Below, piece by piece: positions 1-64,000 of a stretch of DNA of 64,000 nt. Positions within the stretch are counted from its first letter, which is position 1; each line of letters starts with the position of its first letter. The notes beneath the pieces are model-generated. The model had not been told where the DNA came from and did no database searches. It worked only from the letters and a program-made list of their open reading frames with translations. The DNA lies in contig JANQFH010000008.1 of the NCBI GenBank assembly GCA_028277945.1, forward strand, positions 128,742 through 192,741, given 5' to 3'. The position numbers and the translations under genes were made by a program. Source of the stretch: Oligoflexia bacterium (GTDB taxonomy: Bacteria > Bdellovibrionota_G > JANQFH01).

Positions 1-3000
1 ATAAACCAGCCTTTGGTCGCCAGAATGATCTTTATTCCGAGATCCTCAGCAGCAGATTCAAGCGTCTGCCGGTCTCGCTCGCCGCTTTTGAGCATTTGGT
101 AGAGAGCGCTTGGCTCAATGAGTTGCATGAACACTTCGCTCTCACGAGGATTCTCAGGACCCAAGGTGAAGCTCGGTTCAATTGGGGCAACTTCATCTGC
201 AGCCCAAAACTCTACTACTGCTGGATCAGGACTCTTTGGGCTTCGCCCCTGAATAAGCCGGTGCGCTTCGGGATAGCTACTACCGTATCCGTTTGCCCAC
301 TTTGGGTTAGCATAGGTGTCGTTGATCAGGCGGGTTAACTTTGTTGGATGCTCAATAGCAGCGATAACCGCTTGCCAGGTAGTGTTCCCCTCCGCTTCAA
401 GCTCGGTCTGTTTTTTCGCCCAGGCTGTTTCCACCGTATTGATCTCTGTAAAGCCAAGATGGTTGCGATAGTTTTCAAAGTTCTGTGTCACCATCATGGC
501 TGTGGCCGCATATTGAGTTATTTCATCGAGGAAATCTGCAAGCGGCGCATACGCTTCGCTCAGCAATTGTGGTGACTCCTGCTCAATCCCATCTTTTAAA
601 TCCCCGGCGGCTCGATGCTGTTTGACCTTTTCTAAGGTGTTGTAGACAAGATAGTAATCGTAGAGACCACGCATCTCCTTAAACTCCTTGGATAAGAGAA
701 ACGACGGAATGGCTGAACCGAGTGCCTCCATGACTCCTGCCTCTCCTTGCTCTTCAAGGATTTCTAGAGCACGCTCAAGATCTACTTCTAGTTCCGTGTC
801 CGCAGCCATCTCACGGATATGAAAGTAAAAGTAGTCGAAAAAGAGGGTGTTTATATAGTCTGTCAAAGTACCATCGAGCATCGCCTGCAAAAGATTGAGC
901 TTGAGCTCTTCGGTCTCTTGGGGATCGCCCCGGTCAAACTGCTTTTGGATTCCCAAAAATTCCAAGGCGGCATCCAGGCGGCCCATAAAATAGTCCGACC
1001 CTGGCAGATTATGCACAAGCTCTCTGTAGTCATTCATGGCATCGATACAGCCGTCTCTATAAGCGTCGTTGACAAGCAACGGCGTACCAACCCGGTAGTG
1101 GGCATAACCGAGGAGCGCTAAAGTGACTGCCAAGACAGTAAAACTGAGCAAACCTGCGGCAACCACGGAGCCTTCAAAGGCCAAGCCAAGCCCAGCTGCA
1201 CCCATGGCTTTCATCGCCGAAATATTAAGAAGCATGGGTATGCTCATGAAAGAGAGGGCGGTAAAACCAAGGTTCATTAGCATCGGCATGCTAAAATAAA
1301 TCTCACGGCGCACCTCCCACGCCAGCATGGATGCTTCCGTCTCGCGGCCGGTCTCACGCAGATAGTCGACCTCTTCCCAGAGTGGGTGGTTGAAGTGCAG
1401 AGTTGCCACGTGCAACGCCGTAAGCGTGATAAAGAGAGGTATACCAGAGCGAATGGCGGTTCCCGTGATAGCACCGAAGCGCTGTTTACCGCTCATGCCT
1501 GCTCCAGTTTGTGCTGCGGCTCGTGCGGCAGCCGTACGTCGTGCAGCCTCTTGCACGGCTCTATCTGCCGCGGCTCGAGCACTGCTACCTTTTGCCGCAT
1601 CTCGTAAGGCAGTGGCACGTGCCTGAGCAGCTTCGGCACGTGCTAAGGGATGGAGCCACTGTTTACTGAGAATACCAAAGTTGTCTTTGACCATTTTTGC
1701 CGTACCTGCGCCGATAAGGCCATCGGCGCTTTTAACTAAGGTCCAATCCGCCACCCGGTGGATGTAGAAAAAACCAGCAAGCGCAGCACCAAGCTCAAGC
1801 AGTCGCTCGCTGTGCACAAAGGTCTCCATAAAGCTCCTTGGCCCTTCGGTGCTCACACCAGAGAGTTTAAACATGGCGAGTAGTACGGCATCACTGAGAA
1901 TCTTGGCGCCAATAAAGTTGGTTGCTGTGGCAACATTGCGGCTTGGCGCCAGGATACGACCGGTACGCAGACAAAAGACATCAAGGCTCTTAAAGCCACC
2001 TTGACGTAGCAGCATTTCTACTGCCAAGGGTTGTTCAGGATGGTGCACAATAAACAGCAGCGGCCGTGCCCAAGCAGGAACCATGCGGACGTCGTAGAGG
2101 TTGCGCGCCGAGTTTGCTTGCCAAGTTGCGGCTGCGCGTGGATCTACTTTTTTAAGGTTGCTTGGCACCGAGCCAGCAGTGTCGGAGACGCGCTGTTCTG
2201 GCCCCATGACGTCTTGGACACGTGCCAGCCTCTCGATGCGCTCCATAGAGCTCGCATCAGAAAGCACCCTTGCCCACGCCTTGGCTTCAGCCCACGCCTC
2301 TCTTGCCTGCTGGGGGACAGAGGCAGGGGGCCTACCTCGAGATTCAATCTCGACTAAGTCGTTGCGCAGCATCTCAAGCCTTAGCTGCCCTTGGCTACCA
2401 AAGTAAGCATTGGGACTCCTGTTCAAAAGACCGCTTGCTAAGAGTCGATAGATCAAGCCATGGACTTCGAAGGAGACATAGCCAAAGATAGCAGCCGCTC
2501 GTCTGGAATTGTTCTCCAGGTTTTGCCACTCGGTGCTGTCCACCGATCTATGGCTCTCTATTGGTGGAGGCCCTGTTCTATGTCTCTCTATTTGTGGCGA
2601 CTCTGTTCTTGGATTGTCCGGATTATGATGGTTGGCTAGATCGACAATGCCCGTCAATGAACCTGTAAACAGAAGTTTCATGGGTCCGCGGGGTAGTAAC
2701 ACCCGTTTACCCTCTTCTTTTAAAGTTAAATCGCGGTACTCCTTCCAAAGCGTGCGTATCCTCTCCATCCGCTCGAACAAGGAACGCGGCATGATGTTTT
2801 TATCAAAGTGTTCTTGCGTAATCTGTTCGCTCTTTGCTTTTTCCTCCCCCAACAACTGCTTTAACTGCTTTGCCTTGCTGCGCAGGTCTTTGAGCAGTGC
2901 TTCCAGCTCGGTATTGATTTGGTTAAGCAAGCGTTGTTGACCGCTACTGAGCGATTCAAAGGGCACAGGCTCGCCATAACGGAAACTCCGTTCCACATGA

Positions 3001-3260
3001 AGACGGCTAGTACGCATCATGCCCGCCCGTGCCTTGATCCGCTTATACAGCGAACGCTTGCGGCTTTTAGGGCGAGGACTTGTCTCGGCAACAGCGCCAC
3101 GATCAGTTCCCACAGTAGCTGGGGCCTGTCTATCTTGCGCATTGGCGTGATTTGGTAGCAGTGTTGGTGGCAGTGCCATGAGCAGGGCAAGCGCGAGAGT
3201 GAGCAAATCGCCAGCCCTTAGTCTCTGCCAAATCCCTATGTACAGCAGTAAAGGTCGCAT
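1..3260 (-). CDS. Hypothetical large exported/membrane protein, partial: N-terminal ~1086 aa in window, C-terminus beyond window start. Not in the supplied ORF track because no stop codon occurs inside the window
   Basis: Manual translation of the minus strand. ATG at 3260 (in-frame stop upstream at 3351-3353). Signal-peptide-like N-terminus MRPLLLYIGIWQRLRAGDLLTLALALLMALPPTLLPNHANAQ. Frame checked codon-by-codon at 1080-1500, 2340-2460 and 3200-3353 and is open throughout. Hydrophobic membrane-like stretch near 1150-1330 (IPMLLNISAMKAMGAAGLGLAFEGSVVAAGLLSFTVLAVTLALLGYAHY). Internal 30-nt tandem repeat at 2520-2640. Confidence 0.55.
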   Translation of the reverse strand, partial: MRPLLLYIGIWQRLRAGDLLTLALALLMALPPTLLPNHANAQDRQAPATVGTDRGAVAETSPRPKSRKRSLYKRIKARAGMMRTSRLHVERSFRYGEPVPFESLSSGQQRLLNQINTELEALLKDLRSKAKQLKQLLGEEKAKSEQITQEHFDKNIMPRSLFERMERIRTLWKEYRDLTLKEEGKRVLLPRGPMKLLFTGSLTGIVDLANHHNPDNPRTESPQIERHRTGPPPIESHRSVDSTEWQNLENNSRRAAAIFGYVSFEVHGLIYRLLASGLLNRSPNAYFGSQGQLRLEMLRNDLVEIESRGRPPASVPQQAREAWAEAKAWARVLSDASSMERIERLARVQDVMGPEQRVSDTAGSVPSNLKKVDPRAAATWQANSARNLYDVRMVPAWARPLLFIVHHPEQPLAVEMLLRQGGFKSLDVFCLRTGRILAPSRNVATATNFIGAKILSDAVLLAMFKLSGVSTEGPRSFMETFVHSERLLELGAALAGFFYIHRVADWTLVKSADGLIGAGTAKMVKDNFGILSKQWLHPLARAEAAQARATALRDAAKGSSARAAADRAVQEAARRTAAARAAAQTGAGMSGKQRFGAITGTAIRSGIPLFITLTALHVATLHFNHPLWEEVDYLRETGRETEASMLAWEVRREIYFSMPMLMNLGFTALSFMSIPMLLNISAMKAMGAAGLGLAFEGSVVAAGLLSFTVLAVTLALLGYAHYRVGTPLLVNDAYRDGCIDAMNDYRELVHNLPGSDYFMGRLDAALEFLGIQKQFDRGDPQETEELKLNLLQAMLDGTLTDYINTLFFDYFYFHIREMAADTELEVDLERALEILEEQGEAGVMEALGSAIPSFLLSKEFKEMRGLYDYYLVYNTLEKVKQHRAAGDLKDGIEQESPQLLSEAYAPLADFLDEITQYAATAMMVTQNFENYRNHLGFTEINTVETAWAKKQTELEAEGNTTWQAVIAAIEHPTKLTRLINDTYANPKWANGYGSSYPEAHRLIQGRSPKSPDPAVVEFWAADEVAPIEPSFTLGPENPRESEVFMQLIEPSALYQMLKSGERDRQTLESAAEDLGIKIILATKGWF

Positions 3261-3375
3261 AACTTCCTGTATTCTCTTGGTTGTTTCTAACATCAGCTTG
3301 ATTGCAAGCCGCATACCAGGGTACAGTTGAATATAATCAATAATATTAGACTATTAGATTAATTTTTAAAGAGAT

Positions 3376-6300
3376 TTGCTAAAAAATGGGGCCGCTCTCG
3401 ACCCACTGCGACACCCAAGCCCCTTTAGCCGCTGGTTGACACAACGCGTCTTTGATGATAGGTCCGCTATTGCCCCATTTTTTTCGGAGTGGTCTATAAA
3501 TATAATGATATTAAATAGTTACATTAGAAGATGGTACCGCGTGCTGCTTTGCATAGGACTTCTAGCGGTCGCTCCACCCACCCAGCAAACCCAAGCCCAA
3601 ACCACGGACTCATCCACCTCCTCGCCGATAGAGAGACCGAAGCCCAATAACGACGAGGCGATGGCTGCTTTAGACGAGGTCATTGCCCTCTATGTCAGCT
3701 CGCTACGTGCCCGTGAGCTCGGCTCTCTTTACATGGTCTGGAGCCGGAGACAAGGAGTGGCGGATGCCACGGGAAACCCAGAGGCCAAGGGACTTGCTGC
3801 GCTAGCAGGCATGATGCATGGTCGGGCTCAGATCTTTGCGCAAGTGATTGCCATGCTTTGGGTTGCACCGCAAGAGCCACTGAATCGAGACTTCATTAAT
3901 GCAAGGCTTGAGTATTGGCTGAAGCTCTCTGGAATGCCTGTTGAGGAGGAATTCGACCCTATTGTCCATTTGCTTCAGATGGTCTTGAGCTCGACATTCG
4001 GCGAGCTAGCCATTGAGTTTAACACTTACCAAAAGTTGGTGGAGTCGTTAAATGGCATGGTACAGCAGGCATTGTCTCAGACGATTCACCTGCAAATTTT
4101 AGAGGAGGAGAGAAAACTTAAAGCGGATGCCAAGCTCATTGTTGCAGCGGAAGAAAGGGTTAACAAGGCAGCGGTAGAGTTGGAGAAAGCCGCAAACGCC
4201 GTGGAAAAAGGTCCAACCGCTCAGGCCGAACAAGTGCTCGGTCGCGCCGTGGGTGCTTTAGGAAAAGCTATGAGTGCTATTATGCAGGTCGTGGAATTTA
4301 GGCACACTGCCACAGCCTTGCCAGACGAGATGCATCCTGACTACGCTGACTCAGTGGCGGCTGTAGAGCGCGCTGTGGCTCCTTTGTTGGCAATGCACAC
4401 ACAACTTGAGACAGCTCAAAGTGATGCGCGATCCCTCCACGGCCTTGCTAAAGACCTTAAACAGAGCAAAGAGAATATCCGCGATGATAATGAAGCACAA
4501 ATTAGCCAAGCTGGGCTGAGAGGACACGGAACAGCTGCTCGCACAATGCAAGCAAGCCTTAGCGAAGGCGCTGCTAACCTAAAAGCTTACATTGAGGCGC
4601 TGGGGGAAGAGGGGGGAGCAGATCGCGAACTTCTTAAAGCGCGCTTGCGTGCGAGTAATGATCCAACGGTTCAATTTGCCATCGAGAATATGCGTTCGGT
4701 AGCGGATCATTTGGCAGCAGCTGTTGAGGTCTTTAATCCCGATGCAGACGTTGCTGTTGAAGAAACAGAGGGCGGCGACAGAAAGATTCAGCTGACGGGA
4801 GGAACCGTGTCTCTTGAAGATCTCGACAGGGGGCGTACGCACTTTCTGGAAGTAAATAAACTCTCAGTAGCCATGGAGGCGTTGGCCCAAGAAAGAATCG
4901 AATCTGGTACTGTGGATCCAAGGATACAAGAATTGCGAGCAGCTCTTGAGAGCGAAGGCGACGTACAATCGTTGGAGCAAATAAAAGCCGACTTCGAAGC
5001 CCTTTTTAGTATTGTTCGCGATCTTGCCATTGAATTGGCTGCACGTACTGGTGAGGATTCAGCGGTAGGAGCATTTCGCATGACGGGTGAAACTGTGGAA
5101 ACCGTCTACAGCCATATAGATGCTCCACAATACTCTGCTTATCGCTCTATGGAATTTCCCCTGTTTCGGCTCCACCTGACCATGGGGCCTATGAACTCGG
5201 TGCGAAGAGCTCTGGAGATTAGAAGAGAGCTGAGGCGCCTGGAGGCTTTTCTCGCAGATGAAGAAGCAACACTCCAACCTCTCTTTGCAGCCATCGAAAA
5301 AGCGCGCCAGAATATGGAAAGCGTGATGTCTCAGAGTCCGCGCGGTGATGTCCTAGCCACTCCAGTCTCGTGGTTTTCACCAGAAAGGTGCATTCAACAG
5401 ATGGGAGATACCCATGGTCTCTTTGTTGCCGGGCTCGTCGCTGGGGTTATGGATCCTACCAGTAGTACTGCGTCACGTGGCGAATGGTTGCCGACGCAGA
5501 TGCAAGGTTTTCTCTACTCAATAGGGAACTTTCTTCTTGAGGTGGCTGAGCAAATTCCCGAAGCTGAGAATATCTTTTTCAGTGCGGCCTCGGAACAACT
5601 TGCAGGCGACAGCCAAACATCACTTGCGCAGCTCTTTTGGAGGCACCTCCTCTTCCTTGTAAGACAGAGAGGAGAAAATGAAACAGCTGTACTGGCACGC
5701 ATTGCGCATTATGGCGGCGAGCCTGAACCTCTTGCGACTGACGAGCTTGCTGCCACCTATCATGCTGACTTGACTATCGCGCCCTACTATATGGAGCTAG
5801 TGGGGTATCCAGCCGATGACCCAGTCCAAATGGCCGCGCTCCCTCTCGAGGCTTATGAAAGTGCGCTAGAGTTGTGGGGGTTACTACTACCTATCCCGGA
5901 AACAGAGGCGTCACAAGCCTTTTTCCAGTTGCGCGATCCGCTAAGAGCTTGGGTCGAGGAGCAGTTCGCTATGGAGAGAGGCCGTGCCGAAGCAAGGGAG
6001 AGTTCAGAAACACCCTCCGCAACTCCTAGGGTGAACAGAGAAAGCCTTAGAGAGGCGGTGTTAAATTTGGTCACCTACCATGAAGTCTTACGCCAACGGA
6101 ACAATGAGGGATCTTTAGAAGACAAAACTGTACTAGAAGATCTGACGAATTTACTCGCTCTCTTCCTTTCAACAGCTCAAGGGCGCCCGTTAGCAATAAT
6201 GCACAGTGAAGTTCTACAGTCAGAGATCGCCGATGAGACAGATGCCAGGCTTGCACAAGCAGAAGCAGGGCGCCGCGTCATGGCAACCTTCGAACGTACA

Positions 6301-6477
6301 GGTTTAGCTACTCTCCTCAAAAACGGTGAGTTTAAGGCTTTGAAAGGTGCCACCAACGTCACCGACGCTATGGTTGCCGAATCCTTGCAAGTCCTTTGTG
6401 CCGCAACAGGGCGTAGTCGATCTCATCTAGCTTCTCTTACCAGTCGGGCCAGCGTTGTTCCCATTCGTCCACGCTAG
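3376..6477 (+). CDS. Large exported alpha-helical/coiled-coil protein (1033 aa by track; likely true start ATG 3505 giving signal peptide MILNSYIRRWYRVLLCIGLLAVAPPTQQ). C-terminal ~135 aa domain shared with the giant protein 14031-23738
   Basis: Long ORF. N-terminal hydrophobic signal-like segment. A/E/L/R-rich helical composition. C-terminus VTYHEVLRQR..LEDKTVLEDLTNLLALFLSTAQGRPL..AEAGRRV..IRPR aligns with the C-terminus of the 3235-aa protein. Confidence 0.7.
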   Translation: MLKNGAALDPLRHPSPFSRWLTQRVFDDRSAIAPFFSEWSINIMILNSYIRRWYRVLLCIGLLAVAPPTQQTQAQTTDSSTSSPIERPKPNNDEAMAALDEVIALYVSSLRARELGSLYMVWSRRQGVADATGNPEAKGLAALAGMMHGRAQIFAQVIAMLWVAPQEPLNRDFINARLEYWLKLSGMPVEEEFDPIVHLLQMVLSSTFGELAIEFNTYQKLVESLNGMVQQALSQTIHLQILEEERKLKADAKLIVAAEERVNKAAVELEKAANAVEKGPTAQAEQVLGRAVGALGKAMSAIMQVVEFRHTATALPDEMHPDYADSVAAVERAVAPLLAMHTQLETAQSDARSLHGLAKDLKQSKENIRDDNEAQISQAGLRGHGTAARTMQASLSEGAANLKAYIEALGEEGGADRELLKARLRASNDPTVQFAIENMRSVADHLAAAVEVFNPDADVAVEETEGGDRKIQLTGGTVSLEDLDRGRTHFLEVNKLSVAMEALAQERIESGTVDPRIQELRAALESEGDVQSLEQIKADFEALFSIVRDLAIELAARTGEDSAVGAFRMTGETVETVYSHIDAPQYSAYRSMEFPLFRLHLTMGPMNSVRRALEIRRELRRLEAFLADEEATLQPLFAAIEKARQNMESVMSQSPRGDVLATPVSWFSPERCIQQMGDTHGLFVAGLVAGVMDPTSSTASRGEWLPTQMQGFLYSIGNFLLEVAEQIPEAENIFFSAASEQLAGDSQTSLAQLFWRHLLFLVRQRGENETAVLARIAHYGGEPEPLATDELAATYHADLTIAPYYMELVGYPADDPVQMAALPLEAYESALELWGLLLPIPETEASQAFFQLRDPLRAWVEEQFAMERGRAEARESSETPSATPRVNRESLREAVLNLVTYHEVLRQRNNEGSLEDKTVLEDLTNLLALFLSTAQGRPLAIMHSEVLQSEIADETDARLAQAEAGRRVMATFERTGLATLLKNGEFKALKGATNVTDAMVAESLQVLCAATGRSRSHLASLTSRASVVPIRPR

Positions 6478-6731
6478 TGACCGATTGAGATATCTCGGGT
6501 CGATAGTCAGGAGTGCGGCTATTACCATTATATATATAGAATAGAGGCATGTTGGCGTTTACACATAGGGGCGGATGTTTATCAAATCCGTTACGCGGTT
6601 TGTCAAGAGCGGTAGCCGTAGGGAATGATTGAAATAATTGAGAAAAAATAAGTGCAACGATTTGTTGACGGCATGCCTCTGTCGTGGAATAACTCCTTGG
6701 CCCAAACACCGTTTTAAGAAAGGAAGATGAG

Positions 6732-7382
6732 ATGGATCGACTGACAAAGACCCTGAAGCCTGGCTCGTGGCTTCTGATGCAGCTGCTGGTTTTGGCCTGC
6801 TGTCTGTTGCTGGTATCAGCAGGTGCTAAACAGCTGCAAGCCGAGGATGCCGCTCAAATCAAGGTAGCGCAAGGTGAGCATCCAGGTACAGAGCACCCAG
6901 GCAGCGATGATGTGAAAGAAGACGAAGAAGACGAAGAGAAGAAGAAAAAGAAGAAAAAGAAAAAGCGTGAGCATCCAGGAGAGAAGAAGAAAGAACACCC
7001 GGGCAGCACTGCGACCAATTTTACCGCCAAAGATATCAAAACTGCGATGATGAACCACATTAAGGCCAAGACCAAAAACACCAATGGTGTCTTCCGCATC
7101 AAAGATGAGAAGGCCAACAAGACGCTCTTTCTCGAGTTTGTAAAGATCCACGATCCTGTGCGCAAGATTGCCGGTAAGGGTTACTTTGCCTGTACCGACT
7201 TTCATCCTGTGGGCGAAGATGCCACCAAGCTATACGATCTCGACTTTTGGCTGAACCCCAAAGACGGTCGTTTGCAGGTCACCAAGACCGCGATCCACAA
7301 GCATCCACACAGACAGGCATCCAAGTGGGTCAAGAAGGCGCGTTATACCTTCATTGATGATAAACCCGTAGAAATTAACTAA
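6732..7382 (+). CDS. Secreted low-complexity protein with four EHPG repeats and a poly-Lys/Glu tract. Stop overlaps the start of the transglutaminase-like gene by 2 nt (operon)
   Basis: Signal peptide LLMQLLVLACCLLLVSAGA. Repeat region GEHPGTEHPGSDDVKEDEEDEEKKKKKKKKKREHPGEKKKEHPGS. AGGAAG RBS upstream of ATG. Confidence 0.6.
   Translation: MDRLTKTLKPGSWLLMQLLVLACCLLLVSAGAKQLQAEDAAQIKVAQGEHPGTEHPGSDDVKEDEEDEEKKKKKKKKKREHPGEKKKEHPGSTATNFTAKDIKTAMMNHIKAKTKNTNGVFRIKDEKANKTLFLEFVKIHDPVRKIAGKGYFACTDFHPVGEDATKLYDLDFWLNPKDGRLQVTKTAIHKHPHRQASKWVKKARYTFIDDKPVEIN
6919..6975 (+). repeat. Simple trinucleotide (GAA/AAG)n tract encoding the E/K run of the EHPG protein
   Basis: gaagaagacgaagaagacgaagagaagaagaaaaagaagaaaaagaaaaagcgtgag read directly. 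Confidence 0.7.
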
Positions 7383-7384
7383 GC

Positions 7385-8443
7385 GTGATGCAGCCAAGAG
7401 AACTACTTAACATCAGTCACCGCCGGCAAGGTTTTATCCTTGCCGGCGTTCTCTTTGTCTCTCTGATTTTGCTGCCGGATCGCACAGCGGCAAAAATAGA
7501 GCCACTAAAGTACGAAGGTTCAGGCCGCAAGGTTGATTTTACCTACTTAGTGACCATCGAGTTGGATAAGGCCGCTAAGGCTCCTGTGGACATCTTTCTG
7601 CCGCTGGCATCCAGCAATGAAAAGCAAGAGGTGCTGCGACAGACCGTGCGGGCTAATGGCATTCCCGGAATCATCAAAACCGATGCTAAATATGGCAACA
7701 GGTTTTGGCACGGTCGTTTAGAAAAACCAGGAGGCACCTCCTCAATCCAGATCTCGGTGGACTACACGGTTAAACGCGATGTCTTTCGCCATCCACTGCA
7801 ACTCTCGGGCGTTAGTGCTAAAGTCTATAGTCGTGGCGAGTTAGCGCAGTGGCAGGCTTTTCTGGAACCCAACCGACTTACTCCCACCTCTGGGCCATTT
7901 ATTGATCGAGTTCGTAAAGATCTACCCCAGGGAGGCAAAACGCCTTTGGAGCGGGCGCGTATTATCTACGACTTTGTCATCGACAACATGACCTACAAAA
8001 AGACCGGCAAAGGCTGGGGTAATGGCTCTACTGAGTGGGCCTGTAGCAAAAAGTATGGCAACTGCACCGACTTTCACGCGCTGTTTATCTCCTTAGCGCG
8101 CGCTGAAGGCATTCCTGCGCGGTTTGGCATTGGCTTTCCCATACCCGAAGACAAGGCAGCAGGAAAGATTTCTGGCTACCACTGTTGGGTGGACTTCTAT
8201 CTTCCCAGTGCTGGCTGGTTTCCTATTGATGCGTCTGAGGCGTGGAAGAATCCAAAGCGGCGTGATCTCTACTTTGGTACGCAGCCGGCAGATCGAGTTG
8301 CCTTTACTGTGGGGCGGGACTTACGACTAGGCGATGCCCACAAGAGTGAGCCGCTAAACTACTTCATCTATCCGCACTTAGAGGTTGGTGGCAAACCGTA
8401 CGATCGTTGGCAAGCCTCCTTTGCCTTCAAGGATAAGACGTAG
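7385..8443 (+). CDS. Transglutaminase-like superfamily (Cys-His-Asp papain-like) protein with N-terminal signal/TM anchor
   Basis: Motifs KKYGNCTDFHALF (catalytic Cys context), GYHCWVDFYLP (His) and FPIDASE (Asp) typical of transglutaminase-like cysteine proteases. N-terminal hydrophobic segment FILAGVLFVSLILL. Confidence 0.8.
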   Translation: MMQPRELLNISHRRQGFILAGVLFVSLILLPDRTAAKIEPLKYEGSGRKVDFTYLVTIELDKAAKAPVDIFLPLASSNEKQEVLRQTVRANGIPGIIKTDAKYGNRFWHGRLEKPGGTSSIQISVDYTVKRDVFRHPLQLSGVSAKVYSRGELAQWQAFLEPNRLTPTSGPFIDRVRKDLPQGGKTPLERARIIYDFVIDNMTYKKTGKGWGNGSTEWACSKKYGNCTDFHALFISLARAEGIPARFGIGFPIPEDKAAGKISGYHCWVDFYLPSAGWFPIDASEAWKNPKRRDLYFGTQPADRVAFTVGRDLRLGDAHKSEPLNYFIYPHLEVGGKPYDRWQASFAFKDKT

Positions 8444-8459
8444 CAGAATTAGGTGGAAG

Positions 8460-11400
8460 TTATAACTCGCCAGCAAGCACTTGTGCGGCCGCGAGCATGG
8501 CAGCCTGAGTGTTAAAGGCAAAGCCATCCACTTTCGAGGCCGTAAAGTTACTACTGTTTTTAAAGTGGTCGACTAAGGCCTTGGCCTGATCGATTGTGCT
8601 CAGCGCTGGGTTATAAACCCCGTAGAGCTGGGCGGCACGATCAAGATAGAAATTCACTTTGGCAGGATTGGCGCGCAGGCCAAAGGCAGCAACAGAGCCT
8701 GTCTCCTCGTTTTCAGTGATGCTCGAGTGTACGGGCGGTTGTGCTGCCGCGGGGACGTAGCTGCCCTGGCAAGCTGCAGGAACAGAGCCTGTTCCCCCAT
8801 AAACCTCAAAGTAGTGAAAGTTGTCATACTGTTTGTTATCGGAAAAACCAAGTATGTAGTAGATCGAATTCTTAAAGGGGTCCCAACCTGAAGTCAGCAT
8901 GCCACGTGTTGCTTCGGCTACGACGTTAGCAGCGGCCGCCTCTTTGGCCGGATCTTTGAATTCCCAGAAGGACTGCCATAGTGCTGTGGTGGCAAGGTGA
9001 ACAAAGGCCTCTTCAAAGGCCTGGGTGTTCCACATCTTGGATAGATCAATACCATCAAAGGATTTGTTGATGGTGCCGCTGTTGATATAGCCACTACAGA
9101 CAGAGCGTCCCTTGTCTAACAACTCTGAGTAAACCTCAAACCACTGTTTATTGTCACTACGCCACTCGGGTGTGGCGAGACGATAGGCAGCGGCAGCGAC
9201 CTGCAGCATCCACGCATGCCCACGTCCATGACCAAAACCTTGGTTTGTATGATTGCCAGGTGCGGCGGTAATCGTTCCACCCTGTTGGATGGAGGCTAAT
9301 TCCACAGCGGGGTTGGAGAACTGCATCAGCTGCGATACCCGTCTCAATGCCGGCATCATAGAGACACCCTGGTTGTCCAAAGTCGAGGTGGTGTAGGGTG
9401 TGTAGTTGTAAGTACCAATCCTTAGGGCACCATCGAGGCCGATAATCAACTTGGCTAGCGAGTCGTTGGCGAGCCAGGCTAGGGGTAGGTATAGGCGGCT
9501 GTACCGCACAAAGTGCGCATCGTCCGTGGGATAATAGAGAGCGCCACAGCCGTAACAGGAGTCATGGCCGATCATCTTGACCTGGTATCCTGGAGCTTGT
9601 TGGCCAATAGACTTATAGGTTGGATGGCCAGTTTGGCCTAAGAGCGCTGCTACATAACCAAAGGGATCGTCCTTCGGCCCCGTTGAATAACCAGAAGCGG
9701 GAATGGCAGGCGAGGGCCAGTTCTGATCCCAAGGTCCATTCCAGAAATTATAATAGGTCTGAAAAATGGCCCCGCTTGCTGCTTGGATATACTGAAACTC
9801 TTTAGGATCAAAGGGGTCGCCATTGGCAAGAAAGAGCGCCTGGGGTTGTCGATCGGTATGCATAAAGAACTGGAGTTTCAGCCAATTGATACCGTCACTC
9901 CATGCACTCTGTGCTGTACCCGTACCCTCGAGCATGTGGATGTTCTTGCCCCCTGTGGTACCACCACCCATTCCACCAAGCGGATGTGCGGTTCCCATGG
10001 ATTTGTTGTGGACATCCAATGCGGTATCGATGCTGCCGCTCTCGCGTACCTGCTTGAGGGCGTTGAAGTCGCTGGAGAGTTTGTTGCGAATACCCTGGGC
10101 GCCAATAAAATCAATATTGGGTAGTAGTTGGTTTTGTGGAAAGTAACGCGCCGTCAGCGGATTCCACCAGGAGAAGTAGCGATCTCCCTCTGAGTTGGTG
10201 CCCGGTTGTACAAAGGCCAACCCCTCTTCATCCAAGAGCTCTTTAGCTCGGGCGATAGCTGCAGGGTTGTCAGGAACCAAGGCTAAGCGTTCCAATCTCA
10301 TGGCGCGTGGTCCAAAGAGATGCAGTTCATTCGCGGTATCAACGGTAAAAAACTGCGAATCGCTACTGTTGATCTCGCGAAATAAAAAGTGCAAATCAGT
10401 GTTGGTGGGGCAGGGCAGAGAGAAACTCGCATCACAGTAGTCTTGCCAAAAGGGATGCGGTGCCCATTGGACTAAGCGCCAACCTAGCGGCACCTCAATG
10501 CCGAGCGCCTTAAAATAGGTGTAGCCGTTGGGCTTGATGTCAGAGCCGTGATCGGCAAGCATGGTAAGGCCGCCAGGCAGGTTCTTACCCACCGGACCGT
10601 TGTTAAGCATCAAATCGAGAAAAATCACCTCCTGGTCACTCATGGTCGAGATAGCGGCGTGCACCCCAACAAGATGATCATAGTCTCCAGAGCCCGATGC
10701 CGTAGTGGGTTCCATGGTACCGTAAGTGAGCGCGGTTGATTTAACCGGTCCAAAGCGTTCCGCCTTGGTGCTTCCGGTTCCGGCAAAAAGATCGAGCAGG
10801 TGTATACGATCTTGATGGTCGGCGGCAACGATGTTCAGCGCTGCCCCACTATCCAGCAAACCGCGTATACTGCCAGGCAGATTGTTCGGTTGTTGCAAAA
10901 GCTCCCTGGCACTCGCTCCTGCAGGAGGTTTTGGATAGGTCGCCTTTCCTATGAAAACACCATACTCCACCATGCCCTCGGCATCGGCGGCCATGCTGTT
11001 AGGGACCTCAGCCATCACCTCAACCACATCTGCGCCTGCGGCAGGATTGGCAAAGCGGCTGACGATTTCGGTTTGTAGCGGTATGGAATTGCCTTCGCCA
11101 TCTTTAGTGGCAAAAGGCGTTTCAATGGCGTTTTCGAGATTGTTGCTGGGAAAGACTCCAGGTATCAAGGGCAGGGTGGCGCGCAAGATAAAGCTGGTTG
11201 CCGAGCTGTCGGGCTTCTTGAGTTTGAGTTTGGCTATATCGAGACCAGCAGGAAGATCTATGGAGAAGTCACCGCCAGAAGAGCCGCTATCGTTTTCAGA
11301 ACCACCACCTCCGCCACCATCTGAAGAGGCTGCCGTGCCCAGATCTTGGTTGTCGACCTCCTCGCCACTGTTGCCATTGAGGACGCTACCAAAACATCCC

Positions 11401-11471
11401 GAGAGGCTAAGCAAGGCCAGGGCTAAGAGAAGCGTATATATATAATGTTTACGCCGTTGAAGCAGGCGCAT
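8460..11471 (-). CDS. Large lipoprotein (about 1000 aa from ATG 11471; track gives 11522), unknown function, Gly-rich linker after lipobox. Paralog of 61027-63780
   Basis: Lipobox LLLALALLSLSGCFGS. GGGGGGSENDSGSSGG linker. Strong RBS AAAGGGGGGA 7 nt before ATG at 11471. Collinear similarity to the 63780 gene (FILRATLPL/FILHGTLPL, LFSWWNPLTARY/LFSWWHKASARF, RLDLRINNGP/FLDLMLNNGP). Confidence 0.7.
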   Translation of the reverse strand: MRLLQRRKHYIYTLLLALALLSLSGCFGSVLNGNSGEEVDNQDLGTAASSDGGGGGGSENDSGSSGGDFSIDLPAGLDIAKLKLKKPDSSATSFILRATLPLIPGVFPSNNLENAIETPFATKDGEGNSIPLQTEIVSRFANPAAGADVVEVMAEVPNSMAADAEGMVEYGVFIGKATYPKPPAGASARELLQQPNNLPGSIRGLLDSGAALNIVAADHQDRIHLLDLFAGTGSTKAERFGPVKSTALTYGTMEPTTASGSGDYDHLVGVHAAISTMSDQEVIFLDLMLNNGPVGKNLPGGLTMLADHGSDIKPNGYTYFKALGIEVPLGWRLVQWAPHPFWQDYCDASFSLPCPTNTDLHFLFREINSSDSQFFTVDTANELHLFGPRAMRLERLALVPDNPAAIARAKELLDEEGLAFVQPGTNSEGDRYFSWWNPLTARYFPQNQLLPNIDFIGAQGIRNKLSSDFNALKQVRESGSIDTALDVHNKSMGTAHPLGGMGGGTTGGKNIHMLEGTGTAQSAWSDGINWLKLQFFMHTDRQPQALFLANGDPFDPKEFQYIQAASGAIFQTYYNFWNGPWDQNWPSPAIPASGYSTGPKDDPFGYVAALLGQTGHPTYKSIGQQAPGYQVKMIGHDSCYGCGALYYPTDDAHFVRYSRLYLPLAWLANDSLAKLIIGLDGALRIGTYNYTPYTTSTLDNQGVSMMPALRRVSQLMQFSNPAVELASIQQGGTITAAPGNHTNQGFGHGRGHAWMLQVAAAAYRLATPEWRSDNKQWFEVYSELLDKGRSVCSGYINSGTINKSFDGIDLSKMWNTQAFEEAFVHLATTALWQSFWEFKDPAKEAAAANVVAEATRGMLTSGWDPFKNSIYYILGFSDNKQYDNFHYFEVYGGTGSVPAACQGSYVPAAAQPPVHSSITENEETGSVAAFGLRANPAKVNFYLDRAAQLYGVYNPALSTIDQAKALVDHFKNSSNFTASKVDGFAFNTQAAMLAAAQVLAGEL

Positions 11472-11567
11472 GTGAATCCCCCCTTTACGCTGCCTATAAA
11501 GCAAAGCTGGTGCCAAAAGCAATTTTAGTAATATTAGATAGTTAGAACTTTAGAGGCGAAGCCCTCT

Positions 11568-11614
11568 ATTCGAAAGTCAAACAGTGAGTATTTTCTGGCG
11601 TAGTGCTTTCGAAT
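11568..11614. promoter_or_regulatory. 9-10 bp inverted repeat (ATTCGAAAGT ... GCTTTCGAAT) spaced about 29 bp apart, in the 212-bp divergent promoter region between the 8460-11471 and 11735-14002 genes. Candidate operator
   Basis: Read directly from sequence; lies in the only sizeable intergenic region between two divergently transcribed lipoprotein genes. Confidence 0.3.
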
Positions 11615-11734
11615 TGAGAGAGAACTTTTGTTTTCACATGAAAATTCAACTCTCTGTTTATACGTGGGTTTTTACCTAGGCAGATGGCCCAGGATTTGCA
11701 TTCCAAGCGTGAGGAAGGGAGTTAACCCGGCTAC

Positions 11735-14002
11735 ATGAAGAAGCTTTTTACCAGCAGCAAAAATGGGTGGGCCGGCAAGCTCGTTACCCTGGTCTTATCT
11801 GTGGTCCTACTGTTTGTGCTGGCAAGCTGTAACACCTCCATCCATGGAACTGATAGCAGTGCCGACAGCACCGACGAAAATGCTGCCGGCTCCCTTAGTG
11901 ACGAGCTCGGTGACGACAGCGGTGGCGACAGCGGTGGCGGTGTTGATCTCATTAACGCCATACTGAACCCAGCAGACTACAATGCCTTAGAATTGATTGA
12001 GTATGATGCCTACGTTTATCCAGGCGAGCACGGCAAGATCGTTGCCGCAGCTACGGGCATCGACCTTGAGGGTTTGTCCTTGACTGTCTTCTTTGTGGAT
12101 GCCGCAGCCATTGACCCGACAAATCCGCTCGAGATGTTTCCGCAGGCTTATGCCAAAGATGATCTAGTTGAAAATCCCGGTAGTGAGCTTGGGGCTCCCC
12201 CAGGAGCGGGGTCCTACAATTTCATGGCGCCGCTCACCACGCCAGTTCCAACCAAATTTATTGTCTTTGCTGGGCTGAAAGTTGACAACAAGGCCTACGT
12301 CACTCAACAGCCCTTTGAAATCAACGTGATTGCGGCGTCCTCTAACCCCACCATAAAACCCAAGGCTGGTTTTGATGGTATCAACGGTTTTGATGGACCC
12401 ACGCCGCCACCCCCGCCGTTTGGTTCGGGTCCAGGTGCAAATGCCAAGGCGATTGCACGGTTTTTCTCGGTAAACAAGCGTACCCTGTATGAAGAGATCG
12501 CCATTGGCGTGATTGCTTACCACATCAACGGTATCGATCGTGTTGAGTTTGCCGTTGAGGGCGGTAAGTGGGAGACGGTAACACAACCCTCGACCAACCC
12601 AGACACTGGGATTAAAAACGAATACTGGGTCAAAGTGAATCCGGACGATTTTCCAGATGGACCTCCTGATGGTGTGTCGCTTGCAACCAAAGAGGGCTAT
12701 GAGATTCGTGCCATTGCTTATCCAAAGAACGCCGGTGAGCCGCGTCTGCTCTCACTCTACTTTAGTACCAATGCAAAAGGGACGCTACCCGAGACCAAGG
12801 TTTGGGTCGATGTGAATGGTGACGACAGCTCTGGCGATGGCACGGCTAGCAAACCAGTGAGAACCATTGCCCGTGCAGCGCAGCTAGCGCAAGAGACACA
12901 AGGCAGCGTTGATGGGGCAACTGCTTATCTCAATCCAGGAACCTACGACTTTGGTCCACCCAAAAGTGGCGTCGCTCCCATTAATAAACGTCGCTGGTTT
13001 ACCATTAGCGCCGCCCCAGGGGTTGACCGCTCACAAGCGATCTTGCAGCAGGGCAGCGATGATACCGGTCTCAAAATCAGGTTGGTGAAGCTAGAAAATC
13101 TAACCTTAACCTCGCCGCTAAAAACAAAAAAACAGGCCTCACCCGCACCGCTCAAAGAGTCCTCTATTTATTTAGAAGGCGTGCGTGCGAAGGGTCCAGA
13201 CCAACAAAAAGAGGCTTCGTTTTGGTTTGGTTCAGACTGGACCGGTCGTTTCGCTGTCAACACAGAGACGAGCGATGCCAAGTACTGCATCGGCGCCACT
13301 GGCGCCACCCTGATTGCTTTTTGCTACTGTCATGAAATTGGCAGCGATGTTTTTAACAACGTCGGGACCTTAGTCAACAACCTAGTCATCAATATCCAAA
13401 AACTCGTTGGAGCTGTACCACCCTGGCATCCCGATTCGATTCAGTATGGTATCAACTCATTTGGGGATGCCAATGCGATTGCACAGGGGAACACAGTTTT
13501 AAATGGCGATGATGCGCAGGGACCCTTTGTTAAGCTCAGCGATTCGAAGAATCCGCTTGAAAATATTGTGTATGCTAACAACGTCTTTGAAACAGGTGTC
13601 TCCGGCAAGGTTGAGCCGGCGAAATTGAACCACATACTGTTTATCAACAATAGCATTGATAAGAGCTCCCTCATTTGGCGTAATCCAAAGGAGGACTCGG
13701 AAAACGTCATGTACCATGGTAATATTTCAAATTTCAAGGTGTATCCTGCCACGGTTAGCGTTGATGAAGCGTGGTTTAAATGGAACCACTTTTTAGGCTC
13801 TGAAACCTACGGTGATTACTTTACCACGGGTGATCCGGGCTACATCGATCCTGCCAACGATAACTACGGCCTTCTGCCCACCTCACCCAACAAAGACGTG
13901 AACATCAGCCCGCTCTTTCCGATTCTCGTACCCATGGATGGCCTTGGCGTTGATCGTGCCACCACCTCAGGCCCCACTTCCAGCAAGGGTGCCCGCGAGT
14001 AA
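11735..14002 (+). CDS. Lipoprotein with probable right-handed parallel beta-helix (pectate-lyase fold) domain
   Basis: Lipobox VLLFVLASCNTS. Motif VNGDDSSGDGTASKPVRTIARAAQLAQETQGSVDGATAYLNPGTYDF resembles the N-terminal cap/first turns of beta-helix proteins. Repetitive N/G/V-rich C-terminal part. Confidence 0.5.
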   Translation: MKKLFTSSKNGWAGKLVTLVLSVVLLFVLASCNTSIHGTDSSADSTDENAAGSLSDELGDDSGGDSGGGVDLINAILNPADYNALELIEYDAYVYPGEHGKIVAAATGIDLEGLSLTVFFVDAAAIDPTNPLEMFPQAYAKDDLVENPGSELGAPPGAGSYNFMAPLTTPVPTKFIVFAGLKVDNKAYVTQQPFEINVIAASSNPTIKPKAGFDGINGFDGPTPPPPPFGSGPGANAKAIARFFSVNKRTLYEEIAIGVIAYHINGIDRVEFAVEGGKWETVTQPSTNPDTGIKNEYWVKVNPDDFPDGPPDGVSLATKEGYEIRAIAYPKNAGEPRLLSLYFSTNAKGTLPETKVWVDVNGDDSSGDGTASKPVRTIARAAQLAQETQGSVDGATAYLNPGTYDFGPPKSGVAPINKRRWFTISAAPGVDRSQAILQQGSDDTGLKIRLVKLENLTLTSPLKTKKQASPAPLKESSIYLEGVRAKGPDQQKEASFWFGSDWTGRFAVNTETSDAKYCIGATGATLIAFCYCHEIGSDVFNNVGTLVNNLVINIQKLVGAVPPWHPDSIQYGINSFGDANAIAQGNTVLNGDDAQGPFVKLSDSKNPLENIVYANNVFETGVSGKVEPAKLNHILFINNSIDKSSLIWRNPKEDSENVMYHGNISNFKVYPATVSVDEAWFKWNHFLGSETYGDYFTTGDPGYIDPANDNYGLLPTSPNKDVNISPLFPILVPMDGLGVDRATTSGPTSSKGARE

Positions 14003-14030
14003 GGGTATTTCGTCCAAGATATCAATTGGT

Positions 14031-17000
14031 TTAGCGGACCCGAATAGAAACAGCTTGAGCGCGTTGCACGATGGAAGTTAAAGCACTTGGATTGAACGTG
14101 GTTAATTTACCAACGACTTGCATGGCTGGACCGATCTGATTATCGCGAATCCCTGCTGCAGGGAGGTGAGCAGTAAATTGACCACTGCTGAGAAGCTGCT
14201 GCAGTCGGGTTTGGGAGTAGTCTCGTGCTATCTGCCGTCCCGCCTCTGCGCGGCCAAGCCTCCCTTCTAGCGGTTCTGGTTCCTCGTCTAGGGGATGAGC
14301 GTACTGCATTACCAAAGGACGTCCTTGATCTGTTGAAAAGAAGAGAGCAAGTAAACGGGTGAGATCTCTCAACAGAGCTGCATCTTCTAGAGTTCCATCT
14401 GCCTTGCGTTGCCATAAGACTTTATGGTAGGTGACCAAAATTGCCGTTGCCTCTTCAACAGCTTGTTGATTGGCGCGTATTTGTTGGATCCTTGCCTGTA
14501 GTTGCTGCGCATGCCTGAGAGCAGACGTTCTCGGGTTCAAGCGGGGATTTCGATCGCTTCGAAAGTGATCAACAATCTGCCTTGCCAGCTGCTCGAGCCA
14601 CAGTAGTTCCGGCAACTCGATAGTGTCGACCGGTTGCAATGACTCGCCTCCTCTTTGTTGGCTTTGATAAAATTCTCCTAGTTGATCTAGTACGAACCCA
14701 TGGACGTCTCTGCTGTCTTGGCCGTGGTTCCACAACTGCAAGAATTCAGCAACAGTGTCGGCGTCAAATAGGTCCACATGGTTGGCTACCAGGTAATAGG
14801 TAAAGAGGCTGCTAACCTGCACTTCTGAAATAGCGTGTTTAAGGCCGTGTTGGAACAGAGAAAAGCTACCTCCTGTCGACGGGTCGTCAAAATGTATCAT
14901 GGCATAGAGATCGCTAAGCGCCCCAGCACGGCTGCGGGCATCCGGTGCCTCCAGCGCAACGAGAAAGATGGCATCGAGGATTTCCGCCACCGTTGACCAT
15001 TCCGAATAGGAACGCAACTTCATGGCAATGGCACTGTAAGCATTACCGGGGTTTATCGTCGTGTTTGGCGTTGCGGCTCGTTGGGCGCTGTGTCGTTCAT
15101 AGACGCCGCTGAGAACACGCATACCAATCTCACGCTGCTGCTCTAAGGGGGAGTGGCGGGCGAGCAGTCGTGCGGCACTGATTGCCGCTAGCGGCGGTTC
15201 GTCGGCACCTTGGGACAAATCAGTCCAATGGAGAAGAGCCGCAGTGAGCTGTGACCATGCACTGTCGCTATCATCCGTACCGAGCGAAAAAATCAGCGTC
15301 TCCAGAGCTAAAGCTGTTAGACGAGAATCGCCTGATTGCCGGACGAAGTTGGCAAGTGGGTTACGCCCGTGTTGTGCCAGCTCCCGGAGGTGCCTGCTCG
15401 CGCTGTCTCGATATTCAACATCTGGATCACCCCAGGCATGCTTTAAGTATGTCTGCAAATAATCCGACTGAGCCTCTCCAGCATCGGGAGGGTTCACAAA
15501 AATCTTATCAGGAAGGGAGACGAACACATCACAACGTCTTCGTGACGCGTCCCAGGCAGCGCTCCGTTGTGTGGGAGTCACATGTTTGCTATAGGGAGGT
15601 ACCGTGGTAATTCCATATCGCAGCCATCCTATATCTCTTTTGGTTGGCGGTGCTCGCAGTCCAGTGGTATGACTACCTAAAGGTAATTGGAGTTGGCTAC
15701 CCAGTCGTGTCCTTGCCTCAGCATTGACGCTCTCTAGCACTTGCACCGCCTCCTGCTGGTTTGCCTCACCTGGTGGACGGCCGGCAAAGAAGGTAGTGAT
15801 GTGATAGGCAGCCAATTTGGCGGTGTCACTCAGCGAAGCAAACAGGCGTGCTGCTAAACCTTCCGTGACAAACAGCGGTGTTGCCTGCGTGCGCAGTAGC
15901 TCCAGGTAGCTCGGCTGTTCGGTTGGCGAGCTTTGGCAGCGTTGGACAATCTGCTGCAATGCGAGCAACCAATGGGTGATTTCCGGCCTAAGACTACTGT
16001 AACGAACGTCATCAGCGGCAATGGATGCGAGCAGATCTACGTGTAAATTTTCTCTGTCTATTCTATCTAGCTCGGCAGTTGCCGATTGTCTGGCTTCAGT
16101 ATCACCCGGCGCAAGTGCCAAACCTTGTAGTACTAACCAGATGCGCATAGCACTGCCATAGTCTCCACGATCATAGCTTGCTTGCATGGCTTCATAGCCG
16201 ACGCGCTCTGTAGCTAAGAGAGAGGCCAGTCCATTAGTAACGCGTGCGCGTATGTTGCTAAGATAAATTTGAAAGAGAGAATCCATGGTGTCATCAGCAA
16301 AGGTTCCTCTGGCTGCGATCCACTCTCCGGGTTCAAAACCCAGCTCTTTGAGCCACTCCCTAGAGAAGGCGAGGTTCCAGAGCAGTTGTAACGCGTTGGG
16401 GGAATCCGCGGATTGCCGTTCTATAATGGTAATAAGGCTCTCCGTGACGGTCGCATAGGCCATCTGCACGGATTCGCAGCCATTCAGTTCCCAAAAGAAC
16501 AGGGCGCGGGTTATTTCGAGCCGTTCTATGGCCCAGTCATACGCCGGATCGGCCACACGTTGAGCTAGAGTCAAGGCAAGCTGTCTATAGGATGCAACCT
16601 GCGGGTGGTTGCTTAATTTAAGCAGCGCTTGCATGGCATCGTCGGTACGTAACGACCGTAACGCCCCTTGGCGATGTGCGCTATTGGTGTCGTGGGTTGC
16701 TGTCTCCAAAGTCTGCCAAAGCCAATCATCGGGAGTCTTGGCATTACGCTCACTTTCCTGTTGACGGTTACCACCACCACCCCACGGTAGAATAGTGTGG
16801 CCACCGCGGCTAGGATGGCGCGGCGGATCCAAGTTGGCACGCAGCCCAGGATCATGCCCGGTTGGCCGCATACCGACACGCTCCATGGCGGCTTGAATGT
16901 CTGTTTCAAAGGCTACCAACCCTCTGATGTTTTCTGTGAACGGCGGCGGGCCATCTGGCAGTTGCACGCATCTATTAGCAGTGTCCAGCAGTTGTCGGGC

Positions 17001-20000
17001 GAGCCGACGTATTAACGGGCTAGCTGAGTTGGCGTGGCGATCCAGAGAACCACTGTTGGCAAGCGCTTGCACCATCAAACTAGCGGGACTGACTATGGCT
17101 TGCGGCTCAAGGCGTTCGTCACGCAAGCTGCGATCCAACGCTAAGAGAGCGAGGGCACGATCCCAAACCGACACATCTTCGCCACGCAGATGATGAGCTG
17201 CTTGACGGCTTTCCACCATCTCTTCTGCTTGGGCCTGAGACACCACGCTACCCACGTTCACGGCGCGCTCGCAGAGATAGTGCAGCTGTTGCGCAGCACG
17301 CATACGAACATCCTCAGGCAGGTCAGGATCGACAATGGCTAGGTTGAGAAGCATCATCCAACGCAACCAGTCTTCATGGGCGTGCGGCTCCTGCCGCTCT
17401 CGAGTTTCTAGATCGGTTAATATCCTATCGTCTAGAATCAGCAGCACCACATTGACGCCCAATGTAGCGTAAGCCAGACGCTGCAACCCATCTTGATTTC
17501 CAGGTCTTGCTGCCATGTGTTCAGAAGGTGTTAACTTATGATTCACTAGGGGGAGCTCCGTGGTCTCTTCCCGCGGGGCTAATGGTGATGTTGATCTAGC
17601 CTGTTCATCCCCGCTCATAGCCTGAAGCAGGCGTTGAGCCTCCATGAGCATTGGGGACAGATTAACCTCGCCTCCCCCATCTGCCAGTGCAGCATGGCCA
17701 CTTCTACGCAGGATCCTTACTAACAGCGACTGTAATTCTTCAATGCAAAAAACAACTGATTCTAAATACTCTTTAGGTTCTATGCCTTGAGCGTCTTTAC
17801 GGACTACGCGCATGGTTGGGGTCATAGATTCGAGTTGCATCCAAGCACGTAGGAAGACCATGCTGTTGTTGGCGCGTACAAATAGCGCTTCACGTGTAGG
17901 GTCCTGCAAACGACCAGCGGTTGTAAAAAGAATATCAATGAGTTCTAGGTCAGACATCAATTTCATGGCGATTTCTCTTAGTGATATTGAATGTTGGTTG
18001 GGTGGTTCTCCAGTAGTTAAAGCTTCCGCGAGTACAGCAAGCATACGACTGCCCTCTGGAAACGAGAGTGCCATTAGCTCCGCGTGGAGAGCAGGATCTG
18101 AGGTTCCTGCTCTGGCATCTGTTTGGGGTGGTTCCAGTTCATCCAATACATCAGCAAGAAATGCACGAAAACCCTCACCGTCGCGCCAGGTAGCAAGGGC
18201 CTCCTCTAAACGGCTGGCTGCTTCAGCATGCTGTCCAGACCCAGCAATTGCCGCCCGGAAATTTGCCACTGCCTCAAGCAACCTCACGGTTGTTTCCCGA
18301 TCGTATGGAGAGGTGAGCATGCCCGCAAACCGTTCTCCACGGAAAAATCCGGCATAGATCGGTAATAACTCTGCGTGCAGTTCAACATCGTAAAACCAGG
18401 CGAGGTTGAGGATATCTAGGGCAAGTTGCACGTAATCTCCTGGTGCCTCTGCCTTGACCAAAGAGCCGATCCGGGCAAAACTGCCGGTTCGCGAGAGACG
18501 TGCCAAAGTTGCCTCACGCACAGAGAGTCCACTGCCTCGCACTAGGGCATCATCACCATTCGATAGGGCTGCGTGAATAAGCGTCAGCACGGCTTCTGCT
18601 AATTTAGGATTTTCCTCTAGCAGCGTAGTTTCTATCGCTAGCAAAGGACCAGGGGAGAGCAAATCAACCAACTCCTCGGCCACAACCTGCCCTCCATGGA
18701 TCCAAGTGGTTAAGAGCTCAACCATTGCAGTTGCAATTTCTAAATCCTCTGCCGACGGTTGTTGTGTTGCTGTAGGTGCAGCCAAGCATCTCTGTAAAAA
18801 TTGGCGCATAGGCCAGAGTGCTGCGTTTGCGCCTTCAGCGTAACGCCAGGTCCTATCTTCGGAAAAATAGAATGCACGCATCGCCTCCAAGCGCTGCGCT
18901 GTTGGGAGGCTTTCATCTAACATTGTTGCAAACCAGAGAGCAGTCTGCTGTTGCGGATGTGCCGTACCGGGATCTGGATTAAGACGGTGTTTGGTCAGGT
19001 AGCGAATCTCTGTTGGCGGGAAATAGTTGTCGAGAAAAGTTTGACAGTTAGTTCTCACCGCGCCATCGTAGATCTCTACACCGTCCAGAGCCAACCTGAG
19101 AGCGAGCAGGCGTAATAATCGATTCTTGTCAGGCGTATTCCAGGTTGTAAACCGGCCGCCGCTACGGATCGACTCCGAAAAAATGCCATGCGCTTGTTCG
19201 GTAGCTACATGTGAAACATCTGGGTTCAAGAGCGCGTAGCGTAGTACTAAGAGAAATCCAACGAGCTCTCTGGTCTCGCCTGCCGGCGCTTTTGCACTAC
19301 CGCTGTAGCTTTCGGTAAGGCGGTAACTTGTAGTCAGCACTCTTTCTACTACCAATCCGAACTCTTGACGATCAAGTGCTCCTGAGTCTGGTTTAAGAAA
19401 AACGCTCTCCAATGGAATGTTGCGTTCAAAAGCTTCAAAGATAGTCTGCAAGCCTACACGGTAAGAGAAGCTGCCAGACTCGCTCATCGCTAAGCTTATG
19501 AGCAGCTCATAAAAAAGCTCTGGGTTCTCCTGCCAAGCGTCTTCGCCACGGCCAAGGAGCTGTTGTGCTTCTACGACCAAATTGTGCAAGCTTGGCTTTT
19601 GGGACTCCGCACCATTACGAATCTGGTTTTGGCTTACGGCAGCGGCTTCCCGCTGAAACCAAATCATGTCGGTTATGTCATGACCGGTATCACCGCGCGC
19701 TTCAGCAACGGCTAAAAACATGGTGCGGGCGCGTTGCTGTTGCCGCGCATCCACACCCACAACGTTGCCCCTGTAGATGGCGATTAAGCAATGTCTCGCG
19801 GCATCGGCTAGCTCTCCATCAGAGCTTTGGGCGAGGTGTTCTAAGAGTGAGGGGCCGCTCGGTTCAGCATCGGTATAAGGCGCTAACAGCCTCGAGGCTA
19901 GTCCGTGGATACTTGTTACTGACACATCTGTACTGGGCCCATCCGTTTCAGACGTAGCCCTCTCTACCGCAGGTGAGTAGGACCAGAGAATCGCCTCAAG

Positions 20001-23000
20001 GACGAGGCGCAGCAGTTGCGGATCGTCGTAGCGTCGCAACACTTCGGTCCATAACGCCGGCTCCGCTTTCTGGTAGGTGTCAGCAAGATGGCGTACTAAG
20101 TTGCTTTCACTGCTGTTGTGGTGGTGTGCTAGCAGTTGCAAACAGCGACGCAGCGCCGTCTCATGCCGGTCTCGATAGGCCTCTTCAAAGAGAGCGAAGA
20201 GATCGGTGACAATGGTCTCAGCTGCTATAGGGGGCTCAGCATCCTGACCACCGACAGCCAAGACCTCAACAACGGTTAGAACTGCCAAGCGGTAGCGCCA
20301 CAACAGTGCGTGGGGTTGTTGTAATGCCTCTCTAAAGGTGACTTGTCGTTGAAAGGGTAGGGCGGCCACGAGATCCGTCCAGCGATCATAATTGTCAGGC
20401 TGTGTGCGCAAGCTCTGCCAAAGATCGTGTAGCTGCGTAGGTGATGGGTGCAGCCCTTGTAACCTCCTATCAACGTTTGCTACATCATCATCTGGACTAT
20501 CCGCATGAAAGGCCTCAGCTCGAGCGTTCAGCTCTTGCAGATTGCGGTAACGCTCTCTAAGCGAGCGGCTCTCATCCAGCACCCCTTCCCAGAGAGTTGC
20601 TGCATCAACACTCGCCCTTGCTCTTCCGCTCCCCCAAAAGTCTAACGCTCCTCTGCGTTGCTGGTTTGCGCCTACCGGGGTCAAACCCCGACGCTGACGT
20701 GGATCGGCTGGCGCTGGCTGCAAACCAAAGTCGTCCATCTGCTGGGCGACCGTAGCGTGCAGCTCAGCATGCGGATTTGCAGACCAGCCATTCGGCGGTG
20801 CAGACCAACGATGCACAGCGTGTAAAAGAATGGTGATGAGCTCACGAATGAGTGGATTTTCCGCATTAGAGTGGCGATTTAAGGTGCCTCTTCCTATGAG
20901 CTCAAAGACTAGTCTGGCTTGAGCTGTCAGCCGCGGATCACCTGGTGGCGAGTTACGAAAGCCCTCCACCAATCCCAACAGTGCCAAAGCTTGGTCCCAA
21001 GTGGACTCAGCCTCACCAATCTCAGTTAGAACACGCCGCATTGCGTGTGGGTCTCGAGCCTCAGGACCGTTCATCTGCGTGAGGTTCACCTGGCCGTTTC
21101 TGACCATGTCACAGGCGTGTTGCAGCAGAGCTGCGGCGGTTTCTCGTATAGGCGTCTCGGCTTCGCCCATCCCATTGAGAGTTACTGCTGCTGTTAGCCA
21201 ATCACCCGCAAGTATCGGAGTTCCATGGAGATGTGCCTCTAGCAGTCGCCTTATTGATGGCTGCTGCTCAAGCTGCAGCTGGAGAGTCTGAACCGTCCAG
21301 TTAAAAACATGTTCAGCACGGAAGTCGCTACCATCCGTTGCTGCGACAAACTCATCTACTCTTGCCAAAAAGTCCGTGGCAGACCATTGCGCCACCAGGG
21401 CACTGCGTACTGAGCGGGTACTATCGCCACTTGGCGTTTCCATAACAAGGCTAGCATCATGGTAGCGTCCTATAGTGTGAATAAGATCGAGCGCTGCATC
21501 GGCAGCCTCGAGATGACCACCCTGCACCGCGTGCGAGAATAGTCGCAAAATAGGTCCGGGGCTGACGATCTCAGTAACATGCTCTGGTGCATAAAATCCA
21601 TGTGCCGCCCAGCTACGTAACAAGTGTAATTGTTCTGTAGCCAGCGGCCAATGCATGGCCGCACGAGAGCCGCCACTCTCCAGCGCATCACAGCTGTCGG
21701 CAAGTTGGGCAATGAAGAGATCTCCGTAGTGCTGTACCAGATTGATGTAAGCAACAGCAATTTCCAGCTGTCTAAAATTGTAAGCTCCCTGAAGGGACCT
21801 CAATCTTCTTAGTGCTTCACGACGCTCGGCTACGGGAAGGATAGTATCAAGGGCCTGGCGTAACAGCTGTTCGGTCTCTGCAACCATCGGTCCCACACCG
21901 TCAACGTAGCTAAGATCCACTGGAGGTGTGTAGCCACGCAGCAACGGTGCTCCTACTCTTTGCAACGGTTCAGAGCCACCTCCACTAGCATCACTCGCTG
22001 CCACAGCTTGTTCTAAGCCATGGTGGGTGAGCATACGTACTAGGGGATGGTTATGTTGCAAGAGTGTTGCGATTCTGCCTTCACTTAAGGCAGAGTCATA
22101 GGACCGCTGCATCTCATTAGCACTGTTTGGATCAAGAACGTCGTCAACCAAACCACAACGATAAAACAAAAGTGCCGTAGCAAGATCTTGTACACTCTCT
22201 CCTTCAAGCAAAGCGCTCCGAAATCGACCATCCGTCACATAAGCGTTGGCATTAAACTTTCCCTCCACCGTAGCCGCCACCACCTCAAGACGACCAAGCT
22301 CGTCTGTGTTGAGCAACCGCTGTACCACGTCCAAAGCGAGCTCAAAGTCCGGTGCTGCGGAATCGGTAGCTGCAAGCTCCATAAGCAGCTTGCCATACTG
22401 GTCCAGTGCATACGGATCTTGTCCTCCGTGCATGGCATGAATCTCCGTAGCGTTCTGGCGCAGCGGGCTCGCCTCACTCCATAGGCTAAGCTCTGTTGCT
22501 GGCTCCGACTGTGGAGGAGCTCCCTCCACTGCGTAGATGGCTGCTTGCGCCCGGGCGCGCATGTTGAGGTCTCCATGTCTTAGAAGATTTTCTAGAAACC
22601 CACGAAAAGGCGTATCGGGGTTAGAACTATAGCGTGCTGCATAGGCAGTTTGTAACCAACCGCTCCTCAGCAGAAAGTCTTGACGCTGGTCTGCTAGGTT
22701 AGCGATCTCCGGCGGCCCATGCCGTGTGCCTAATGCGCCTAAGCCGTACAGGGTCTGCAGCGCCATATCGGCCAACGGGGTGTCACGGGAGTGCTGCGCT
22801 ATTGCCACCAATTCCCCTTGTGGATATTTGCTAGTTGGCTCCAGGAGTGTTGCAGCAATATCGATAAAAGGCTGACGAACTTCAGCGGGATCTCTACTAT
22901 CAGAAGAATCTCTCCTAAATACCACCCGCGTCAGCGTGTCATCCCACATCGCCTCCTGGTACCAACACCAACGGAACAACCCCAGAAGCTCCTCGCGCAC

Positions 23001-23738
23001 TAAAGCCTCTCTGTTTGTTCGCCACATCCGCTCCCAGCTGCCGGATTCAACGAGTTCTTGGTAAATGAACAAGAGAGGATAGTGGGAGCGGGAGTTTTGT
23101 GGAGCGCGCCTCTGCCCCAGCACGCCTAATAGCGTGCGTACGGCGCCTTGGTGGCGCTGCCCTGCCGCAACTTGCAGCACTTCCCCGAGACGCCGCAGGG
23201 CATCTGCTTCACCAAATACATTGGGCGATAATTCCTCACGGGCTAATCTTTCTAAACTATTTACCACTGCCAACATCAGACGCCACTGCGCGGCCGGTCT
23301 TCGCGTAACAAACGGCGACGTGCCAAAGAAATCAGCGATGGTAATTCGACCTCGAAGCAATGCGTGCAGATCTTGTTCGAATGTTTGCAGACTGGTGTCC
23401 TCGACGCGCAAAGGAGTGATCAGGTCCGCCAGCCAATTAGCTCTGCTGCCTATATGGAAACGTGTTCTTGCTGCTTCTAGATTGGTGGTCCCCACCCGTT
23501 CTCGGTGGAAGTCGGTGATCAGCGAGTCAACAAAGCCCTCTAAGGCTATGGCGCGCTCATCCGGTGGCAGGTTTGCATCAATCACCTGCTGCCAGAGGCG
23601 TTCACGTTCAGCTTGTGCAGTCTGCGCACCTGACTGCGCTTGCGCGGCAGGGCTGAATAGGAGTCCGGCAAGCAAGGCTAGCAGTGGCAACAAGCGTCGT
23701 CTGCCGGGCCAATCTCGATTACGTTGGTAAGCTGTCAT
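14031..23738 (-). CDS. Giant 3235-aa exported alpha-helical repeat (HEAT/ARM-like) protein with internal large-scale duplications and a conserved C-terminal domain shared with 3376-6477
   Basis: Single 9.7-kb ORF. N-terminal signal peptide LLPLLALLAGLLFSPAAQAQ. Internal repeats, e.g. STWDQALALLGLVEGFRNSPPGDPRLTAQARLVFELIGRGTLNRHSNAENPLIRELITILLHAV versus VSVWDRALALLALDRSLRDERLEPQAIVSPASLMVQALANSGSLDRHANSASPLIRRLARQLL. C-terminus ..VTYHKVLWQR..LEDAALLRDLTRLLALFFSTDQGRPL..AEAGRQI..IRVR. Confidence 0.75.
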   Translation of the reverse strand: MTAYQRNRDWPGRRRLLPLLALLAGLLFSPAAQAQSGAQTAQAERERLWQQVIDANLPPDERAIALEGFVDSLITDFHRERVGTTNLEAARTRFHIGSRANWLADLITPLRVEDTSLQTFEQDLHALLRGRITIADFFGTSPFVTRRPAAQWRLMLAVVNSLERLAREELSPNVFGEADALRRLGEVLQVAAGQRHQGAVRTLLGVLGQRRAPQNSRSHYPLLFIYQELVESGSWERMWRTNREALVREELLGLFRWCWYQEAMWDDTLTRVVFRRDSSDSRDPAEVRQPFIDIAATLLEPTSKYPQGELVAIAQHSRDTPLADMALQTLYGLGALGTRHGPPEIANLADQRQDFLLRSGWLQTAYAARYSSNPDTPFRGFLENLLRHGDLNMRARAQAAIYAVEGAPPQSEPATELSLWSEASPLRQNATEIHAMHGGQDPYALDQYGKLLMELAATDSAAPDFELALDVVQRLLNTDELGRLEVVAATVEGKFNANAYVTDGRFRSALLEGESVQDLATALLFYRCGLVDDVLDPNSANEMQRSYDSALSEGRIATLLQHNHPLVRMLTHHGLEQAVAASDASGGGSEPLQRVGAPLLRGYTPPVDLSYVDGVGPMVAETEQLLRQALDTILPVAERREALRRLRSLQGAYNFRQLEIAVAYINLVQHYGDLFIAQLADSCDALESGGSRAAMHWPLATEQLHLLRSWAAHGFYAPEHVTEIVSPGPILRLFSHAVQGGHLEAADAALDLIHTIGRYHDASLVMETPSGDSTRSVRSALVAQWSATDFLARVDEFVAATDGSDFRAEHVFNWTVQTLQLQLEQQPSIRRLLEAHLHGTPILAGDWLTAAVTLNGMGEAETPIRETAAALLQHACDMVRNGQVNLTQMNGPEARDPHAMRRVLTEIGEAESTWDQALALLGLVEGFRNSPPGDPRLTAQARLVFELIGRGTLNRHSNAENPLIRELITILLHAVHRWSAPPNGWSANPHAELHATVAQQMDDFGLQPAPADPRQRRGLTPVGANQQRRGALDFWGSGRARASVDAATLWEGVLDESRSLRERYRNLQELNARAEAFHADSPDDDVANVDRRLQGLHPSPTQLHDLWQSLRTQPDNYDRWTDLVAALPFQRQVTFREALQQPHALLWRYRLAVLTVVEVLAVGGQDAEPPIAAETIVTDLFALFEEAYRDRHETALRRCLQLLAHHHNSSESNLVRHLADTYQKAEPALWTEVLRRYDDPQLLRLVLEAILWSYSPAVERATSETDGPSTDVSVTSIHGLASRLLAPYTDAEPSGPSLLEHLAQSSDGELADAARHCLIAIYRGNVVGVDARQQQRARTMFLAVAEARGDTGHDITDMIWFQREAAAVSQNQIRNGAESQKPSLHNLVVEAQQLLGRGEDAWQENPELFYELLISLAMSESGSFSYRVGLQTIFEAFERNIPLESVFLKPDSGALDRQEFGLVVERVLTTSYRLTESYSGSAKAPAGETRELVGFLLVLRYALLNPDVSHVATEQAHGIFSESIRSGGRFTTWNTPDKNRLLRLLALRLALDGVEIYDGAVRTNCQTFLDNYFPPTEIRYLTKHRLNPDPGTAHPQQQTALWFATMLDESLPTAQRLEAMRAFYFSEDRTWRYAEGANAALWPMRQFLQRCLAAPTATQQPSAEDLEIATAMVELLTTWIHGGQVVAEELVDLLSPGPLLAIETTLLEENPKLAEAVLTLIHAALSNGDDALVRGSGLSVREATLARLSRTGSFARIGSLVKAEAPGDYVQLALDILNLAWFYDVELHAELLPIYAGFFRGERFAGMLTSPYDRETTVRLLEAVANFRAAIAGSGQHAEAASRLEEALATWRDGEGFRAFLADVLDELEPPQTDARAGTSDPALHAELMALSFPEGSRMLAVLAEALTTGEPPNQHSISLREIAMKLMSDLELIDILFTTAGRLQDPTREALFVRANNSMVFLRAWMQLESMTPTMRVVRKDAQGIEPKEYLESVVFCIEELQSLLVRILRRSGHAALADGGGEVNLSPMLMEAQRLLQAMSGDEQARSTSPLAPREETTELPLVNHKLTPSEHMAARPGNQDGLQRLAYATLGVNVVLLILDDRILTDLETRERQEPHAHEDWLRWMMLLNLAIVDPDLPEDVRMRAAQQLHYLCERAVNVGSVVSQAQAEEMVESRQAAHHLRGEDVSVWDRALALLALDRSLRDERLEPQAIVSPASLMVQALANSGSLDRHANSASPLIRRLARQLLDTANRCVQLPDGPPPFTENIRGLVAFETDIQAAMERVGMRPTGHDPGLRANLDPPRHPSRGGHTILPWGGGGNRQQESERNAKTPDDWLWQTLETATHDTNSAHRQGALRSLRTDDAMQALLKLSNHPQVASYRQLALTLAQRVADPAYDWAIERLEITRALFFWELNGCESVQMAYATVTESLITIIERQSADSPNALQLLWNLAFSREWLKELGFEPGEWIAARGTFADDTMDSLFQIYLSNIRARVTNGLASLLATERVGYEAMQASYDRGDYGSAMRIWLVLQGLALAPGDTEARQSATAELDRIDRENLHVDLLASIAADDVRYSSLRPEITHWLLALQQIVQRCQSSPTEQPSYLELLRTQATPLFVTEGLAARLFASLSDTAKLAAYHITTFFAGRPPGEANQQEAVQVLESVNAEARTRLGSQLQLPLGSHTTGLRAPPTKRDIGWLRYGITTVPPYSKHVTPTQRSAAWDASRRRCDVFVSLPDKIFVNPPDAGEAQSDYLQTYLKHAWGDPDVEYRDSASRHLRELAQHGRNPLANFVRQSGDSRLTALALETLIFSLGTDDSDSAWSQLTAALLHWTDLSQGADEPPLAAISAARLLARHSPLEQQREIGMRVLSGVYERHSAQRAATPNTTINPGNAYSAIAMKLRSYSEWSTVAEILDAIFLVALEAPDARSRAGALSDLYAMIHFDDPSTGGSFSLFQHGLKHAISEVQVSSLFTYYLVANHVDLFDADTVAEFLQLWNHGQDSRDVHGFVLDQLGEFYQSQQRGGESLQPVDTIELPELLWLEQLARQIVDHFRSDRNPRLNPRTSALRHAQQLQARIQQIRANQQAVEEATAILVTYHKVLWQRKADGTLEDAALLRDLTRLLALFFSTDQGRPLVMQYAHPLDEEPEPLEGRLGRAEAGRQIARDYSQTRLQQLLSSGQFTAHLPAAGIRDNQIGPAMQVVGKLTTFNPSALTSIVQRAQAVSIRVR

Positions 23739-23918
23739 AATCTAAGCTGTTTTCTCTAATGCACCAACCGGTGAGATTGCAACCGCCATACCAACCTTAC
23801 GTTTATAACAGGTTGATAATAGTGGATTTTTCCATTCTTGTTGGACTCAATTGTGGGCAAAGTGAGACATTCTGTCCCCTGACTGGGTCTACGGCTTCTC
23901 AGAGGCAATGGTGTATTA

Positions 23919-25133
23919 TTAGTGCTGCGGCCATTCGTTTATGAGAAGCGTTTGCTCTAAACCCACCTTGTTGGCTAATTCAGCATCAAGATCGAGGATA
24001 TCGACGACAGTTAGGTCAAGCCAATGTTTCTCTCTTGGAGAGATTTTGTAGAGAATTTCCAGCAGCAGCGGCAGTTCATAGGCAAAGGCGTTGCGGTATT
24101 CTCGAAAGCCATTGGTATAACAAAAGCGTACCACTCGATCTGTTTTGTCCGCATCGGTGGCATCTTCTTTCGGTTTCTCTAGTTTGGAAAACCCCTCTTG
24201 TGCGAGTTTGATGTGACACGCCCTGCCTCTTTCTATGTACCACTCTATTTTCCTCTTGATCACATTTACGACTCGTTCACGTAGCGTAACTGGAAGTGCG
24301 TGCGCCCGTGCCACTACCCAGCTCAACTGGGTAACCGAGGGCAGCTCAGCAGAGTAGAACTCTATGGTGTGGTGGCGAATGGTTTGGGTAAGCTCTAACT
24401 CTGCCTGTAGGTAAGCCTCTTGCTCTTCGTCTATAAGTGCTAGTGTGACCATTGTCGTAGATCGGCTGCCATTTGCAAAGTTACTATTATCGAAGCTTGC
24501 AGCGCTGAGCTCGAGAGGTGCCGCGTACACCAGATGTTTATGACCTTCTTCATTCTCGAAACGTGGGTTGACAATAGAAGGGCCTCCTTGCAACTCACCG
24601 TTAGGCAGAACATCGGTAAGGGGTGGAACGGCTATCTTTTTGTCTCCATCTTTTTTTTCGTAATCGCTGACAATGAAAACCGCAGAGAGGGGCCTCTTCG
24701 CGCCATAGACAAAGAGCTCCGTAAGGTCGACGATTTTAACCGGTACAGTTTTCCAAGACTCAAAGAGCATATCCCATCGTTGTCGGCGATAGGCATAGAA
24801 ATCTTTTTTCAATAGCGGCTGTGGTTTGCTTAAATCTTTGATAGAGCAAGGTTCCAGGCAATCATGGGGTCCCAAAAAGGCGATGTCCACCTTCATAGGT
24901 TTTTTACCATCTCCAAGTAGGAGAGCTGGATGGTCAAATACGGCCAACTCTCGTAGCGCTGCGGTGTACTCAGGAACGGCTAATGTGAGAGTGCCATTCT
25001 CCTCATCACTCTTAATCGTGTAGGTTTGGAGTTGTGCGGTGGCAGTTGCAGAGCCTGTCCATGCCACCAGGAGTATTGCAAAAATGATCCATCTTCTCGG
25101 CCAGTTAGGCTGTGTGGCTCTGTGGTGTGGCAT
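23919..25133 (-). CDS. Hypothetical exported protein (404 aa)
   Basis: ORF with N-terminal signal peptide WIIFAILLVAWTGSATATAQ; no recognisable catalytic motif. Confidence 0.5.
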   Translation of the reverse strand: MPHHRATQPNWPRRWIIFAILLVAWTGSATATAQLQTYTIKSDEENGTLTLAVPEYTAALRELAVFDHPALLLGDGKKPMKVDIAFLGPHDCLEPCSIKDLSKPQPLLKKDFYAYRRQRWDMLFESWKTVPVKIVDLTELFVYGAKRPLSAVFIVSDYEKKDGDKKIAVPPLTDVLPNGELQGGPSIVNPRFENEEGHKHLVYAAPLELSAASFDNSNFANGSRSTTMVTLALIDEEQEAYLQAELELTQTIRHHTIEFYSAELPSVTQLSWVVARAHALPVTLRERVVNVIKRKIEWYIERGRACHIKLAQEGFSKLEKPKEDATDADKTDRVVRFCYTNGFREYRNAFAYELPLLLEILYKISPREKHWLDLTVVDILDLDAELANKVGLEQTLLINEWPQH

Positions 25134-25462
25134 GGCTGGTCGGTGCCATATAAGCGCAAATAATGCACAACGTCAATCATTATTCAATCTAAGCCAATTT
25201 GAACACGGCACTGCCTCTTCAGATCCGTCTGCAACAAAGCAGCTGATCTCGGCTCTAGAGTCTGACTACATCATTGATGCTGAGGTTGTTGCCGATGCTA
25301 TTCAGCGTGGAAAGACCTTCCAGGCTTTAGATAAAAGCACGTTGATAAAGATTAATTTCTACTAAAAAGCTTGATGTTGGCTATCTTGAGAAAACCGCCG
25401 ATTTATTAGGGGTTGCAGGTCTGTTTCAGGAGTTCTCTCGGCAAGTCAAGAGCTAGACACTC

Positions 25463-26203
25463 TTAGCGGACAATGGTATCCATTCCCAAATAACGGCCAT
25501 CTTTATTGCTATACCATCGACGCACCTTTGGTAGGCGGATTTTTCCAACGAGTGCCTCTTCATGTAGGATTACGTACTCTCCATCCTTATCTACTTCGTC
25601 TTTATAGTAACGGTAGCCTATAAGTGCATGATCTGTCGGATCAAAATAGAAGTACCAGGTGTGATCACCTACCTCTTTATCATAGGTAACTCGTAGTTCT
25701 AGTGCCTCTCGGTTATTGAAGTCGGTCTTAACCAGCTTCTCGGCAAACCGTGCCCCTTCATCCAAGAGCTTCATAGGCATGCCGTAGAGGTAGAGATAGT
25801 AGTTGCGTAGCCAAAGGGCGCGGTCTCTTTTGAGGTAGTACTGCTTAGCTTCTGCCGCGGTGAATGTTACCGAACCATCCAGAAGGGTTTTAACGTTTTG
25901 TCCATCAATGTGGATCTCTATTTTGCGTCCGTCGCGCTCGGTGGTAAGTTCAAAAGTACCACGGCGATTATTAATGATGATAGAGGTAAACCGAGCGGCT
26001 TTCTGGGGACGCGACTCTTCAAGCTTGAAACTAAAGACACCTTGCTTCCAGACTGCTTGCGGATCATGATGGTCGATGGTTTTTGTTACTAACTTTTGCG
26101 GCGACAGAGGTTGAGTAACGCGCCAGCAGGACATACCGATAATAACTGCGGCTGGCATCATGATCGCGGCCACTATTTTGCTTATCTGACGTTGTAAATC
26201 CAT
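25463..26203 (-). CDS. Hypothetical exported/membrane-anchored protein (246 aa)
   Basis: ORF with N-terminal hydrophobic segment IVAAIMMPAAVIIGMSCW. Confidence 0.5.
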   Translation of the reverse strand: MDLQRQISKIVAAIMMPAAVIIGMSCWRVTQPLSPQKLVTKTIDHHDPQAVWKQGVFSFKLEESRPQKAARFTSIIINNRRGTFELTTERDGRKIEIHIDGQNVKTLLDGSVTFTAAEAKQYYLKRDRALWLRNYYLYLYGMPMKLLDEGARFAEKLVKTDFNNREALELRVTYDKEVGDHTWYFYFDPTDHALIGYRYYKDEVDKDGEYVILHEEALVGKIRLPKVRRWYSNKDGRYLGMDTIVR

Positions 26204-26369
26204 GCTCTAATGAGGTCTTTGAGCCAGTTTGGCCTGTAAAGATTCATTTTTCAATGGGTTTTCACAAAAGACTATCTTATTAACTCGCTTTGATTATTTC
26301 GTACAACTCCGTCTACTTGACAGATCAATCGCCGATTTGTTAGTAGTTGTAGTTGAGGATTGACACATC

Positions 26370-27782
26370 GTGGCATATCAACGCTTTTACCTTAGTGTTT
26401 CTCTACTGTTATCGACACTGCTCTTGTTGCCTTCCTATCCTCCTACAGCCAAGGCGCAGGAAAAAGCGCTCTACACCATTACAACGGATCCAGGCCTACT
26501 CGCTTTTGCACAAGAGTGTCTTGCCCTCCTCGACAATCTGAAGAGCACCGGCCCGCGACAGGACCGTGAAGATCCACATCTTATAGAGGACATTCAGCGA
26601 GTGGTACGTCTGCAGGCAGTGCGTCGGGTCTTTCGTGAGTATGTGGACGAGGGCAGGGAGGTGGTGTTTCCTTTTGAAAAGGTTCCCACGATTACTGAAC
26701 TCATCACCACCGGTAACTTAGAGATTGGCTGGATTGAAGGAGCAGCACCTGAGATCGGTGGCAAGATCCACGAGGTCGAGCCAGGCCACTACGTTCTTGG
26801 TATTGGGAGCAATCATCGAGAATATCTACAGGAGTATCGTCGTTCTCGAGCAGTTTGCGGCACGGTTTTACATGAGCTAACTCACCTTGGTCAGTACTTA
26901 CGCGGCAAGATGATCGGAGAAGTTAGTGACGATGCGCCTTTGAGTGACGAGTTGGCTGGCAGCTGGGAGCGACAGGCCTATGGTATTGAGACCCGTTTCT
27001 ATCGCTTTTACGGCATGGAACGTGATCAGACATCAAGTATGCACGTACTGATGATTACCGACACCTGGGATCGTTTTCGTTGGCAAGAAGAGAGTCAGCA
27101 TTGGAATAATCGCTGTCGTGGCAGCCTTGCTGTTCTTGATCCAGTCACAGACAGCTGTGATCAGTTGCAATTAGTCACTGATGACGAACAAGATGCAACG
27201 GAAACCTTAGTACAATTCATTGAGACACTTACCGAGCGTCTTCGGCAAGTTCATCACGGCCTCGTACAAGAGACGGTTCCCCCACTACAAACGGCCTTCT
27301 TGATCGTTGAAAGGGTTGGGCCAAAGATACAAGCAGTAGTCAACCGTGTAGCTGAAAAGGAGCTTACTGAAGAGGAGGAGCGAGCCCTTAGAGAGCTTGC
27401 TAATCTCTTTAATGGGGAGGTGCTTAAGGAAGCAAGGCGTAGGCTTACCCCCATCTACAGATGTGATGTTGTCAAACGTAATCTCTTTAAACGCCTTGAT
27501 GGCTGGGCAAAAAAAGATACCAATGCCGTGCGAGTTGCGCTGCTACGAACGGCCCTTGAGCACGCTGCAAGGTTGCGGATTAGCTGCACAGAGCAGGAGG
27601 TCGATAGGCCTCGTGCAGAAGATCTCTTTGAGCTAGAACCTCCCGAAGCCAAGGCCAGAAACGGCGTGCTTTATATCCGTGTACCCGTCTTTGCTGATTT
27701 AACCGATACCGAGCTCGACGAAGCAATCATCTTGGTAGCAAAGAGAGTCGAAGCTCTCAATCTCGTAACAAGACCCCAGTAG
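26370..27782 (+). CDS. Hypothetical exported protein (470 aa) carrying an HExxH motif (VLHELTHLGQ): candidate zinc metallopeptidase
   Basis: Signal peptide LLLSTLLLLPSYPPTAKAQ. Single HELTH motif; no further zincin signatures verified. Confidence 0.45.
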   Translation: MAYQRFYLSVSLLLSTLLLLPSYPPTAKAQEKALYTITTDPGLLAFAQECLALLDNLKSTGPRQDREDPHLIEDIQRVVRLQAVRRVFREYVDEGREVVFPFEKVPTITELITTGNLEIGWIEGAAPEIGGKIHEVEPGHYVLGIGSNHREYLQEYRRSRAVCGTVLHELTHLGQYLRGKMIGEVSDDAPLSDELAGSWERQAYGIETRFYRFYGMERDQTSSMHVLMITDTWDRFRWQEESQHWNNRCRGSLAVLDPVTDSCDQLQLVTDDEQDATETLVQFIETLTERLRQVHHGLVQETVPPLQTAFLIVERVGPKIQAVVNRVAEKELTEEEERALRELANLFNGEVLKEARRRLTPIYRCDVVKRNLFKRLDGWAKKDTNAVRVALLRTALEHAARLRISCTEQEVDRPRAEDLFELEPPEAKARNGVLYIRVPVFADLTDTELDEAIILVAKRVEALNLVTRPQ

Positions 27783-27943
27783 ATAGCAGATTGCCAACGC
27801 GTTGGAATTGGATCAGGGTTATAATACCTTGAAATTTAAGGAGAAAGCTTTCCAAAGAAGGCTATTGACATACTGCATCGAAAATAATAGATTGCGTCAA
27901 TCACAGTTGACGTATCGCATAAAAAGCAAGCGTCAGCTCTAGG

Positions 27944-28177
27944 GTGAGAGACAACACACTTTACAAAAGACATCCGGAGGAAACAACCATGTCAAAGCAA
28001 CCTCAACACCCATCCCATCCATTCTCCATGCATTGGCGAGTGCTGCTGGCTCTGCTAAGTTGTCTTGGCTTCGCATCGTTTGCCTCGGCAGCTGATGTAG
28101 GAAATACCTATGACCAGGTAGATACGTTTCCTAGTACTGAGGAAGCCACGGCACAGTATAGGCTAACAACAGAGTAA
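27944..28177 (+). CDS. Small secreted protein (likely start at MSKQ, 27989)
   Basis: Signal peptide VLLALLSCLGFASFASAADV. Short ORF in an intergenic gap, same strand as downstream gene. Confidence 0.35.
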   Translation: MRDNTLYKRHPEETTMSKQPQHPSHPFSMHWRVLLALLSCLGFASFASAADVGNTYDQVDTFPSTEEATAQYRLTTE

Positions 28178-28189
28178 GCGCGACGCTTT

Positions 28190-30199
28190 TTGTTAAAGCA
28201 TAAATTTATGTCGAGCAGCCGACAGACATGGAATCCAGTGATATTCAGCAGTGCCTGTAGACTAAAGAGAAATCCTATCTACAGAGTAAGGCACGCATTG
28301 CCGTTGTGGCTATGGGTAGTCTACCTTTTGTTCGCCTCATCAACGCCTCTGTTCGGCCAACTCGAAAAAAGACAGTCCTATGGTGACCTGACATACCTAG
28401 TTGCCCAACGAACAACGGTCTTGTCGGATAGAGACGCAGAAGGCCCGGCGATGACAGGGGCAAGAAGAGAGAGTGCTTGGCAGCTGGGTGATCTTAGCAA
28501 GGAAAATGCCGAACCAGGCATTGTCGTAAGAGTTTATGAAGCCTTGCAAGCTGCCCTATCACAAGATGCAGATGCCGAGGTGCGGGCTACGGCAGCACGC
28601 TCATTAGGAAAGCTTGCTGGCATGCTTGCGTTTGCGGCGCAAGACAACTTAGAGCAAGAGGACAATGTCGCTCTTTCCAACAGAGTGAGTATAGGTGCCA
28701 AGATCGTCAACGATGCACTCTTGCCAGCTCTGGCTAGCGAGGAGAACGAGCGTGTTAGGGTGGCAATCATCGACGCTCTTGCTCATAGTGGATCGATGCT
28801 GTGGCTCTTAGATGAGCAGACTTCTTACAAAGGCACGCGTGAGAGAGTTGTTGTACTGTTGCGCAGCGGGCTTTTAGCAAGTACGATTCCTAACAGCCTG
28901 AGGCAAGCAGCTGCAAGAGCGCTGGGTGAAATTGGTTCAATAGCTGCGTTGCCAGCGTTGTTTAACGTCATTGAAAATCCTGGTGAGGATCCGCAACTCC
29001 GCTATCATGCGGGTTCGGCCATTGGAGATACTGTCGTTCACTATTTTCAAAGACAGGAAGATTTCAAAGCCCAAATACCGGACTTACTAGGAGACATTGA
29101 AATTGAGATTCCAGGATCAAAAAGTTTGCCACTACTGCTTGAAAGACTTATGTATATCGCCCTCGATGCTTACCTTGGTGATGCACAGGCGCCGCTGCAC
29201 TCCTTTGCGCGCATTGTGCAAACAACTCCAGACCTGCCTTATGGTAATTCGCAGGAAGATTTCGATACTACGGTTTGGAATGCCGTTGATGATCTATTGA
29301 AAAGAGTCGAGGAGAAGGTCAACGCTGTATGCGAAGCACTGCCCAATGAAGAGCCATCGCCAAGGCGTTTTTTGCACATTGACTTTGGCGAAGCTGCAGA
29401 GACCCTCGGCATAGCTGCTGCTAAAGTTTTAGACCGAAGTGTGCTCTACATTGGCTACCTTAAACATTTAGACCCTAAAGAACGCGACTTTTATACGCAT
29501 TTAGACCCTTTCGAACCTCCAGAGCCGGAGTTCGGCAGCATAGGACGGTTTGATGATGGTCCTCTACCAGGAGTAGAGGAATTGCGAGCCATCCATGGAC
29601 GACTCCATGTAGACATTGTAAAGGTGCAAGGGCTAATGAAGAGAGAAGGGCTTGCAGTCCATGCAGGAGGGAAAACACTTGGAATGCCAGGTTCTGCACC
29701 CTACCCACGGCAAGCCACGGCAGACCTTCAAGTTGAATTCTTATCAGAGAAAATCTCCGACATAGCCGCTGTGGGAGGCATACAAAATACCCGTGAGTAT
29801 CAGATTTTCCAAAGATTGCAGCAGAGTCTGTCAGAGATGGCTTTGATCTATCCAGATTCAGAGGTGCGCGCACGGGCTCTGCGTGGATTAGGGCACCTTC
29901 GGGGGTATGCACTTTCCTCTGAAACGACCGAGCTTTTGCTAACTGCGGTGGAGGGTGATGGATTAGATCCACAACTCATGGGCACTACCTCAAGAACACG
30001 AAAAGAGAGAGAGGCAGCGCTTTGGGCTCTAGAGCAGATAATGAGCCACCCTTGGGCTTCCAGAACCACGTTAGTTGCACCCACATTAGAGAGGCTTGCC
30101 CGACTAAGGCAACAATTAGGCCCTACCGAAACGTATCTGTCTGCAGGAATACAAGAGATCGTCCAACCAGTTCGGGACACTTACTTGTTAATTCACTAA
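28190..30199 (+). CDS. PBS-lyase/HEAT-repeat protein (669 aa) with N-terminal signal/TM segment
   Basis: Repeated HEAT-like units DAEVRATAARSLGKLAG, NERVRVAIIDALAHSG, LRQAAARALGEIGSIAALPALFNVIENPGEDPQLRYHAGSAIGD, SEVRARALRGLGHLRG. Confidence 0.65.
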   Translation: MLKHKFMSSSRQTWNPVIFSSACRLKRNPIYRVRHALPLWLWVVYLLFASSTPLFGQLEKRQSYGDLTYLVAQRTTVLSDRDAEGPAMTGARRESAWQLGDLSKENAEPGIVVRVYEALQAALSQDADAEVRATAARSLGKLAGMLAFAAQDNLEQEDNVALSNRVSIGAKIVNDALLPALASEENERVRVAIIDALAHSGSMLWLLDEQTSYKGTRERVVVLLRSGLLASTIPNSLRQAAARALGEIGSIAALPALFNVIENPGEDPQLRYHAGSAIGDTVVHYFQRQEDFKAQIPDLLGDIEIEIPGSKSLPLLLERLMYIALDAYLGDAQAPLHSFARIVQTTPDLPYGNSQEDFDTTVWNAVDDLLKRVEEKVNAVCEALPNEEPSPRRFLHIDFGEAAETLGIAAAKVLDRSVLYIGYLKHLDPKERDFYTHLDPFEPPEPEFGSIGRFDDGPLPGVEELRAIHGRLHVDIVKVQGLMKREGLAVHAGGKTLGMPGSAPYPRQATADLQVEFLSEKISDIAAVGGIQNTREYQIFQRLQQSLSEMALIYPDSEVRARALRGLGHLRGYALSSETTELLLTAVEGDGLDPQLMGTTSRTRKEREAALWALEQIMSHPWASRTTLVAPTLERLARLRQQLGPTETYLSAGIQEIVQPVRDTYLLIH

Positions 30200-30247
30200 T
30201 ACCCATTGTATAATTATGTAGAGTCTTTATCCTCCAGGTGAATCTAC

Positions 30248-31939
30248 ATGCGCCTCTCAAAGATTTTTCCCATCAGCTTATACTTGCTTGTTATTGTCAG
30301 CTCGGGTGGACTGCTACTTGCCCAAGACGCTCCAGATGACCTAGCAAGGCTCTACAAGCTTGCCAGGAGTGCATTTAAGAGTGAGGAGTACGATCGTGCC
30401 TTTGAGTTGTTTCAAAAACTAGAGCGACAGATTAGCAAAAATCCAGAGATAGCAGATCCTGTTGCTACCGTTGATATTACATCAGCCCTTGGATACCTGT
30501 ATTACACTAAGGGAGAGCTTGAAACCGCTTCAGAAAAAGCAAGTCGAGCAATGGAGCTTATCGCCCCTTTGTTAAAGGAAAATCCTGAAGACCCACAATT
30601 ACAAAGGTTTTCTCATTCAATTCACTGGACTCTGGCTTTGATTTCCTTTGACCAAGTGAATTATCGGTCTGCCTACAAAGCGCTTACTGAGATGGCAAAA
30701 CTCGAGCAGGTAAACCCCGACCTAGTGATTGATCGAACATCGATTGCATCGTTGGCTATCCATCCTTGGAACAAAAATCATCCTGCCGTGAAAATCATTT
30801 TGGATTGTCTTAACGACGCCGTGAGCTATCTGGATAAGGATGAAGATTTGCTAGAAACCACCCGGTATTTTGTAGAAGCGGTCTCATCGGAGGAACTTTG
30901 GATCGGGGCGGCGATTAGCCGGGATGTACAAGCCGGAGCAGCCATTAGCGGTCGGCCAGTACAGTTTCTAGACCCTTCCACTTCTGACACTGTAACCACA
31001 CACTTTGTTTCGCTTTTTCCGGAAGTTTTGAATCTGCTAGTTGAGACCTATGGTGAGAATGTTTTTTCTGACGAATCTGCTGCTGAGTATGATGGTACTC
31101 CTGTCTGCTCTCCAGACATTAAAGTGAATGCTCGCTTGATTATGGCTTTGGTTCATGAAGCGCAACATTTTAGAGATATCCCAGACTATATGGATGACGA
31201 ACACAAGTTCTCTGGGAACTTCTTTGAGTTTGAAGAGAGGGGCCGACATGCCGGTGCTCTTACTCTGTCACGTCTCTTTAACGACTCAAGAGAAGCCAGT
31301 GACTATTTAGGTTATATCTCTTGGTCTGACTATATTGATCTCAGTTTATTGGAATCCGGCAGTCTTTTTGCCGCAAATAACATTACTGCTAATATGGGCT
31401 TTGTTGGTGATTATCATCGAACCAGTGTAAGCAGCGCACTGCTTGCCCCTTCAAAAGGTCGGCCACTGGAAGAGGTTACGGCATTACTTGCACAAGCTGA
31501 TGAGCGCAAATTAGAAGAAGCAGAGATCCAACGTTTGCATGAAAGCATAGGAAAGGTTTCCTCTATTGGCTCTAGTTTGCTTGAGGAAGCACAACGCACA
31601 GAGCTCTTAGAAGAGGGGCAAGGTGGTTTTGCGGTGGGCAAGGAATTGGGCTTTAATAATAGCTCGTTGTGGTGGTTCATGCGTATCGTCGCCTATCGCA
31701 AAATTTTAGAGCAAGAGGGATTTGATGTTGATGGCCCTAGTCTCGCAAAACTTGGTGGGCTAGCAGCAGACGCCAAACGTTCATTGGAAGGAACTCTAAA
31801 AGATGCAAAACAAGCTGTTGACGTTGCCGTGCCAGTAATTAATGATCAAACCGAGCCAAGCCGAAAACGCTACATTGACACTGTAGAACGGTTAAAACGC
31901 GAGTGGGATGCCAAAAGCGACACAACGACAGGTAAATAG
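30248..31939 (+). CDS. Hypothetical exported protein (563 aa) with an HExxH motif (LVHEAQHF)
   Basis: Signal peptide ISLYLLVIVSSGGLLLAQDA; HEAQH motif; otherwise unassigned. Confidence 0.5.
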   Translation: MRLSKIFPISLYLLVIVSSGGLLLAQDAPDDLARLYKLARSAFKSEEYDRAFELFQKLERQISKNPEIADPVATVDITSALGYLYYTKGELETASEKASRAMELIAPLLKENPEDPQLQRFSHSIHWTLALISFDQVNYRSAYKALTEMAKLEQVNPDLVIDRTSIASLAIHPWNKNHPAVKIILDCLNDAVSYLDKDEDLLETTRYFVEAVSSEELWIGAAISRDVQAGAAISGRPVQFLDPSTSDTVTTHFVSLFPEVLNLLVETYGENVFSDESAAEYDGTPVCSPDIKVNARLIMALVHEAQHFRDIPDYMDDEHKFSGNFFEFEERGRHAGALTLSRLFNDSREASDYLGYISWSDYIDLSLLESGSLFAANNITANMGFVGDYHRTSVSSALLAPSKGRPLEEVTALLAQADERKLEEAEIQRLHESIGKVSSIGSSLLEEAQRTELLEEGQGGFAVGKELGFNNSSLWWFMRIVAYRKILEQEGFDVDGPSLAKLGGLAADAKRSLEGTLKDAKQAVDVAVPVINDQTEPSRKRYIDTVERLKREWDAKSDTTTGK

Positions 31940-31994
31940 CGCAAAAGCTTCGATCTAATGGGGTAGAGGAAAACCTATACCGAAAATTTACTAC

Positions 31995-32915
31995 GTGTCC
32001 TATTTATATCGATTGAAGCTGAGCCTGAGTCTCTTTTTGATTGCCTGCCTGTTTGCAACCAACAGTTTTTGCTCTCCATTTGCTATAGACGATCCAGAAC
32101 GTCAGCGGAGCCTTTTCTATCCGCAGTTTGCCTCTATTTTGTTGCCAGGATTTGGGCAATGGATGGAAGGGCAGTATGGGGCGGGAGCAGCGTACAGTGG
32201 CTGGGCTCTATCCGGTATAGGGCTCACTCTTGCCCTTGACTCCAATCCAATTGAAGCCTTCAGTTTTTCCGCTATCAATGAAACTGAGGAGAGAAAACGT
32301 TTTGTAGTTCTTGGCTCGTTGATGCAACTGCACTCTGGGTTTCTTAGTAGTTATCACAGTTTTCGATCTGCTGTACGCAGCCGAGGAGACGAGTTCGACT
32401 TTCTTAAAGTAGAGGAGACGCCTCTTCAGTTACTAGCGGCACCTTTCAAGTTCACATTTCTACGCCGGCGTACAACGGCAATACCACTTATGCTCCCCCT
32501 GCTGGTTTTGTCATTAGCAGAGACTACTATAGGAGATGAGTTTTCTTTAACAGGCTCAGAACTATTTCTAGCTGGAGCGTTTTCTATGCATGCCGGCGTT
32601 GCTGAAGAAGCGGCTTTTCGTGGCTGGCTTATGCCGTTGCTTTATCATTCGACCGACAGTAAATTTTGGAGTAATACGCTGACCGCGGCAATCTTTGCAG
32701 CTGGCCACATTCCGAGTGCCAAGATACCCATTGGCCAATTCTTGACGGGTTGGTACTGGGGTTGGCTCACTCAGAGAAACCAGTGGAGTCTGTCGGAGTC
32801 CATTTTCATTCATTTTTGGTGGGACGCCTTATTGTTGATCACAGCCTTTGCTATCAATGAAGACTTGGCAGTTGGTAATGGCATCAGAATTAACCTGTTG
32901 CAGCTTCACTTCTAG
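31995..32915 (+). CDS. CPBP family (CAAX protease / Abi-type) intramembrane metalloprotease
   Basis: Multi-TM ORF with the three CPBP signatures EEAAFRGWLMP (EExxxR), FAAGHIPS (FxxxH) and HFWWDALL (HxxxD). Confidence 0.8.
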   Translation: MSYLYRLKLSLSLFLIACLFATNSFCSPFAIDDPERQRSLFYPQFASILLPGFGQWMEGQYGAGAAYSGWALSGIGLTLALDSNPIEAFSFSAINETEERKRFVVLGSLMQLHSGFLSSYHSFRSAVRSRGDEFDFLKVEETPLQLLAAPFKFTFLRRRTTAIPLMLPLLVLSLAETTIGDEFSLTGSELFLAGAFSMHAGVAEEAAFRGWLMPLLYHSTDSKFWSNTLTAAIFAAGHIPSAKIPIGQFLTGWYWGWLTQRNQWSLSESIFIHFWWDALLLITAFAINEDLAVGNGIRINLLQLHF

Positions 32916-32921
32916 TAAATT

Positions 32922-34061
32922 CTAAACAAGACTCTCTTCGTTGCAAAGCTTCCAAAATGGGATAGTTCGAATTCCACTCTTCACTGACCCACGATCAAGT
33001 TGACGACGATGTGTGCAATAGACACGCGGTATCTTAAGTAGCTCCCGGATACGCATTAAGTGGGAGGTCTCTCTTTTGTCGGAAAGTTTACATTCAACGG
33101 CAAACAGAGGCTTCTTTTTTTCAAGCACAATAAAGTCAAGCTCACGGCCGTCTCGGTCTCGAAAGTAGCGAAGTTCTGTACGGTAGCCTGCCGTATCTTG
33201 ACGGTAATGACAATACTTCAACAAATGACAAGCTACCATGTTTTCAAAACGTGTCCCTTCATCCTCGACTTGGGCCCAATCCCAAAGATAGAGCTTTGGC
33301 GTCTTTTTGATCGCACGAAGCTTTGAGGTGTGAAGTGGTAGAACCAAAAAAGACACGTAGATTCGCCCAAGAATATCAAGCCATCGTTTTATAGTGGCAT
33401 GACTCTTTTCCAGATCTTCCGCTAAACTATTGATAGATAGAGGTGATCCCACTCGTTCAGGTATTACATCAACGAGAAGTTCAAGCATCGATAAATCACT
33501 CACATTCTCAAGAGCGCTCACCTCTTCCTGAATCACACGTGTGATTCTCTCAGCACCCCAGCGACGATAAAACCTCTCGTCGGCCTTTAAGAATGGCTCT
33601 GGAAAGCCACCATATTTCAGCAGTTGGTCAACTGCCTTTGAGTCGCCAATTTCTGGAAGTGAAAGAGGATGAAGGCGATAGTAGTGATAGCGTCCTACAA
33701 GTGAATCGCCGCCTCTTCGATAGTAGTCCAAACGAGCCGAGCCCGTAACAAGACATTGACGACTTGGATAGAACTGGTCGTAAAAGCCTTTTACCAGCCG
33801 CCTCCAATGTCGGTACTTATGCACTTCATCTAAAACAATGCGCGATGGTGAGGCTGGAATCTGATCACGCCGAATCATTTGTCGGTGCAGAGGAATGTCC
33901 CAATTGAGGTAACCTTCATTCTCTTTGGTTGGTGGTGAGAGTAGTGATATTGCGAGAGTTGTCTTGCCAACCTGTCGTGGTCCACCAACGAGGACCAGCT
34001 TTTCTTTTAGGTCTCGCTGGATGTGCGCGGTCAAGTATCTTCTGGCAATTTTCATGTACAC
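32922..34061 (-). CDS. AAA+ family ATPase of the DUF4143 type
   Basis: Walker A LVGGPRQVGKTTLAISLL close to N-terminus; length and C-terminal DUF4143-like region; low-GC, mobile-element-associated family. Confidence 0.75.
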   Translation of the reverse strand: MYMKIARRYLTAHIQRDLKEKLVLVGGPRQVGKTTLAISLLSPPTKENEGYLNWDIPLHRQMIRRDQIPASPSRIVLDEVHKYRHWRRLVKGFYDQFYPSRQCLVTGSARLDYYRRGGDSLVGRYHYYRLHPLSLPEIGDSKAVDQLLKYGGFPEPFLKADERFYRRWGAERITRVIQEEVSALENVSDLSMLELLVDVIPERVGSPLSINSLAEDLEKSHATIKRWLDILGRIYVSFLVLPLHTSKLRAIKKTPKLYLWDWAQVEDEGTRFENMVACHLLKYCHYRQDTAGYRTELRYFRDRDGRELDFIVLEKKKPLFAVECKLSDKRETSHLMRIRELLKIPRVYCTHRRQLDRGSVKSGIRTIPFWKLCNEESLV

Positions 34062-34171
34062 ATTAGAATAGCCGCGGCAATTTTAAAATACAATTGAAAA
34101 AAGCCTAGATCATAATTACTTGATATTATTTAATTTTGCTGTGATTTCCTTCACCTTGCTGGCATAAGGAA

Positions 34172-34423
34172 GTGTTTCATGCAATCGATCGACTTAAATA
34201 TGAGGCCGAACAACTTGAGCATACTGTGACTTCGTTGGCTTTAGCTTGGAATCTCTACCATCCTTCCATAGCCGCTACGATAAAAGGTCCTAAAAGGGCA
34301 GAACACCTCGATGCAGTCAAGCGGGCGGTTAACAAACCACTAGATGAATTGCAATGGCAAAGCCTAAACGTTCTTTTTTCCGAGTGTATGCCAGACTTTG
34401 ATCTAAACAGGCTTCGTGGTTGA
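34172..34423 (+). pseudogene. C-terminal fragment of an aldo/keto reductase gene (gene remnant)
   Basis: 83-aa ORF whose product LALAWNLYHPSIAATIKGPKRAEHLDAVKRAVNKPLDELQWQSL matches only the C-terminal ~60 aa pattern (LA[WL]..P.V...I.G....E.L..N......L..E) of AKRs. No N-terminal TIM-barrel part is present. Confidence 0.45.
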
Positions 34424-34434
34424 GGCTCCAATTG

Positions 34435-34800
34435 TCACAAAAACTTTACCGCCGGCTTGAACCCGCCCCAAATCATACGCTTACTATCAAATGGTAGTTT
34501 TTTTTGCAGCATTGCTTTTTTAAGTCTTGGATCCTTTTGCACCTTCTTATTTATAGCATCCCGACTCGCCTTTGATTTGTATGTGATATAGGAGAAAAAT
34601 ACCACTTCACCTTTTTTTAGCTTTACTGCTTGAGGAAAAGAGGTCCATTTGCCTTTTTTGACGTCATCGGCAATACATTCGAAAACACTCAGAGCCCCAT
34701 GCTCCATCCAAACTCTTCCGCATAGCCTCGCCAATTTTTTGTAGTCATTTACTTTTCTTCTAGGTACAGCTATAAGAAACCCATCAACATAACCAGCCAT
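34435..34800 (-). CDS. DUF1428 (YbaA-like) family protein
   Basis: MAGYVDGFLIAVPRRKVNDYKKLA..HGALSVFECIADDV..GEVVFFSYITYKSKASRDAINKKVQKDPRL matches the conserved YbaA/DUF1428 pattern along full length (121 aa). Confidence 0.75.
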   Translation of the reverse strand: MAGYVDGFLIAVPRRKVNDYKKLARLCGRVWMEHGALSVFECIADDVKKGKWTSFPQAVKLKKGEVVFFSYITYKSKASRDAINKKVQKDPRLKKAMLQKKLPFDSKRMIWGGFKPAVKFL

Positions 34801-34864
34801 TTTCGTTCTCCCTTAAAATGTAAAATTAAATTATCAAACCCCGCTAATCTTCTTATCATAGTGA

Positions 34865-35149
34865 TGGAGGTGGCTTGAACCCACCTAACAAGAGACTCCC
34901 GCCGCCGGAAAAGCGAAGGTGCGATTCACTCGCGCCTGAGCGCGGGGTCTGGGGGCATCGACGAGGCGTTGAATCTATAATAAATACGAGAAGCGACCCT
35001 ACAGCCGAGGAGGGCCCCCAGCTAAAATGGAGGCGGCGGGAGTACCGTTCCCACTACGCGGGAACGTTCTCCTAAGGAATGGTTCATTGTAAGCGCCTCC
35101 AGTAAAGCATTGCTTCGCAATACTTTACTGGAGGCGGCGGGAATCGAAC
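34865..35149. repeat. Cluster of tmRNA 3'-end-derived att-core copies: tRNA-like TGGAGGTGGCTTGAACCCACC (34865-34885), inverted partial copy GACTCCCGCCGCC (34894-34906), TGGAGGCGGCGGGAGT (35028-35043), and the attL copy TGGAGGCGGCGGGAATCGAAC (35129-35149)
   Basis: Direct comparison with the ssrA 3' end TGGTGGAGGCGGCGGGAGTCGAACCCGCG at 44823-44851. Extended imperfect hairpin CCTCCAGTAAAGCATTGC-TTC-GCAATACTTTACTGGAGG at 35096-35135. Confidence 0.6.
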
Positions 35150-35247
35150 AGACGATTTAACCTATTGGTATTGCTGTTTCTACAATCAACTTTCGATGGA
35201 TGATGCCCCCATAGTTGCCCCCTGACCTGTTGGTTATAACTATGAGG

Positions 35248-35457
35248 TTATTTGCCGGAAACTGTGCGTCCAACACGATGATGGTTTAACGGTATCGTGA
35301 GTTTAGACGTACCAACTTGCTTGGCTATACTTGAATCTTCGGCCGTGCTCTCAATGATGTAGGGACTTGGGTTCTGTGTTACCCAAGCATTAGATAAACC
35401 CTTAGCTGAGGTTTGCTGTTTCTGAGCAGGGTCTTTTCTTTTTTGAGAATCTTTCAT
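35248..35457 (-). CDS. Small hypothetical protein (69 aa) at island edge
   Basis: ORF only; Lys/Gln-rich, no motif. Confidence 0.3.
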   Translation of the reverse strand: MKDSQKRKDPAQKQQTSAKGLSNAWVTQNPSPYIIESTAEDSSIAKQVGTSKLTIPLNHHRVGRTVSGK

Positions 35458-35516
35458 AGTTACTTCAACCTATAATTATAACAAATATCTCAATGAGTTA
35501 TCAAGGTCAAGTTCTG

Positions 35517-36620
35517 TCAGGACGACTTCTCCCATTGTGCATAGGTCTTCGGTGTACCTACAATGTAATCTAAGTCTGGTTTTCTTGCTGCGTAGACCTT
35601 ACCTCGGCTCACAAACTGTGAGGAATAACGGGTACTTTCAACAACGGCCTGAATAAGTTCAAAGTCCTGTGGAACACACTGTTGCGTTGCAATCTGATTA
35701 TTGCAGTAATTTTGCCAAAATTGCAGCAACAATTGCTGCGGCATATTCGAGGGTACATTCACCGTTGGCGGAGCCCCAATAAGAAATGCGTTGCTCGGAT
35801 CAGCCAAACAGACGCCAAGGGGGTCGAAAGGAATCCTCATCTCCATTTGGCTTTCAAGGTCTAAATAGACTTGCCAAAGCAGCTCGTCCAAGGTTTTGTC
35901 ATTTTTGGCAATCTTCAACCCCAAGTCTCTTGCTTCTTTGGGAGACACTGCATGGCCGTGACTAAAAAAACTTCTATTCAATTTTTCAGCAATTGCATCT
36001 GCTTTAGTCGCATCAGCCCCTGTCATATGCATCTTTAACAGGCGCTTTGCCATAGTTACTGATTGTCCTGATGATCGTTTTGATGCACCCAAGACTGTTG
36101 GTTTCACTTCCTTTACCAGATGCTCAAATAGCTGAGCCAAATAGGATTGTTCCGAAAGCTTGCCTTCCTCCTCAAGAAATTTTGCGAAGGCGACTATATC
36201 TTCGTAGGAAAACCCTTGCTGACCTTCCTTTGTCGTAACTGTAATTTGGGGGTCAACCGGCCCTAAACAAGCCATAGGATGCATATAGATCTCATCTGCT
36301 CCAAGCGCTATCAATGTAGCCGCACTAAACGCATAATGGGGCACCAAAACTCCTATTTTTCCTTTGGTTCCTATCTTTTCCCGAATCAGGGACATAATTC
36401 GCCATGATGCCAGCCCGTCTCCACCAGTACTGTTAATAACAATATCCAGGTCGTCAGAGTTTTTGGGAAGAACATTCAACTGGTCGATAAATTCCCTAAC
36501 TGCATCAGCAGCGATTTGGCCTGGAGCATTTCTTCGTCCGCTGGTTGCATATGTGATGAGCGGTCTTTTCCGATGAGTTTCTATCTTCTCGTAAATCTTT
36601 TTTCGTTCTGTCAACGCCAT
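35517..36620 (-). CDS. ClpP/SppA-fold (crotonase-like, S14/S49 / SDH-family-like) serine peptidase, 367 aa, island cargo
   Basis: DLDIVINSTGGDGLASWRIMSLIRE (INSxGG oxyanion/nucleophile-elbow region of ClpP/SppA) and catalytic-Ser-like context HYAFSAATLIALGADEIYMHPMACLGPV; about 150-aa C-terminal extension. Confidence 0.6.
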   Translation of the reverse strand: MALTERKKIYEKIETHRKRPLITYATSGRRNAPGQIAADAVREFIDQLNVLPKNSDDLDIVINSTGGDGLASWRIMSLIREKIGTKGKIGVLVPHYAFSAATLIALGADEIYMHPMACLGPVDPQITVTTKEGQQGFSYEDIVAFAKFLEEEGKLSEQSYLAQLFEHLVKEVKPTVLGASKRSSGQSVTMAKRLLKMHMTGADATKADAIAEKLNRSFFSHGHAVSPKEARDLGLKIAKNDKTLDELLWQVYLDLESQMEMRIPFDPLGVCLADPSNAFLIGAPPTVNVPSNMPQQLLLQFWQNYCNNQIATQQCVPQDFELIQAVVESTRYSSQFVSRGKVYAARKPDLDYIVGTPKTYAQWEKSS

Positions 36621-36789
36621 GATATCAACATTTCCTCTTGAGGCTTCTCTTAGCCGATTAGTGAACCAAAGACCTCCAAAAATAGGTTAGATTAGTATGT
36701 TTGACAAGAGGCCTGTCTAATTTAGTCAAGTAGGCTGATACATGTAGAATAACAAAGAGTTATCTATTCTGCACTATCCAATAGTCTAT

Positions 36790-37596
36790 TCATTTTCCGT
36801 TAGGTGAATTTTGCCTAGCTTTGTCAAGCAAGTTGGCCAACATACTTAGAAATCCTATGCACTGTAACGCATTTTCTGGCGTATCTGGATCAAGTGTATG
36901 TGCTCTGGGGTTTCTGAACGCTAAAACTGCACCTTCAAATAAGTGCATGATTCCTTCCTGTTCATCTTGATCTGATTGATCTTTCGCTTCATTGAAAGCA
37001 AGCACGGGTTTATTTTTTGAGAATACAGTCCTCATTAAGGGGGCACCATCAAGATCATGCCGCCTTGACTTTTCTTTGACATAGTTGACTAAGGCTAAGC
37101 AAGCATCTAACACTGCATTGCGATAATGGCCATTACGAAACAAATCGGCTGAAACAGCGGAGATACGGGGGTGTAGTTCGAGACCTTCAAAAGTTATACG
37201 GGCTCGTATAGTAGGATCAGAGTCGGCATCTTCAAGATTCTCCTTAAGGTCGTTTATCAGTCCTTCCAATAACTTGACTGTTTGTGGAATGCCATTTGTG
37301 AATCTTCGTTGAATTTCGGATTGAGTCATCATCATATGCATTGGCCCGTGCCAAATCTGATGATGCTGGTTATCTTGATACTGACGAGACTGTGTTCCAT
37401 AAATTCCTTGGATTGTCGAGACAATTTGTCTTTCAATGTTGGTCACCGCCTGATCATCTGGCCGTATATTTTGTGGGTCTAGCGCTTTTACGTCAGCGAT
37501 TCGTCGTCTTAGCTTTTTGATTCCTTTCTTGATTTGGTCGGCTGTAAGCTGTTGATTTTCAGGTTCAGGATGTTGGTATGATCTTGTTGGATGCAT
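36790..37596 (-). CDS. Candidate HEPN-domain protein (TIGR02391/Hypoth_Ymh-like, Abi-associated) with C-terminal Rx4H motif
   Basis: C-terminal AVLAFRNPRAHTLDPDTPENALQCIGFLSMLANLL contains R-N-P-R-A-H (Rx4H), the HEPN RNase signature; helical protein of 268 aa; island cargo next to XRE regulator. Confidence 0.5.
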   Translation of the reverse strand: MHPTRSYQHPEPENQQLTADQIKKGIKKLRRRIADVKALDPQNIRPDDQAVTNIERQIVSTIQGIYGTQSRQYQDNQHHQIWHGPMHMMMTQSEIQRRFTNGIPQTVKLLEGLINDLKENLEDADSDPTIRARITFEGLELHPRISAVSADLFRNGHYRNAVLDACLALVNYVKEKSRRHDLDGAPLMRTVFSKNKPVLAFNEAKDQSDQDEQEGIMHLFEGAVLAFRNPRAHTLDPDTPENALQCIGFLSMLANLLDKARQNSPNGK

Positions 37597-37654
37597 TTAT
37601 AAAGCACCTTTCTAAGTGTTATCTTGAACCCATAGACGCAGGCTTACAGACTTA

Positions 37655-37933
37655 CTACCTAAACAGTGTCTTGGGATCAATACCAGAAGCTTTACATATG
37701 CGCCAAATAGTCATGAGGGTAGGGTTGCCTTCGCCTTTCTTAATTCGAGCAACATAGCGAGGATCTAGCCCAGCAAGCATCTGTTTTCTTTGGCTCATTC
37801 CAGCCTTTTGCAACGCATCAATAAGGTTTTTGCGAAACCGCTTGGAAAAGGTTGCATATGCTTCTTTATAAGCCATAGCCGACTTATAAATAGCCATGCA
37901 ATATCTGCCTATGGTATAATAGACCATAGGCAC
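37655..37933 (-). CDS. XRE-family helix-turn-helix transcriptional regulator (likely start at MAIYKS, 37897)
   Basis: QRKQMLAGLDPRYVARIKKGEGNPTLMTIWRICKASGIDPKTLF is a typical XRE/Cro-type HTH. Confidence 0.7.
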   Translation of the reverse strand: MPMVYYTIGRYCMAIYKSAMAYKEAYATFSKRFRKNLIDALQKAGMSQRKQMLAGLDPRYVARIKKGEGNPTLMTIWRICKASGIDPKTLFR

Positions 37934-37965
37934 CCCTAGAGATTTTCCAGAGCCGGAGGTAGCTT

Positions 37966-38388
37966 TTGTTCAAGTTTCAGCTCATCGCACTACTGCTCTT
38001 TCCGCTTATTGCTTCCTCAGGGGAGACAGCGGTTGTTCCTAAACATAAGCCGTCGGCTTACAAATTTGTTGTCTTGAACTACCGAGTTATTGATGGGGAT
38101 ACCATCGATGCAACCGTTGACCTCGGTTTTCATATCACCAAGACGGATCGTTTTCGCTTTCTTGGTATGGATGCCCCTGAGATAAACCACGAAAAGACTC
38201 GTCAAGCCGGCCAAAAGGCAAAGCAATTCGTCATCAAAAAATTAGCAACAGCAAAAGTGATTGAAATTGAGACTTTCAAACAGGGTAAATTTGGCCGGTA
38301 CTTAGCTACTATCTGGCTAGATCAAAACTACAACAAATCACTTAACCAACTGCTGTTAGATAGAAACTTGGCAATCCCCGTGAAGTAG
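37966..38388 (+). CDS. Secreted staphylococcal-nuclease-like (SNase/thermonuclease) protein
   Basis: Signal peptide LIALLLFPLIASSGE. VIDGDTIDATVDLGFH...RFRFLGMDAPEINH...GRYLATIWLD matches the SNase OB-fold active-site region (R..G.DAPE). Confidence 0.7.
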   Translation: MFKFQLIALLLFPLIASSGETAVVPKHKPSAYKFVVLNYRVIDGDTIDATVDLGFHITKTDRFRFLGMDAPEINHEKTRQAGQKAKQFVIKKLATAKVIEIETFKQGKFGRYLATIWLDQNYNKSLNQLLLDRNLAIPVK

Positions 38389-38402
38389 GAGTAGGAAATT
38401 AT

Positions 38403-39065
38403 ATGGATAATAGTCACAGGCAAAACGTAATGATATTAAAATTAATTTTGTCTTTTGTCGGGCTCGCCGTGATGTTTGCCTGCTGTTCGGTTTACTGCAA
38501 TAGGCCAGCACAGAAAGCTGAGGACAAGAAAGTCATGAAAGAGCATCACAAAAGATTGAAGGAGGGCGGCAATAAACAGCAGAACCTCAAAAAAGGGGAA
38601 GCGCGTCGAAATGCGCCCAAAAGAGAGATTTCTAAGACTGGGGGGCCGTATTTTCCTGGCTTGAATGCCTCTGACATCTATCTCAATCTGAAAAAACGTG
38701 GTTTCGATTGTGTTGGTCCTAAATCCAGCAAAATCGGTGTTTCCTGGTACTGCCAGGACGAAAGGTTTTCAACTCGTAGTTGGAGTGTAACAATTCGTGG
38801 AGAAGGATACTCGCAACTAACATTTGTCACAGCGACGAGCCTCAATTATGGGAAGGGGTCATCTGATGAGATAGCACGGGAGTTTCTTGGCTTTGTAGCT
38901 TCGTTGCCCTATGAAGGTGCAGAACCAGCTAAGGCAAAGGCGTGGGTACTGAGAAATGTTGGAAAGAGAAATGTCTCCTACCGCATTGGAGCGGCAAGAT
39001 TCGAACTTTCTTCAAACGCGAGAGCGCGGATTTTGGACATCTCGGTTGTCTCAGATTCTAAATAG
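38403..39065 (+). CDS. Membrane-anchored/lipoprotein-like hypothetical protein (220 aa)
   Basis: N-terminal hydrophobic segment ILKLILSFVGLAVMFACCS followed by Lys-rich region; no motif. Confidence 0.4.
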   Translation: MDNSHRQNVMILKLILSFVGLAVMFACCSVYCNRPAQKAEDKKVMKEHHKRLKEGGNKQQNLKKGEARRNAPKREISKTGGPYFPGLNASDIYLNLKKRGFDCVGPKSSKIGVSWYCQDERFSTRSWSVTIRGEGYSQLTFVTATSLNYGKGSSDEIAREFLGFVASLPYEGAEPAKAKAWVLRNVGKRNVSYRIGAARFELSSNARARILDISVVSDSK

Positions 39066-39073
39066 CAGTTGCA

Positions 39074-39619
39074 TCAATCCAAATCCTCTTCGGTAAATTG
39101 TCGTTGGGAAGAATTGAGGCAAGACGTTTCGAGCTGGACTCTTGATCTCCAAAACTTGATAAGCGAGTCGTAGATAAACTTTTCATGCTCTTGATTAGGC
39201 AAAATGAACTCACATTGAAAATCCATTTCTAGTCGAAACGCCTTCGCAAGAGGTTCGGCCTGGGTTAGCATTTTATCTGGTTCAACACCGATTTTTTTGC
39301 AGAAGCGGCGAAACCCACTCTGGACAGCTATAAGTGTTCCGAATGCCTCTGTTATCTCTCCAAACGCATCCTCGGTAAACACTGCTAGGGTATAGCGATG
39401 ATATGCCTCCCACCAGAATAGATTCACAATCATGCAAAGCTCGCGGCAGATATTAAAATAACCGAAGAACTCCATGTCGCGAGCTAGATATGCCCTCTTA
39501 GGGCACGTACTAAAGAGTTTCGTGATTTCCTCATTGTCTTTCCGAAAACTACTGTCCAAAACCAGTAAGAATCTCTCCCATACGGTTATGTTTTCGTAGT
39601 GCCGAGTGACGCCTTTCAT
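39074..39619 (-). CDS. Hypothetical island protein (181 aa), translationally coupled to upstream gene (ATGA overlap)
   Basis: ORF; 4-nt overlap with 39616-39933. Confidence 0.45.
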   Translation of the reverse strand: MKGVTRHYENITVWERFLLVLDSSFRKDNEEITKLFSTCPKRAYLARDMEFFGYFNICRELCMIVNLFWWEAYHRYTLAVFTEDAFGEITEAFGTLIAVQSGFRRFCKKIGVEPDKMLTQAEPLAKAFRLEMDFQCEFILPNQEHEKFIYDSLIKFWRSRVQLETSCLNSSQRQFTEEDLD

Positions 39620-39933
39620 TTTGCTCCATTCCTTTGGCTCAAAATTTCTTCAAGCGCCTCAACCCTGCCAACTATCTGTACAGCCTCAACCGCTCGAAGA
39701 GCGATGCCGGCAAGATAACCAATAGTACGTGCTCGCGCTATTGTTTCCACTTTAGGATCAGATTTTACCGTTTGGACCTGCTCTTCAATTAGTAATAAGA
39801 CGTCCCTAGCCGTTTGAAGCCGAAAAGAAGAAGGTATCTGGGTTTGACACGGGGTTTGACTACTTCCAGCGCGTTGCAGCTGCTTGTATTCGCGCTGATA
39901 GTTCCTGCTTTTCTCTGGGTCTTTGTAGGGCAT
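39616..39933 (-). CDS. Hypothetical island protein (105 aa) immediately downstream of primase gene
   Basis: ORF starting 3 nt after the primase stop. Confidence 0.4.
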   Translation of the reverse strand: MPYKDPEKSRNYQREYKQLQRAGSSQTPCQTQIPSSFRLQTARDVLLLIEEQVQTVKSDPKVETIARARTIGYLAGIALRAVEAVQIVGRVEALEEILSQRNGAK

Positions 39934-39936
39934 GGG

Positions 39937-42444
39937 TCAGCTTTCCATATTAGATCCAAGGTTTTCTAATGTTCCGCTAGTTGGCGGAAAATGGGAAAGA
40001 TGGGAAACTTGATGCCATTCTCCAAATACTTGTTTCTCTTTTTTCCCTTTTTCCGGCAACTTTAAGAGCAAGGGACTAACACGATAAATGGTGGTCGGTT
40101 TTCGGGTAGCCACTCTTTTTGGCTTACTGATTAAGTTGCGATCACTTAGAATCTTTAGTGCACACGTCAAATGTTCCGACTTTCCAAATTTTCTATGGCG
40201 CATGGCTGAGGTAAGCTGCGTGCGAGTAAATGAGGGCTTTCCTTGTGCCATAATCCATTGGAAGATCTCTTTTGCATTTTCGACTGTTTGATCTGCTCCC
40301 ATCAAGCCATAGGCTGCAATCATATGCTCTGTGAGCAGAGCAGCTATTGTTAGGGCCTTTGCCATTGTCTCTCCAGAAATAACGAGCTGCTCTTGGTCAT
40401 AATTCCCAACATGCAAAATTCCCGCTAGACGAAGAGCAAACCCACATATTTTCCCGCCACTACCCAGACAAGGTGCTAGCCTGCCATCTGGTCGAAGCTG
40501 AGTTTCTATTTTCGCTTGAAATTCACGCCATTCTTGAAGAGCTTCAGGTGAAAGAGTTAGAACATGGCGTCGATCTTGGTCTTCTTTGGGCAATGACGGA
40601 AGGTCTAGCAGCATTTTAATCTTTTGGTGGTAAGCTTGCCGAGCTTCCAAAGGAACCGGCGGCTTATCATGAGTGCGATATCCGAGTTTACTTTTTGGTA
40701 TGACAAAGAGAAAACGTTCTAACATTCCATTGCCAGTAAAGGCCTTTTTAGATCTCATATTTTGGATAATGACGGGCTGCACAGTCAAAACAATCGTGAG
40801 AAAAGGTGTTATGTCAAAATTACGGTCTTTACGTCGAATCCTTACGTGTCCACCATCGATTCCCTTCAACAAAATATCTACGTTTGCCGAACCCCCGGTG
40901 TAAAGGCCGCTCATGGTCTCGACAATGCCTCCCTCATCTGAAAATATAGCGAAATGCCCTCCTTGCTCATAAACGCTATTAGCAAGCGCCTCAGGCGTTG
41001 TATCGTTAGAGAATAGCTGTGGCAGGGCTTGGGGTTCAATTAAAGATATCTCTTCCTCGGCGATTTTGTTGATTAGTTCTCGTTGTTTTGAAGCATCTTT
41101 TTCCCGTGCGGCCTTAGCCCTTAGGGATTCGATAATTTTCTCTTGGCTTTTTCGTTCCGAGCGCTGCCGTTTGATTTCGGCCTCTAAAGTTTGTGCTTGT
41201 TCACGTTCCCAGCTTATGAGTGGTTCCGTACAGTTATTAAAGACCTGTGTTTTATTATTTGCTGGGGGGAGAGCAATAAGTGTGTAAATATTAAGGGACT
41301 CACGCCAACCATCCTTCGGACTGACGACAAAGTGTTTTGCTGCCGCAGCCGATACCGTGCCAAGAACGCACATTACAGCCAGAGCCTCAGGGACTTCTGT
41401 GGACGTAGCAAGTGCCGCGGCAAATTTTCCGAGCACACCTGGCAAAAGGTCCGCTGGAATATCTGGTGTCTCGATCTCCTCAAAGAGGATCGGATCGTCC
41501 CACAGGCCGGAATCATCCTTTCGTGGGGTTGAGAACTTGATCCATTCCGACGGTACGGCGTGTAAATGATGCTTGATAGCATCAAGCAATCTTTCTTGTA
41601 TTTTTGCCCGCATCGGATGATCGTCTAATGAGGTCAACTCGTTCCAGTCAGTAAGTTCGGGTTGCTGTTTTAGCCAGTCGCAAACGTCCCCTTTTTCAGG
41701 CAACCCAGGCAGGCGAACTACTTTCATCACTGGTGCTGGTTTGCAATCCTGTATGATCCGCCAAACCTTTTTGATATAGCCTTCTCCCGCTTTGTCATTA
41801 TCTGGGGCGAGGTATATAAGGCTGACACCTTCCAACTCCTTCCAGTTAGTAAGATGGGCGCTACTCGCACCAAATAAACTTGTTACACACTGAAGACCGA
41901 GCCCTGCAAAAGCTGCTTGCTTTTTCTGCCCTTCAACCACGACAATAGCGTCATTCTTGTCTGTAAGAGTATCGAGTCCAATGAGGGGGTAACCGTTCTT
42001 TTTCATCTCCTGTGGTATGCCGGGCAAGAAACTTTTTCCGTTGGACCGGTAAAAGGGAATGTCCTCTTTGGGCTTGCCATTTCTGCCGGGAGCAAACCGT
42101 CTGATTTCGCCGATCACTTGACCGGTCTTATCCCGGTGTTCCCAAACAAAAATAGGGTTAGCCATTTTGCTATTCCAAGCTCCAAGTGCCAGTGCGGCCT
42201 CCTTGAAAGATTGCTGGTGCCGCTTCATTTGAAAACTAAGCACGTCGCCGCCACGCGCCCCGCACGCCATGCAACGATAACAACCGATACTAAGGTGTAC
42301 TCGCAGGGATGGTTTGTGATCGTCGTGGAAGGGGCAAATAGCCGATCTCCACTCACCGTTGCCAATCAACTTGAGGCCCTGAGCGTGGTAATAATCCGCA
42401 GGGTTTGGAAGGCGATCACGTGCAAAGCCGAATTGAGTCATTCG
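39937..42444 (-). CDS. Phage/plasmid (P4-type) DNA primase: N-terminal CHC2 zinc finger + Toprim domain + large C-terminal DUF3987-like domain (likely start MTQFGF at 42444; track start 42495 overlaps alpA)
   Basis: CPFHDDHKPSLRVHLSIGCYRCMACGARGGDV (CHC2 zinc finger). IVVVEGQKKQAAFAGLGLQCV...YLAPDNDKAGEG (Toprim E/DxD). Long C-terminal domain. Confidence 0.8.
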   Translation of the reverse strand, partial: RMTQFGFARDRLPNPADYYHAQGLKLIGNGEWRSAICPFHDDHKPSLRVHLSIGCYRCMACGARGGDVLSFQMKRHQQSFKEAALALGAWNSKMANPIFVWEHRDKTGQVIGEIRRFAPGRNGKPKEDIPFYRSNGKSFLPGIPQEMKKNGYPLIGLDTLTDKNDAIVVVEGQKKQAAFAGLGLQCVTSLFGASSAHLTNWKELEGVSLIYLAPDNDKAGEGYIKKVWRIIQDCKPAPVMKVVRLPGLPEKGDVCDWLKQQPELTDWNELTSLDDHPMRAKIQERLLDAIKHHLHAVPSEWIKFSTPRKDDSGLWDDPILFEEIETPDIPADLLPGVLGKFAAALATSTEVPEALAVMCVLGTVSAAAAKHFVVSPKDGWRESLNIYTLIALPPANNKTQVFNNCTEPLISWEREQAQTLEAEIKRQRSERKSQEKIIESLRAKAAREKDASKQRELINKIAEEEISLIEPQALPQLFSNDTTPEALANSVYEQGGHFAIFSDEGGIVETMSGLYTGGSANVDILLKGIDGGHVRIRRKDRNFDITPFLTIVLTVQPVIIQNMRSKKAFTGNGMLERFLFVIPKSKLGYRTHDKPPVPLEARQAYHQKIKMLLDLPSLPKEDQDRRHVLTLSPEALQEWREFQAKIETQLRPDGRLAPCLGSGGKICGFALRLAGILHVGNYDQEQLVISGETMAKALTIAALLTEHMIAAYGLMGADQTVENAKEIFQWIMAQGKPSFTRTQLTSAMRHRKFGKSEHLTCALKILSDRNLISKPKRVATRKPTTIYRVSPLLLKLPEKGKKEKQVFGEWHQVSHLSHFPPTSGTLENLGSNMES

Positions 42445-42446
42445 TT

Positions 42447-42650
42447 TTACCTTTTTGGGCCCTTTTGTGATTGTGTTATGCGCTCGGTGATCCAATGGTC
42501 AACTTCACTGGAGATCCATGCAACGGACCGTGATCCAAGCCGAACAGGTTTTGGAAAATCGCCGTCGGCTATCTTTTCATAGAGTGAGGACCGAGGAAGG
42601 CCAGTTAGGGCCTCGACTACTCGTCGGCGAAGCAGTTTTTTTGTATCCAT
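42447..42650 (-). CDS. alpA: AlpA-family phage regulatory protein / excisionase-like MerR-type HTH
   Basis: LLRRRVVEALTGLPRSSLYEKIADGDFPKPVRLGSRSVAWISSEVDHWI is the canonical AlpA/Xis pattern. Confidence 0.8.
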   Translation of the reverse strand: MDTKKLLRRRVVEALTGLPRSSLYEKIADGDFPKPVRLGSRSVAWISSEVDHWITERITQSQKGPKR

Positions 42651-42753
42651 TGTTTTCTCCAGTGACAGATATATTCAGATAATTACGGAAGCCTTCGGAA
42701 ACTTCAACAGTTCAGGGAAGGAGAAACCACCCGAAGAAAAATAGGACTGGTGT

Positions 42754-43422
42754 CTACTTGAAATCTAAGTGTTTTTTTCTAAATGACGGGGTGTTGGCTG
42801 GTAGTGTTTTGTTGATTCGATTCTTGATTTGATTTGGCGAAAGCAAAAATTTTCGGAATTTAGGAGGGTAAAAACTCTCTATCGCCTTTAACGCCTCGGC
42901 AGTTAACGAGAACGCTTTATCAGCGTATCTCCTGATCCCATCCATATCCATTTCCTCATTGATGACATCGGTAATCTTTTTGAGCATTATAGTAAAACCA
43001 CCAACATCGGTGAATTTACGTTTCCCTTTTGGGAGAGTCTTGTTGTCAGAAGAAAATTTTGTATAATCCAGTCTCGTTTCATAAAGATAACTAAAAATCT
43101 TTTCCGCCTGCCTCCAATCCTCGACAGAAAAGGGCTGTGGATCAGCTTGCCTCATAGCGCAAAACGCTATGATTTTTTTTAGTTCACGGTCTGTTACGTC
43201 AAAACCAAGCCTGTCTTTTACGATGGAAGAGGAGTACAAATCGGCATATTTTAACGTTAGCTTATGCAGGTCTATGCTCAGAATTTTTGCAATTGACCGC
43301 AATGTTTTGGGTTTTAGAGAAGATAGTCTTTCATTTTGATGAAACAGTTTCACATAACCATCTTCACGCTCTTTCCGAAATTGAGCTTTTGTGTACTTAA
43401 ATCTATAGGAGAAATCAGTCAT
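42754..43422 (-). CDS. Hypothetical island protein (222 aa), start overlaps integrase stop by 4 nt
   Basis: ORF, Lys-rich, no motif recognised; translationally coupled to int. Confidence 0.45.
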   Translation of the reverse strand: MTDFSYRFKYTKAQFRKEREDGYVKLFHQNERLSSLKPKTLRSIAKILSIDLHKLTLKYADLYSSSIVKDRLGFDVTDRELKKIIAFCAMRQADPQPFSVEDWRQAEKIFSYLYETRLDYTKFSSDNKTLPKGKRKFTDVGGFTIMLKKITDVINEEMDMDGIRRYADKAFSLTAEALKAIESFYPPKFRKFLLSPNQIKNRINKTLPANTPSFRKKHLDFK

Positions 43423-44579
43423 ATTTTTTGGATGTTGCTTAGGCTAGCCATACTTTGCAGAGAAATCACTTGGGCCCCTCTCTTCAAATTATCAAGATAG
43501 TCAGCCCATTGCTGCATCATTTTTCTTCGCTCGACGAGGTGAGCGGTGCGGTTATAGGCTCGTCCGTTGGGATCGCGGACAGCATGGGCCAGTTGGTGTT
43601 CGATGAAGTCAGGGCGGACGCCTAAGATTTCATCCAGCATGGTGCGCGCCATGGCGCGAAAGCCGTGGCCGCTCATTTGGTCTTTGGTGTAGCCCATGCG
43701 TCTCAGGGCGGCCAGAACAGCATTATTGCTCATCGGCCTGGTGTTGGTACGCATGCTGGGGAAAACATAGCGGCCATCACCGGTCACCTGGTGAATCTCG
43801 CGCAGAACTGCAAGAGCTTGCCTTGATAGGGGAACCAGATGCGGTTCGCGCATCTTCATGCGTTCGGCTGGGATATTCCATTCAGCGTGGTCAAAGTCGA
43901 TCTCTTGCCACTGTGCTTTGCGAAGTTCACCAGGCCGGACAAACACCAAGGGAGCTAGGCGCAACGCGTACTTCGTCACAATAAAACCTTCGTAGTCGTC
44001 AATGGCACGTAGTAGCCCGCCAACATCGTTAGGGCTGGTGATTGCAGCTAAATGTTGTTTTTTGACTGCTGGTAAGGCACCACGCAAGTCATTGGAGATA
44101 TCTCGCTCAGCACGACCTGTTGCAACGGCATAACGAAAAACCTGTCCGCAGTTTTGCAAGACCCGATGGGCGGTTTCTATGGCTCCACGTTCTTCAATGC
44201 GACGAAGCGCTGTTAGCAGTTGAGGTGGTTTGATGTCGGCAATAGGGTGTTTACCGATCCAAGGTAAGATATCCTTTTCAAGTCGCTGCAAGATCCTGTG
44301 GCCATGGCCTTGGGACCAGTTATGAGAATTTTTGGCAAGCCATTCTCGCACCACCACTTCAAAACTATTAGCTACTTTCTGTGCTCTTGCTGCTTTAAAG
44401 GCTTTGCGGTGTTCGCTAGGGTCCACATCATCGGCGAGCAACTTCCTAGCTTGAGTATGACGTTCCCTGGCATCTTTTAGGCTCACGTCGGGATAGACAC
44501 CGAGAGACAACCGCTTTTCTTTGCCATCAAAGCGGTATTTGAAGCGCCACCACTTGCCACCGGTTGGAGCTACCTCCAA
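43419..44579 (-). CDS. int: Tyrosine site-specific integrase (P4-type)
   Basis: N-terminal arm-binding region (WRFKYRFDGKEKRLSLGVYPDVSLKDARE); catalytic region HGFRAMARTMLDE...IEHQLAH...AYNR with R..H..R..Y arrangement; located next to the ssrA 3' end. Confidence 0.9.
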   Translation of the reverse strand: MEVAPTGGKWWRFKYRFDGKEKRLSLGVYPDVSLKDARERHTQARKLLADDVDPSEHRKAFKAARAQKVANSFEVVVREWLAKNSHNWSQGHGHRILQRLEKDILPWIGKHPIADIKPPQLLTALRRIEERGAIETAHRVLQNCGQVFRYAVATGRAERDISNDLRGALPAVKKQHLAAITSPNDVGGLLRAIDDYEGFIVTKYALRLAPLVFVRPGELRKAQWQEIDFDHAEWNIPAERMKMREPHLVPLSRQALAVLREIHQVTGDGRYVFPSMRTNTRPMSNNAVLAALRRMGYTKDQMSGHGFRAMARTMLDEILGVRPDFIEHQLAHAVRDPNGRAYNRTAHLVERRKMMQQWADYLDNLKRGAQVISLQSMASLSNIQKI

Positions 44580-44822
44580 ATAGAGGCCACCGCCATCGAA
44601 GAGACGGTAGATCTTCTCACCAGGTTTGGCGTTTCTTATTTTTACATCGGTTAACGGAATGGGGGCAACTCCTATTTGTTAAGCTTGAGTGCTCCCCATA
44701 GTTGCCCCAATTGAGAACCGGATGTCAATGGAAAGTTTCGGACCTTCTTGGACTAAATAGTTATCAAAATTAAGTGGTTAAAGACGTTTTCGGACTTTCT
44801 CGGACACTATCGGACTAGTAAA

Positions 44823-45176
44823 TGGTGGAGGCGGCGGGAGTCGAACCCGCGTCCGAAAGTCTCTTGGAGACAGGCAGCTACATGTTTAGCGCGTGATTTA
44901 AGTCTCGCACCTTAAAGCTCCCACGAGCAGGATCTTAAAATGCCAGCCCATCAAAAGTCTCATTGCTAACGTGATTGGCGCCGCTAGCAACCAGCCTGCT
45001 AGTTTTGCGCCCCAGCCCCTGTAGCAGGCGTCGGAGGTGAGACGTGGCTGTCAATTAAGCAGCCAATGCATAGTTGTCAGTGCCAACTATGTTTTTTCCA
45101 TCCGTTTTACGAGCAGACGGAACCCTCGACATGCTCCTGAATCCTTGATGACCCCCGTCGAGACCACATCGCCCCC
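44823..45176 (-). ncRNA. ssrA: tmRNA (transfer-messenger RNA), about 354 nt
   Basis: 5' end GGGGGCGAUGUGGUCUCGACGGGGG and 3' tRNA-like end GGACGCGGGUUCGACUCCCGCCGCCUCCACCA. Internal tag reading frame ...GGC ACU GAC AAC UAU GCA UUG GCU GCU UAA (predicted tag ending DNYALAA). Adjacent to smpB. Confidence 0.9.
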
Positions 45177-45258
45177 TTGTCCTGGGTTATTCATCACGGC
45201 AACGTGCTGCTTATCGTGAATTATAACCGTTACGAGTGTTATCAAGCAATCCGCTTAG

Positions 45259-45735
45259 CTATTTTCGTCGCTTCTCCTTGGCCTTTCTGAGCTCCTTTCG
45301 CGATGCCTCGCGATCGATGACATCCCGTTTATCATACTTTCTCTTGCCAATGGCAAGGGCGATCTCCACCTTGGCCTTACCATGATCGTTGAAGTAAAGC
45401 TTTAAGGGAATCAAGGTAAAGCCACGCTCATCAACCTTGCTCTTGAGACGGCGGATCTCCTCCTTTTTCAGTAGCAGCTTGCGTCGTCGCAGCGGCTCAT
45501 GGTTGTAGCGATTGCCTTGGGCAAAAGGGGAGATGTGTACGTGGTAGAGATAGGCCTCGCCGTTTTCTATGCTGACATAACCATCGCCGAGGTTGGCGCG
45601 GCCGAGCCGCAGCGACTTTACCTCAGTGCCCTGAAGCACCAGGCCCGCCTCCATGGTGCGCTCAATTTGATAGTTGCGGCGGGCACGTCTATTTTGACAG
45701 ACTAACTGCATGGGCTTAAGGTTCTTTAATAGCAA
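45259..45735 (-). CDS. smpB: SsrA-binding protein SmpB
   Basis: 158 aa. RRARRNYQIE..LVLQGTEVKSLR..YLYHVHISPF..LLLKKEEIRRL..LIPLKLYFNDHGKAKVEIALAIGKRKYDKR matches SmpB throughout. Confidence 0.9.
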   Translation of the reverse strand: MLLKNLKPMQLVCQNRRARRNYQIERTMEAGLVLQGTEVKSLRLGRANLGDGYVSIENGEAYLYHVHISPFAQGNRYNHEPLRRRKLLLKKEEIRRLKSKVDERGFTLIPLKLYFNDHGKAKVEIALAIGKRKYDKRDVIDREASRKELRKAKEKRRK

Positions 45736-47518
45736 ACTTCTTGATCTTACTCACCAAAGTACGACGGGGTACTTTGAGTAGCTGTGCTGCCTTGGTCTGG
45801 TTCCATCCCGTCTTTTGCAACGCCTGGAGAATGATCTGCCTCTCAAAGTTTTGCACCAGAGTTTTCATCTCACCCATTATCGTGGCATCGCCGCCAAGAT
45901 GGGGTTGTGGTTTGGGGGTGGCTGAACCTGCTGTGGGCAAGTGGAGGTTCTCTGGAAAGATGGTCTTGCCGGTGGTGATGACCACAGCGCGCTCTACACA
46001 GTTTTGTAGTTCACGAACATTGCCTGGCCAGCTGTACTGTGCCAGCAATTCTTTCGCAGCTGCAGCGAACTTCAGCTCAGGTTTTTGGTAGGCTTCACGG
46101 TAGTGATCAAGAAAGAACTCTGCAAAATGGGAGATCTCGTTGAGGCGTTCGCGTAGCGGCGGGATCTCCACGAGCATACCGTTGAGACGGAAGTAGAGAT
46201 CCTCACGAAATAGCCCCTTATCAACAAGCTGCTTAAGGTTCTTATTCGTCGCACAGATCACGCGGATATGCACGGCAATTTCTTCAACAGCGCCCACGCG
46301 GCGAACGACGTTTTCCTGCAAAACACGCAGCAGCTTAGCCTGTAATGAGTTTGGTAGCTCGCTGATCTCATCGAGAAAGAGGCTGCCACCGTGGCACGCC
46401 TGGATAATGCCAACCTTTGCCGTGCTCGCGCCAGTAAAGGCACCCTTTTCATGGCCAAAGAGCTCGCTCTCCAACAGCGCCTCTTGGAAGGCACCACAGT
46501 TAATCGCCATAAACGGACCGTCGACAAATTTACTCTGTTGGTGAATGGTCTGTGCCACCAACTCCTTTCCCGTGCCGGTCTCGCCTTGGATCACCACTGA
46601 GATCGGCGTTGGCGCAATCTGCATCACGGTTTTATAGACCGCTCGCATCTTGTGGCTGTGGAGAAGGATCTTCTCCTGAATAAACGAAGGGTGGGACCGC
46701 TGCGCGCTACTAGCACCGTAAGAGCTGCCGCTCTTACCCGAGAGGCCCTTGAGCTCCATCCATATGGGTTGCCGACTTCTCTCTATCAGCTGGTCACGGC
46801 TGTTGCCATCGTTAGGATAGGTTGCCAACCCTACTTTGAGGCTGTGGCGTATGTTGAGATGCTTCATCAACTTGTGGATAAAGCGTCGAGCCGCCTCAGA
46901 CGAAGTCTCCGGCAGTAAGAGTTCGAGATCCCGCTGTCCGTAAGTGGCGAGCAAGTCCATCATGCGTAACTTTTCAAGAACTTTACGGGTGATGCTGGCC
47001 ATATCGGTCTGCTGATCGCTAATGTGCAGCATAACAATGGTGAGGTTGCGCTGGTAACGATAGGCGCGGTCGATCTCTTCATCGACACGATAGAGAAAGA
47101 GGTCGTGGTTGGGAATGTTGTGCAGGCCAGATAGGGGGTTGTGCTTGTCGACCATGGTCAGACGCAGGGTGGTGAGGCCAAGTGAGACTTCATTACCATC
47201 TGCCAACAGCGCCTTTTTGATCAACTTGCCACCGATAAAGGTGCCATTGGTAGAGTCAAGATCACGCAGGACAATCGATGCGTTGGTGACTTTGAGTTGC
47301 AGATGGGTCCGGGAGATCTGCTCATCGTTGATTTGAACGTCACACTCTTGCGTCCGGCCAATGGTTATGCTGCCGGGGTAAATTGAGAAGGCTTGGCCTC
47401 GGTCGGGCCCGGCAGTGACGGTGAAAAAACCCACAGGTGTCCGCTGCAGCGCAGGTTTTGCTGCCTCAGCGCCGGCTGAGCCTTTGGACTTACGGAAGGT
47501 GCTCTCCTGTTTGGCCAT
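45716..47518 (-). CDS. Sigma-54-dependent transcriptional activator with N-terminal FHA domain and C-terminal Fis-type HTH
   Basis: FHA: GSITIGRTQECDVQINDEQISRTHLQL..STNGTFI. AAA+ sigma54-interaction domain: GETGTGKELVAQTIH, GAFTGA, LDEISELP. C-terminal HTH QTKAAQLLKVPRRTLVSKIKKF. Confidence 0.85.
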   Translation of the reverse strand: MAKQESTFRKSKGSAGAEAAKPALQRTPVGFFTVTAGPDRGQAFSIYPGSITIGRTQECDVQINDEQISRTHLQLKVTNASIVLRDLDSTNGTFIGGKLIKKALLADGNEVSLGLTTLRLTMVDKHNPLSGLHNIPNHDLFLYRVDEEIDRAYRYQRNLTIVMLHISDQQTDMASITRKVLEKLRMMDLLATYGQRDLELLLPETSSEAARRFIHKLMKHLNIRHSLKVGLATYPNDGNSRDQLIERSRQPIWMELKGLSGKSGSSYGASSAQRSHPSFIQEKILLHSHKMRAVYKTVMQIAPTPISVVIQGETGTGKELVAQTIHQQSKFVDGPFMAINCGAFQEALLESELFGHEKGAFTGASTAKVGIIQACHGGSLFLDEISELPNSLQAKLLRVLQENVVRRVGAVEEIAVHIRVICATNKNLKQLVDKGLFREDLYFRLNGMLVEIPPLRERLNEISHFAEFFLDHYREAYQKPELKFAAAAKELLAQYSWPGNVRELQNCVERAVVITTGKTIFPENLHLPTAGSATPKPQPHLGGDATIMGEMKTLVQNFERQIILQALQKTGWNQTKAAQLLKVPRRTLVSKIKKFAIKEP

Positions 47519-47558
47519 AGCGGGTTCCTACTATTGTACCAACTGCAGCAGTTTAAGG

Positions 47559-48812
47559 CTAAGGGGCGACGGTAAAGGAGAAACCCTGCTCCTCTAGAGC
47601 GATCATGAGTTGGCTGACGTGGTCTGGGCCGCGTGTCTCCACGGTGAGGTGGCACTGCGCACTGCCAATGGGTGTCCTGCTGAAGATCCGGTCGTGGTTT
47701 ACCTGCAGGATGTTGGCGCGATGTTGGGCGCAGAGATGAGCGAGCTGCTCCAAAGCACCTGGACGATCTGAGAGCAGGATCTTCAGACGTGAGAGGCGGC
47801 CGCTCTTGAGTAAGCCGCGGTCAATGATGCGGGAGAGTAGGTTTATATCAATATTACCACTGGTTAGGATGGCGACGAGACGCTTGCCAACAAACCGCTG
47901 GCGGTGCTCCAACAGTGCGGCCACAGATGCAGCAGCAGGGATTTCTGAGAGCATCTTGCCCTGCTCAAGAAGATGTAAAATGGCCATGTTAAGGCTCTCA
48001 TCCGTGACCGTAACGAGGTCATCAACATGCGTTGGAATGGTCTCTTTGGCGATGCTGCAGAGGGTGTCAAGTTGGTCATCCTGCAATAGCGTTGGGTCGT
48101 AGACATAGCCGGTTTTGTGATGATGGCTACCCTTGAAAAAGGCAAAAACCCTACTGCTGTGTTGCGGTTCAACGCCAATGATCTTGGTATCTGGGTAGAT
48201 CGATTTGAAGGCAACGGCCACTGCGCTGATGAGCGCTCCCGTGGTTACCGGACACAAGAGGATATCCACAGGCTCGCTTTGGAGTTGATCGCTGATCTCA
48301 AAGCCGATGCTGCCGTAGCCGGTGATCACCTGCCTATCCTCAGAAGGGTGGAGGAAGGGAATGCCTCGTGCCTGAGCGATCTTCTCCGCCTCTTGCAATG
48401 CCTCGTTGATATCGCTGCCCTGAAGAATGACATCGGCACCAAAGGCGTGAATGCTGTGTACACGTTGTAATGGCGTGGTAATCGGCAAGACCACAGAGAC
48501 AGGTATCTCTAAGTTTGCTCCGTGTCGTGCAGCTGCAAAGGCGCTGTTGGTATTAGGAGCCACTAGAACGCCTTCTTTGCGGCTGCGCTTGTCGAGGTTC
48601 AGGAGTGCGTGCAGCAGGCCACGGTCGCGAAAGGTACCAGAAGGTTGAAAGTTCTCTAATTTGAGCAGGACCTCAGCATTGAGGAGTTCACTGAGAAAGG
48701 CTGCTGGGTAGAGGGGTGTGATAGGCAGGTGGGGCGCAAGCAACTCCTTTGCTGTCCGAATAGCCTCAGCAGTTATGTGGCGGCAGGCTGCTGGCATGGA
48801 CAGAGACCCCAC
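47559..48812 (-). CDS. Threonine dehydratase (IlvA)-like protein with single C-terminal ACT-like domain, but PLP-binding Lys replaced by Arg and glycine loop degenerate (probable pseudoenzyme/regulator)
   Basis: Aligns to IlvA fold-type II PLP enzymes. Canonical S-F-K-x-R-G is TFRDRG here. Tetra-Gly PLP-phosphate loop reads CPVTTGAL. C-terminal ACT-like region LKILLSDRPGALEQLAHLCAQHRANILQV. Confidence 0.65.
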   Translation of the reverse strand: MGSLSMPAACRHITAEAIRTAKELLAPHLPITPLYPAAFLSELLNAEVLLKLENFQPSGTFRDRGLLHALLNLDKRSRKEGVLVAPNTNSAFAAARHGANLEIPVSVVLPITTPLQRVHSIHAFGADVILQGSDINEALQEAEKIAQARGIPFLHPSEDRQVITGYGSIGFEISDQLQSEPVDILLCPVTTGALISAVAVAFKSIYPDTKIIGVEPQHSSRVFAFFKGSHHHKTGYVYDPTLLQDDQLDTLCSIAKETIPTHVDDLVTVTDESLNMAILHLLEQGKMLSEIPAAASVAALLEHRQRFVGKRLVAILTSGNIDINLLSRIIDRGLLKSGRLSRLKILLSDRPGALEQLAHLCAQHRANILQVNHDRIFSRTPIGSAQCHLTVETRGPDHVSQLMIALEEQGFSFTVAP

Positions 48813-48976
48813 GCAATACGGTTTGCCCCCCCTTCTTCTCGGCCCTTATCTAACACAAAGGCAAAGATAACACAACCGTGTTAACCGATCGGTGATTTTT
48901 AATGTTTTAATATTGGTAGGTTATGTAATGAGCTGACCGATCGTTTGGTTGGTGTGGTTGGCGATCGAAACGATGT

Positions 48977-49681
48977 TTAAACCGCCTTGCTCCTCGTTCG
49001 GGGAGCCAGTTTAAACTGGGCCAATTTTTTTCGCAGGGTGTTGCGGTTGATCCCCAACACTTTGGCCCCTTGGACCTGGTTCCAGTTGCTCTTATCCAAA
49101 ACCATCTTGAGCAGTGGCCGCTCCAGCCGCGGCATGATCAATTGGTGGAGGTTGTCTAATGTGGTGACATCGAGTCTACGCAGCACATGTAGGAGCTTCT
49201 CTTCCACAAGTTCTTCCAACGAGAGGCTTGCCACCACATCTTTGGCTGCCCGCTGTTGTTCTGCTTTGCAGATTAGGCAGCTAAGTTGACCTTTATTGAC
49301 TGGTTTGAGTATGTAGTCGTGAACAACCGCCTTCTTCAAGTAAGGCGAGATTTGCTGCAACTGTGTTGACTGCAGCAAGATAGCGCGAAAACTACTTTGT
49401 GGTAGTGAGGCGTTACCGCCGTTGCTGAAATAGTTAAGATGGTGATAGTCGAAGACAACACAGTGGGGTTTTCTTTTCTTTGCCCACTTTACCGCCTCGT
49501 GATGGTCGGCTGTGTGTAAGAGATGATATCCTTGAGAGCTTAAGTAGTTGCGAATGTTTGCAGGAAAAACGTGACGACTAGCACATATAAAATACTTGGT
49601 TGCCAAGAAAAACCTCTTAAGGGCTGAAAGCGCTATTTTTCCTACTGCATTTTTTTTAGGGTTGCAATGAGAAATTAACAC
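48977..49681 (-). CDS. Fis-family transcriptional regulator with atypical receiver-like N-terminal domain
   Basis: C-terminal Fis HTH LDKSNWNQVQGAKVLGINRNTLRKKLAQF; N-terminal region lacks the canonical acidic DD pocket. Confidence 0.5.
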   Translation of the reverse strand: MLISHCNPKKNAVGKIALSALKRFFLATKYFICASRHVFPANIRNYLSSQGYHLLHTADHHEAVKWAKKRKPHCVVFDYHHLNYFSNGGNASLPQSSFRAILLQSTQLQQISPYLKKAVVHDYILKPVNKGQLSCLICKAEQQRAAKDVVASLSLEELVEEKLLHVLRRLDVTTLDNLHQLIMPRLERPLLKMVLDKSNWNQVQGAKVLGINRNTLRKKLAQFKLAPRTRSKAV

Positions 49682-49727
49682 TATTTTAATATTTTTTTAT
49701 ATAACGAAAATTTTTTGAACTTTAGCT

Positions 49728-50714
49728 ATGCGAACGGTAATTTTATCCACAGTAATTTTTCTTTGTTTTTATCTGTATGCCTGTGTCAGTAAGCACAATA
49801 CAGAACCACACAAGCAAGATGAGCTAACCGAAGTCGAACAGCTACAACTTGAGCTTGCAGCCATGCACTTTGACAACGGCGATTATGCACTAGCACGTAA
49901 AGAGTACATCCGTTTGATTCTTAACGATGACAGTGTTCAGTTAGGCGAACTAGCACAGTACATGATTGGTGAGAGCTACTATAGAGAGCAAGATTGTCCA
50001 CTGGCCGAGCGTTACTTCTTGCAGTATATCGTGCGTTACCCTACGGGTTACAAACGAGCCGAGAGCGAGGTGCGGCTGCAACAGTGCCAAGAGCAACGTG
50101 CTGAAGCTGAGCGTGTTTGGACCACGGCAAAGCTACGTCGGCTGCCGCAGAAGCGCGTGAAAAGACGACAGCCACGCCAACATATGTGGGGTAAGCCGTT
50201 TCGGACGACCTGGTATTGGGTTGTCGATGAAGCCGACTATGCCAGGAAGCATCTGGTGCCACTGCTTACGCCTACCGGCAGGGTTATCAAAAGGGTGCCA
50301 CGCCGTTTTTTGCGTCGTCTGCATGTTGAAGGTACCGGCCGGCTGCGCGATGGTCGTGTTGTCAACTGGGCAGCGCCTAAACGTTATGTCGTTGTTGATC
50401 GTAGTGCGCCGTTTGGATTAGGAGCGCAGGGCAGGGCGCTCATTCCGTTTCGGAGTGTGGCGGTCGATCGCAACTTAATTCCATTAGGTACGGTCTTCTA
50501 CATCAAAGAGTTTGATGGCGTTGCACTGCCCACGGGAAGGCAGCACGATGGTTGTTTTGTTGCCGCGGATGTCGGTAGTGCAGTGCGAGATCGTCATGTC
50601 GATCTGTTTGCGCCAGCCTATGAACAAGCACTGGCCGTCATGCAACAGGTGCCAGAGTGGGTCACTTTGCGTTCACCGGCAGCGCACTGTCGTCGCAGTT
50701 ACAGCATCCACTAA
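49728..50714 (+). CDS. Periplasmic TPR-containing protein with C-terminal 3D (MltA-like) domain
   Basis: Signal peptide; TPR-like YALARKEYIRLILNDD..GESYYREQDCPLAERYFLQYIVRYP; C-terminal 3D-domain signature FVAADVGSAVRDRHVDLFA. Confidence 0.55.
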   Translation: MRTVILSTVIFLCFYLYACVSKHNTEPHKQDELTEVEQLQLELAAMHFDNGDYALARKEYIRLILNDDSVQLGELAQYMIGESYYREQDCPLAERYFLQYIVRYPTGYKRAESEVRLQQCQEQRAEAERVWTTAKLRRLPQKRVKRRQPRQHMWGKPFRTTWYWVVDEADYARKHLVPLLTPTGRVIKRVPRRFLRRLHVEGTGRLRDGRVVNWAAPKRYVVVDRSAPFGLGAQGRALIPFRSVAVDRNLIPLGTVFYIKEFDGVALPTGRQHDGCFVAADVGSAVRDRHVDLFAPAYEQALAVMQQVPEWVTLRSPAAHCRRSYSIH

Positions 50715-51187
50715 GCGTGTTGAACAGCAGCCTCGCAAGAGCACTGTCCCATGTTCAAGTTGATACCGCAGTTTGGGCAGAGGCCTTTACAGTCTTGGCG
50801 GCAATGAAAGATCATCGGCAAGCTTAGAACCAGCTGATCGCGGACGACTTCGGCGAGGTCAATCTGATCGCCGTGGTAGGCCAACAACCCGTCGTCTTCT
50901 TCATCGATCATTGTCCGCGGCATACAGGTCACAGAGAGCGCCTGCTGCAACGGATAAGAAAACGTCTCCAGACAACGGTCACAGGTCGGCTGTAGTGCCA
51001 GTTCGAAGTTGCCTTTAAGGTGCACATGTTCCCGTTGTTTTTCGACAGAGAGCTTTACTTGAATCGCTGTCTGCATGGCTTGCTGTAAGCGATCATTGCT
51101 GCCAAAGCTCTGGCGCAATTTTTGCGCGTCGAGAGAGAAGTCAAGCTCGAGCCCGTCAATGGGAATGGTGCTGATTTTGAGCTTCAT
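50711..51187 (-). CDS. yceD: YceD/DUF177 family protein (23S rRNA accumulation protein); likely start MKLKIST at 51187 (track 51430 overlaps leuS)
   Basis: C-terminal CRQDCKGLCPNCGINLNMGQCSC cysteine cluster typical of DUF177; size about 159 aa from internal ATG. Confidence 0.7.
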   Translation of the reverse strand: MKLKISTIPIDGLELDFSLDAQKLRQSFGSNDRLQQAMQTAIQVKLSVEKQREHVHLKGNFELALQPTCDRCLETFSYPLQQALSVTCMPRTMIDEEDDGLLAYHGDQIDLAEVVRDQLVLSLPMIFHCRQDCKGLCPNCGINLNMGQCSCEAAVQHA

Positions 51188-51268
51188 GGTCTCCTTAACT
51201 AGCGCTACATTCGTCCGAATGTCAATCCGTTGGCTGCTTGACAGCCTGCGGGGGAGGCGAGAAGATGA

Positions 51269-53653
51269 GTGAGATTTATGGGTTATCCGTTTCAGCAGCT
51301 TGAGGCCAAGTGGCAAGCGGCGTGGGCCAAGGCGGATGTTTTTGCCGCGCAAGCGATAAGTAACAAACCAAAATACTACGTGCTGGATATGTTTCCCTAT
51401 CCCAGTGCTGCCGGCTTGCACGTCGGTCATGCCGAGGGTTACACGGCTACCGACATTGTCAGTCGCTACAAACGCGCCCAGGGTTTCAACGTCTTACATC
51501 CCATCGGCTGGGACGCCTTTGGCCTACCAGCCGAGCAGTACGCCATTGAGACCGGTATCCATCCTGAGGAGACCACCAACAAGGCAATTGCCAATTTCCG
51601 TAAACAGATGCAGCAGCTTGGGTTTAGCTATGATTGGTCGCGCGAGGTATCCACCTGCGATCCCAACTACTACCGCTGGACCCAGGCAATCTTCCTGCAA
51701 CTCTACAAGCGCGGCCTTGCCTATGAGAAAGAGGTGGCGGTGAACTGGTGCCCCGCCCTAAAGACTGTGCTGGCGAACGAAGAGGTTGTCGATGGCAAAT
51801 CCGAGCGCGGTTCTCATCCCGTTGAGCGTCGTCCCATGCGCCAGTGGATGCTTAAAATCACCGCCTATGCCGAGCGTCTGCTGCAAGATCTCGATAAACT
51901 GCACTGGCCCCAGCGCACCATCGATGCGCAGCGCCACTGGATTGGTAAGTCAACCGGGCTCCAGGTCGATTTTCCCATGGTCGGTAAGCAGCAGCCGCTG
52001 ACCATCTTCACCACCCGGCCAGATACCATTTTTGGTGCCACTTTTATGGTGTTGGCGCCCGAGCATCCCTTGGTGGATGAGATCACGACAACAGCTAAAC
52101 AGGGTGAGGTCAACGCCTACCAAAAGGCGGTGGCTGCGCGGTCCGATCTTGAGCGTCAGGCGAGCACCAAGAAAAGCGGTGTCTTTACCGGTGGCTACGT
52201 TATCAACCCAGCCAATCAAGCCAAGCTGCCAGTCTGGGTAGCAGACTACGTGCTCATGGACTACGGCACCGGTGCGATCATGGCAGTACCTGGCCACGAT
52301 GAGCGTGATTTTGAGTTTGCCACTCAGTTCAACCTGCCCATTGAGAAGGTCATTGAAGATGGCAAGGCCATCAACTCCGATCTACTCAACGGTCTCGATA
52401 TGGAAGCGGCTATCGAAAAGATCAACGCGCATTTACTGGCGCAAGGGGTGGCCCAAGAAAAAGTGCTCTACAAGCTGCGCGACTGGATCTTTTCGCGGCA
52501 ACGTTATTGGGGCGAGCCCTTTCCGCTCATCCATTTTCCGCAGGCGGGTATTCAGGCAGTGCCAGAAAATGAGCTGCCCGTGCTGCTGCCCGAAGTTGCG
52601 AGCTTTGCCCCAAGTGCCGATGGCCAACCGCCGCTATCGCGTGCTCCGGAGAAGTGGCGCAAAGTTAAACACCCGCAGCAATCAGAGACCGGCGAGCGCG
52701 AGACCAACACCATGCCCGGTTATGCCGGTAGTGCCTGGTACTTTCTCCGTTATACCGATCCACACAACAGCACGGAACCCTTCTCCTTTGCCGCACAAAA
52801 GTACTGGATGCCGGTGGATCTCTACATTGGTGGTGCTGAGCATACGGTGGGTCATCTGCTCTATGCGCGGTTTTGGCAAAAGGTTCTCTTTGATGCGGGT
52901 TGGGTCTCACATGAGGAGCCGTTTAAGCGGCTGGTACACCAGGGCATGATTCTTGGCGAAGATGGCGAAAAGATGAGCAAGTCGCGTGGCAATACCATCA
53001 ATCCCGATGCTGTGGTGGCGCAGTATGGTGCCGATACCCTGCGGCTCTACGAGATGTTTATGGGCCCGCTTGAGCGGGATAAGCCTTGGTCTAAAAAGGG
53101 AATAACCGGAGTCCACAAGTTTCTAAACCGGCTCTGGAACCTGCTGCACGATAACAGCGGCAACTTCCAGGTTGATGCCCAACCACCCGACAGCCAACTG
53201 ACCCAGCTCATGCATCAGACCATTGCTAAAGTCGGCCGTGACATCGAAGCGCTCAGCTTCAACACCGCCATCAGTCAGATGATGATTCTTGTTAACGAGC
53301 TGGTCAAACGCGATCAACGCCCACGCCCAGCCATTAAAACTCTGGTGCAGTGTCTGGCGCCATTTGCACCGCACTTTGCCGAGGAAATTTGGCAGCGCTT
53401 GGGTGAGAAGGGTTTTGTTGCCATAGCAGCGTGGCCGCAGTTTGATCCCGAGCTGGCCAAAGCGGCAACTACTAATGTAGCTGTGCAGGTGCAGGGCAAG
53501 ACGCGTGGTACTGTAGAGGTAGAGGCTGACTCTGAGCAGGCTGTGGTCGAGGCTGCAGCCCAAAATCTGGCTGCAGTCAAGCGTGCTATGGCCGAGGGGC
53601 CGATAAAGAAGACCATTTTTGTCAAAAACCGCATCATCAACTTCATCTTTTAG
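51269..53653 (+). CDS. leuS: Leucyl-tRNA synthetase (likely start at second Met, 51278)
   Basis: KPKYYVLDMFPYPSAAGLHVGHAEGYTATDIVSRYKRAQGFNVLHPIGWDAFGLPAE (HIGH-type motif region) and KMSKSRGN (KMSKS) with LeuS-specific editing-domain arrangement. Confidence 0.95.
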   Translation: MRFMGYPFQQLEAKWQAAWAKADVFAAQAISNKPKYYVLDMFPYPSAAGLHVGHAEGYTATDIVSRYKRAQGFNVLHPIGWDAFGLPAEQYAIETGIHPEETTNKAIANFRKQMQQLGFSYDWSREVSTCDPNYYRWTQAIFLQLYKRGLAYEKEVAVNWCPALKTVLANEEVVDGKSERGSHPVERRPMRQWMLKITAYAERLLQDLDKLHWPQRTIDAQRHWIGKSTGLQVDFPMVGKQQPLTIFTTRPDTIFGATFMVLAPEHPLVDEITTTAKQGEVNAYQKAVAARSDLERQASTKKSGVFTGGYVINPANQAKLPVWVADYVLMDYGTGAIMAVPGHDERDFEFATQFNLPIEKVIEDGKAINSDLLNGLDMEAAIEKINAHLLAQGVAQEKVLYKLRDWIFSRQRYWGEPFPLIHFPQAGIQAVPENELPVLLPEVASFAPSADGQPPLSRAPEKWRKVKHPQQSETGERETNTMPGYAGSAWYFLRYTDPHNSTEPFSFAAQKYWMPVDLYIGGAEHTVGHLLYARFWQKVLFDAGWVSHEEPFKRLVHQGMILGEDGEKMSKSRGNTINPDAVVAQYGADTLRLYEMFMGPLERDKPWSKKGITGVHKFLNRLWNLLHDNSGNFQVDAQPPDSQLTQLMHQTIAKVGRDIEALSFNTAISQMMILVNELVKRDQRPRPAIKTLVQCLAPFAPHFAEEIWQRLGEKGFVAIAAWPQFDPELAKAATTNVAVQVQGKTRGTVEVEADSEQAVVEAAAQNLAAVKRAMAEGPIKKTIFVKNRIINFIF

Positions 53654-53654
53654 T

Positions 53655-54665
53655 ATGGATTTCAAGAAGTTTCAGCAGCAGTTGAGTTCCACCTCGCAAC
53701 TACCGGGGTTGATTCTCCTGGAAACCCAAGAGGGTTACATTGCCGCGGAAGTGTTTAAAGCACTGCGAAATCATCTCTCAGACTGTGATGAAGAGCGCTT
53801 CTACGCTACAGAACTCGGCAAAAGTGCTGCCAGCACCCTCATTGCCAGCCTCAAGACCCTGCCGATGTTTACACAACGTAAGCTGGTGATTTTGCGACAG
53901 GCTGAGGCCTTGGATAGTCAGTCGGAACAAATGATGGTACAATACTTTAAGTGCGAGGAGGAGCCTGCAGAAGCCCATCTGCTACTGCACTACGCAAAAA
54001 TCCGCGCTAATGCCAAGCTCAAAAAGTTGGCCGAAAGCCAGGGGTGGTACATCCGCGCTCAATTAGAGCGACGACCGGAGTTTGCGGCGTGGGTCAAGCA
54101 GATTGCTGCAGATAAAGGGCTGCAGCTGAGAGCTGATGTGGTGCGCTTTCTCATGGAGTATGTCCCTATGGACCTCACCCTGATGGAGCGCGAGCTAGAG
54201 AAGCTAGCTCTCTTTGCCAGCGAGCGTGGTAGCATCGATCTCAAGGCGGTATCCGAGCTGGTCTGTGCTACCAACGTTGAGTCGATCTTCAAGCTGACCG
54301 ATGCCATTGGTGAGCAGCGTCTCACCACCGCCCTCAAGCTGCTGCGCAAGATGCTCGCCCAAGGAGAGTCGCCGCAGATGCTGTTGGCCATGATTGGCCG
54401 GCATATGCGCCAACTCTACCGCGCGAAGATGGTGGCCGATCAACGCATTTCGCGCCAGCTCGTGGCAGAGGGGTTGGAGACACACTCACCCTTTGTTATT
54501 GAGAAGGCATCGCGCCAGGCGCGTCGTTTTAGGCTGCCAGACCTACGTCGGGCCATGCAACGCCTGTACGAGGTCGACCGCCAGCTAAAGTCAACTGGTT
54601 TTGCTGCCGATATCTTGTTGGAACGCCTCGTTTATGATCTTGCCGCCAATCAAGGAGAATCGTGA
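53655..54665 (+). CDS. holA: DNA polymerase III delta subunit-like (HolA); ATG 2 nt after leuS stop
   Basis: About 337 aa helical protein immediately downstream of leuS (conserved leuS-holA neighbourhood), AAA+-like lid architecture; weak direct motif evidence. Confidence 0.6.
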   Translation: MDFKKFQQQLSSTSQLPGLILLETQEGYIAAEVFKALRNHLSDCDEERFYATELGKSAASTLIASLKTLPMFTQRKLVILRQAEALDSQSEQMMVQYFKCEEEPAEAHLLLHYAKIRANAKLKKLAESQGWYIRAQLERRPEFAAWVKQIAADKGLQLRADVVRFLMEYVPMDLTLMERELEKLALFASERGSIDLKAVSELVCATNVESIFKLTDAIGEQRLTTALKLLRKMLAQGESPQMLLAMIGRHMRQLYRAKMVADQRISRQLVAEGLETHSPFVIEKASRQARRFRLPDLRRAMQRLYEVDRQLKSTGFAADILLERLVYDLAANQGES

Positions 54666-54668
54666 GCC

Positions 54669-55970
54669 GTGGGCGCTGATTCTGATCCAAAAAAGCTGTT
54701 GATTGATGAGACAACCGGTCTACCTACCTTTCTCCATATTATGGAGGAGCTCGAGGAGATCCTCACCAAGAACCACTCGCTTGGTATGCTCTACGTCGAT
54801 CTTAGCTGCCTAAATCGCATTGAAGAGAAGTTTGGTACCTACGCCTACGAGCAGATCGTCCGCAGTATCAGCGAGATCATCCAATCCATGCGCGGCAACA
54901 TCATCCGCACCAACGATCTGATCGCGCTCAGTGGCGTGGGCACGGCCTCACCCATGATCTTTCTCTCGGAGCGGCGTACAGAAAAGGTCGACAGCTTTTT
55001 GACTCGGGAAAACGTTGAGGAGGTCAGCGATCGCGTCCAAGACTTCCTCTTCTCCAAGATCTTCTACCTGGTCTATCCTTATATAAAGGAGCGACCCAAG
55101 ATCAGCGTTGGCTTTTCCTTTATTGTCAACAACCCGCTGATTGCGCCGCGACGACTGATCTACGGACTCATTGAAGAAGCAAAACACATTGCCAAGCTGC
55201 AGCGCTCGCGTCTTGAGATCAAAAACAAAGAGCGGCTGCAGACGATCATCCTGCACGAAGACATTCAAACGCTCTACCAGCCCATCATCAACCTCGATAC
55301 CTTTGAGATCATTGGCTATGAGGCGCTCAGCCGCGGCCCTTTAAACAGCGAGTATGAAACGCCGGTGATGCTCTTTGCACTGGCACAGGAGACCGGCCTG
55401 GTTTTTGAGCTCGATCGCCTCTGCCGCAAGCGCGCCTTTGAAAACGCTCGCAGTCTCGATAGCGACAAGATGATCTTCATCAACACGCTGCCAACCACCA
55501 TTCACGATCCAGACTTTCGCGGTAAGTATCTGCGTGAGTTTCTCAAAGACCTTAACATCAAACCGGAAAACATCGTCTTTGAAGTAACGGAAAACGCCGC
55601 CATTGAGAACTACGCACTGTTTCGTGAGGCCGTGGAGTACTACACCAATATGGGCATCTCCATCGCCATTGATGATACCGGCACCGGCTACTCCACCCTC
55701 GAGTCGATCATTGAGATCAAGCCGCACTACTTGAAGTTTGATATTGCCATGGTGAAGAACATCGATAAGAGTGTGCTCAAACGGGAGCTGCTCAAGGCGC
55801 TTATTAATGTGGCAAATCATATCAACGCCACCGTGATTGCCGAGGGTGTGGAGACCCAGGGAGAGCTCAATGCGCTTCGTCAGCTCGGCGTCAAGGTCGG
55901 CCAAGGGTTTTTGTTTGCCCGCCCCGGTCCTGCCTTTCCCAAAGTAGAGCCCCAGTTTAGACAGACTTGA
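54669..55970 (+). CDS. Degenerate-GGDEF / EAL domain protein (c-di-GMP phosphodiesterase-like), GTG start
   Basis: EAL domain: YQPIINLDTFEIIGYEALSRGP, ..DDTGTGYS.., KFD..K, EGVET. N-terminal GGDEF-like region lacks the GG(D/E)EF motif (reads SGVGT). Confidence 0.75.
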   Translation: MGADSDPKKLLIDETTGLPTFLHIMEELEEILTKNHSLGMLYVDLSCLNRIEEKFGTYAYEQIVRSISEIIQSMRGNIIRTNDLIALSGVGTASPMIFLSERRTEKVDSFLTRENVEEVSDRVQDFLFSKIFYLVYPYIKERPKISVGFSFIVNNPLIAPRRLIYGLIEEAKHIAKLQRSRLEIKNKERLQTIILHEDIQTLYQPIINLDTFEIIGYEALSRGPLNSEYETPVMLFALAQETGLVFELDRLCRKRAFENARSLDSDKMIFINTLPTTIHDPDFRGKYLREFLKDLNIKPENIVFEVTENAAIENYALFREAVEYYTNMGISIAIDDTGTGYSTLESIIEIKPHYLKFDIAMVKNIDKSVLKRELLKALINVANHINATVIAEGVETQGELNALRQLGVKVGQGFLFARPGPAFPKVEPQFRQT

Positions 55971-56011
55971 TTGACCAATCCACTTTGTCTCGCCATAATC
56001 CCTCTCGGTTT

Positions 56012-56836
56012 ATGGCCATCATTACTATTATAATTGTTGCGCTGCTGGGAATGGGTAGTTCACTGCCGTCGTTGGCAGGCCAGCCCCAAGTCACCCAGGT
56101 GGGTGAGTCGCTCACCTTAGCACCGGATGGCTCCCTACCCACGGCCTTTCAAATCGATGCCACGGCTGCTGTTCTCAACAGTAGCGAGAGCGGCATTGCC
56201 CTGCTCAACCGCCTCAGCTTTAGCTACGCCTTTCCCTTTTACCATCCCGACCCAACCTATAGTCTGCACGCGCGGCTCTTCTTGGGTGGGCGGCTCTCGG
56301 ATCTCAACACCGACTACGCCCCTGGTAATTTGCAGTTTGGTGGTAAGTGGCGGCTGCTGCGCAACCAGCGCCACCGCTTTACCGTGGGCATGGACTTCAC
56401 CCTGCCCACCGGCCAGAGTGAGGCCGCCATAGGTATCTCTACCCCTGAGCTGGTGGGCTACTTTGAAGAGGCCTTTGGTTTTGAGCCGGCCTTCTACTAT
56501 GCCTACAGCCGCGGCCCGTTCGCGCTTGCCATGCACACCGGAGTGGATCTGCTACTGCTTGCCGATGCCACGCCGCCCTTCAACACTGCCGAGCTCTTTT
56601 TAGATCATGGCGGTGGCTTTGCCTTTCGTATAGAGCGCTCCCTGACGCTTACCGCCGAGACCACCGGCATCACCACGCTTACCTCCGGTGCCAACACCGA
56701 TCTCTGGGTCGGCCCGGGGCTCATCTGGGAGGGCGCAAGCTTGCGTCTCAAAGCCATGGCGGCCTTCACCCTGCTCGGTGATGCCGAGGCCGTGCTGCAC
56801 CCGCTGTTTCGGCTGGGGATCGACTACTTCCTCTAA
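56012..56836 (+). CDS. Putative outer-membrane beta-barrel protein (signal peptide, alternating amphipathic strands, C-terminal aromatic)
   Basis: Start at ATG 56012 gives signal peptide MAIITIIIVALLGMGSSLPSLAGQ; Gly/Tyr/Phe-rich alternating pattern; ends ..GIDYFL. Confidence 0.4.
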   Translation: MAIITIIIVALLGMGSSLPSLAGQPQVTQVGESLTLAPDGSLPTAFQIDATAAVLNSSESGIALLNRLSFSYAFPFYHPDPTYSLHARLFLGGRLSDLNTDYAPGNLQFGGKWRLLRNQRHRFTVGMDFTLPTGQSEAAIGISTPELVGYFEEAFGFEPAFYYAYSRGPFALAMHTGVDLLLLADATPPFNTAELFLDHGGGFAFRIERSLTLTAETTGITTLTSGANTDLWVGPGLIWEGASLRLKAMAAFTLLGDAEAVLHPLFRLGIDYFL

Positions 56837-56869
56837 TTGCCGCAATGTGGTATAGGTGCTGGCTAATCA

Positions 56870-59800
56870 TTGAGATTGCCAGCAGCTATGAGACTTCAAC
56901 CCGGGAATATCGCGATGCCCCCGCGACTCATCGGATTTATCCTTTTATTTTCAATAGTTCCAAGTACGACGTGGGCTGAGGAACCTTCTCTTGGTTCAAG
57001 CGCAACTTTTAATCAAGCCATTCGGCTTTACACGACCTCCGGTATTCCTGATGCAGGCGAGCAACTTAGACAATTACTGCCAGATATGAGAAGCAAAGCA
57101 GACTTTATTGATCACTGTCGTGACAGCCATAATCGACAGGCGGGTAAAGCGTTGTTTCAGATGGCTGTTACCGATCCCTCCAAAACAATTACCAGCCAGG
57201 CAGCGCGAGCAGCGGCTGCTAGGGTGTATATCGATTTTGTAAACGCATGGAACAAGGCTGGGGGAGGTGAGGAACGTCAACGACTTAAACAGGAAGCAAA
57301 GCACGGAATGCAGATGCTATTTAAAGGCCTCGAGCTCCAAACTGCACAAGAAAAGCATGGCGTTATTGAGAGAGTGAGAGTGAAAGCGCTTACTGCTGTA
57401 TCAGCGGTAGGTAAGGATGATCCCATACGAGTGAGAGTCACCCGAGCTCGGCTTTTCCTATCCGCCACAGTCAGTATGGCTGCCGTCGTTGGTAGAGAAA
57501 GTGTTTACCCACACTGGTTGAATGGAGATTACAGAAGGCAACTTCATTATATCGATGAGTTGCGATTCGCGGGTTCCCATGTTCTACTCAAGAAAATAAT
57601 CCAAAGTGACAGCTCTACCATCGTAATTGAACAGGCGCTGCGTGCCTATTGTGCGTATGCAGCAACAAAGGTACATTTCGTCGTCCTTCAATATAGTGCT
57701 CCAGAAGGCCAAAGCGTCAACGATTTTCAGAGAGCACTTGAAAAAGTCATGGGTAATTTGCAACGTACTATAGCGAGAGCAGATGACCGCTTAAAAATGT
57801 TGCAATCCTCACAGCCTGGAGATAGACGGCCCATCGGGATCGGTTCAGAACAACGAGCTTTTTATAGTCAGCTACTAGCGAGCATACAAAGTGCGACCAG
57901 CAGCAAGACCTTTAATTTGCCGCATGGATTAGCGGAATTCCTATTTAAACCAGTATTTCCTGATCCTAGAGTTGAAGTACGAAGCAGTCGTAACACTCCC
58001 ACCAAACCCGGTAGACGTCCGCCACCAGGAGGCAATGGCAATAACAACGGCGGCTACCTAGCTCTCCCCATTCCGAGTGCTCAATCTATGAATCGTGTCG
58101 GGCGTGCAGCTCGAGCGGCCGGCGCTGGTTTAGCGGGTATTGGTGTTGAGGCTGGGACAACGTTTCTGCCCGCAAAGCTTCTCTCGAAAATTTATCCAGC
58201 CATATTCAGCATGGATTTTGAGGAGCTTAACGATTATCTCAGCAGCGGCGAGCTTTTTACCGAGCTACCGCATGTCTTTTTCTTTTCCCTTGGTGCGGGT
58301 TTTGGCAGCAAGTCTGTTGATATGATTCTTGGTGAAAAGCTTCTAACCAGCCAGGCAAAAACTCCAGCAGCTCTGAGAGGCAGGCGTTGGCTGCTTGGCA
58401 TGGGTAGGTCTCGCGCCGTGCCGCTCTCTCATCTCTTGCTTAAGCACCAAGCGGGCTTTGTTGCCGGTACAGCCGCGGCTCTCGCAGTCCCGTCTGTATG
58501 GAACAGAGGCAGACTTCCTAGAGACTTGGTTCCCCAAGTCGCTATAGCAACCGCCACCTTTTCTCCCATCCATTTTGCGGTTACGGGAACGAGTCGTTCT
58601 GCTGTGGGAGCACACTCCTATAGACGGGCGATCAAAGCGGGTAAATCCAGCAGGGTGGCTGCCAGATATGCAGGGATGGTAGCACGAGGAATCTCAACAC
58701 CCACCCCTATGGGCGCATTTCTCAGAATTTTGGAGTTGAGCTTCTCCCTCTATTTTTCCGAGGCGTTTGTTGAACCCTTGCTAGAGCCACGCGCCTTGCG
58801 TGCCATGGCTGCTGTAGCCATGGGTCAAATTCTTAGCCGCATTGGCAGGACCCTGATGCGTGAAGAACCCATTGACGATACCGCCTATGCATCTCAGCTT
58901 ACAGAATTCTACTTAGGGCTGCTCGCCTATGTACGGCATGTTTCCATGTCAGATCTCACAGAGCAGCTTGAGGAACTTGATGATCAGTCTCGCGACCTCT
59001 ACCGAGATAGCCCTGATACCCTGCTGTTGGCACCCGGCATGTACGTGCTTGCTGCTGGTGCTGATGCCAAACAGTTTGAACTTGAAAAGATGGCTATTGA
59101 GCGACAGATTGCCCAGCTGGAAGCTAGTCGTCAGTATGACCCGATGTTGGTACGCTTTGCTGCAGAGATTTCCGCCATTCGGCCAACGCTTGCTGAGGTA
59201 GCCTTGAAAACAACTACGGAGGTTGAAGCCATAAAAGATGACTACCTCTCTCAGCTCACCGCCGAAATATTCACCGCTACCAGCATGGCGATGCTATCCC
59301 GTGCACCCATGCAAGATTTGCGTTGGCTCATAGCCATGTCCAGCAAAGGTGAAGTTTCTTTGCTTGATCGCAGTGACGCCCTGGATGCCAAGGCTCTCAT
59401 TGCCGCTGCCAGTCAGCTCGGCCCCTACCTTCGCGGCGTGATGATGCCAGAGAAGAACCTACCTTACCTGCGCCAGTATTACGGAGTACTTGCCGCAGCC
59501 GCCGTGGCCATGGCCTATCCCTATCAGCAAGATGAAGCTGTTGACATAATCCCAGAGTTGGACTTAACCACAAGTGCCTTTACCTTGCCCTTTGGTTTAG
59601 AGCACCCACTTGGGCACCCCGAGTTTCTACAAGAATTCTCAGCCTGGCAAGAGCAGAGAGATCAACCGGAGTTCAATTTAGCAAACCTATCCTTGCCACC
59701 ACTTCCTATTGAAACCCAGATCTCTGAACCTGAGCTGTTTGTAAAGACCGCCTCGTTGGTGGAGCCCGCAGGACAACGACCCATGGCTCTGCATGAGTCC

Positions 59801-60229
59801 CATGGCTACGAACCCTCTGAGGAAGAAGGGCTGCTGCTCTCCGAGCTACTGCGTATGTCGCAGCAGCGGCTGATAGAAAATCTGCTTGCAGATACCAACC
59901 CGCACCATCAATTAGAGCGAGACCGGCTCTTAGACAAGCTCATCCTTTTTGATCCGCAAGATCCTGTTGTCTTAGAGCTGTTGGCGGAACAGGTGGGCGA
60001 CAACTCAGAAGGCATCGATTATTCTTCAGCAAACATTGTCTCCATAGTAGACCTAGAAGCGAGACGCGAACGCTCTCTTAAAGTCAGCGCCTTTATCCAC
60101 CATTTTAAACAGCTCGATCGTGCAGCCAACTCCCTCTTACTCAGAGACCTCGGCACGTTCACCGTCTTGCACGCGCGTATGCAAGAAGTCACCACCTTCC
60201 TCCTCGACTACCTCGGTGATACGAGCTAG
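56870..60229 (+). CDS. Large hypothetical exported protein (1119 aa)
   Basis: Long ORF with N-terminal signal peptide PPRLIGFILLFSIVPSTTWAEEP; alpha-helical composition; no motif assigned. Confidence 0.55.
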   Translation: MRLPAAMRLQPGNIAMPPRLIGFILLFSIVPSTTWAEEPSLGSSATFNQAIRLYTTSGIPDAGEQLRQLLPDMRSKADFIDHCRDSHNRQAGKALFQMAVTDPSKTITSQAARAAAARVYIDFVNAWNKAGGGEERQRLKQEAKHGMQMLFKGLELQTAQEKHGVIERVRVKALTAVSAVGKDDPIRVRVTRARLFLSATVSMAAVVGRESVYPHWLNGDYRRQLHYIDELRFAGSHVLLKKIIQSDSSTIVIEQALRAYCAYAATKVHFVVLQYSAPEGQSVNDFQRALEKVMGNLQRTIARADDRLKMLQSSQPGDRRPIGIGSEQRAFYSQLLASIQSATSSKTFNLPHGLAEFLFKPVFPDPRVEVRSSRNTPTKPGRRPPPGGNGNNNGGYLALPIPSAQSMNRVGRAARAAGAGLAGIGVEAGTTFLPAKLLSKIYPAIFSMDFEELNDYLSSGELFTELPHVFFFSLGAGFGSKSVDMILGEKLLTSQAKTPAALRGRRWLLGMGRSRAVPLSHLLLKHQAGFVAGTAAALAVPSVWNRGRLPRDLVPQVAIATATFSPIHFAVTGTSRSAVGAHSYRRAIKAGKSSRVAARYAGMVARGISTPTPMGAFLRILELSFSLYFSEAFVEPLLEPRALRAMAAVAMGQILSRIGRTLMREEPIDDTAYASQLTEFYLGLLAYVRHVSMSDLTEQLEELDDQSRDLYRDSPDTLLLAPGMYVLAAGADAKQFELEKMAIERQIAQLEASRQYDPMLVRFAAEISAIRPTLAEVALKTTTEVEAIKDDYLSQLTAEIFTATSMAMLSRAPMQDLRWLIAMSSKGEVSLLDRSDALDAKALIAAASQLGPYLRGVMMPEKNLPYLRQYYGVLAAAAVAMAYPYQQDEAVDIIPELDLTTSAFTLPFGLEHPLGHPEFLQEFSAWQEQRDQPEFNLANLSLPPLPIETQISEPELFVKTASLVEPAGQRPMALHESHGYEPSEEEGLLLSELLRMSQQRLIENLLADTNPHHQLERDRLLDKLILFDPQDPVVLELLAEQVGDNSEGIDYSSANIVSIVDLEARRERSLKVSAFIHHFKQLDRAANSLLLRDLGTFTVLHARMQEVTTFLLDYLGDTS

Positions 60230-60308
60230 ATAGTCTCCAAACTCTACTGCAGTCTTGACATCTATCCGCAACTAAGGCATAATCTTACTAGTAAGAAAGG
60301 AGCTCCTG

Positions 60309-60575
60309 ATGTCAGCAAAGCTTGCGACAACCCGGATGTCATCAAAAGGGCAAGTTGTAATTCCTGAGAGCATACGTGAGAAACTGGGGTTACACGAAGG
60401 CGCACAGTTCGTGGTTGTCGGTAAGGGAGACGCGGTTATCTTGAAAGCCATAGCGCCTCCTGCCATGGATCAATTTGAAGCACTTCTCAAGGAAGCTAGG
60501 CGCAGGGCGAGAAGAGCAGGACTCAAAAAGTCGGACGTCAAAGAGGCGATATCGAAGGCACGGAAGCGTCGATGA
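60309..60575 (+). CDS. AbrB/MazE/SpoVT-family antitoxin
   Basis: SSKGQVVIPESIREKLGLHEGAQFVV (SpoVT/AbrB swapped-hairpin motif); stop overlaps start of PIN gene (ATGA). Confidence 0.7.
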   Translation: MSAKLATTRMSSKGQVVIPESIREKLGLHEGAQFVVVGKGDAVILKAIAPPAMDQFEALLKEARRRARRAGLKKSDVKEAISKARKRR

Positions 60576-60979
60576 GAGTGGTGCTTGACACCAACGTGTT
60601 GGTGTCTGGTATTTTCTGGAGCGGACCTCCGTACGATATTCTTAAATCTTGGCAGGCTGGAAAGTTCACTCTTCTCATCTCTCCAGATATTCTAGACGAG
60701 TACCGTCGGGTAAGTACAGAGCTTGGAAAGAAATTTCCGAGGGTTGAGCTTGATTCAATTCTCGATTTCGTTACCTATAAAGCCCATATTTGTACACCAC
60801 CCCTTTTAACCTTGCAGGTTTGTGAAGATCGAGATGATGACAAGTTCATTGCTTGTGCACTTGCTGGCAAGGCAAAGTGTCTTGTATCTGGGGATCTGAA
60901 GCTGTTGAGTATCGGTAGTTATCAAGGGCTGGAGATCCTAAAACCAAAAGCCTTTGTAGGGCGCTATCTTTCAGGATGA
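60572..60979 (+). CDS. PIN-domain toxin (VapC-like, TIGR00305-type)
   Basis: MRVVLDTNVLVSGIF (PIN N-terminal Asp motif), downstream acidic residues (DEY.., DDKFIACAL); 135 aa; coupled to AbrB-type antitoxin. Confidence 0.75.
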   Translation: MRVVLDTNVLVSGIFWSGPPYDILKSWQAGKFTLLISPDILDEYRRVSTELGKKFPRVELDSILDFVTYKAHICTPPLLTLQVCEDRDDDKFIACALAGKAKCLVSGDLKLLSIGSYQGLEILKPKAFVGRYLSG

Positions 60980-61026
60980 GGTTGAACGTTTTTGACAATA
61001 ATGTGGTTGCTAGAAAAGTATAGTCC

Positions 61027-63780
61027 TCAGGGCTGTTCCAAACTGCCAATGATGGCGGCGCGCATGTGCGTCTCTGTATAACCATCTTGTTTAAACCTGG
61101 CGAGCACAGTGGCGGCGAGTTCATGTAAGGGCAGGGAGGCAAGGTCTCCTGGAGCACCGACCATCTCACCGGCGCGTTGGAAGAAGAATTTATCCCCGGT
61201 AATTGCGTAACCCCAGGCAAAGGTAGGCCAGGAGTAATCGGCAAAGACGCCGCCTAGCTGTGGCCAATCTACGGTACCGCCAGGGCCGGTGGGTGGTTGC
61301 GAACAATAGGGTGGCGGCGGACCAAAGAGGCTCTGCTGAAACGCCCAAAAAGGCTTGTTGCTGCCTATGTCGTTGAGACCCTGCTGGTTGGCAGGGCCGT
61401 TTTCGCTTGCGTTCCAAAGGTAGGGTTGCATCATGGCCAAGGCGTTACCAATAATAATAGCTCTCACCTGATCGGTAAGTTCCGCATCACGACCACGGTA
61501 GACGGTCTCACCCACACCGCGCAGGGCATTTTGTAGGATTTGCTCTTCAAATATCTGTGTGCCTTCATACTCACCATCGACAATCTTACTGGTGAGCTGC
61601 CGCTTCCACATGCCACTGCAAGTCGACTGTCCGTCAGAAAAGATATCGACCATCTTCTCAAACCATGGGTATACCTCATCACGCCAACTATCCGGCGCTA
61701 GAGCGTAGTAACTTGCCATGGTATCGATGGCCCAGCCATCATCACGGCCAGTACTAAAACCAATGCGGTTGCCTTGCAGGGTGGAGAGATCTTCAGGGAG
61801 TGGGTCAAACGGACTCAGCTCATAGACCTCCTTGGCTAGGTTGACGATGGTCTTGGCAGCCGGGCTCTCAGATTGCAACAACGTTGGATGGCTGGATATC
61901 TCCCTGACCGACATATAAATAATGTTAGCGGCCCGCCACAGATCATCCTTGGCCAGCGAGTCATTGCCAATCCACACCAGCGCCTTGGCACTGCGTGACC
62001 AGCGGATGAAATGTTGCAGATCCCAGGGGGCAAAGGGCAGCAGGTAGTTGGCATAAGTGGGTTTAAAACCTGCAGCCGTGATGGCTGCCTCATGCGGGTT
62101 AGGCGCTTCACTGTCACCAAAGGGCGCATCCGCTCCTGCATCCATCTCAAATTTGAAGGGGAGGTATTGCGGCGTCTTTGTTGCTGGCAGTGTCCAGTGG
62201 CTGCGTTTTATTGGTGTGCCGTCCTCATTGAAGTAGGCTTGCTGTTGGCGATCGTTGTGCGCCCGGTGCTCCAACATCAACAAACGGTAACCGGCGTTGA
62301 TAGCAGCAGCCAACACATCGGATCCGGTAAAGTACTCGATCCAGCCGCTCCCACTCACCCCACCGTAGTGGGCGCCGGCAGGATGGAACGCCCCCAACAC
62401 GGGAAACTCAAACGGCAGGGTATCAAAGGCACTCATGTGCCCCTTCTCAAGGTTGTTTATATAATCGTTAAAGCCGCCATCTTTGTTGAGGATCTCGTTG
62501 ATGGCCGCCTCCCCACCAATGTTCTCCAGCGAGGCAATCACATGGCTCTGTGCCAGAAAACGTGCTGACGCCTTATGCCACCATGAAAAGAGCTTCGTGC
62601 CTGCTTCGTTAACGCCATCGGTGGCAAAAGCTAATCCCGCACGGGCAACAATTCTTTGCGCCGTGGCGCTTTGGCCCACCGGGTAGATGCCAAGACGGCG
62701 GTGGAACTGCGCTCGATGCGGAAAGAGGTGCATATCACCGGCTTTATGTTGCAGTTTTATCAGCGTACTGCCATCCCAATAGTCGTAGTCATCGTGGTTA
62801 CGGATTTGATCCACCAACCGACCATTACGAAAGAAAGGGTCTTGCACGTGTTGGCCTACCGCCCAACCAGATACCAGCGGCTCGACATCCAAATATCTTA
62901 GATAAACATTGCCCAATGGCTTAATGCCTGCGGCGGTATCCAAGTTTGTCGGGCCGTTGTTGATACGCAAATCCAAACGCATGACCTCTTCACCGGCAAA
63001 GCTGCTTAGGTAAGCGTGCACACCAAAGAGATGCGGCATCTCGCCACCATTAGCATAACTCTTACCGGCACCCGGATTGCCGGCAAGGGGTCGCATGGTA
63101 CAGTAGGTGCGCACCGTAACCTGGTTCTCCCCAAACTTGAGCAGATCAGCCTGATCCGCACCATCGAGCAGATCACAATGATAGCGGTTGCCATAAAAAT
63201 CCTCGGCATGCATCTCCAGGGGTTTTGACTGCGAGAGAAAATCCACCACGTTCGTTGGCAAAGAGTTCACCTGTTTAAGCAGGTTGCTCGCACTCATGCC
63301 CGCAGGTGGCGCTGTGTTGGGCTCATGGTAGTGGATGATGACATCGTATTGGATGCGCTCACCAGCAGTCGCTGTTGCCGGTCGCTTAACGCGAGCGATC
63401 AACTCAACAACCTCAGCCCACTCTGGCAGGGCAAAGCGGCTGGTGATTTCCGTTTGTGCGGGTATCACCTCGCCATCGCTATCGACAATGCCAAAGGCCT
63501 CTTGGCCATCCGGTCGCGGGTAGAGGCCAAAGGGTAGCGGCAGAGTACCGTGAAGAATAAACTCAGCGCTATTTGGCGCGTCCAATTGCAGTCTGCCAAT
63601 AACCGTACCAGGCTCTAAGTTAAGCAGATTGCTCGATAGCTCATCCTCATCATCCACCAAGGTGTTGGTGATAGAGGCCTCATCCCCATCGGCACTACCA
63701 AGGATATCGTTGCCAGTGCAGGCGGTGATTAAGCTGAGTAGGAGAAGCAGGCTAAGTAGTGTCAGTGGTTGTTGGTTCAT
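61027..63780 (-). CDS. Large lipoprotein, paralog of 8460-11471 (likely start MNQQPLTLLSLLLLLSLITAC at 63780; track start 63813)
   Basis: Lipobox LSLITAC; collinear similarity with the 8460-11471 product across most of the length. Confidence 0.7.
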   Translation of the reverse strand: MNQQPLTLLSLLLLLSLITACTGNDILGSADGDEASITNTLVDDEDELSSNLLNLEPGTVIGRLQLDAPNSAEFILHGTLPLPFGLYPRPDGQEAFGIVDSDGEVIPAQTEITSRFALPEWAEVVELIARVKRPATATAGERIQYDVIIHYHEPNTAPPAGMSASNLLKQVNSLPTNVVDFLSQSKPLEMHAEDFYGNRYHCDLLDGADQADLLKFGENQVTVRTYCTMRPLAGNPGAGKSYANGGEMPHLFGVHAYLSSFAGEEVMRLDLRINNGPTNLDTAAGIKPLGNVYLRYLDVEPLVSGWAVGQHVQDPFFRNGRLVDQIRNHDDYDYWDGSTLIKLQHKAGDMHLFPHRAQFHRRLGIYPVGQSATAQRIVARAGLAFATDGVNEAGTKLFSWWHKASARFLAQSHVIASLENIGGEAAINEILNKDGGFNDYINNLEKGHMSAFDTLPFEFPVLGAFHPAGAHYGGVSGSGWIEYFTGSDVLAAAINAGYRLLMLEHRAHNDRQQQAYFNEDGTPIKRSHWTLPATKTPQYLPFKFEMDAGADAPFGDSEAPNPHEAAITAAGFKPTYANYLLPFAPWDLQHFIRWSRSAKALVWIGNDSLAKDDLWRAANIIYMSVREISSHPTLLQSESPAAKTIVNLAKEVYELSPFDPLPEDLSTLQGNRIGFSTGRDDGWAIDTMASYYALAPDSWRDEVYPWFEKMVDIFSDGQSTCSGMWKRQLTSKIVDGEYEGTQIFEEQILQNALRGVGETVYRGRDAELTDQVRAIIIGNALAMMQPYLWNASENGPANQQGLNDIGSNKPFWAFQQSLFGPPPPYCSQPPTGPGGTVDWPQLGGVFADYSWPTFAWGYAITGDKFFFQRAGEMVGAPGDLASLPLHELAATVLARFKQDGYTETHMRAAIIGSLEQP

Positions 63781-64000
63781 AGCTGAGAAATTCCTGAAGT
63801 GGTCCTGTAACATAGTCGCTTACCTGCTGGGCAGCGCGGCCGACAAAAAAACGCTCCTCCCAATTTTGCTGCTGCAGCTGCTGCAGCTGTGGCGCCAGAG
63901 CGTCTTCCTGTTTAAGACGCTCGAGCAGATCATTACCCTTACCATGCACCACTTGCTCAAACGCCGCCATGGAGTGCTGGCGCATGGTTTCATGCAACTG
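63752..64000 (-). CDS. C-terminal end of an unidentified gene entering from beyond the window (partial); its stop overlaps the lipoprotein start
   Basis: Open frame from position 64000 down to TAG at 63752-63754 (..QLQQLQQQNWEERFFVGRAAQQVSDYVTGPLQEFLSYEPTTTDTT*). Confidence 0.35.
   Translation of the reverse strand, partial: QLHETMRQHSMAAFEQVVHGKGNDLLERLKQEDALAPQLQQLQQQNWEERFFVGRAAQQVSDYVTGPLQEFLSYEPTTTDTT

What the first reader, a model, noticed from the sequence alone, without database searches (positions are those of the whole stretch)
14031..14453. C-terminal ~135-aa domain shared, to the very last residues, between the 3235-aa giant protein and the 1033-aa protein at 3376-6477: candidate new C-terminal sorting/secretion domain
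Seen directly. The last ~135 aa of the giant protein align collinearly, roughly 40-45% identical by eye, with the last ~135 aa of the 1033-aa protein encoded 7.5 kb away on the opposite strand (nt 6070-6477). Giant: ..ILVTYHKVLWQRKADGTLEDAALLRDLTRLLALFFSTDQGRPL..RAEAGRQI..LTSIVQRAQAVSIRVR. Other: ..LNLVTYHEVLRQRNNEGSLEDKTVLEDLTNLLALFLSTAQGRPL..QAEAGRRV..LASLTSRASVVPIRPR. Upstream of this domain the two proteins are unrelated in size and sequence, and both begin with Sec signal peptides. A conserved module at the extreme C-terminus of otherwise different exported proteins is the hallmark of sorting or secretion-recognition domains (T9SS CTD, PEP-CTERM and similar). This one is helical and non-hydrophobic, unlike the ones I know. 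It could instead be a shared anchoring or partner-binding domain.
Basis: seen in the sequence. Interest (0 to 1): 0.8.

Follow-up and report, generated by a model that had tools for sequence, protein, structure and literature searches.

The report
Shared C-terminal module, three clustered orphan proteins
Three large exported proteins of unknown function, encoded close together in one uncultured Bdellovibrio-like bacterium, end in the same ~145-residue helical domain; the domain is real, matches no known family and is found nowhere else, so it looks like a locus-private docking or assembly module rather than a general secretion signal.

Summary
The last 149 residues of the 3235-aa protein (14031-23738, minus strand) and of the 3376-6477 ORF (likely a 990-aa product starting at 3505) are 42% identical (BLASTP E = 6e-28). 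Nothing else in the two proteins aligns.

An exhaustive HMMER scan of 1.84 billion representative proteins found only one further carrier, a 2425-aa protein. Its gene ends 4.5 kb left of the window on the same contig. All three genes therefore lie in one ~35.5-kb cluster of exported orphan proteins.

All three copies sit at the extreme C-terminus, and all three proteins have Sec-type signal peptides. The domain is predicted all-helical, with no transmembrane segment and no Pfam, NCBIfam, PDB or fold match.

The similarity starts abruptly at the domain boundary. Synonymous sites are not saturated, and the similarity runs 12-19 nt past the stop codon. The 3' cassette is therefore younger than the gene bodies, spread by cassette duplication or gene conversion.

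Most likely it is a cluster-specific docking or co-assembly module (confidence 0.42). A new sorting signal is not excluded (about 0.17), but only three clustered carriers exist, in one genome, and no machinery is recognisable. Function is untested. Interest is modest.

The parts
14031..14477 (-). C-terminal domain (CTD) of the 3235-aa protein, residues 3088-3235 plus the stop codon.
   Evidence: BLASTP 42% identity over 149 aa to the 990-aa protein, E = 6e-28. 62% identity over 144 aa to the 2425-aa protein, E = 1e-45. AlphaFold model of the last 160 residues: six helices, pLDDT 67, pTM 0.67.
6028..6477 (+). CTD of the 990-aa protein, residues 842-990 of the product (885-1033 of the mechanical ORF), plus the stop codon.
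   Evidence: 44% identity over 150 aa to the 2425-aa protein.
14031..23738 (-). Gene of the 3235-aa exported all-helical orphan protein. It holds two distantly related tandem modules (about residues 1-1040 and 1041-2320), a third unrelated segment, then the CTD.
   Evidence: ORF list. Module similarity E = 2e-12 and 4e-9. No Pfam, NCBIfam or PHROG match. No homologue other than itself. The identical gene is present in an independent Logan assembly.
3505..6477 (+). Gene of the 990-aa exported helical orphan protein. The reading frame is open from the TTG at 3376.
   Evidence: Logan gene call of 990 aa and NCBI call of 978 aa. GGAG lies about 15 nt upstream of ATG 3505. No homologue other than itself.
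23637..23738 (-). Predicted Sec signal peptide of the giant (34 residues, ...SPAAQA|QS).
   Evidence: Read from the sequence. It is the only hydrophobic 19-residue window in the protein. No signal-peptide predictor was available.
3505..3597 (+). Predicted Sec signal peptide of the 990-aa protein (31 residues, ...TQQTQA|QT).
   Evidence: Read from the sequence. No predictor was available.
14014..14030 (-). Short motif directly after the giant's stop codon (ACCAATTGATATCTTGG), shared with the other two CTD genes.
   Evidence: The 17-19-nt version occurs only at the two CTD gene ends in the window. The pattern was derived post hoc.
6480..6498 (+). The same post-stop motif after the 990-aa gene (ACCGATTGAGATATCTCGG, containing the palindrome GAGATATCTC).
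1..3314 (-). 5' part of the gene for a 1323-aa orphan membrane protein: N-terminal signal or anchor plus hydrophobic segments at residues 678-740. It is divergent from the 990-aa gene and is a cluster member. It is a candidate partner by inference only.
   Evidence: Frame open to the window edge. Full gene in L082:5839-9810. Hydropathy. No Pfam match.
6732..14002 (.). Cluster genes lying between two of the CTD genes: a 216-aa exported Lys-rich protein (6732-7382, +), a transglutaminase-like protein (7385-8443, +), a 1003-aa lipoprotein (8460-11471, -) and a 755-aa lipoprotein (11735-14002, +).
   Evidence: Only Transglut_core is recognised (E = 5e-27).

Best explanation
The segment is an autonomous, all-helical, soluble C-terminal domain of about 142-148 residues. 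It has been copied, or kept similar by gene conversion, as a 3'-terminal DNA cassette on three large exported helical proteins encoded in one ~35.5-kb cluster of lineage-specific envelope genes. The most likely job is docking or co-assembly. After Sec export, the common domain would give three very different helical scaffold proteins the same interaction, either with one shared partner encoded in the cluster or with each other, so that they end up in the same envelope structure. Shown: the domain, its strict C-terminal position, its restriction to three clustered genes, the sharp boundary, and the cassette-like DNA history. Inferred: export, from signal peptides read by eye. Inferred: helical bundle fold, from a medium-confidence model. 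Inferred by elimination and analogy only: the docking function and any partner.
For: (1) Real module with sharp edges. Giant versus the 2425-aa protein: 62% amino-acid and 73% nucleotide identity over the last ~426 nt, starting abruptly at ...ATAILVTYH, with no DNA or protein similarity upstream. (2) Three carriers, always at the extreme C-terminus. All-vs-all BLASTP of 20 locus proteins shows the CTD is the only piece the three share. (3) All three genes lie in one cluster. The 2425-aa gene ends at L082:1962, which is 4.5 kb left of the window. L082 overlaps the window exactly: the first 1000 window bases are identical and the offset is confirmed at the 990-aa gene. (4) The cassette is younger than the gene bodies. 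dS is 0.64 for giant versus the 2425-aa protein, with dN/dS 0.46-0.62 across pairs. Identical codons at conserved residues exceed the saturation expectation (55 against 25.8, z = 7.2; z = 4.2 and 2.9 for the other pairs). Similarity continues 12-19 nt past the stop codons. (5) Properties of a soluble interaction domain. The model has six helices and one variable loop (residues 69-101 of the model, pLDDT below 50), with pTM 0.67. There is no hydrophobic segment. The CTD has near-neutral pI on acidic proteins. (6) The surrounding genes almost all carry signal peptides, lipoboxes or membrane segments and have no known families, as expected for parts of one envelope structure.
Confidence: 0.42

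Rival explanations
1. New C-terminal sorting or secretion signal. After Sec export to the periplasm, a dedicated lineage-specific machinery recognises the CTD and moves or anchors the proteins to the outer membrane or cell surface. The CTD may then be cleaved off.
For: All three copies are at the extreme C-terminus and are conserved to the last residue (V-[S/P]-I-R-x-R). All three proteins have N-terminal signal peptides. The domain is far better conserved than the rest of the proteins. The lineage is poorly sampled, with the best LeuRS match only 60% identical, so a private machinery could go unseen. A 1323-aa orphan membrane protein and a CPBP/Rce1-like intramembrane protease are encoded nearby.
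Against: Only three carriers exist among representatives of about 15 billion proteins, all in one gene cluster. Known sorting signals mark many dispersed substrates and are conserved across clades together with their machinery. No secretion-system, sortase-like or exosortase-like gene is recognisable in the window. The CPBP protease scores far below the cut-offs of all myxosortase-type models (30 bits against cut-offs of 75-435), and its known substrates carry a transmembrane helix, which this domain lacks. A 145-residue helical bundle is unlike any known sorting signal.
Confidence: 0.17
2. No special targeting role. The CTD is an ordinary structural end-piece of a fast-evolving paralogous family. 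Its similarity is maintained mainly by recent duplication or gene conversion among neighbouring genes, not by a shared function.
Against: The 990-aa protein shows no relation to the repeat modules, so the cassette has been attached to an unrelated body. dN/dS of 0.46-0.62 and 52 invariant columns among three copies indicate protein-level constraint. Conversion tracts that stop exactly at a domain boundary in three genes imply selection for the module as a unit.
Confidence: 0.2
3. C-terminal intramolecular chaperone or oligomerisation pro-domain. The CTD would nucleate folding or multimerisation of the long helical bodies and might then be removed, as in phage tailspike and endosialidase C-terminal chaperone domains.
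For: The domain is helical, about 150 aa, strictly C-terminal, and shared by otherwise unrelated large fibrous or repeat proteins. That is the same distribution logic as the phage chaperone domains (established knowledge of Peptidase_S74).
Against: There is no Pfam or PHROG match to Peptidase_S74 or any other family. There is no significant match in viral structure predictions; an 'endosialidase chaperone' entry appears only at E = 4.9, which is noise. No conserved Ser-Lys type cleavage motif is evident at the domain's N-terminal border in the three-sequence alignment.
Confidence: 0.1
4. The CTD is the active (enzymatic or effector) part, and the variable bodies are carriers.
For: Invariant polar residues include T-Y-H, Q-R, G-R-P and A-E-A-G-R.
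Against: There is no similarity to any enzyme family or fold. The domain is small and helical with a disordered central loop. Only three sequences are available, so invariance is weak evidence.
Confidence: 0.06

Closest known systems
Dockerin modules of cellulosomal enzymes (bind cohesins on a scaffoldin)
   Same: A small helical module at the C-terminus of otherwise unrelated Sec-exported proteins that gives them a common docking specificity. It spreads as a cassette, and carrier genes are often clustered. This is the closest analogy for how the CTD probably works.
   Different: There is no sequence match to Pfam Dockerin_1. The CTD is twice as long (about 145 aa against about 70 aa). It has no duplicated Ca-binding loop-helix motif. 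There are only three carriers, no cohesin-like partner has been identified, and the organism is diderm and Bdellovibrio-like, not a cellulolytic Firmicute.
Type IX secretion C-terminal domain (T9SS CTD, Por_Secre_tail)
   Same: It sits at the extreme C-terminus of Sec-exported, otherwise unrelated proteins and has domain-sized length.
   Different: The T9SS CTD is a beta-sandwich, restricted to Bacteroidota and relatives, and marks tens of dispersed substrates per genome alongside PorK/L/M/N/SprA genes. This domain is predicted all-helical, has three clustered carriers, gives no model hit, and no T9SS genes are seen in the window.
Short tripartite sorting signals: PEP-CTERM/exosortase, MYXO-CTERM and the other -CTERM classes cut by CPBP 'myxosortase'-type proteases, GlyGly-CTERM/rhombosortase, LPXTG/sortase
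   Same: C-terminal position on exported proteins, a basic last few residues (IRxR), and a CPBP-family protease gene about 8 kb from the giant's 5' end.
   Different: Those signals are 20-35 residues: a motif, then a transmembrane helix, then a basic tail. This domain has no hydrophobic helix and no shared signature motif. The CPBP protein is far below the family cut-offs.
C-terminal intramolecular chaperone domain of phage tailspikes and endosialidases (Peptidase_S74)
   Same: A helical C-terminal module of about 150 aa shared between otherwise unrelated large elongated proteins.
   Different: No sequence or fold match. Those domains are viral, trimerising and autocleaving, and none of that is testable here.

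Membership tests
T9SS C-terminal domain | Match to the Por_Secre_tail / TIGR04183-type profiles | tested here: not met
   No Pfam or NCBIfam hit for the full proteins. No such hit for the isolated CTDs at E <= 10.
T9SS C-terminal domain | Beta-sandwich fold | tested here: not met
   The AlphaFold model is six helices with no strands. Confidence is only medium (pLDDT 67).
T9SS C-terminal domain | Many dispersed substrates per genome plus T9SS machinery | tested here: not met
   Three carriers in total, in one cluster. No T9SS genes in the 64-kb window or the 6.5-kb extension. The rest of the genome was not available.
PEP-CTERM / MYXO-CTERM / GlyGly-CTERM / LPXTG tripartite sorting signals | Signature motif followed by a transmembrane helix and a basic tail within the last ~35 residues | tested here: not met
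   No 19-residue hydrophobic window outside the N-terminal signal peptide. No shared PEP, Cys, GG or LPXTG motif in the alignment. Only the basic tail (IRxR) is present.
PEP-CTERM / MYXO-CTERM / GlyGly-CTERM / LPXTG tripartite sorting signals | Cognate sorting enzyme (exosortase, myxosortase, rhombosortase or sortase) | tested here: inconclusive
   A CPBP/Rce1-like protein lies at 31995-32915 (Pfam E = 2e-13). It scores 30 bits or less against MrtS, MrtJ, Mrt_core and MrtC models whose cut-offs are 75-195, so it is a generic CPBP member.
Type I secretion C-terminal signal (RTX-type substrates) | No N-terminal Sec signal; RTX or other repeats; adjacent ABC transporter, MFP and TolC genes | tested here: not met
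   All three proteins have N-terminal signal-peptide-like sequences. There are no RTX hits. No ABC or MFP genes are seen in the window.
Autotransporter (T5SS) beta-domain | C-terminal beta-barrel with a terminal aromatic residue | tested here: not met
   No Pfam hit. The model is helical. The proteins end in Arg.
Dockerin | Match to Dockerin_1; duplicated Ca-binding segments | tested here: not met
   No Pfam hit at E <= 10. There is no internal duplication in the CTD alignment.
Dockerin | Binds a cohesin-type partner | not testable with these tools
   Needs a binding assay or complex prediction. The structure-prediction tool takes single chains only.
Cell-wall anchoring domains (SLH, PG_binding_1, LysM, OmpA-like) | Match to the family profiles | tested here: not met
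Peptidase_S74 C-terminal intramolecular chaperone domain | Profile match; autocleavage at a conserved Ser | tested here: not met
   No Pfam or PHROG hit. The BFVD match to an 'endosialidase chaperone' has E = 4.9. Cleavage is not testable here.

The most novel reading that the evidence does not exclude
The CTD is the recognition domain of a private, previously unseen export or surface-anchoring pathway of a deep-branching Bdellovibrio-like lineage. Its machinery would be encoded among the orphan membrane and lipoprotein genes of the same cluster, for example the 1323-aa membrane protein divergent from the 990-aa gene. The three giant helical proteins would be its only cargo. That would make it a self-contained 'cargo plus translocon' island with a helical, non-hydrophobic C-terminal signal unlike any known one.
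Probability: 0.12. Interest if true: 0.7.

Novelty: new variant of a known kind. Interest (0 to 1): 0.3.

Why it matters
If the docking reading is right, this is a small example of a widespread design, in a protein family with no known relatives: one common C-terminal handle on different exported proteins. It would also mark a ~35-kb island of orphan envelope proteins as one functional unit in an unstudied predatory-type lineage. The cassette-like DNA history shows that selection acts on the handle as a unit. That gives experimenters a defined 145-residue bait for finding the partner. As it stands the function is unknown, the organism is uncultured, and the family has three members, so the practical weight is limited.

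Tried and rejected
1. The word-indexed search with the two-CTD alignment returned nothing, not even the query proteins. That tool was therefore insensitive here, and the exhaustive HMMER scan superseded it.
2. P0004 and P0005 from that scan are spurious. They are repeat proteins whose 'GE[YF]G-H-PA-AVKENE' unit matches about 32 profile positions 4-7 times.
3. Scans of GTDB species genomes and JGI metagenomes with the three-CTD alignment found no relatives.
4. My own degenerate DNA pattern scan of the metagenomes is void. The spacer was one base too long, and the pattern does not even match the two window copies. It must not be counted as a negative result.
5. Full-length searches with the giant and the 978-aa protein found only themselves.
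6. tblastn against plasmids and phages found nothing.
8. The single-sequence AlphaFold model of the whole 990-aa protein has pLDDT 44. It is unusable beyond 'mostly helical'.
9. PG_binding_1-like idea for the last three helices: rejected.
10. The 183-aa protein two genes downstream of the 2425-aa gene as a free-standing CTD-like protein: collinear but not significant (6 bits; hhalign P = 0.06).
11. The two short proteins P0007 and P0008 in the 978-aa cluster are unrelated fragments and a clustering artefact.
12. Exact look-up of the 2425-aa protein failed. Its gene was found instead in the flank of the 990-aa gene.
13. A paper search for the run accession found nothing.
Full report
**Observation**

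The window holds a 3235-aa ORF on the minus strand (14031-23738) and a 1033-codon ORF on the plus strand (3376-6477). BLASTP of the two products gives a single significant alignment. Giant residues 3088-3235 align with residues 885-1033 of the smaller ORF at 63/149 identical (42%), with one single-residue gap and E = 6e-28. The alignment runs to the last residue of both proteins. Every other alignment has E >= 0.38.

tblastn and a profile of the domain against all six frames find exactly these two copies in the window.

The smaller gene most probably starts at ATG 3505. That gives a 990-aa product whose N-terminus, MILNSYIRRWYRVLLCIGLLAVAPPTQQTQA|QT, looks like a signal peptide. This is also the start called in an independent assembly. 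The giant starts MTAYQRNRDWPGRRRLLPLLALLAGLLFSPAAQA|QS. These signal peptides are read by eye, because no predictor was available.

**A third copy, and all three in one cluster**

An exhaustive HMMER search was run with the two-sequence profile against 1.84 billion representatives of about 15 billion proteins. It returned three real hits: the two query proteins and a 2425-aa protein, P0003, with the domain at residues 2267-2425, again the extreme C-terminus. Two weaker hits are repeat-protein artefacts.

P0003 also begins with a signal-peptide-like sequence ending SQA|QS. Its CTD is 62% identical to the giant's (E = 1e-45) and 44% identical to that of the 990-aa protein. Nothing else reaches significance.

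The cluster look-up places all three proteins on an NCBI contig of 514,312 bp. Fetching the flank of the 990-aa gene from an independent Logan assembly (L082) shows the 2425-aa gene ending at L082:1962. L082 overlaps the window exactly, with window coordinate = L082 - 6496; the first 1000 window bases are identical and the offset is confirmed at the 990-aa gene. The 2425-aa gene therefore ends 4.5 kb to the left of the window start.

The gene order is as follows (window coordinates where the gene lies inside the window):

| Gene product | Strand | Window coordinates | Note |
|---|---|---|---|
| 2425 aa | + | left of window | carries the CTD |
| 365 aa | + | left of window | |
| 183 aa | + | left of window | |
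| 713 aa | - | left of window | |
| 1323-aa membrane protein | - | 1-3314 (partial) | divergent from the 990-aa gene |
| 990 aa | + | 3505-6477 | carries the CTD |
| 216 aa | + | 6732-7382 | |
| transglutaminase-like | + | 7385-8443 | |
| 1003-aa lipoprotein | - | 8460-11471 | |
| 755-aa lipoprotein | + | 11735-14002 | |
| 3235-aa giant | - | 14031-23738 | carries the CTD |

The three carriers thus span about 35.5 kb.

**Distribution elsewhere**

No relatives were found anywhere else:
- The word-indexed search found none, but it also missed the queries themselves, so it was insensitive.
- GTDB species genomes gave none.
- JGI metagenomes gave none.
- Plasmids and phages gave none.
- The giant and the 978-aa form of the smaller protein have no detectable homologues other than themselves.

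One extra metagenome scan with my own DNA pattern is void because the spacer was one base too long.

The organism is poorly sampled. The window's leucyl-tRNA synthetase is at best 60% identical to any GTDB species representative, and the best matches are Bdellovibrionales and Pseudobdellovibrionaceae MAGs.

**What the domain is**

It has no Pfam, NCBIfam or PHROG match, even for the isolated CTDs at E <= 10. It has no relative among PDB sequences.

The domain has no hydrophobic segment. The only 19-residue hydrophobic window detected in any of the three proteins is the giant's signal peptide.

Fifty-two columns are invariant among the three copies. They include LVTYH-VL-QR, DLT-LLALF-ST--GRPL, AEAGR and the C-terminal V-[S/P]-I-R-x-R.

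**History of the cassette**

At the DNA level the giant and the 2425-aa gene are 73% identical over their last ~426 nt. The similarity begins abruptly at the codons for ...ATAILVTYH, and upstream nothing aligns as DNA or as protein.

Nei-Gojobori estimates for the CTD give dS = 0.64 and dN/dS = 0.46 for that pair. For the pairs with the 990-aa gene, dS is 1.0-1.1 and dN/dS is 0.5-0.6.

Identical codons at conserved residues exceed what saturated synonymous sites would give under the genes' own codon usage:

| Pair | Identical codons | Expected if saturated | z |
|---|---|---|---|
| giant vs 2425 aa | 55 | 25.8 | 7.2 |
| giant vs 990 aa | 32 | 17.7 | 4.2 |
| 990 aa vs 2425 aa | 27 | 17.0 | 2.9 |

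The first 12-19 nt after the three stop codons are also alike: ACCAATTGATATCTTGG, ACCGATTGAGATATCTCGG and ACTAATAGATA. The long form occurs nowhere else in the window, although the pattern was derived post hoc.

If bodies and CTDs had diverged together, bodies that no longer align would require absurd rates of amino-acid change at dS = 0.64. The inference is that the 3' cassette has its own, younger history. It was either attached to different bodies or is kept similar by gene conversion among neighbouring genes, with purifying selection on the protein.

**Context**

Almost every gene from the left end of L082 to about 32 kb in the window encodes a protein with a signal peptide, lipobox or membrane segment and no known family. 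The exceptions with family matches are a transglutaminase-like core, DUF6503, HEAT and TPR repeats, and a CPBP/Rce1-like intramembrane protease.

No secretion-system, sortase-like or exosortase-like gene is recognisable in the window. The CPBP protein scores far below the cut-offs of the myxosortase-type models. The substrates of those enzymes carry a C-terminal transmembrane helix, which this domain lacks.

**Mechanism**

The best-supported reading (confidence 0.42) is a cluster-private docking or co-assembly module. Three different exported helical scaffold proteins would carry the same soluble helical handle, so that they bind a common partner or each other in the cell envelope. The arguments for it are:
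- the domain's soluble helical nature;
- its selection as a unit with sharp borders;
- its restriction to three co-located genes among envelope genes;
- the absence of features of any known sorting signal.

This reading rests on elimination and analogy. No partner is known.

The rivals are:
- a new sorting or secretion signal (0.17);
- a structural end-piece kept similar mainly by local duplication and conversion, with no special role (0.20);
- a C-terminal intramolecular chaperone or oligomerisation pro-domain (0.10);
- an active effector domain (0.06).

The sorting reading keeps some weight. The position is strictly terminal, conservation extends to the last residue, and the lineage is barely sampled.

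**Comparison with known systems and verdict**

In logic the domain works most like a dockerin: a small helical C-terminal handle on unrelated exported proteins. It is not a member of the dockerin family or of any other family tested. The families tested were the T9SS CTD, the PEP-, MYXO- and GlyGly-CTERM classes, LPXTG, the T1SS signal, the autotransporter beta-domain, SLH and PG_binding domains, and Peptidase_S74. Each was tested on its defining features and not met (see the membership table).

The verdict is a genuine, previously undescribed domain family of three members. I file it as a new variant of a known kind, namely a shared C-terminal module on exported proteins. Interest is modest (0.3): the function is untested, the family is tiny, and the organism is uncultured. 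The cassette-like history and the well-defined 145-residue bait are the useful leads.

Noticed in passing
window 35129-45176: A tmRNA gene lies at 44823-45176 (minus strand; Rfam 187 bits; tag peptide GTDNYALAA), with smpB next to it at 45259-45735. The 21-nt 3' end of the tmRNA is repeated at 95% identity at 35129-35149. This brackets a ~9.7-kb low-GC island carrying a tyrosine integrase (43419-44579), a primase/DUF3987 protein (39937-42495), a SNase-like nuclease, Hypoth_Ymh and a ClpP-like SDH protease. It is a classic tmRNA-integrated mobile element. The independent Logan contig ends near this point.
   Followed up: partly
window 8460-11471 (-) and 61027-63813 (-): The 1003-aa lipoprotein inside the CTD cluster and a 928-aa lipoprotein 50 kb away are paralogues (29% identity over 836 aa, E = 5e-72). 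Both are orphans with no Pfam match.
   Followed up: no
window 14031-23738 (-); L082:1-1962 and P0003: Both giant proteins are built from internally duplicated ~1000-1300-aa modules. In the 2425-aa protein the two halves are 28% identical (E = 1e-52). In the 3235-aa protein, residues ~1-1040 relate to residues 1041-2320 (E = 2e-12 and 4e-9). Each module starts with a W-[EQ]-x-V-[IVL]-D-like motif.
   Followed up: partly
L082:3164-3715 (+), about 2.8-3.3 kb left of the window start: The 183-aa protein two genes downstream of the 2425-aa gene aligns collinearly with about 115 positions of the CTD profile, but only at 6 bits (hhalign P = 0.06). It may be a free-standing, very divergent CTD-like protein, or it may be noise.
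   Followed up: partly
window 14014-14030 (-), 6480-6498 (+); L082:1963-1973: Directly after the stop codons of all three CTD genes lies a similar short sequence containing small palindromes (CAATTG/GATATC in the giant's copy; GAGATATCTC in the 990-aa gene's copy). It could be the end of the duplicated cassette, a recombination site or a protein-binding site.
   Followed up: partly
window 1-3314 (-), continuing in L082:5839-9810: A 1323-aa orphan protein has an N-terminal signal or anchor and a hydrophobic block at residues 678-740. Its gene is transcribed divergently from the 990-aa CTD gene. It is the only clear integral membrane protein in the cluster core, and the mechanical ORF list misses it because it runs off the window edge.
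   Followed up: partly
window 6732-7382 (+): A 216-aa exported protein carries a run of nine lysines, an acidic DEEDEE stretch and repeated EHPG motifs. It lies immediately downstream of the 990-aa gene and upstream of the transglutaminase-like gene.
   Followed up: no
window 45716-47518 (-): A sigma-54 activator has an unusual N-terminus: an FHA domain followed by a weak GGDEF-like region, ahead of the AAA+ and Fis-type HTH domains.
   Followed up: no
cluster of P0002: The 90%-identity cluster of the 978-aa protein also contains two 47-53-aa ENA fragments (P0007, P0008) that have no similarity to it. This is a database clustering artefact, not evidence of the gene in other samples.
   Followed up: yes

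Follow-up and report, generated by a model that had tools for sequence, protein, structure and literature searches.

A single open reading frame in a 64,000-nt stretch of DNA from an Oligoflexia bacterium (the window, meaning the whole stretch analysed) encodes a giant protein of 3235 aa. It carries Sec-type signal peptide features, two large helical modules that are diverged copies of one another, a marked depletion of lysine and a C-terminal domain (CTD) shared with two paralogues of 990 aa and 2425 aa (the latter P0002), and no known domain was recognised in it. We tentatively favour a reading in which the giant is a Sec-exported, soluble and non-enzymatic extracytoplasmic alpha-solenoid of the scaffold or adhesin type, with a CTD that would dock to a shared partner.

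A predicted exported protein poor in lysine

The ORF lies at 14031..23738 on the minus strand (3235 aa plus the stop codon), starts with ATG and is uniformly coding. An earlier note on this DNA had described it as single and uninterrupted, which is borne out by the absence of internal stops (0, vs 159 and 198 in the other two frames) and by a GC content per codon position that is even along the entire ORF (GC1 0.60-0.71, GC2 ~0.45, GC3 ~0.5). Frameshifts or a fusion artefact, also raised there, were checked against a second assembly (Logan, run SRR20820740), which agrees with the window at every one of 29,708 bases (4031-33738; 0 mismatches), its reads possibly being the same as those behind the NCBI assembly.

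Residues 1-34 (23637..23738, minus strand) form a Sec-type signal peptide, in line with the signal peptide proposed earlier, and its classical features can be read directly from the sequence: an n-region with five Arg, a 13-residue hydrophobic core and a predicted cleavage site between AQA and QS. It is also the only part of the giant with a Kyte-Doolittle 19-mer mean above 1.7. A sequence motif scan of the giant for HExxH, GxSxG, Walker A, CxxC and RTX motifs came back empty for all five types, in agreement with the earlier statement that no enzymatic motif was recognisable.

The giant contains 274 Arg and only 28 Lys residues (Lys 0.9%), and P0002 has a near-identical composition (Lys 0.8%, Arg 9.0%; Arg is 8.5-9% in the two proteins), compared with ~5-7% Lys in housekeeping proteins of the same window at similar GC. 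The bias has been retained even though the bodies of the giant and P0002 have diverged to ~20% identity. Other secreted proteins of the window are also somewhat Lys-poor (0.7-3.6%), so the bias of the giant may reflect the extracytoplasmic environment in general.

Duplicated helical megamodules

Most of the body consists of two tandem modules, supported by segment self-comparison, alignment and, for module A, an AF2 model. Module A (aa ~35-1040; 20619..23636, minus strand) opens with LWQQVID, and module B (aa ~1041-2325; 16764..20618, minus strand), its diverged tandem copy, opens with LWEGVLD. The two are collinear, with a z-score of 23.5 against shuffles and a MAFFT identity of 28-29%; module B holds ~300 aa of insertions and a Gly/Pro/Arg-rich linker at its end (aa 2289-2327). 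The best-conserved duplicated block spans aa 846-1021 (20676..21203) in the first copy and aa 2123-2305 (16824..17372) in the second (both minus strand; 33% identity, E 4e-12). A second block, with the motif LDxxLPxAERxxAL in its first copy, pairs aa 599-806 (21321..21944) with aa 1568-1769 (18432..19037; both minus strand; 27%, E 2e-9). The earlier note had reported a duplicated block of ~75 aa with copies about 1000 residues apart. A large internal duplication is indeed present, but the real unit is a megamodule of ~1000-1300 aa, and the two quoted units, which start at aa 914 and aa 2192 within the two copies of the best-conserved block, are spaced by 1278 residues. The duplication was found by masked sliding-segment comparison, whereas BLAST of the whole protein against itself returned the identity match only. 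No DNA-level repeats were found within the gene, and the duplication is therefore ancient.

The remainder of the body, region C (aa ~2326-3090; 14469..16763, minus strand), is not detectably related to the module: pairwise z is ~0, and hmmsearch and hhalign gave nothing significant. One weak match in the segment self-comparison links aa 1297-1397 to aa 2763-2861 (E 0.03).

The motif W[EQ]xV[LIV]D marks module starts in the giant (aa 49 and 1050) and in P0002 (aa 39 and 1333). The two modules of P0002 match each other with z 102, while cross-protein module comparisons reach z <=6.9. Modules are thus more similar within a protein than between the two proteins, which suggests either that modules were duplicated repeatedly and independently or that they underwent concerted evolution. 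Both histories would be in keeping with a function that increases with protein length or valency.

Modelled with AF2, aa 40-1040 form 54 helices (69% helix; median length 13 residues) and no strand, although at low confidence (pLDDT 56, pTM 0.34); to that extent the almost entirely helical character claimed for the giant is supported for module A. Foldseek matched the module A model to SF3B1, CAP-G, importins and CRM1 at E ~1e-4, with TM-scores of only 0.15-0.25 for a model of pLDDT 56. Among the best 50 matches listed, the 46 PDB matches at E <= 1e-3 were all alpha-solenoid or helical-repeat scaffolds, almost all of them eukaryotic and one an engineered repeat protein. With the HEAT, ARM and TPR profiles of Pfam (PF02985, PF13646, PF00514 and the TPR clan) the sole match in the giant was TPR_19 (E 0.093; 13.5 bits vs a cut-off of 25), P0002 matched the HEAT profile at E 0.13, and canonical HEAT-type signatures were marginally enriched in the giant (4 vs 1.3 expected). 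The HEAT/ARM-like units of the earlier note are supported at the level of fold class, as judged from a low-confidence model, but not at the level of a significant HEAT, ARM or TPR profile, and module A may resemble HEAT/ARM solenoids in fold class only.

A shared C-terminal domain and its genomic setting

The CTD (aa ~3091-3235; 14034..14468, minus strand; 145 aa) is conserved at 42-62% identity across three paralogues that are otherwise unalignable. Its sequence in the giant is 42% identical (E 8e-27) to the C-terminus of the ORF at 3376-6477, which encodes the exported 990-aa paralogue (3505..6477, plus strand, by gene call and CTD alignment; CTD at nt 6007-6474), and 59-62% identical to the C-terminus of P0002. 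The last residues of all three domains follow the invariant pattern V-[SP]-I-R-x-R, which reads ...VSIRVR-COOH in the giant as part of a basic pattern R-x6-R-x-R. An AF2 model of the CTD has five helices (pLDDT 66, pTM 0.64). The helical body of the 990-aa protein is unrelated to the body of the giant and to the module profile; P0002, whose gene shares a 514-kb contig with that of the giant, consists of a signal peptide, two tandem modules and the CTD. No further CTD copies occur in the window beyond the giant and the 990-aa protein. Since conservation among the three paralogues is confined to the CTD, this domain appears to be under stronger constraint than the bodies.

Among ~15 billion proteins, only the CTD has relatives, namely the 990-aa protein and P0002, in an exhaustive search that covered aa 2037-3235. 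A word-index search with the full giant, which is the sole coverage for aa 1-2036, recovered the query alone and also missed the known paralogue P0002. A scan of genome contigs revealed no relatives of the giant, a metagenome scan with the CTD profile likewise revealed none, and there were no matches to Pfam, NCBIfam, PHROG, PADLOC or PDB. Given the empty PHROG and PADLOC searches, a phage or defence assignment was rejected; a tmRNA-integrated element is present at ~35.0-44.8 kb of the window, with the giant outside it. Two short "cluster members" of P0003 were discarded as eukaryotic HSP90 gene fragments that had clustered spuriously. For the LeuRS of the host, no available sequence is more than 60% identical, and the orphan status of the giant is in large part due to a host lineage that has barely been sampled.

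Upstream of the giant, a sigma-54-type -24/-12 element (TGGTAT-N5-TTGCA; 23778..23793, minus strand) lies 40 nt from the ATG, with the -24 GG and -12 GC at the exact spacing, as a consensus match only. The window contains six exact matches of this type (1.02 expected). Three of them are correctly oriented and precede large genes for secreted proteins, ~29-45 nt from the start; sigma-54-type elements lie ahead of the giant and of three to four neighbours that likewise encode large secreted proteins. The window also encodes an FHA-sigma-54 activator (45716-47518). Judged from these sequence elements, the giant would probably be transcribed from a sigma-54 promoter, together with the neighbouring large lipoprotein genes.

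Nearly all genes around the giant encode a signal peptide or a lipobox. The transglutaminase-like protein (7385-8443; Pfam E 5e-27), the CPBP protease (CPBP/Rce1-like; 31995-32915) and the HExxH motifs (in two ORFs) listed in the earlier note are all present, as are lipoproteins with lipoboxes. Its beta-helix call for the 755-aa lipoprotein has a non-significant DUF1565 match (E 0.014) as its basis. The gene downstream of the giant is convergent and encodes a 755-aa lipoprotein. A dedicated surface or prey-interaction locus, as suggested earlier, would be consistent with the shared CTD and the shared sigma-54-type promoters. Counting against it, Planctomycetota homologues of the lipoprotein adjacent to the giant occur in unrelated gene neighbourhoods that lack a giant. 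Function could not be assigned by association with this lipoprotein family either, as the conserved neighbourhood of the Planctomycetota homologues is itself missing from the window.

Function and comparison with known systems

In the reading that we tentatively favour, the giant would act outside the cytoplasm, in the periplasm or at the cell surface, where two diverged helical megamodules (~1000-1300 residues) and a unique helical region would present a very large protein-binding surface. The CTD would serve all three proteins as a docking or targeting module and bring their different bodies to the same partner, for example an anchoring, assembly or export component. A signal peptide as the sole hydrophobic segment, surrounding genes with almost exclusively exported products, the lack of catalytic motifs and of matches to known domains, an all-helical module A model with solenoid fold matches, conservation confined to the CTD and the sigma-54-type elements all argue for a scaffold. 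Against it stand the low confidence of the two models (pLDDT 56 and 66), the low Foldseek TM-scores, the absence of an outer-membrane secretion system from the window and the fact that, in other phyla, the adjacent lipoprotein has homologues not associated with giants. Nor does the scaffold idea explain the lysine depletion.

The lysine depletion is the starting point for a possible, if unlikely, alternative in which the giant and its paralogue are exported and then delivered, as effector or toxin-like proteins, into a second cell that is either bacterial prey or a eukaryotic host. Lysine would be avoided there as a target of destruction or modification (the ubiquitin-proteasome system, Lys-specific proteases or cross-linking), and a dedicated translocation step would recognise the CTD as its signal. 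The putative solenoid fold class of module A is eukaryote-like, and such folds are common among effectors. The extreme Arg-over-Lys bias has persisted in the giant and P0002 despite the divergence of their bodies, and the A chains of ER-translocating AB toxins share a bias of this kind, which shields them from ubiquitin-dependent degradation (PMC4030972). The closest LeuRS relatives are MAGs of Bdellovibrionales, a predatory group, but this taxonomic assignment is weak (57-60% identity, barely above Firmicutes matches). Moreover, the giant has no toxin or enzymatic domain, an immunity-like gene is lacking, one-step effector secretion does not usually involve an N-terminal Sec signal, and the other secreted proteins of the window are somewhat Lys-poor as well. 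It is rather unlikely that the three CTD proteins represent a previously unseen effector class of modular, lysine-starved alpha-solenoids from a bacterium that branches deeply and may be predatory or host-associated, a class in which the CTD with its V-[SP]-I-R-x-R end would be a new two-step (Sec-dependent) secretion or targeting signal and the near absence of lysine would be protective in the target cell; the neighbouring secreted transglutaminase-like enzyme would then be a candidate source of cross-linking.

The modular architecture could also mean that the giant is a polyprotein that is cut, once exported, in the Gly/Pro/Arg-rich linkers between its modules to give units of ~1000 residues, with the CTD on the last unit only. 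We consider this improbable. The motif W[EQ]xV[LIV]D, found directly after the signal-peptide cleavage site, restarts every module in the giant and in P0002, but a tandem duplication of the mature N-terminus explains this equally well. Likely disordered linkers separate the modules (for example aa 2289-2327, and AF2 pLDDT is <50 at the end of module A), and secreted or membrane proteases are encoded nearby (the transglutaminase-like protein with its cysteine-protease fold and the CPBP protease); a conserved cleavage motif was not identified. Finally, it is very unlikely that the ORF is an artefact, whether several genes fused by mis-assembly or an unexpressed ORF in decay. Homologues confined to the same genome and an atypical GC3 (0.50 vs ~0.62 in housekeeping genes) could be taken that way, but the probability of 3235 stop-free codons by chance is negligible given the stops in the other frames, the second assembly carries the identical sequence, the predicted start coincides exactly with the signal peptide and the promoter-like element, and P0002 repeats the architecture from signal peptide through tandem modules to CTD. 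Both the CTD and the lysine depletion have been kept between the paralogues, which indicates selection.

If the architecture is functional as we read it, a scaffold of this type would represent a new bacterial route to very large extracytoplasmic interaction surfaces, in which helical megamodules of ~1000 residues are duplicated ahead of a small conserved docking domain, apparently independently in two paralogues. The conserved tenfold bias of Arg over Lys is unusual for an exported protein of 350 kDa and offers a clue to the environment that it faces. The lack of an orthologue among ~15 billion predicted proteins illustrates that much of protein space is still out of sight in lineages that have not been sampled, although the practical significance is modest for now.

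Several known systems share parts of this architecture. As in the cargo of type IX secretion (T9SS CTD) and of the PEP-CTERM and MYXO-CTERM systems, a Sec signal is combined with a C-terminal domain common to otherwise unrelated large secreted proteins of one genome, but the CTD family here has just three members, all in one genome. T9SS cargo was rejected because there is no TIGR04183 or PF18962 match and the CTD is modelled as five helices instead of a beta-sandwich, and PEP-CTERM, MYXO-CTERM and GlyGly-CTERM tags because the giant has no C-terminal transmembrane helix and no NCBIfam match. An RTX protein of the T1SS type would not fit an N-terminal signal peptide and a sequence lacking GGxGxD. 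The bipartite T4SS signal of the Bartonella Bep proteins consists of an all-helical BID domain (~140 aa) and, behind it, a short basic tail at the C-terminus, an arrangement that resembles the five-helix, 145-aa CTD of the giant with its R-x6-R-x-R end. However, the CTD has no BID match in Pfam, among PDB sequences or by Foldseek, the window holds no T4SS genes, and recruitment from the cytoplasm by a T4SS is inconsistent with an N-terminal Sec signal. In polymorphic toxins (Rhs, CdiA, MafB) a conserved N-terminal repeat or delivery region precedes a variable C-terminal toxin domain, with an immunity gene next to it; the pattern is the opposite of the variable bodies and conserved C-terminus seen here, there are no Rhs, YD or FHA-repeat matches, and the gene downstream of the giant is the convergent one for the 755-aa lipoprotein.

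The giants of predatory Omnitrophota are likewise very large, largely unannotatable, from a poorly sampled and possibly predatory lineage, and proposed to act in cell-cell interaction, but the preprint describes them as exceeding 30,000 aa, with numerous transmembrane regions and also a SecA DEAD-like domain (West-Roberts et al., bioRxiv 10.1101/2023.11.21.568195); compared with that description, the present protein has 3235 aa, one hydrophobic segment and no SecA match. The Arg-over-Lys bias (~10:1 in the giant) recalls the A chains of AB toxins, with R:K of 21:2 in ricin A, 15:2 in CtxA1, 22:0 in PtxS1 and 22:2 in StxA1 (PMC4030972), but these are small catalytic subunits, whereas the giant is a 350-kDa protein with no catalytic domain and no known eukaryotic target. 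The HEAT/ARM scaffolds (the karyopherins importin-beta and CRM1, SF3B1 and the condensin subunit CAP-G) resemble the low-confidence model of module A in being all-helical with many short helices, and the giant likewise has no recognised catalytic site. Compared with these scaffolds, the giant is bacterial, Sec-exported, three times longer and depleted in lysine, and it is built from diverged megamodules of ~1000-1300 aa instead of a single array of ~40-aa repeats.

The giant gene and its host

An ORF with an ATG start at 14031-23738 on the reverse strand encodes a protein of 3235 aa, here called the giant. It is coding over its full length, uninterrupted as the earlier note had described it, with no in-frame stops (the two alternative frames of that strand have 159 and 198) and a codon-position GC that is steady in each 333-codon block (GC1 0.60-0.71 > GC3 ~0.5 > GC2 ~0.45). 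The protein is recorded twice, on a 514,312-bp NCBI contig and in the Logan assembly of run SRR20820740. The check for frameshifts in another assembly was negative, because the Logan contig matches the window base for base (29,708 identical bases, 0 mismatches), although both assemblies may share the same reads.

The LeuRS of the window (51269-53653, forward strand) has at most 60% identity to any sequence in GTDB representative genomes or JGI metagenome contigs, and hence the window comes from a very deep, almost unsampled lineage. The best LeuRS matches are Bdellovibrionales and Pseudobdellovibrionaceae MAGs, barely ahead of Firmicutes, and the taxonomic label of the host is tentative. The orphan status of the giant is partly a sampling effect.

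Neighbourhood and sigma-54-type elements

The giant gene is convergent with that of a 755-aa lipoprotein (11735-14002), and upstream of it, across a 180-nt gap, lies the gene of a signal-peptide protein of 382/404 aa. The sigma-54-type element TGGTAT-N5-TTGCA, a consensus match, occurs in exact form 40 nt before the giant ATG (23778-23793, reverse strand). This pattern has six exact matches in the window versus 1.02 expected. Three of them are promoter-proximal to genes of large secreted proteins, the other two such copies belonging to a 1003-aa lipoprotein (11500-11515, reverse strand) and to an ORF that is cut by the left window edge after at least 1086 aa (3303-3318, reverse strand). One-mismatch copies precede the genes of the 755-aa and a 928-aa lipoprotein (11685-11700, forward strand; 63882-63897, reverse strand). 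These -24/-12 elements thus stand ~29-70 nt upstream of five large secreted or lipoprotein gene starts, and together with an FHA-sigma-54 activator (enhancer-binding protein; 45716-47518, reverse strand) they may represent a putative sigma-54 regulon of large envelope proteins. In two intergenic regions (3319-3360 and 11516-11684) a near-palindromic ATCTAATATTA is found upstream of the elements, which could be a candidate site for a regulator or DNA-bending protein.

The left-edge ORF (3-3260, reverse strand) is divergent from the gene of a 990-aa exported paralogue of the giant. Its product has no domain match; it carries a signal peptide or N-terminal anchor and, internally at aa 660-722, two hydrophobic segments. 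The 1003-aa and 928-aa lipoproteins (8460-11471 and 61027-63813, both reverse strand) are paralogues of ~930-1000 aa with 29-32% identity and no known domain. They have approximately 30 homologues, among them proteins of Engelhardtia mirabilis and Planctomycetes MAGs. The Planctomycetota homologues follow conserved HTH-SKI, enoyl-CoA hydratase and 470-aa hypothetical genes, a set that is absent within the window, and their neighbourhoods contain no giants. A domain-less exported 1119-aa protein with a signal peptide (56870-60229, forward strand) adjoins the second lipoprotein paralogue, which hints that a lipoprotein is paired here, for a second time, with a large helical protein. Another domain-less exported protein, of 289 aa (55967-56836, forward strand), is lysine-starved (K 0.7%).

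A block of lower GC (24000-34000; 0.46-0.50) adjoins the giant and may be a separately acquired module. Among its products are a DUF6503 protein, two HExxH proteins of 470 aa and 563 aa (the longer one also TPR), a 669-aa protein with HEAT repeats (Pfam HEAT_2, E 4e-15), an AAA_14/DUF4143 ATPase and a CPBP/Rce1-like protease. The HExxH proteins and protease that had been named as neighbours are therefore present, as is the transglutaminase-like protein (7385-8443). The giant is situated outside a small integrative element of ~9.7 kb (~35.0-44.8 kb; GC 0.43-0.47) whose insertion site is the tmRNA gene 3' end (gene at 44823-45176, reverse strand). Its cargo comprises a tyrosine integrase (43419-44579, reverse strand), a primase/DUF3987 protein, an SDH-type ClpP-like protease and a Hypoth_Ymh protein, and the tmRNA 3'-end repeat (44826-44846) has two copies at the far end (35028-35043 and 35129-35149).

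Repeat architecture, predicted fold and family

The body of the giant contains two diverged tandem copies, module A (aa 40-1040) and module B (aa 1041-2325), which align at z = 23.5 over shuffles with 28-29% identity across ~880 aligned columns; insertions in module B total ~300 residues. The motif after the signal-peptide cleavage site opens both modules (LWQQVID at aa 49, LWEGVLD at aa 1050), and Gly/Pro/Arg-rich linkers terminate both. The earlier note had reported a ~75-aa block duplicated ~1000 residues apart. The duplication stands, but the two units begin at aa 914 and 2192, a spacing of 1278 residues, and belong, as its core, to a longer match (aa 846-1021 versus 2123-2305; 33% identity, E 4e-12). 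Another pair in collinear order links aa 599-806 with 1568-1769 (27%, E 2e-9), and weaker ones lie further upstream. No DNA-level repeat was found in the gene, indicating that the duplication is old. Region C, the segment after the modules (aa ~2326-3090), has no kinship to the module detectable by pairwise scoring, hmmsearch or hhalign.

The sole hydrophobic stretch of the giant is its N-terminal signal segment, MTAYQRNRDWPGRRRLLPLLALLAGLLFSPAAQA followed by QSG, in which the tripartite n/h/c layout of a Sec signal peptide and an A-x-A cleavage site can be read, in line with the export first proposed. Likewise, a scan for simple catalytic motifs was empty, and searches of Pfam, NCBIfam, PHROGs, PADLOC and PDB sequences gave no significant match for the giant or its two paralogues. 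An AF2 model of module A from a four-row alignment is 69% helical, with 54 helices and not a single strand, but its confidence is low (pLDDT 56, pTM 0.34). In Foldseek against the PDB, all listed matches with E <= 1e-3 are HEAT/ARM/helical-repeat solenoids, almost all eukaryotic (among them SF3B1, CAP-G, importins, CRM1, TBCD and TRRAP), with E ~1e-4 and TM-scores of just 0.15-0.25. Given these low TM-scores and four "VRxxAxxxL" HEAT-type signatures versus 1.3 expected, the "HEAT/ARM-like" description holds for the predicted fold class and not for family membership.

When 5.8 billion cluster representatives were searched by word index, only the giant itself came back. Exhaustive phmmer of aa 2037-3235, run on 1.84 billion representatives that stand for ~15 billion proteins, returned three proteins: the query, P0002 (2425 aa) and P0003, the product of window ORF 3376-6477 (gene calls of 978 and 990 aa, the latter at 3505-6477, forward strand). 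The match is limited to the last ~150 residues (59-62% identity in P0002, 42% in P0003), a conserved C-terminal domain (CTD) ending in an invariant pattern (VSIRVR, VPIRPR, VPIRFR). Its AF2 model has five helices (pLDDT 66, pTM 0.64) and no meaningful match among PDB folds. As P0002 lies on the giant's own 514-kb contig, the whole family is three paralogues of one genome, and scans of GTDB representative genomes and JGI metagenome contigs added no relative. Two sequences of 47-53 aa clustered with P0003 at 90% identity (L086, L087) are pieces of eukaryotic HSP90 genes, so their clustering is spurious and they do not extend the family.

P0002 begins with a signal peptide and ends with the CTD; between them stand two clean tandem modules (aa 31-1130 and 1325-2308; E down to 8e-21). 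The first of these resembles the giant modules weakly but significantly (z 6.9 against module B), and an HMM of the P0002 modules matches both the beginning of module B and giant aa 542-754 (7e-7). Module similarity is higher within proteins (z 23.5 in the giant, z 102 in P0002) than between them, which argues for independent duplication in each gene or concerted evolution.

Lysine scarcity and possible function

The giant contains 28 Lys (0.9%) and 274 Arg (8.5%), and the corresponding shares in P0002 are 0.8% and 9.0%, a bias kept although their bodies are just ~20% identical. GC content cannot account for it, given that cytoplasmic housekeeping proteins of the window have ~5-7% K at a GC that is no lower. 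Lysine is also somewhat scarce in other secreted proteins of the window (0.7-3.6%). A documented parallel is found in the A chains of ER-translocating toxins, which share the Arg-over-Lys bias and thereby evade ubiquitination (PMC4030972). Alternatively, the giant might be avoiding proteases specific for Lys, or Gln-Lys cross-links made by its transglutaminase-like neighbour.

The original observation holds, with more structure than was first described, and its interpretation is borne out in part. The best-supported reading, which we hold tentatively, is that the giant would be an alpha-solenoid scaffold or adhesin, non-enzymatic and exported by Sec, its length raised through megamodule duplication, and that through the CTD three different helical bodies would be docked onto one common partner. 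A delivered effector evading lysine-directed attack is unlikely. We consider it more doubtful still that the giant is a polyprotein cleaved at the inter-module linkers. That the ORF is an artefact is very improbable, in view of the identical Logan sequence and the uniform coding pattern. The probability left over falls to something else.

Among known classes, T9SS, RTX, sortase-tag, BID/T4SS, polymorphic-toxin and Omnitrophota giant proteins each have a defining feature that the giant fails. The family is new and restricted to one genome; its general kind, large exported helical-repeat proteins, is known, and what is unusual in it is the megamodule duplication, the private conserved CTD and the lysine starvation.

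Follow-up and report, generated by a model that had tools for sequence, protein, structure and literature searches.

A probable small integrative element at the 3' end of the tmRNA gene of an uncultured Oligoflexia bacterium and its free circular relatives

The 3' end of the tmRNA (ssrA) gene analyzed here most probably carries the integrated copy of a small, self-replicating integrative element, a reading to which we assign a probability of about 0.8. The element, with a repeat unit of 9,697 bp (35129-44846), lies in a 64,000-nt stretch of the Oligoflexia contig JANQFH010000008.1 (the window). It is bounded by two copies of the tmRNA end and holds 12 open reading frames, all intact. We also found that relatives sharing its primase or its ORF105/ORF181 module assemble as free circles of 6.9-9.0 kb, which is a new finding.

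Attachment sites and flanks

The tmRNA gene encodes the tag peptide GTDNYALAA (ARAGORN), and Rfam model RF00023 covers it over its full length (model positions 1-374, 186.9 bits). Its 3' 21 nt, TGGAGGCGGCGGGAGTCGAAC (44826-44846), are repeated as TGGAGGCGGCGGGAATCGAAC at 35129-35149 with 20 of the 21 positions identical, and no such match arose in 100 dinucleotide shuffles. These results bear out the initial annotation, which had placed an integrative element with a 21-nt duplication at the ssrA 3' end, and all the genes that it named fall between the two att copies. Read in the tmRNA sense, the repeated block runs from the last G of the T-stem through the T-loop and the acceptor strand to the discriminator A, and the encoded CCA lies outside it. 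Leftwards of attR, GTAAAG stands in place of CCA and is followed by a 17-bp hairpin that includes CTCCAG. The last ~24 nt of the tmRNA gene, the encoded CCA among them, now come from the island side of the junction. The sequence shows that tyrosine-integrase recombination within the T-loop brought the element into ssrA. In this exchange about the last 21 nt of the gene gave way to the element's nearly identical version, with an encoded CCA added, and the old end was moved to 35129-35149.

Two sets of repeats near the ends could serve as protein-binding sites. Just inside attL, the segment 44738-44815 contains four of the seven GTCCGA occurrences of the whole window (Poisson probability about 4e-10), three of them at exact 10-nt spacing, and these are candidate AlpA or Int binding sites. 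A 15-nt motif, CCCCATAGTTGCCCC, has an inverted partner, AGTTGCCCC, at 44662-44670 and a second copy on the distal arm. Because the two copies flank the core in the circularised element, we regard them as candidate arm-type integrase sites.

The island had been described as markedly more AT-rich than the flanking genes. This holds against most of the window (GC of 0.454 versus 0.524-0.528), but the 11.2 kb to the left of attR are also low, at 0.471, and therefore the contrast in composition is sharp only on the tmRNA side. Both the GC content and the tetranucleotide usage of the island deviate from this genome. In the left region we noticed, besides the low GC, a truncated aldo-keto reductase gene and a residual tmRNA fragment; the region looks like older, degraded foreign DNA.

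Two further traces of the tmRNA end had been overlooked. A third copy of 16 nt, ACTCCCGCCGCCTCCA, followed by TTTTAG, lies at 35028-35043, and an inverted 13-mer lies at 34894-34906; tmRNA genes ending in CCTCCATTTT occur in other bacteria. We interpret 35028-35128 as a putative leftover from a previous integration into this site. The structured region 34855-35130 was also considered as a known RNA, an idea that was dropped when Rfam returned no match even at E <= 10.

Genome and metagenome scans revealed neither an empty site nor an attP junction, nor a second host. An SmpB-based scan for the empty-site comparison showed that the host has no near relative among 185,579 representative species, the best identity being 62%. 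The exact attP junction pattern had 0 matches in the JGI metagenomes, and the attB pattern retrieved 20 metagenome contigs, which came from unrelated bacteria and had in common only the tmRNA end of about 30 nt. In an independent assembly of SRR20820740, the island forms a contig of its own (window 34955-44848), with one break falling within the att core and the other some 170 nt to the left of attR. These Logan contig breaks were considered as evidence of excision and rejected. At k=31, the overlaps at the breaks (20 and 12 nt) are not those of a simple attB/attP branch, nor do the two ends of the island contig overlap each other; therefore, we draw no conclusion from the breaks.

Core genes and cargo

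Features of the island and its junctions (window positions)
Feature	Position	Strand	Evidence or remark
Older junction	35028..35128	-	16-nt tmRNA-end fragment plus 85 bp up to attR; putative
attR core	35129..35149	-	20/21 identical to attL; mismatch is T-loop C>T
ORF69	35248..35457	-	open reading frame, no assigned function
SDH-type ClpP-fold serine protease	35517..36620	-	PF01972 at 1e-19; phrog_11747 at 5.5e-44
Hypoth_Ymh / TIGR02391 HEPN-type protein	36790..37596	-	PF09509 at 3e-31
XRE-type HTH protein, cargo or regulator	37655..37933	-	PF01381; PADLOC 'control protein' 3e-6
Staphylococcal-nuclease-fold endonuclease	37966..38388	+	PF00565 at 7.6e-10; phrog_452 at 3e-30
ORF220	38403..39065	+	N-terminal hydrophobic segment plus Cys; possible lipoprotein
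ORF181	39074..39619	-	overlaps ORF105 by ATGA
ORF105	39616..39933	-	unannotated conserved family of ~104 aa
Primase-helicase fusion	39937..42441	-	CHC2 zinc finger, Toprim, DUF3987 helicase (5e-88)
AlpA-family HTH protein, putative excisionase/excision activator	42447..42650	-	PF05930 at 1.2e-21
ORF222	42754..43422	-	ATG overlaps integrase stop as ATGA; same position as PICMI 'iolg'
P4-type tyrosine integrase	43419..44660	-	PF13356 (Arm-DNA-bind_3), PF22022 (Phage_int_M), PF00589 (Phage_integrase)
15-nt motif, candidate arm-type site	44694..44708	+	second copy 35207..35221 (+), distal arm
Four GTCCGA motifs	44738..44815	-	candidate binding sites
tmRNA (ssrA) gene, intact	44823..45176	-	ARAGORN; Rfam RF00023
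attL core	44826..44846	-	T-loop, 3' T-stem, acceptor strand, discriminator; GTTCGACTCCCGCCGCCTCCA in tmRNA sense

The core genes listed in the initial annotation are all present on the minus strand, with the families it had named (Pfam), in the order integrase, ORF222, AlpA, CHC2/Toprim-DUF3987 primase-helicase, ORF105 and ORF181. Its description of this string as translationally coupled is borne out by the ATGA overlaps of int/ORF222 and ORF105/ORF181, but not by the remaining junctions, which have gaps of 5 nt (alpA-primase) and 3 nt (primase-ORF105) and a 104-nt intergenic region ahead of alpA.

The integrase matched NCBIfam PRK09692 (7e-83) and aligned with IntA of CP4-57 at 37% identity over 400 aa, including the RPxE, HGxR, LAH and AYNR motifs. 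A distance of 163 nt separates the start of its gene from the end of the tmRNA. Its conserved N-terminus, (M)PLTDVKIRNAKP, has no canonical start and requires ATT at 44660-44658; the first canonical start, TTG at 44579, costs 27 residues of the arm-binding domain. AGGAG is found 8 nt upstream of the ATT, and AGGAG-N8-ATT is a plausible weak start. Because the conserved N-terminus has no canonical start, the integrase may be weakly expressed or disabled. The primase-helicase matched phrog_2373, 'DNA helicase' (1.5e-74, PHROGs), and an alignment showed that it retains both the P-loop Lys and the SDE motif. A DUF3987 protein has been shown experimentally to be a 5'-3' helicase (PMC11724360).

We infer the roles of ORF222, ORF105 and ORF181 from position and conservation. 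ORF222 is predicted to be all-helical and had only four remote relatives among 1.84 billion representatives. For its AF2 model from a four-sequence alignment (pLDDT 73), a Foldseek search gave no match (best E 0.4 in BFVD and 1.1 in PDB, TM-scores < 0.25). ORF105 has 107 homologues with 38-66% identity, which adjoin primase-helicase genes in related elements; the family shares the N-terminus MPYKDPEK..R..YQREY.. and a helical C-terminal part, and had no match in PDB (profile search) or among the PHROGs. A word-based search with ORF181 returned only ORF181 itself, and its AF2 fold made without an alignment was unusable (pLDDT 43). When searched by tblastn against 50,697 phages, ORF222, ORF105 and ORF181 gave no match; the capsid-remodelling or packaging genes of satellites that were to be sought among these three were not found there, nor in the ORF222 fold search.

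The core is followed, as had been noted, by about 4 kb of distal cargo; this includes defence-like genes (Pfam, PADLOC). Ahead of ORF69 stands the region's best sigma-70-like site (35504-35475, 11/12, extended TG), directed towards attR. ORF220 matched no family in Pfam, PHROGs, NCBIfam or PADLOC, and the nuclease has a signal-peptide-like N-terminus. The Ymh protein carries the motif RNPRAH (Rx4H) and matched Aga_HEPN (1e-15), PD-Lambda-3_B (1e-10) and PDC-S35 (1e-6) in PADLOC, and is a candidate defence or toxin RNase. The SDH protease matched head-maturation proteases only weakly (1.9e-10), compared with 5.5e-44 for a PHROG of unknown function, and no capsid gene adjoins it. One homologue is a 'moron' between Q and holin in a plasmid record with phage genes (Q, holin, terminase, portal), another adjoins a large AAA-domain protein on a Chlorohelix plasmid, and a third belongs to a ubiquitin-like operon. 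A conserved two-gene system of Ymh and SDH protease was considered and rejected, since in plasmids and phages the SDH homologues lie beside other genes.

Free circular relatives and mode of life

The closest relative of the primase (70% identity) is encoded by an 8,636-bp circle found in two datasets, whose attP is a tRNA-Thr 3' half with direct repeats on both sides. An 8,953-bp circle, found in three datasets, keeps the pair of ORF105 (66% identity) and ORF181 (29% identity, E 4e-23). A cultured Thermaerobacter isolate has a 6,886-bp circular record with int, HTH, P4-family primase and ORF105 homologue genes, deposited as a plasmid and typed as non-mobilizable (PLSDB). P4 can persist as a plasmid too. 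Two more relatives are chromosomal islands bounded by tRNA repeats of 46 and 57 nt. ORF105 is 50-66% identical across elements in which the integrases and primases are only about 30% identical or less, one of them having the other, P4-family, type of primase; the hosts range from Thermaerobacter, with 69% GC, to this bacterium (45% GC in the island). IMG/VR contained no relatives of the primase, ORF105 (profile search), the SDH protease or Ymh.

From these observations we infer the following life cycle. Int would recombine attL with attR, directed by AlpA and possibly with ORF222; the proteins would probably bind at the phased GTCCGA repeats and at the 15-nt motif found on both arms. The 9.7-kb circle would be replicated by the CHC2/Toprim-DUF3987 primase-helicase, with ORF105 and ORF181 probably acting as accessory factors. 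Because the island encodes no transfer functions, it would need a helper, most plausibly a phage, to spread from cell to cell. The distal cargo probably protects the host or stabilises the element.

By analogy, the island may behave as a satellite and may depend on a helper phage. The reading of the initial annotation, a true satellite as understood for P4, PICI or PICMI, in which a helper phage induces alpA and the element excises, replicates and is packaged in helper capsids, would account for the defence-like cargo, for the relatives found as free circles and for the size, which is close to the medians of PICI (9.5 kb) and P4-like satellites (10 kb; PMC10085698). Moreover, int-iolg-alpA-prim(DUF3987) is the set needed for the PICMI115 life cycle, and PICMI likewise have no capsid-remodelling or packaging genes (PMC10803314). 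However, no terS, capsid-morphogenesis, Sid, Psu, Delta or epsilon gene was found (Pfam, PHROGs, NCBIfam, PADLOC), neither the phage set nor IMG/VR contained relatives of the proteins searched there, no prophage lies within the window, and the deposition of the Thermaerobacter relative as an isolate's plasmid fits phage-free, plasmid-like maintenance; we consider a true satellite possible but doubtful. Spread of an integrative plasmid-like element by conjugative mobilisation, transformation or vesicles would agree with the circular relatives and with the lack of phage-related genes, but no relaxase, coupling-protein or oriT-associated gene was found (Pfam) and the Thermaerobacter circle is typed as non-mobilizable, so that we regard this route as unlikely.

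A fixed remnant that no longer moves, a domesticated island of defence or cargo genes retained because these accessory functions are useful, would explain an arm-binding domain without a canonical start, the att copies that differ at one T-loop position, and the old, degraded appearance of the left region. Yet all 12 reading frames are intact, the Int catalytic and helicase motifs are conserved, the repeats are 20/21 identical, AGGAG-N8-ATT could serve as a weak start, and the single core mismatch could equally be an original attP/attB difference; a remnant is thus improbable. That the region is ancestral chromosome, with the repeat a chance or structural duplication, is favored only by the absence of comparison genomes. 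It is contradicted by a repeat that never appeared in shuffles and is an exact T-loop-to-discriminator block beside a P4-type integrase, by the deviant GC and tetranucleotide usage, and by homologues of the core genes in mobile circles, and we consider it hardly credible.

The integrated, self-replicating element that we favor is of a known kind. Islands in ssrA with int, alpA and primase belong to the textbook repertoire of mobile DNA, and therefore this one, although from an uncultured host, changes little by itself. It is nonetheless a fully delimited example from an uncultured lineage, with exact att sites, candidate binding repeats, a putative older insertion scar and defence-like cargo, and it is tied to free circular relatives by an unannotated, strongly conserved ORF105/ORF181 module. 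We speculate, with little confidence, that the island belongs to a cross-phylum class of undescribed 'minimalist' helper-dependent elements of 7-10 kb, in which an exchangeable primase-helicase is followed by ORF105/ORF181; the exchangeable types would be CHC2/Toprim-DUF3987, Prim-Pol-DUF3987 and P4-family. Such conservation of ORF105 would be expected if the protein bound to some conserved machinery of a helper or of the host, for example to hijack packaging or replication. Int, AlpA and primase alone constitute the SatelliteFinder 'Type C', set aside by its authors as ambiguous (PMC10085698), and the island would score only as such. If ORF105/ORF181 were the hijacking or replication-control module of a broad helper-dependent class, this would help to explain how 'Type C' islands move. 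An undescribed defence system could also be present among the HEPN-Ymh and SDH-protease cargo.

Comparison with known element classes

The 'P4/PICI-like' label of the initial annotation was not supported as it stood. P4-like satellites and PICI resemble the island in size, near 10 kb, and in carrying cargo in a distal hotspot. P4-like satellites have seven core components (int, psu, delta, sid, alpA, epsilon, alpha; PMC10085698), of which the island has only int, alpA and a primase; Psu, Delta and Sid had no match among the 12 island ORFs (Pfam, PHROGs, NCBIfam). PICI have five (integrase, regulator, primase-replicase, capsid-morphogenesis gene, small terminase), at least four being required for Type A or B (PMC10085698), and the island has three (Type C). 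No terS or capsid-morphogenesis gene was detected by Pfam, PHROGs, NCBIfam or phage tblastn of ORF222, ORF105 and ORF181, and one fold search added none. None of the capsid, portal, head-tail adaptor and connector, and terL genes of cfPICI was found either. Since genes for capsid, terminase, Sid, Psu, Delta and relaxase all escaped detection, the island falls outside P4, PICI and cfPICI. It also falls outside ICE and IME, as no island ORF has a relaxase, coupling-protein or type IV secretion Pfam domain. Dehalococcoides ssrA islands (PMC3146451) are similar in their low GC and in the several repeat copies that successive insertions left downstream of ssrA, but they use the serine recombinase DsiB and a different integration module.

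The PICMI of Vibrionaceae share with the island the layout of int, an ATGA-overlapping gene, alpA, a DUF3987 primase and few accessory genes including defence, and both lack capsid and packaging genes (PMC10803314). Int, alpA and a DUF3987 or DUF5906 primase, whose colocalisation is one criterion for PICMI, lie together here. PICMI, however, average 6.7 kb versus 9.7 kb for the ssrA island, are confined to Vibrionaceae and integrate next to fis, which their authors call a hallmark (PMC10803314), whereas the island lies in ssrA of an unrelated host and the Fis-type HTH gene at 48977-49681 is 4 kb off, away from the junction.

The cryptic prophage CP4-57 of E. coli K-12 and CP4So of Shewanella oneidensis, islands with P4-type integrases, occupy the same target, the ssrA 3' end next to smpB, and AlpA is needed for excision of this type of island (PMC5148205). 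As in CP4-57-type islands, a P4-type tyrosine integrase with an arm-binding domain lies beside the target RNA gene, and the far boundary repeats the RNA 3' end while the RNA gene stays intact. The CP4-57 order smpB-ssrA-intA-yfjH-alpA-yfjI(DUF3987)-defence cargo matches the core order here (int, one gene, alpA, DUF3987), with identities of 37% for Int, 36% for AlpA and 22% for DUF3987. The two differ in that CP4-57 is 22 kb long, has yfjH on the opposite strand, has no ORF105/ORF181 homologues and carries unrelated cargo, and in that YfjI has no fused CHC2/Toprim primase, whereas the island protein has both domains. The CP4-57 repeat, moreover, measures about 14 nt and takes in the extreme 3' end of ssrA with its CCA, unlike the 21-nt repeat here, which leaves out CCA and begins at the T-loop together with the final base of the 5' T-stem. 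CP4-57-type ssrA islands and the PICMI layout, rather than P4 or PICI, are the better-matching known relatives of the island.

Insertion of the island into ssrA

The ssrA locus encodes a single intact tmRNA, found by both ARAGORN and Rfam. The 21 nt at its 3' end are repeated with one mismatch at the distal end of the island, and no such match was obtained in 100 shuffles. In the tmRNA sense the repeat block reads GTTCGA(C/T)TCCCGCCGCCTCCA and spans the last 5' T-stem base, the T-loop, the 3' T-stem, the acceptor strand and the discriminator. Directly outside this block the copies diverge on both flanks; the copy adjoining the tmRNA body continues into the encoded CCA, and the distal copy continues into GTAAAG and a 17-bp hairpin. 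This footprint is that of classical integration at the T-loop sublocation of a tRNA-like gene. At the level of sequence, these data demonstrate a site-specific insertion in which the 3' block was duplicated and the tmRNA was left intact: the island supplied the replacement tmRNA 3' end, and the old 3' end was pushed to the distal side. The integrative element that the initial annotation had placed at ssrA is real and correctly located, with an intact tmRNA, a 20/21 repeat and an Int/AlpA/primase core.

Features of the ssrA locus and the island, listed broadly from the tmRNA side
Feature	Coordinates	Strand	Remarks
smpB	45259-45735		immediately upstream of tmRNA gene
tmRNA gene	44823-45176	-
attL core	44826-44846		tmRNA side
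P4-type tyrosine integrase (Int)		-	Arm-DNA-bind_3, Phage_int_M, Phage_integrase domains; PRK09692, 7e-83
ORF222		-	next after integrase; ATG overlaps integrase stop as ATGA
AlpA		-	PF05930; preceded by 104-nt intergenic region
CHC2 zinc finger, Toprim and DUF3987 fusion		-	834 aa; after AlpA
ORF105	39616-39933	-	ATGA overlap with ORF181
ORF181		-	ATGA overlap with ORF105
Staphylococcal-nuclease-fold endonuclease		+	distal 4 kb; signal-peptide-like N-terminus
ORF220		+	distal 4 kb; possible lipoprotein
XRE-type HTH protein		-	distal 4 kb
Hypoth_Ymh/TIGR02391 protein		-	distal 4 kb; HEPN motif RNPRAH; PADLOC matches Aga_HEPN, PD-Lambda-3_B, PDC-S35
SDH-type ClpP-fold serine protease		-	distal 4 kb
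ORF69		-	distal 4 kb
Promoter-like site	35504-35475		strong, outward-reading
attR core	35129-35149		distal
Third tmRNA-end fragment	35028-35043		16 nt, then TTTTAG

In the tmRNA sense, with slashes bounding the core, attL reads ...TTTCGGACGCGG/GTTCGACTCCCGCCGCCTCCA/CCATTTACTAGTCC and attR reads ...GGTTAAATCGTCT/GTTCGATTCCCGCCGCCTCCA/GTAAAGTATTGCG. The predicted attP would be ...GGTTAAATCGTCT/GTTCGAYTCCCGCCGCCTCCA/CCATTTACTAGTCC and the predicted attB ...TTTCGGACGCGG/GTTCGAYTCCCGCCGCCTCCA/GTAAAGTATTGCG. Excision would leave ssrA with its G3-U pair and discriminator and without the encoded CCA. An independent Logan assembly of the same run (SRR20820740) breaks the locus exactly around the island within 34955-46472. 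The contigs, which together are L001, L082 and L116, span 44829-46472, 34955-44848 and ...-34966, overlapping by 20 nt (the att core) and 12 nt (on the left); heterogeneity, or coverage that changes at the junctions, may lie behind these breaks.

Candidate binding sites were found near both cores. The 15-nt motif CCCCATAGTTGCCCC occurs on both sides, ~120 nt in from attL and ~60 nt in from attR, and an inverted 9-mer is close by. Four GTCCGA motifs abut attL, three of them at exact 10-nt spacing, and these account for 4/7 occurrences in the whole 64-kb window (Poisson probability ~4e-10). Both sets would flank the core once the island is circularised, like arm-type integrase and excisionase sites. 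We speculate that transcription from the promoter-like site would then run across attP into int.

Gene content and the integrase start codon

Twelve ORFs occupy the interval 35129-44846 nearly gap-free (Table), and none of them matches a capsid, terminase, portal, Sid, Psu, Delta, relaxase or secretion component. Defence or toxin functions for the cargo genes are a speculation. The primase has kept the P-loop lysine and the SDE motif, and 5'-3' helicase activity has been demonstrated for a PriCT-DUF3987 protein (PMC11724360); on these grounds, primase-helicase is the best reading of the 834-aa protein. It carries a C-terminal extension of ~35 aa (39937-40040) that is missing in homologues. Residues 792-822 resemble the N-terminus of a separate ORF137 that follows the primase (5459-5560; 61% over 31 aa) in L083, a record of an 8,636-bp circle, which hints at a gene fusion or frame change.

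Homologues of the SDH-type protease are found on plasmid records. In Methylocystis bryophila plasmid pDSM21852-1 (locus 2502-5801) the homologue is the last gene of an operon that also encodes multiubiquitin, E2, ThiF-type E1 and DUF6527 proteins; another homologue, from an E. coli plasmid record with phage genes, lies between the Q antiterminator and holin genes. The distribution suggests that proteases of this family recur as accessory or defence cargo.

The conserved N-terminus of Int, PLTDVKIRNAKP, aligns with E. coli IntA from residue 8 on. Within 44579-44681, the reading frame opens past a TAA at 44679-44681 and contains no ATG, GTG or TTG ahead of the conserved PLTD N-terminus, the first canonical start being a TTG at 44579, downstream of it. 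An ATT at 44660, 8 nt past AGGAG, is the sole plausible initiator and the likely start. With no canonical start ahead of its N-terminus, Int is either weakly produced from a rare start codon or N-terminally crippled. The automatic gene call on the identical Logan contig L001 uses the TTG at 44579 and gives 386 aa. Judged by their sequences, the Int catalytic domain, AlpA and the primase-helicase are all intact.

Composition and the left flank

The island had been described as markedly more AT-rich than the flanking genes. Its GC content (0.454; cargo 0.434) is indeed below that of the window bulk (0.524-0.528), but GC is likewise reduced (0.471) in the 11.2 kb to the left of attR, whose tetranucleotide usage is deviant. 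The composition boundary is therefore sharp only on the tmRNA side.

The third fragment of a tmRNA end lies 85 bp past attR. It is most simply read as the 3' end that the chromosome originally had, moved by an earlier insertion of which only 85 bp are left. Tandem accretion with multiple ssrA repeats has been documented in Dehalococcoides (PMC3146451), and tmRNA genes with the CCTCCATTTT ending are present in other bacteria. The region 23900-35128 encodes secreted, HEAT and TPR proteins of unknown function, a CAAX protease and an AAA_14/DUF4143 ATPase, and contains an aldo-keto reductase pseudogene (34172-34423; an 83-aa C-terminal fragment). No integrase and no further att copy were found in this region, which may be an older, fixed foreign island downstream of ssrA.

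The segment 34855-35130, from DUF1428 to attR, has an unusually stable predicted fold (MFE -123 kcal/mol; z = -7 for the minus and -4.8 for the plus strand), and the tmRNA-end fragment in it pairs with an inverted 13-mer at 34894-34906, 121 nt apart. Rfam gave no match at a threshold as loose as E <= 10 for the segment, which could be a structured RNA without annotation, a MITE-like remnant or old att-site scars. Elsewhere in the window, a single 3,235-aa ORF rich in Ala, Leu and Arg occupies 14031-23738 (-), and four other long ORFs of ~750 to >1,100 aa (3376-6477, 11735-14002, 56870-60229 and 61027-63813) have no Pfam match at 1e-5.

Relatives and comparison with known elements

The species-representative genome set contains no close host relative (best SmpB identity 62%), and the island proteins were found in only one NCBI contig (514 kb) and one SRA run. 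Consequently, no empty ssrA site was found in that set. Two pattern scans of metagenomes added no information on this point. Homologues of the DUF3987 module are numerous (55-73% identity), fused to varied primase domains and located in small integrative elements. One chromosomal relative, with reverse-transcriptase cargo, has a perfect 46-nt tRNA-Thr repeat at its boundaries; a 57-nt tRNA-Glu repeat delimits another, in Aquicella siphonis. Closest of all, at 70% identity, is the 8,636-bp circle, which is present in two datasets (terminal overlaps, 77 and 30 nt) and whose attP is the tRNA-Thr(CGT) 3' half between direct repeats.

The ORF105 family comprises >100 proteins of ~104 aa without annotation (38-66% identity), many on 7.5-11.5-kb contigs, in hosts with a GC of 45% (this island) to 69%. 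Its N-terminus, MPYKDPEK..R..Y.REY, is invariant, and no Pfam, PHROG or PDB match was found. Between elements ORF105 is 50-66% identical (alignment A4), and integrases and same-type primases are ~30% identical or less. Three independent datasets yielded exact rotations of an 8,953-bp circle. Its ORF105 member (66% identity) overlaps by ATGA, as in the island, with the ORF181 homologue (29%, E 4e-23) that follows it, and the circle also encodes an integrase, an HTH_17 protein and a Prim-Pol-DUF3987 protein. A further ORF105 protein, at 52% identity, is encoded by a circular 'plasmid' record of Thermaerobacter sp. FW80 (PLSDB NZ_CP037897.1), whose 8,456 bp include an untrimmed 1,570-bp terminal duplication; the true circle is 6,886 bp long and has genes for an integrase, HTH proteins and a P4-family primase. 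The three circles have no recognisable phage structural or transfer genes. Given these free circular relatives, the class excises or persists as a replicating circle. ORF105 and ORF181 might, speculatively, be accessory factors for replication or hijacking; as a conserved module common to free circular elements in several phyla, they are a side lead of modest interest.

The gene order of E. coli K-12 CP4-57 is smpB-ssrA-intA-yfjH-alpA-yfjI(DUF3987) followed by defence/toxin cargo, with identities to the island of 37% (Int), 36% (AlpA) and 22% (DUF3987). Excision of its Shewanella homologue CP4So requires AlpA (PMC5148205). PICMI share the island's layout of int, an ATGA-overlapping gene, alpA and a DUF3987 primase; they need the first three for excision and the primase for replication, and lack capsid or packaging genes (PMC10803314). 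By analogy with these experimentally studied homologues, Int would catalyse an AlpA-dependent excision, possibly helped by ORF222, and the primase-helicase would replicate the circle. Lack of transfer genes, together with the analogy, suggests a possible dependence on a helper, most plausibly a phage. Integration next to fis is what defines PICMI, which are confined to Vibrionaceae (PMC10803314), so the island is not a member. SatelliteFinder requires seven core components for P4-like elements and 4 or 5/5 for PICI; int, AlpA and primase alone make its 'Type C', which its authors left out as ambiguous (PMC10085698). The island, with no capsid, terminase, Sid, Psu or Delta match, reaches Type C only, and calling it a P4/PICI-like satellite, as the initial annotation did, overstates the sequence. 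It is a CP4-57/PICMI-type int-alpA-primase island, a kind already known.
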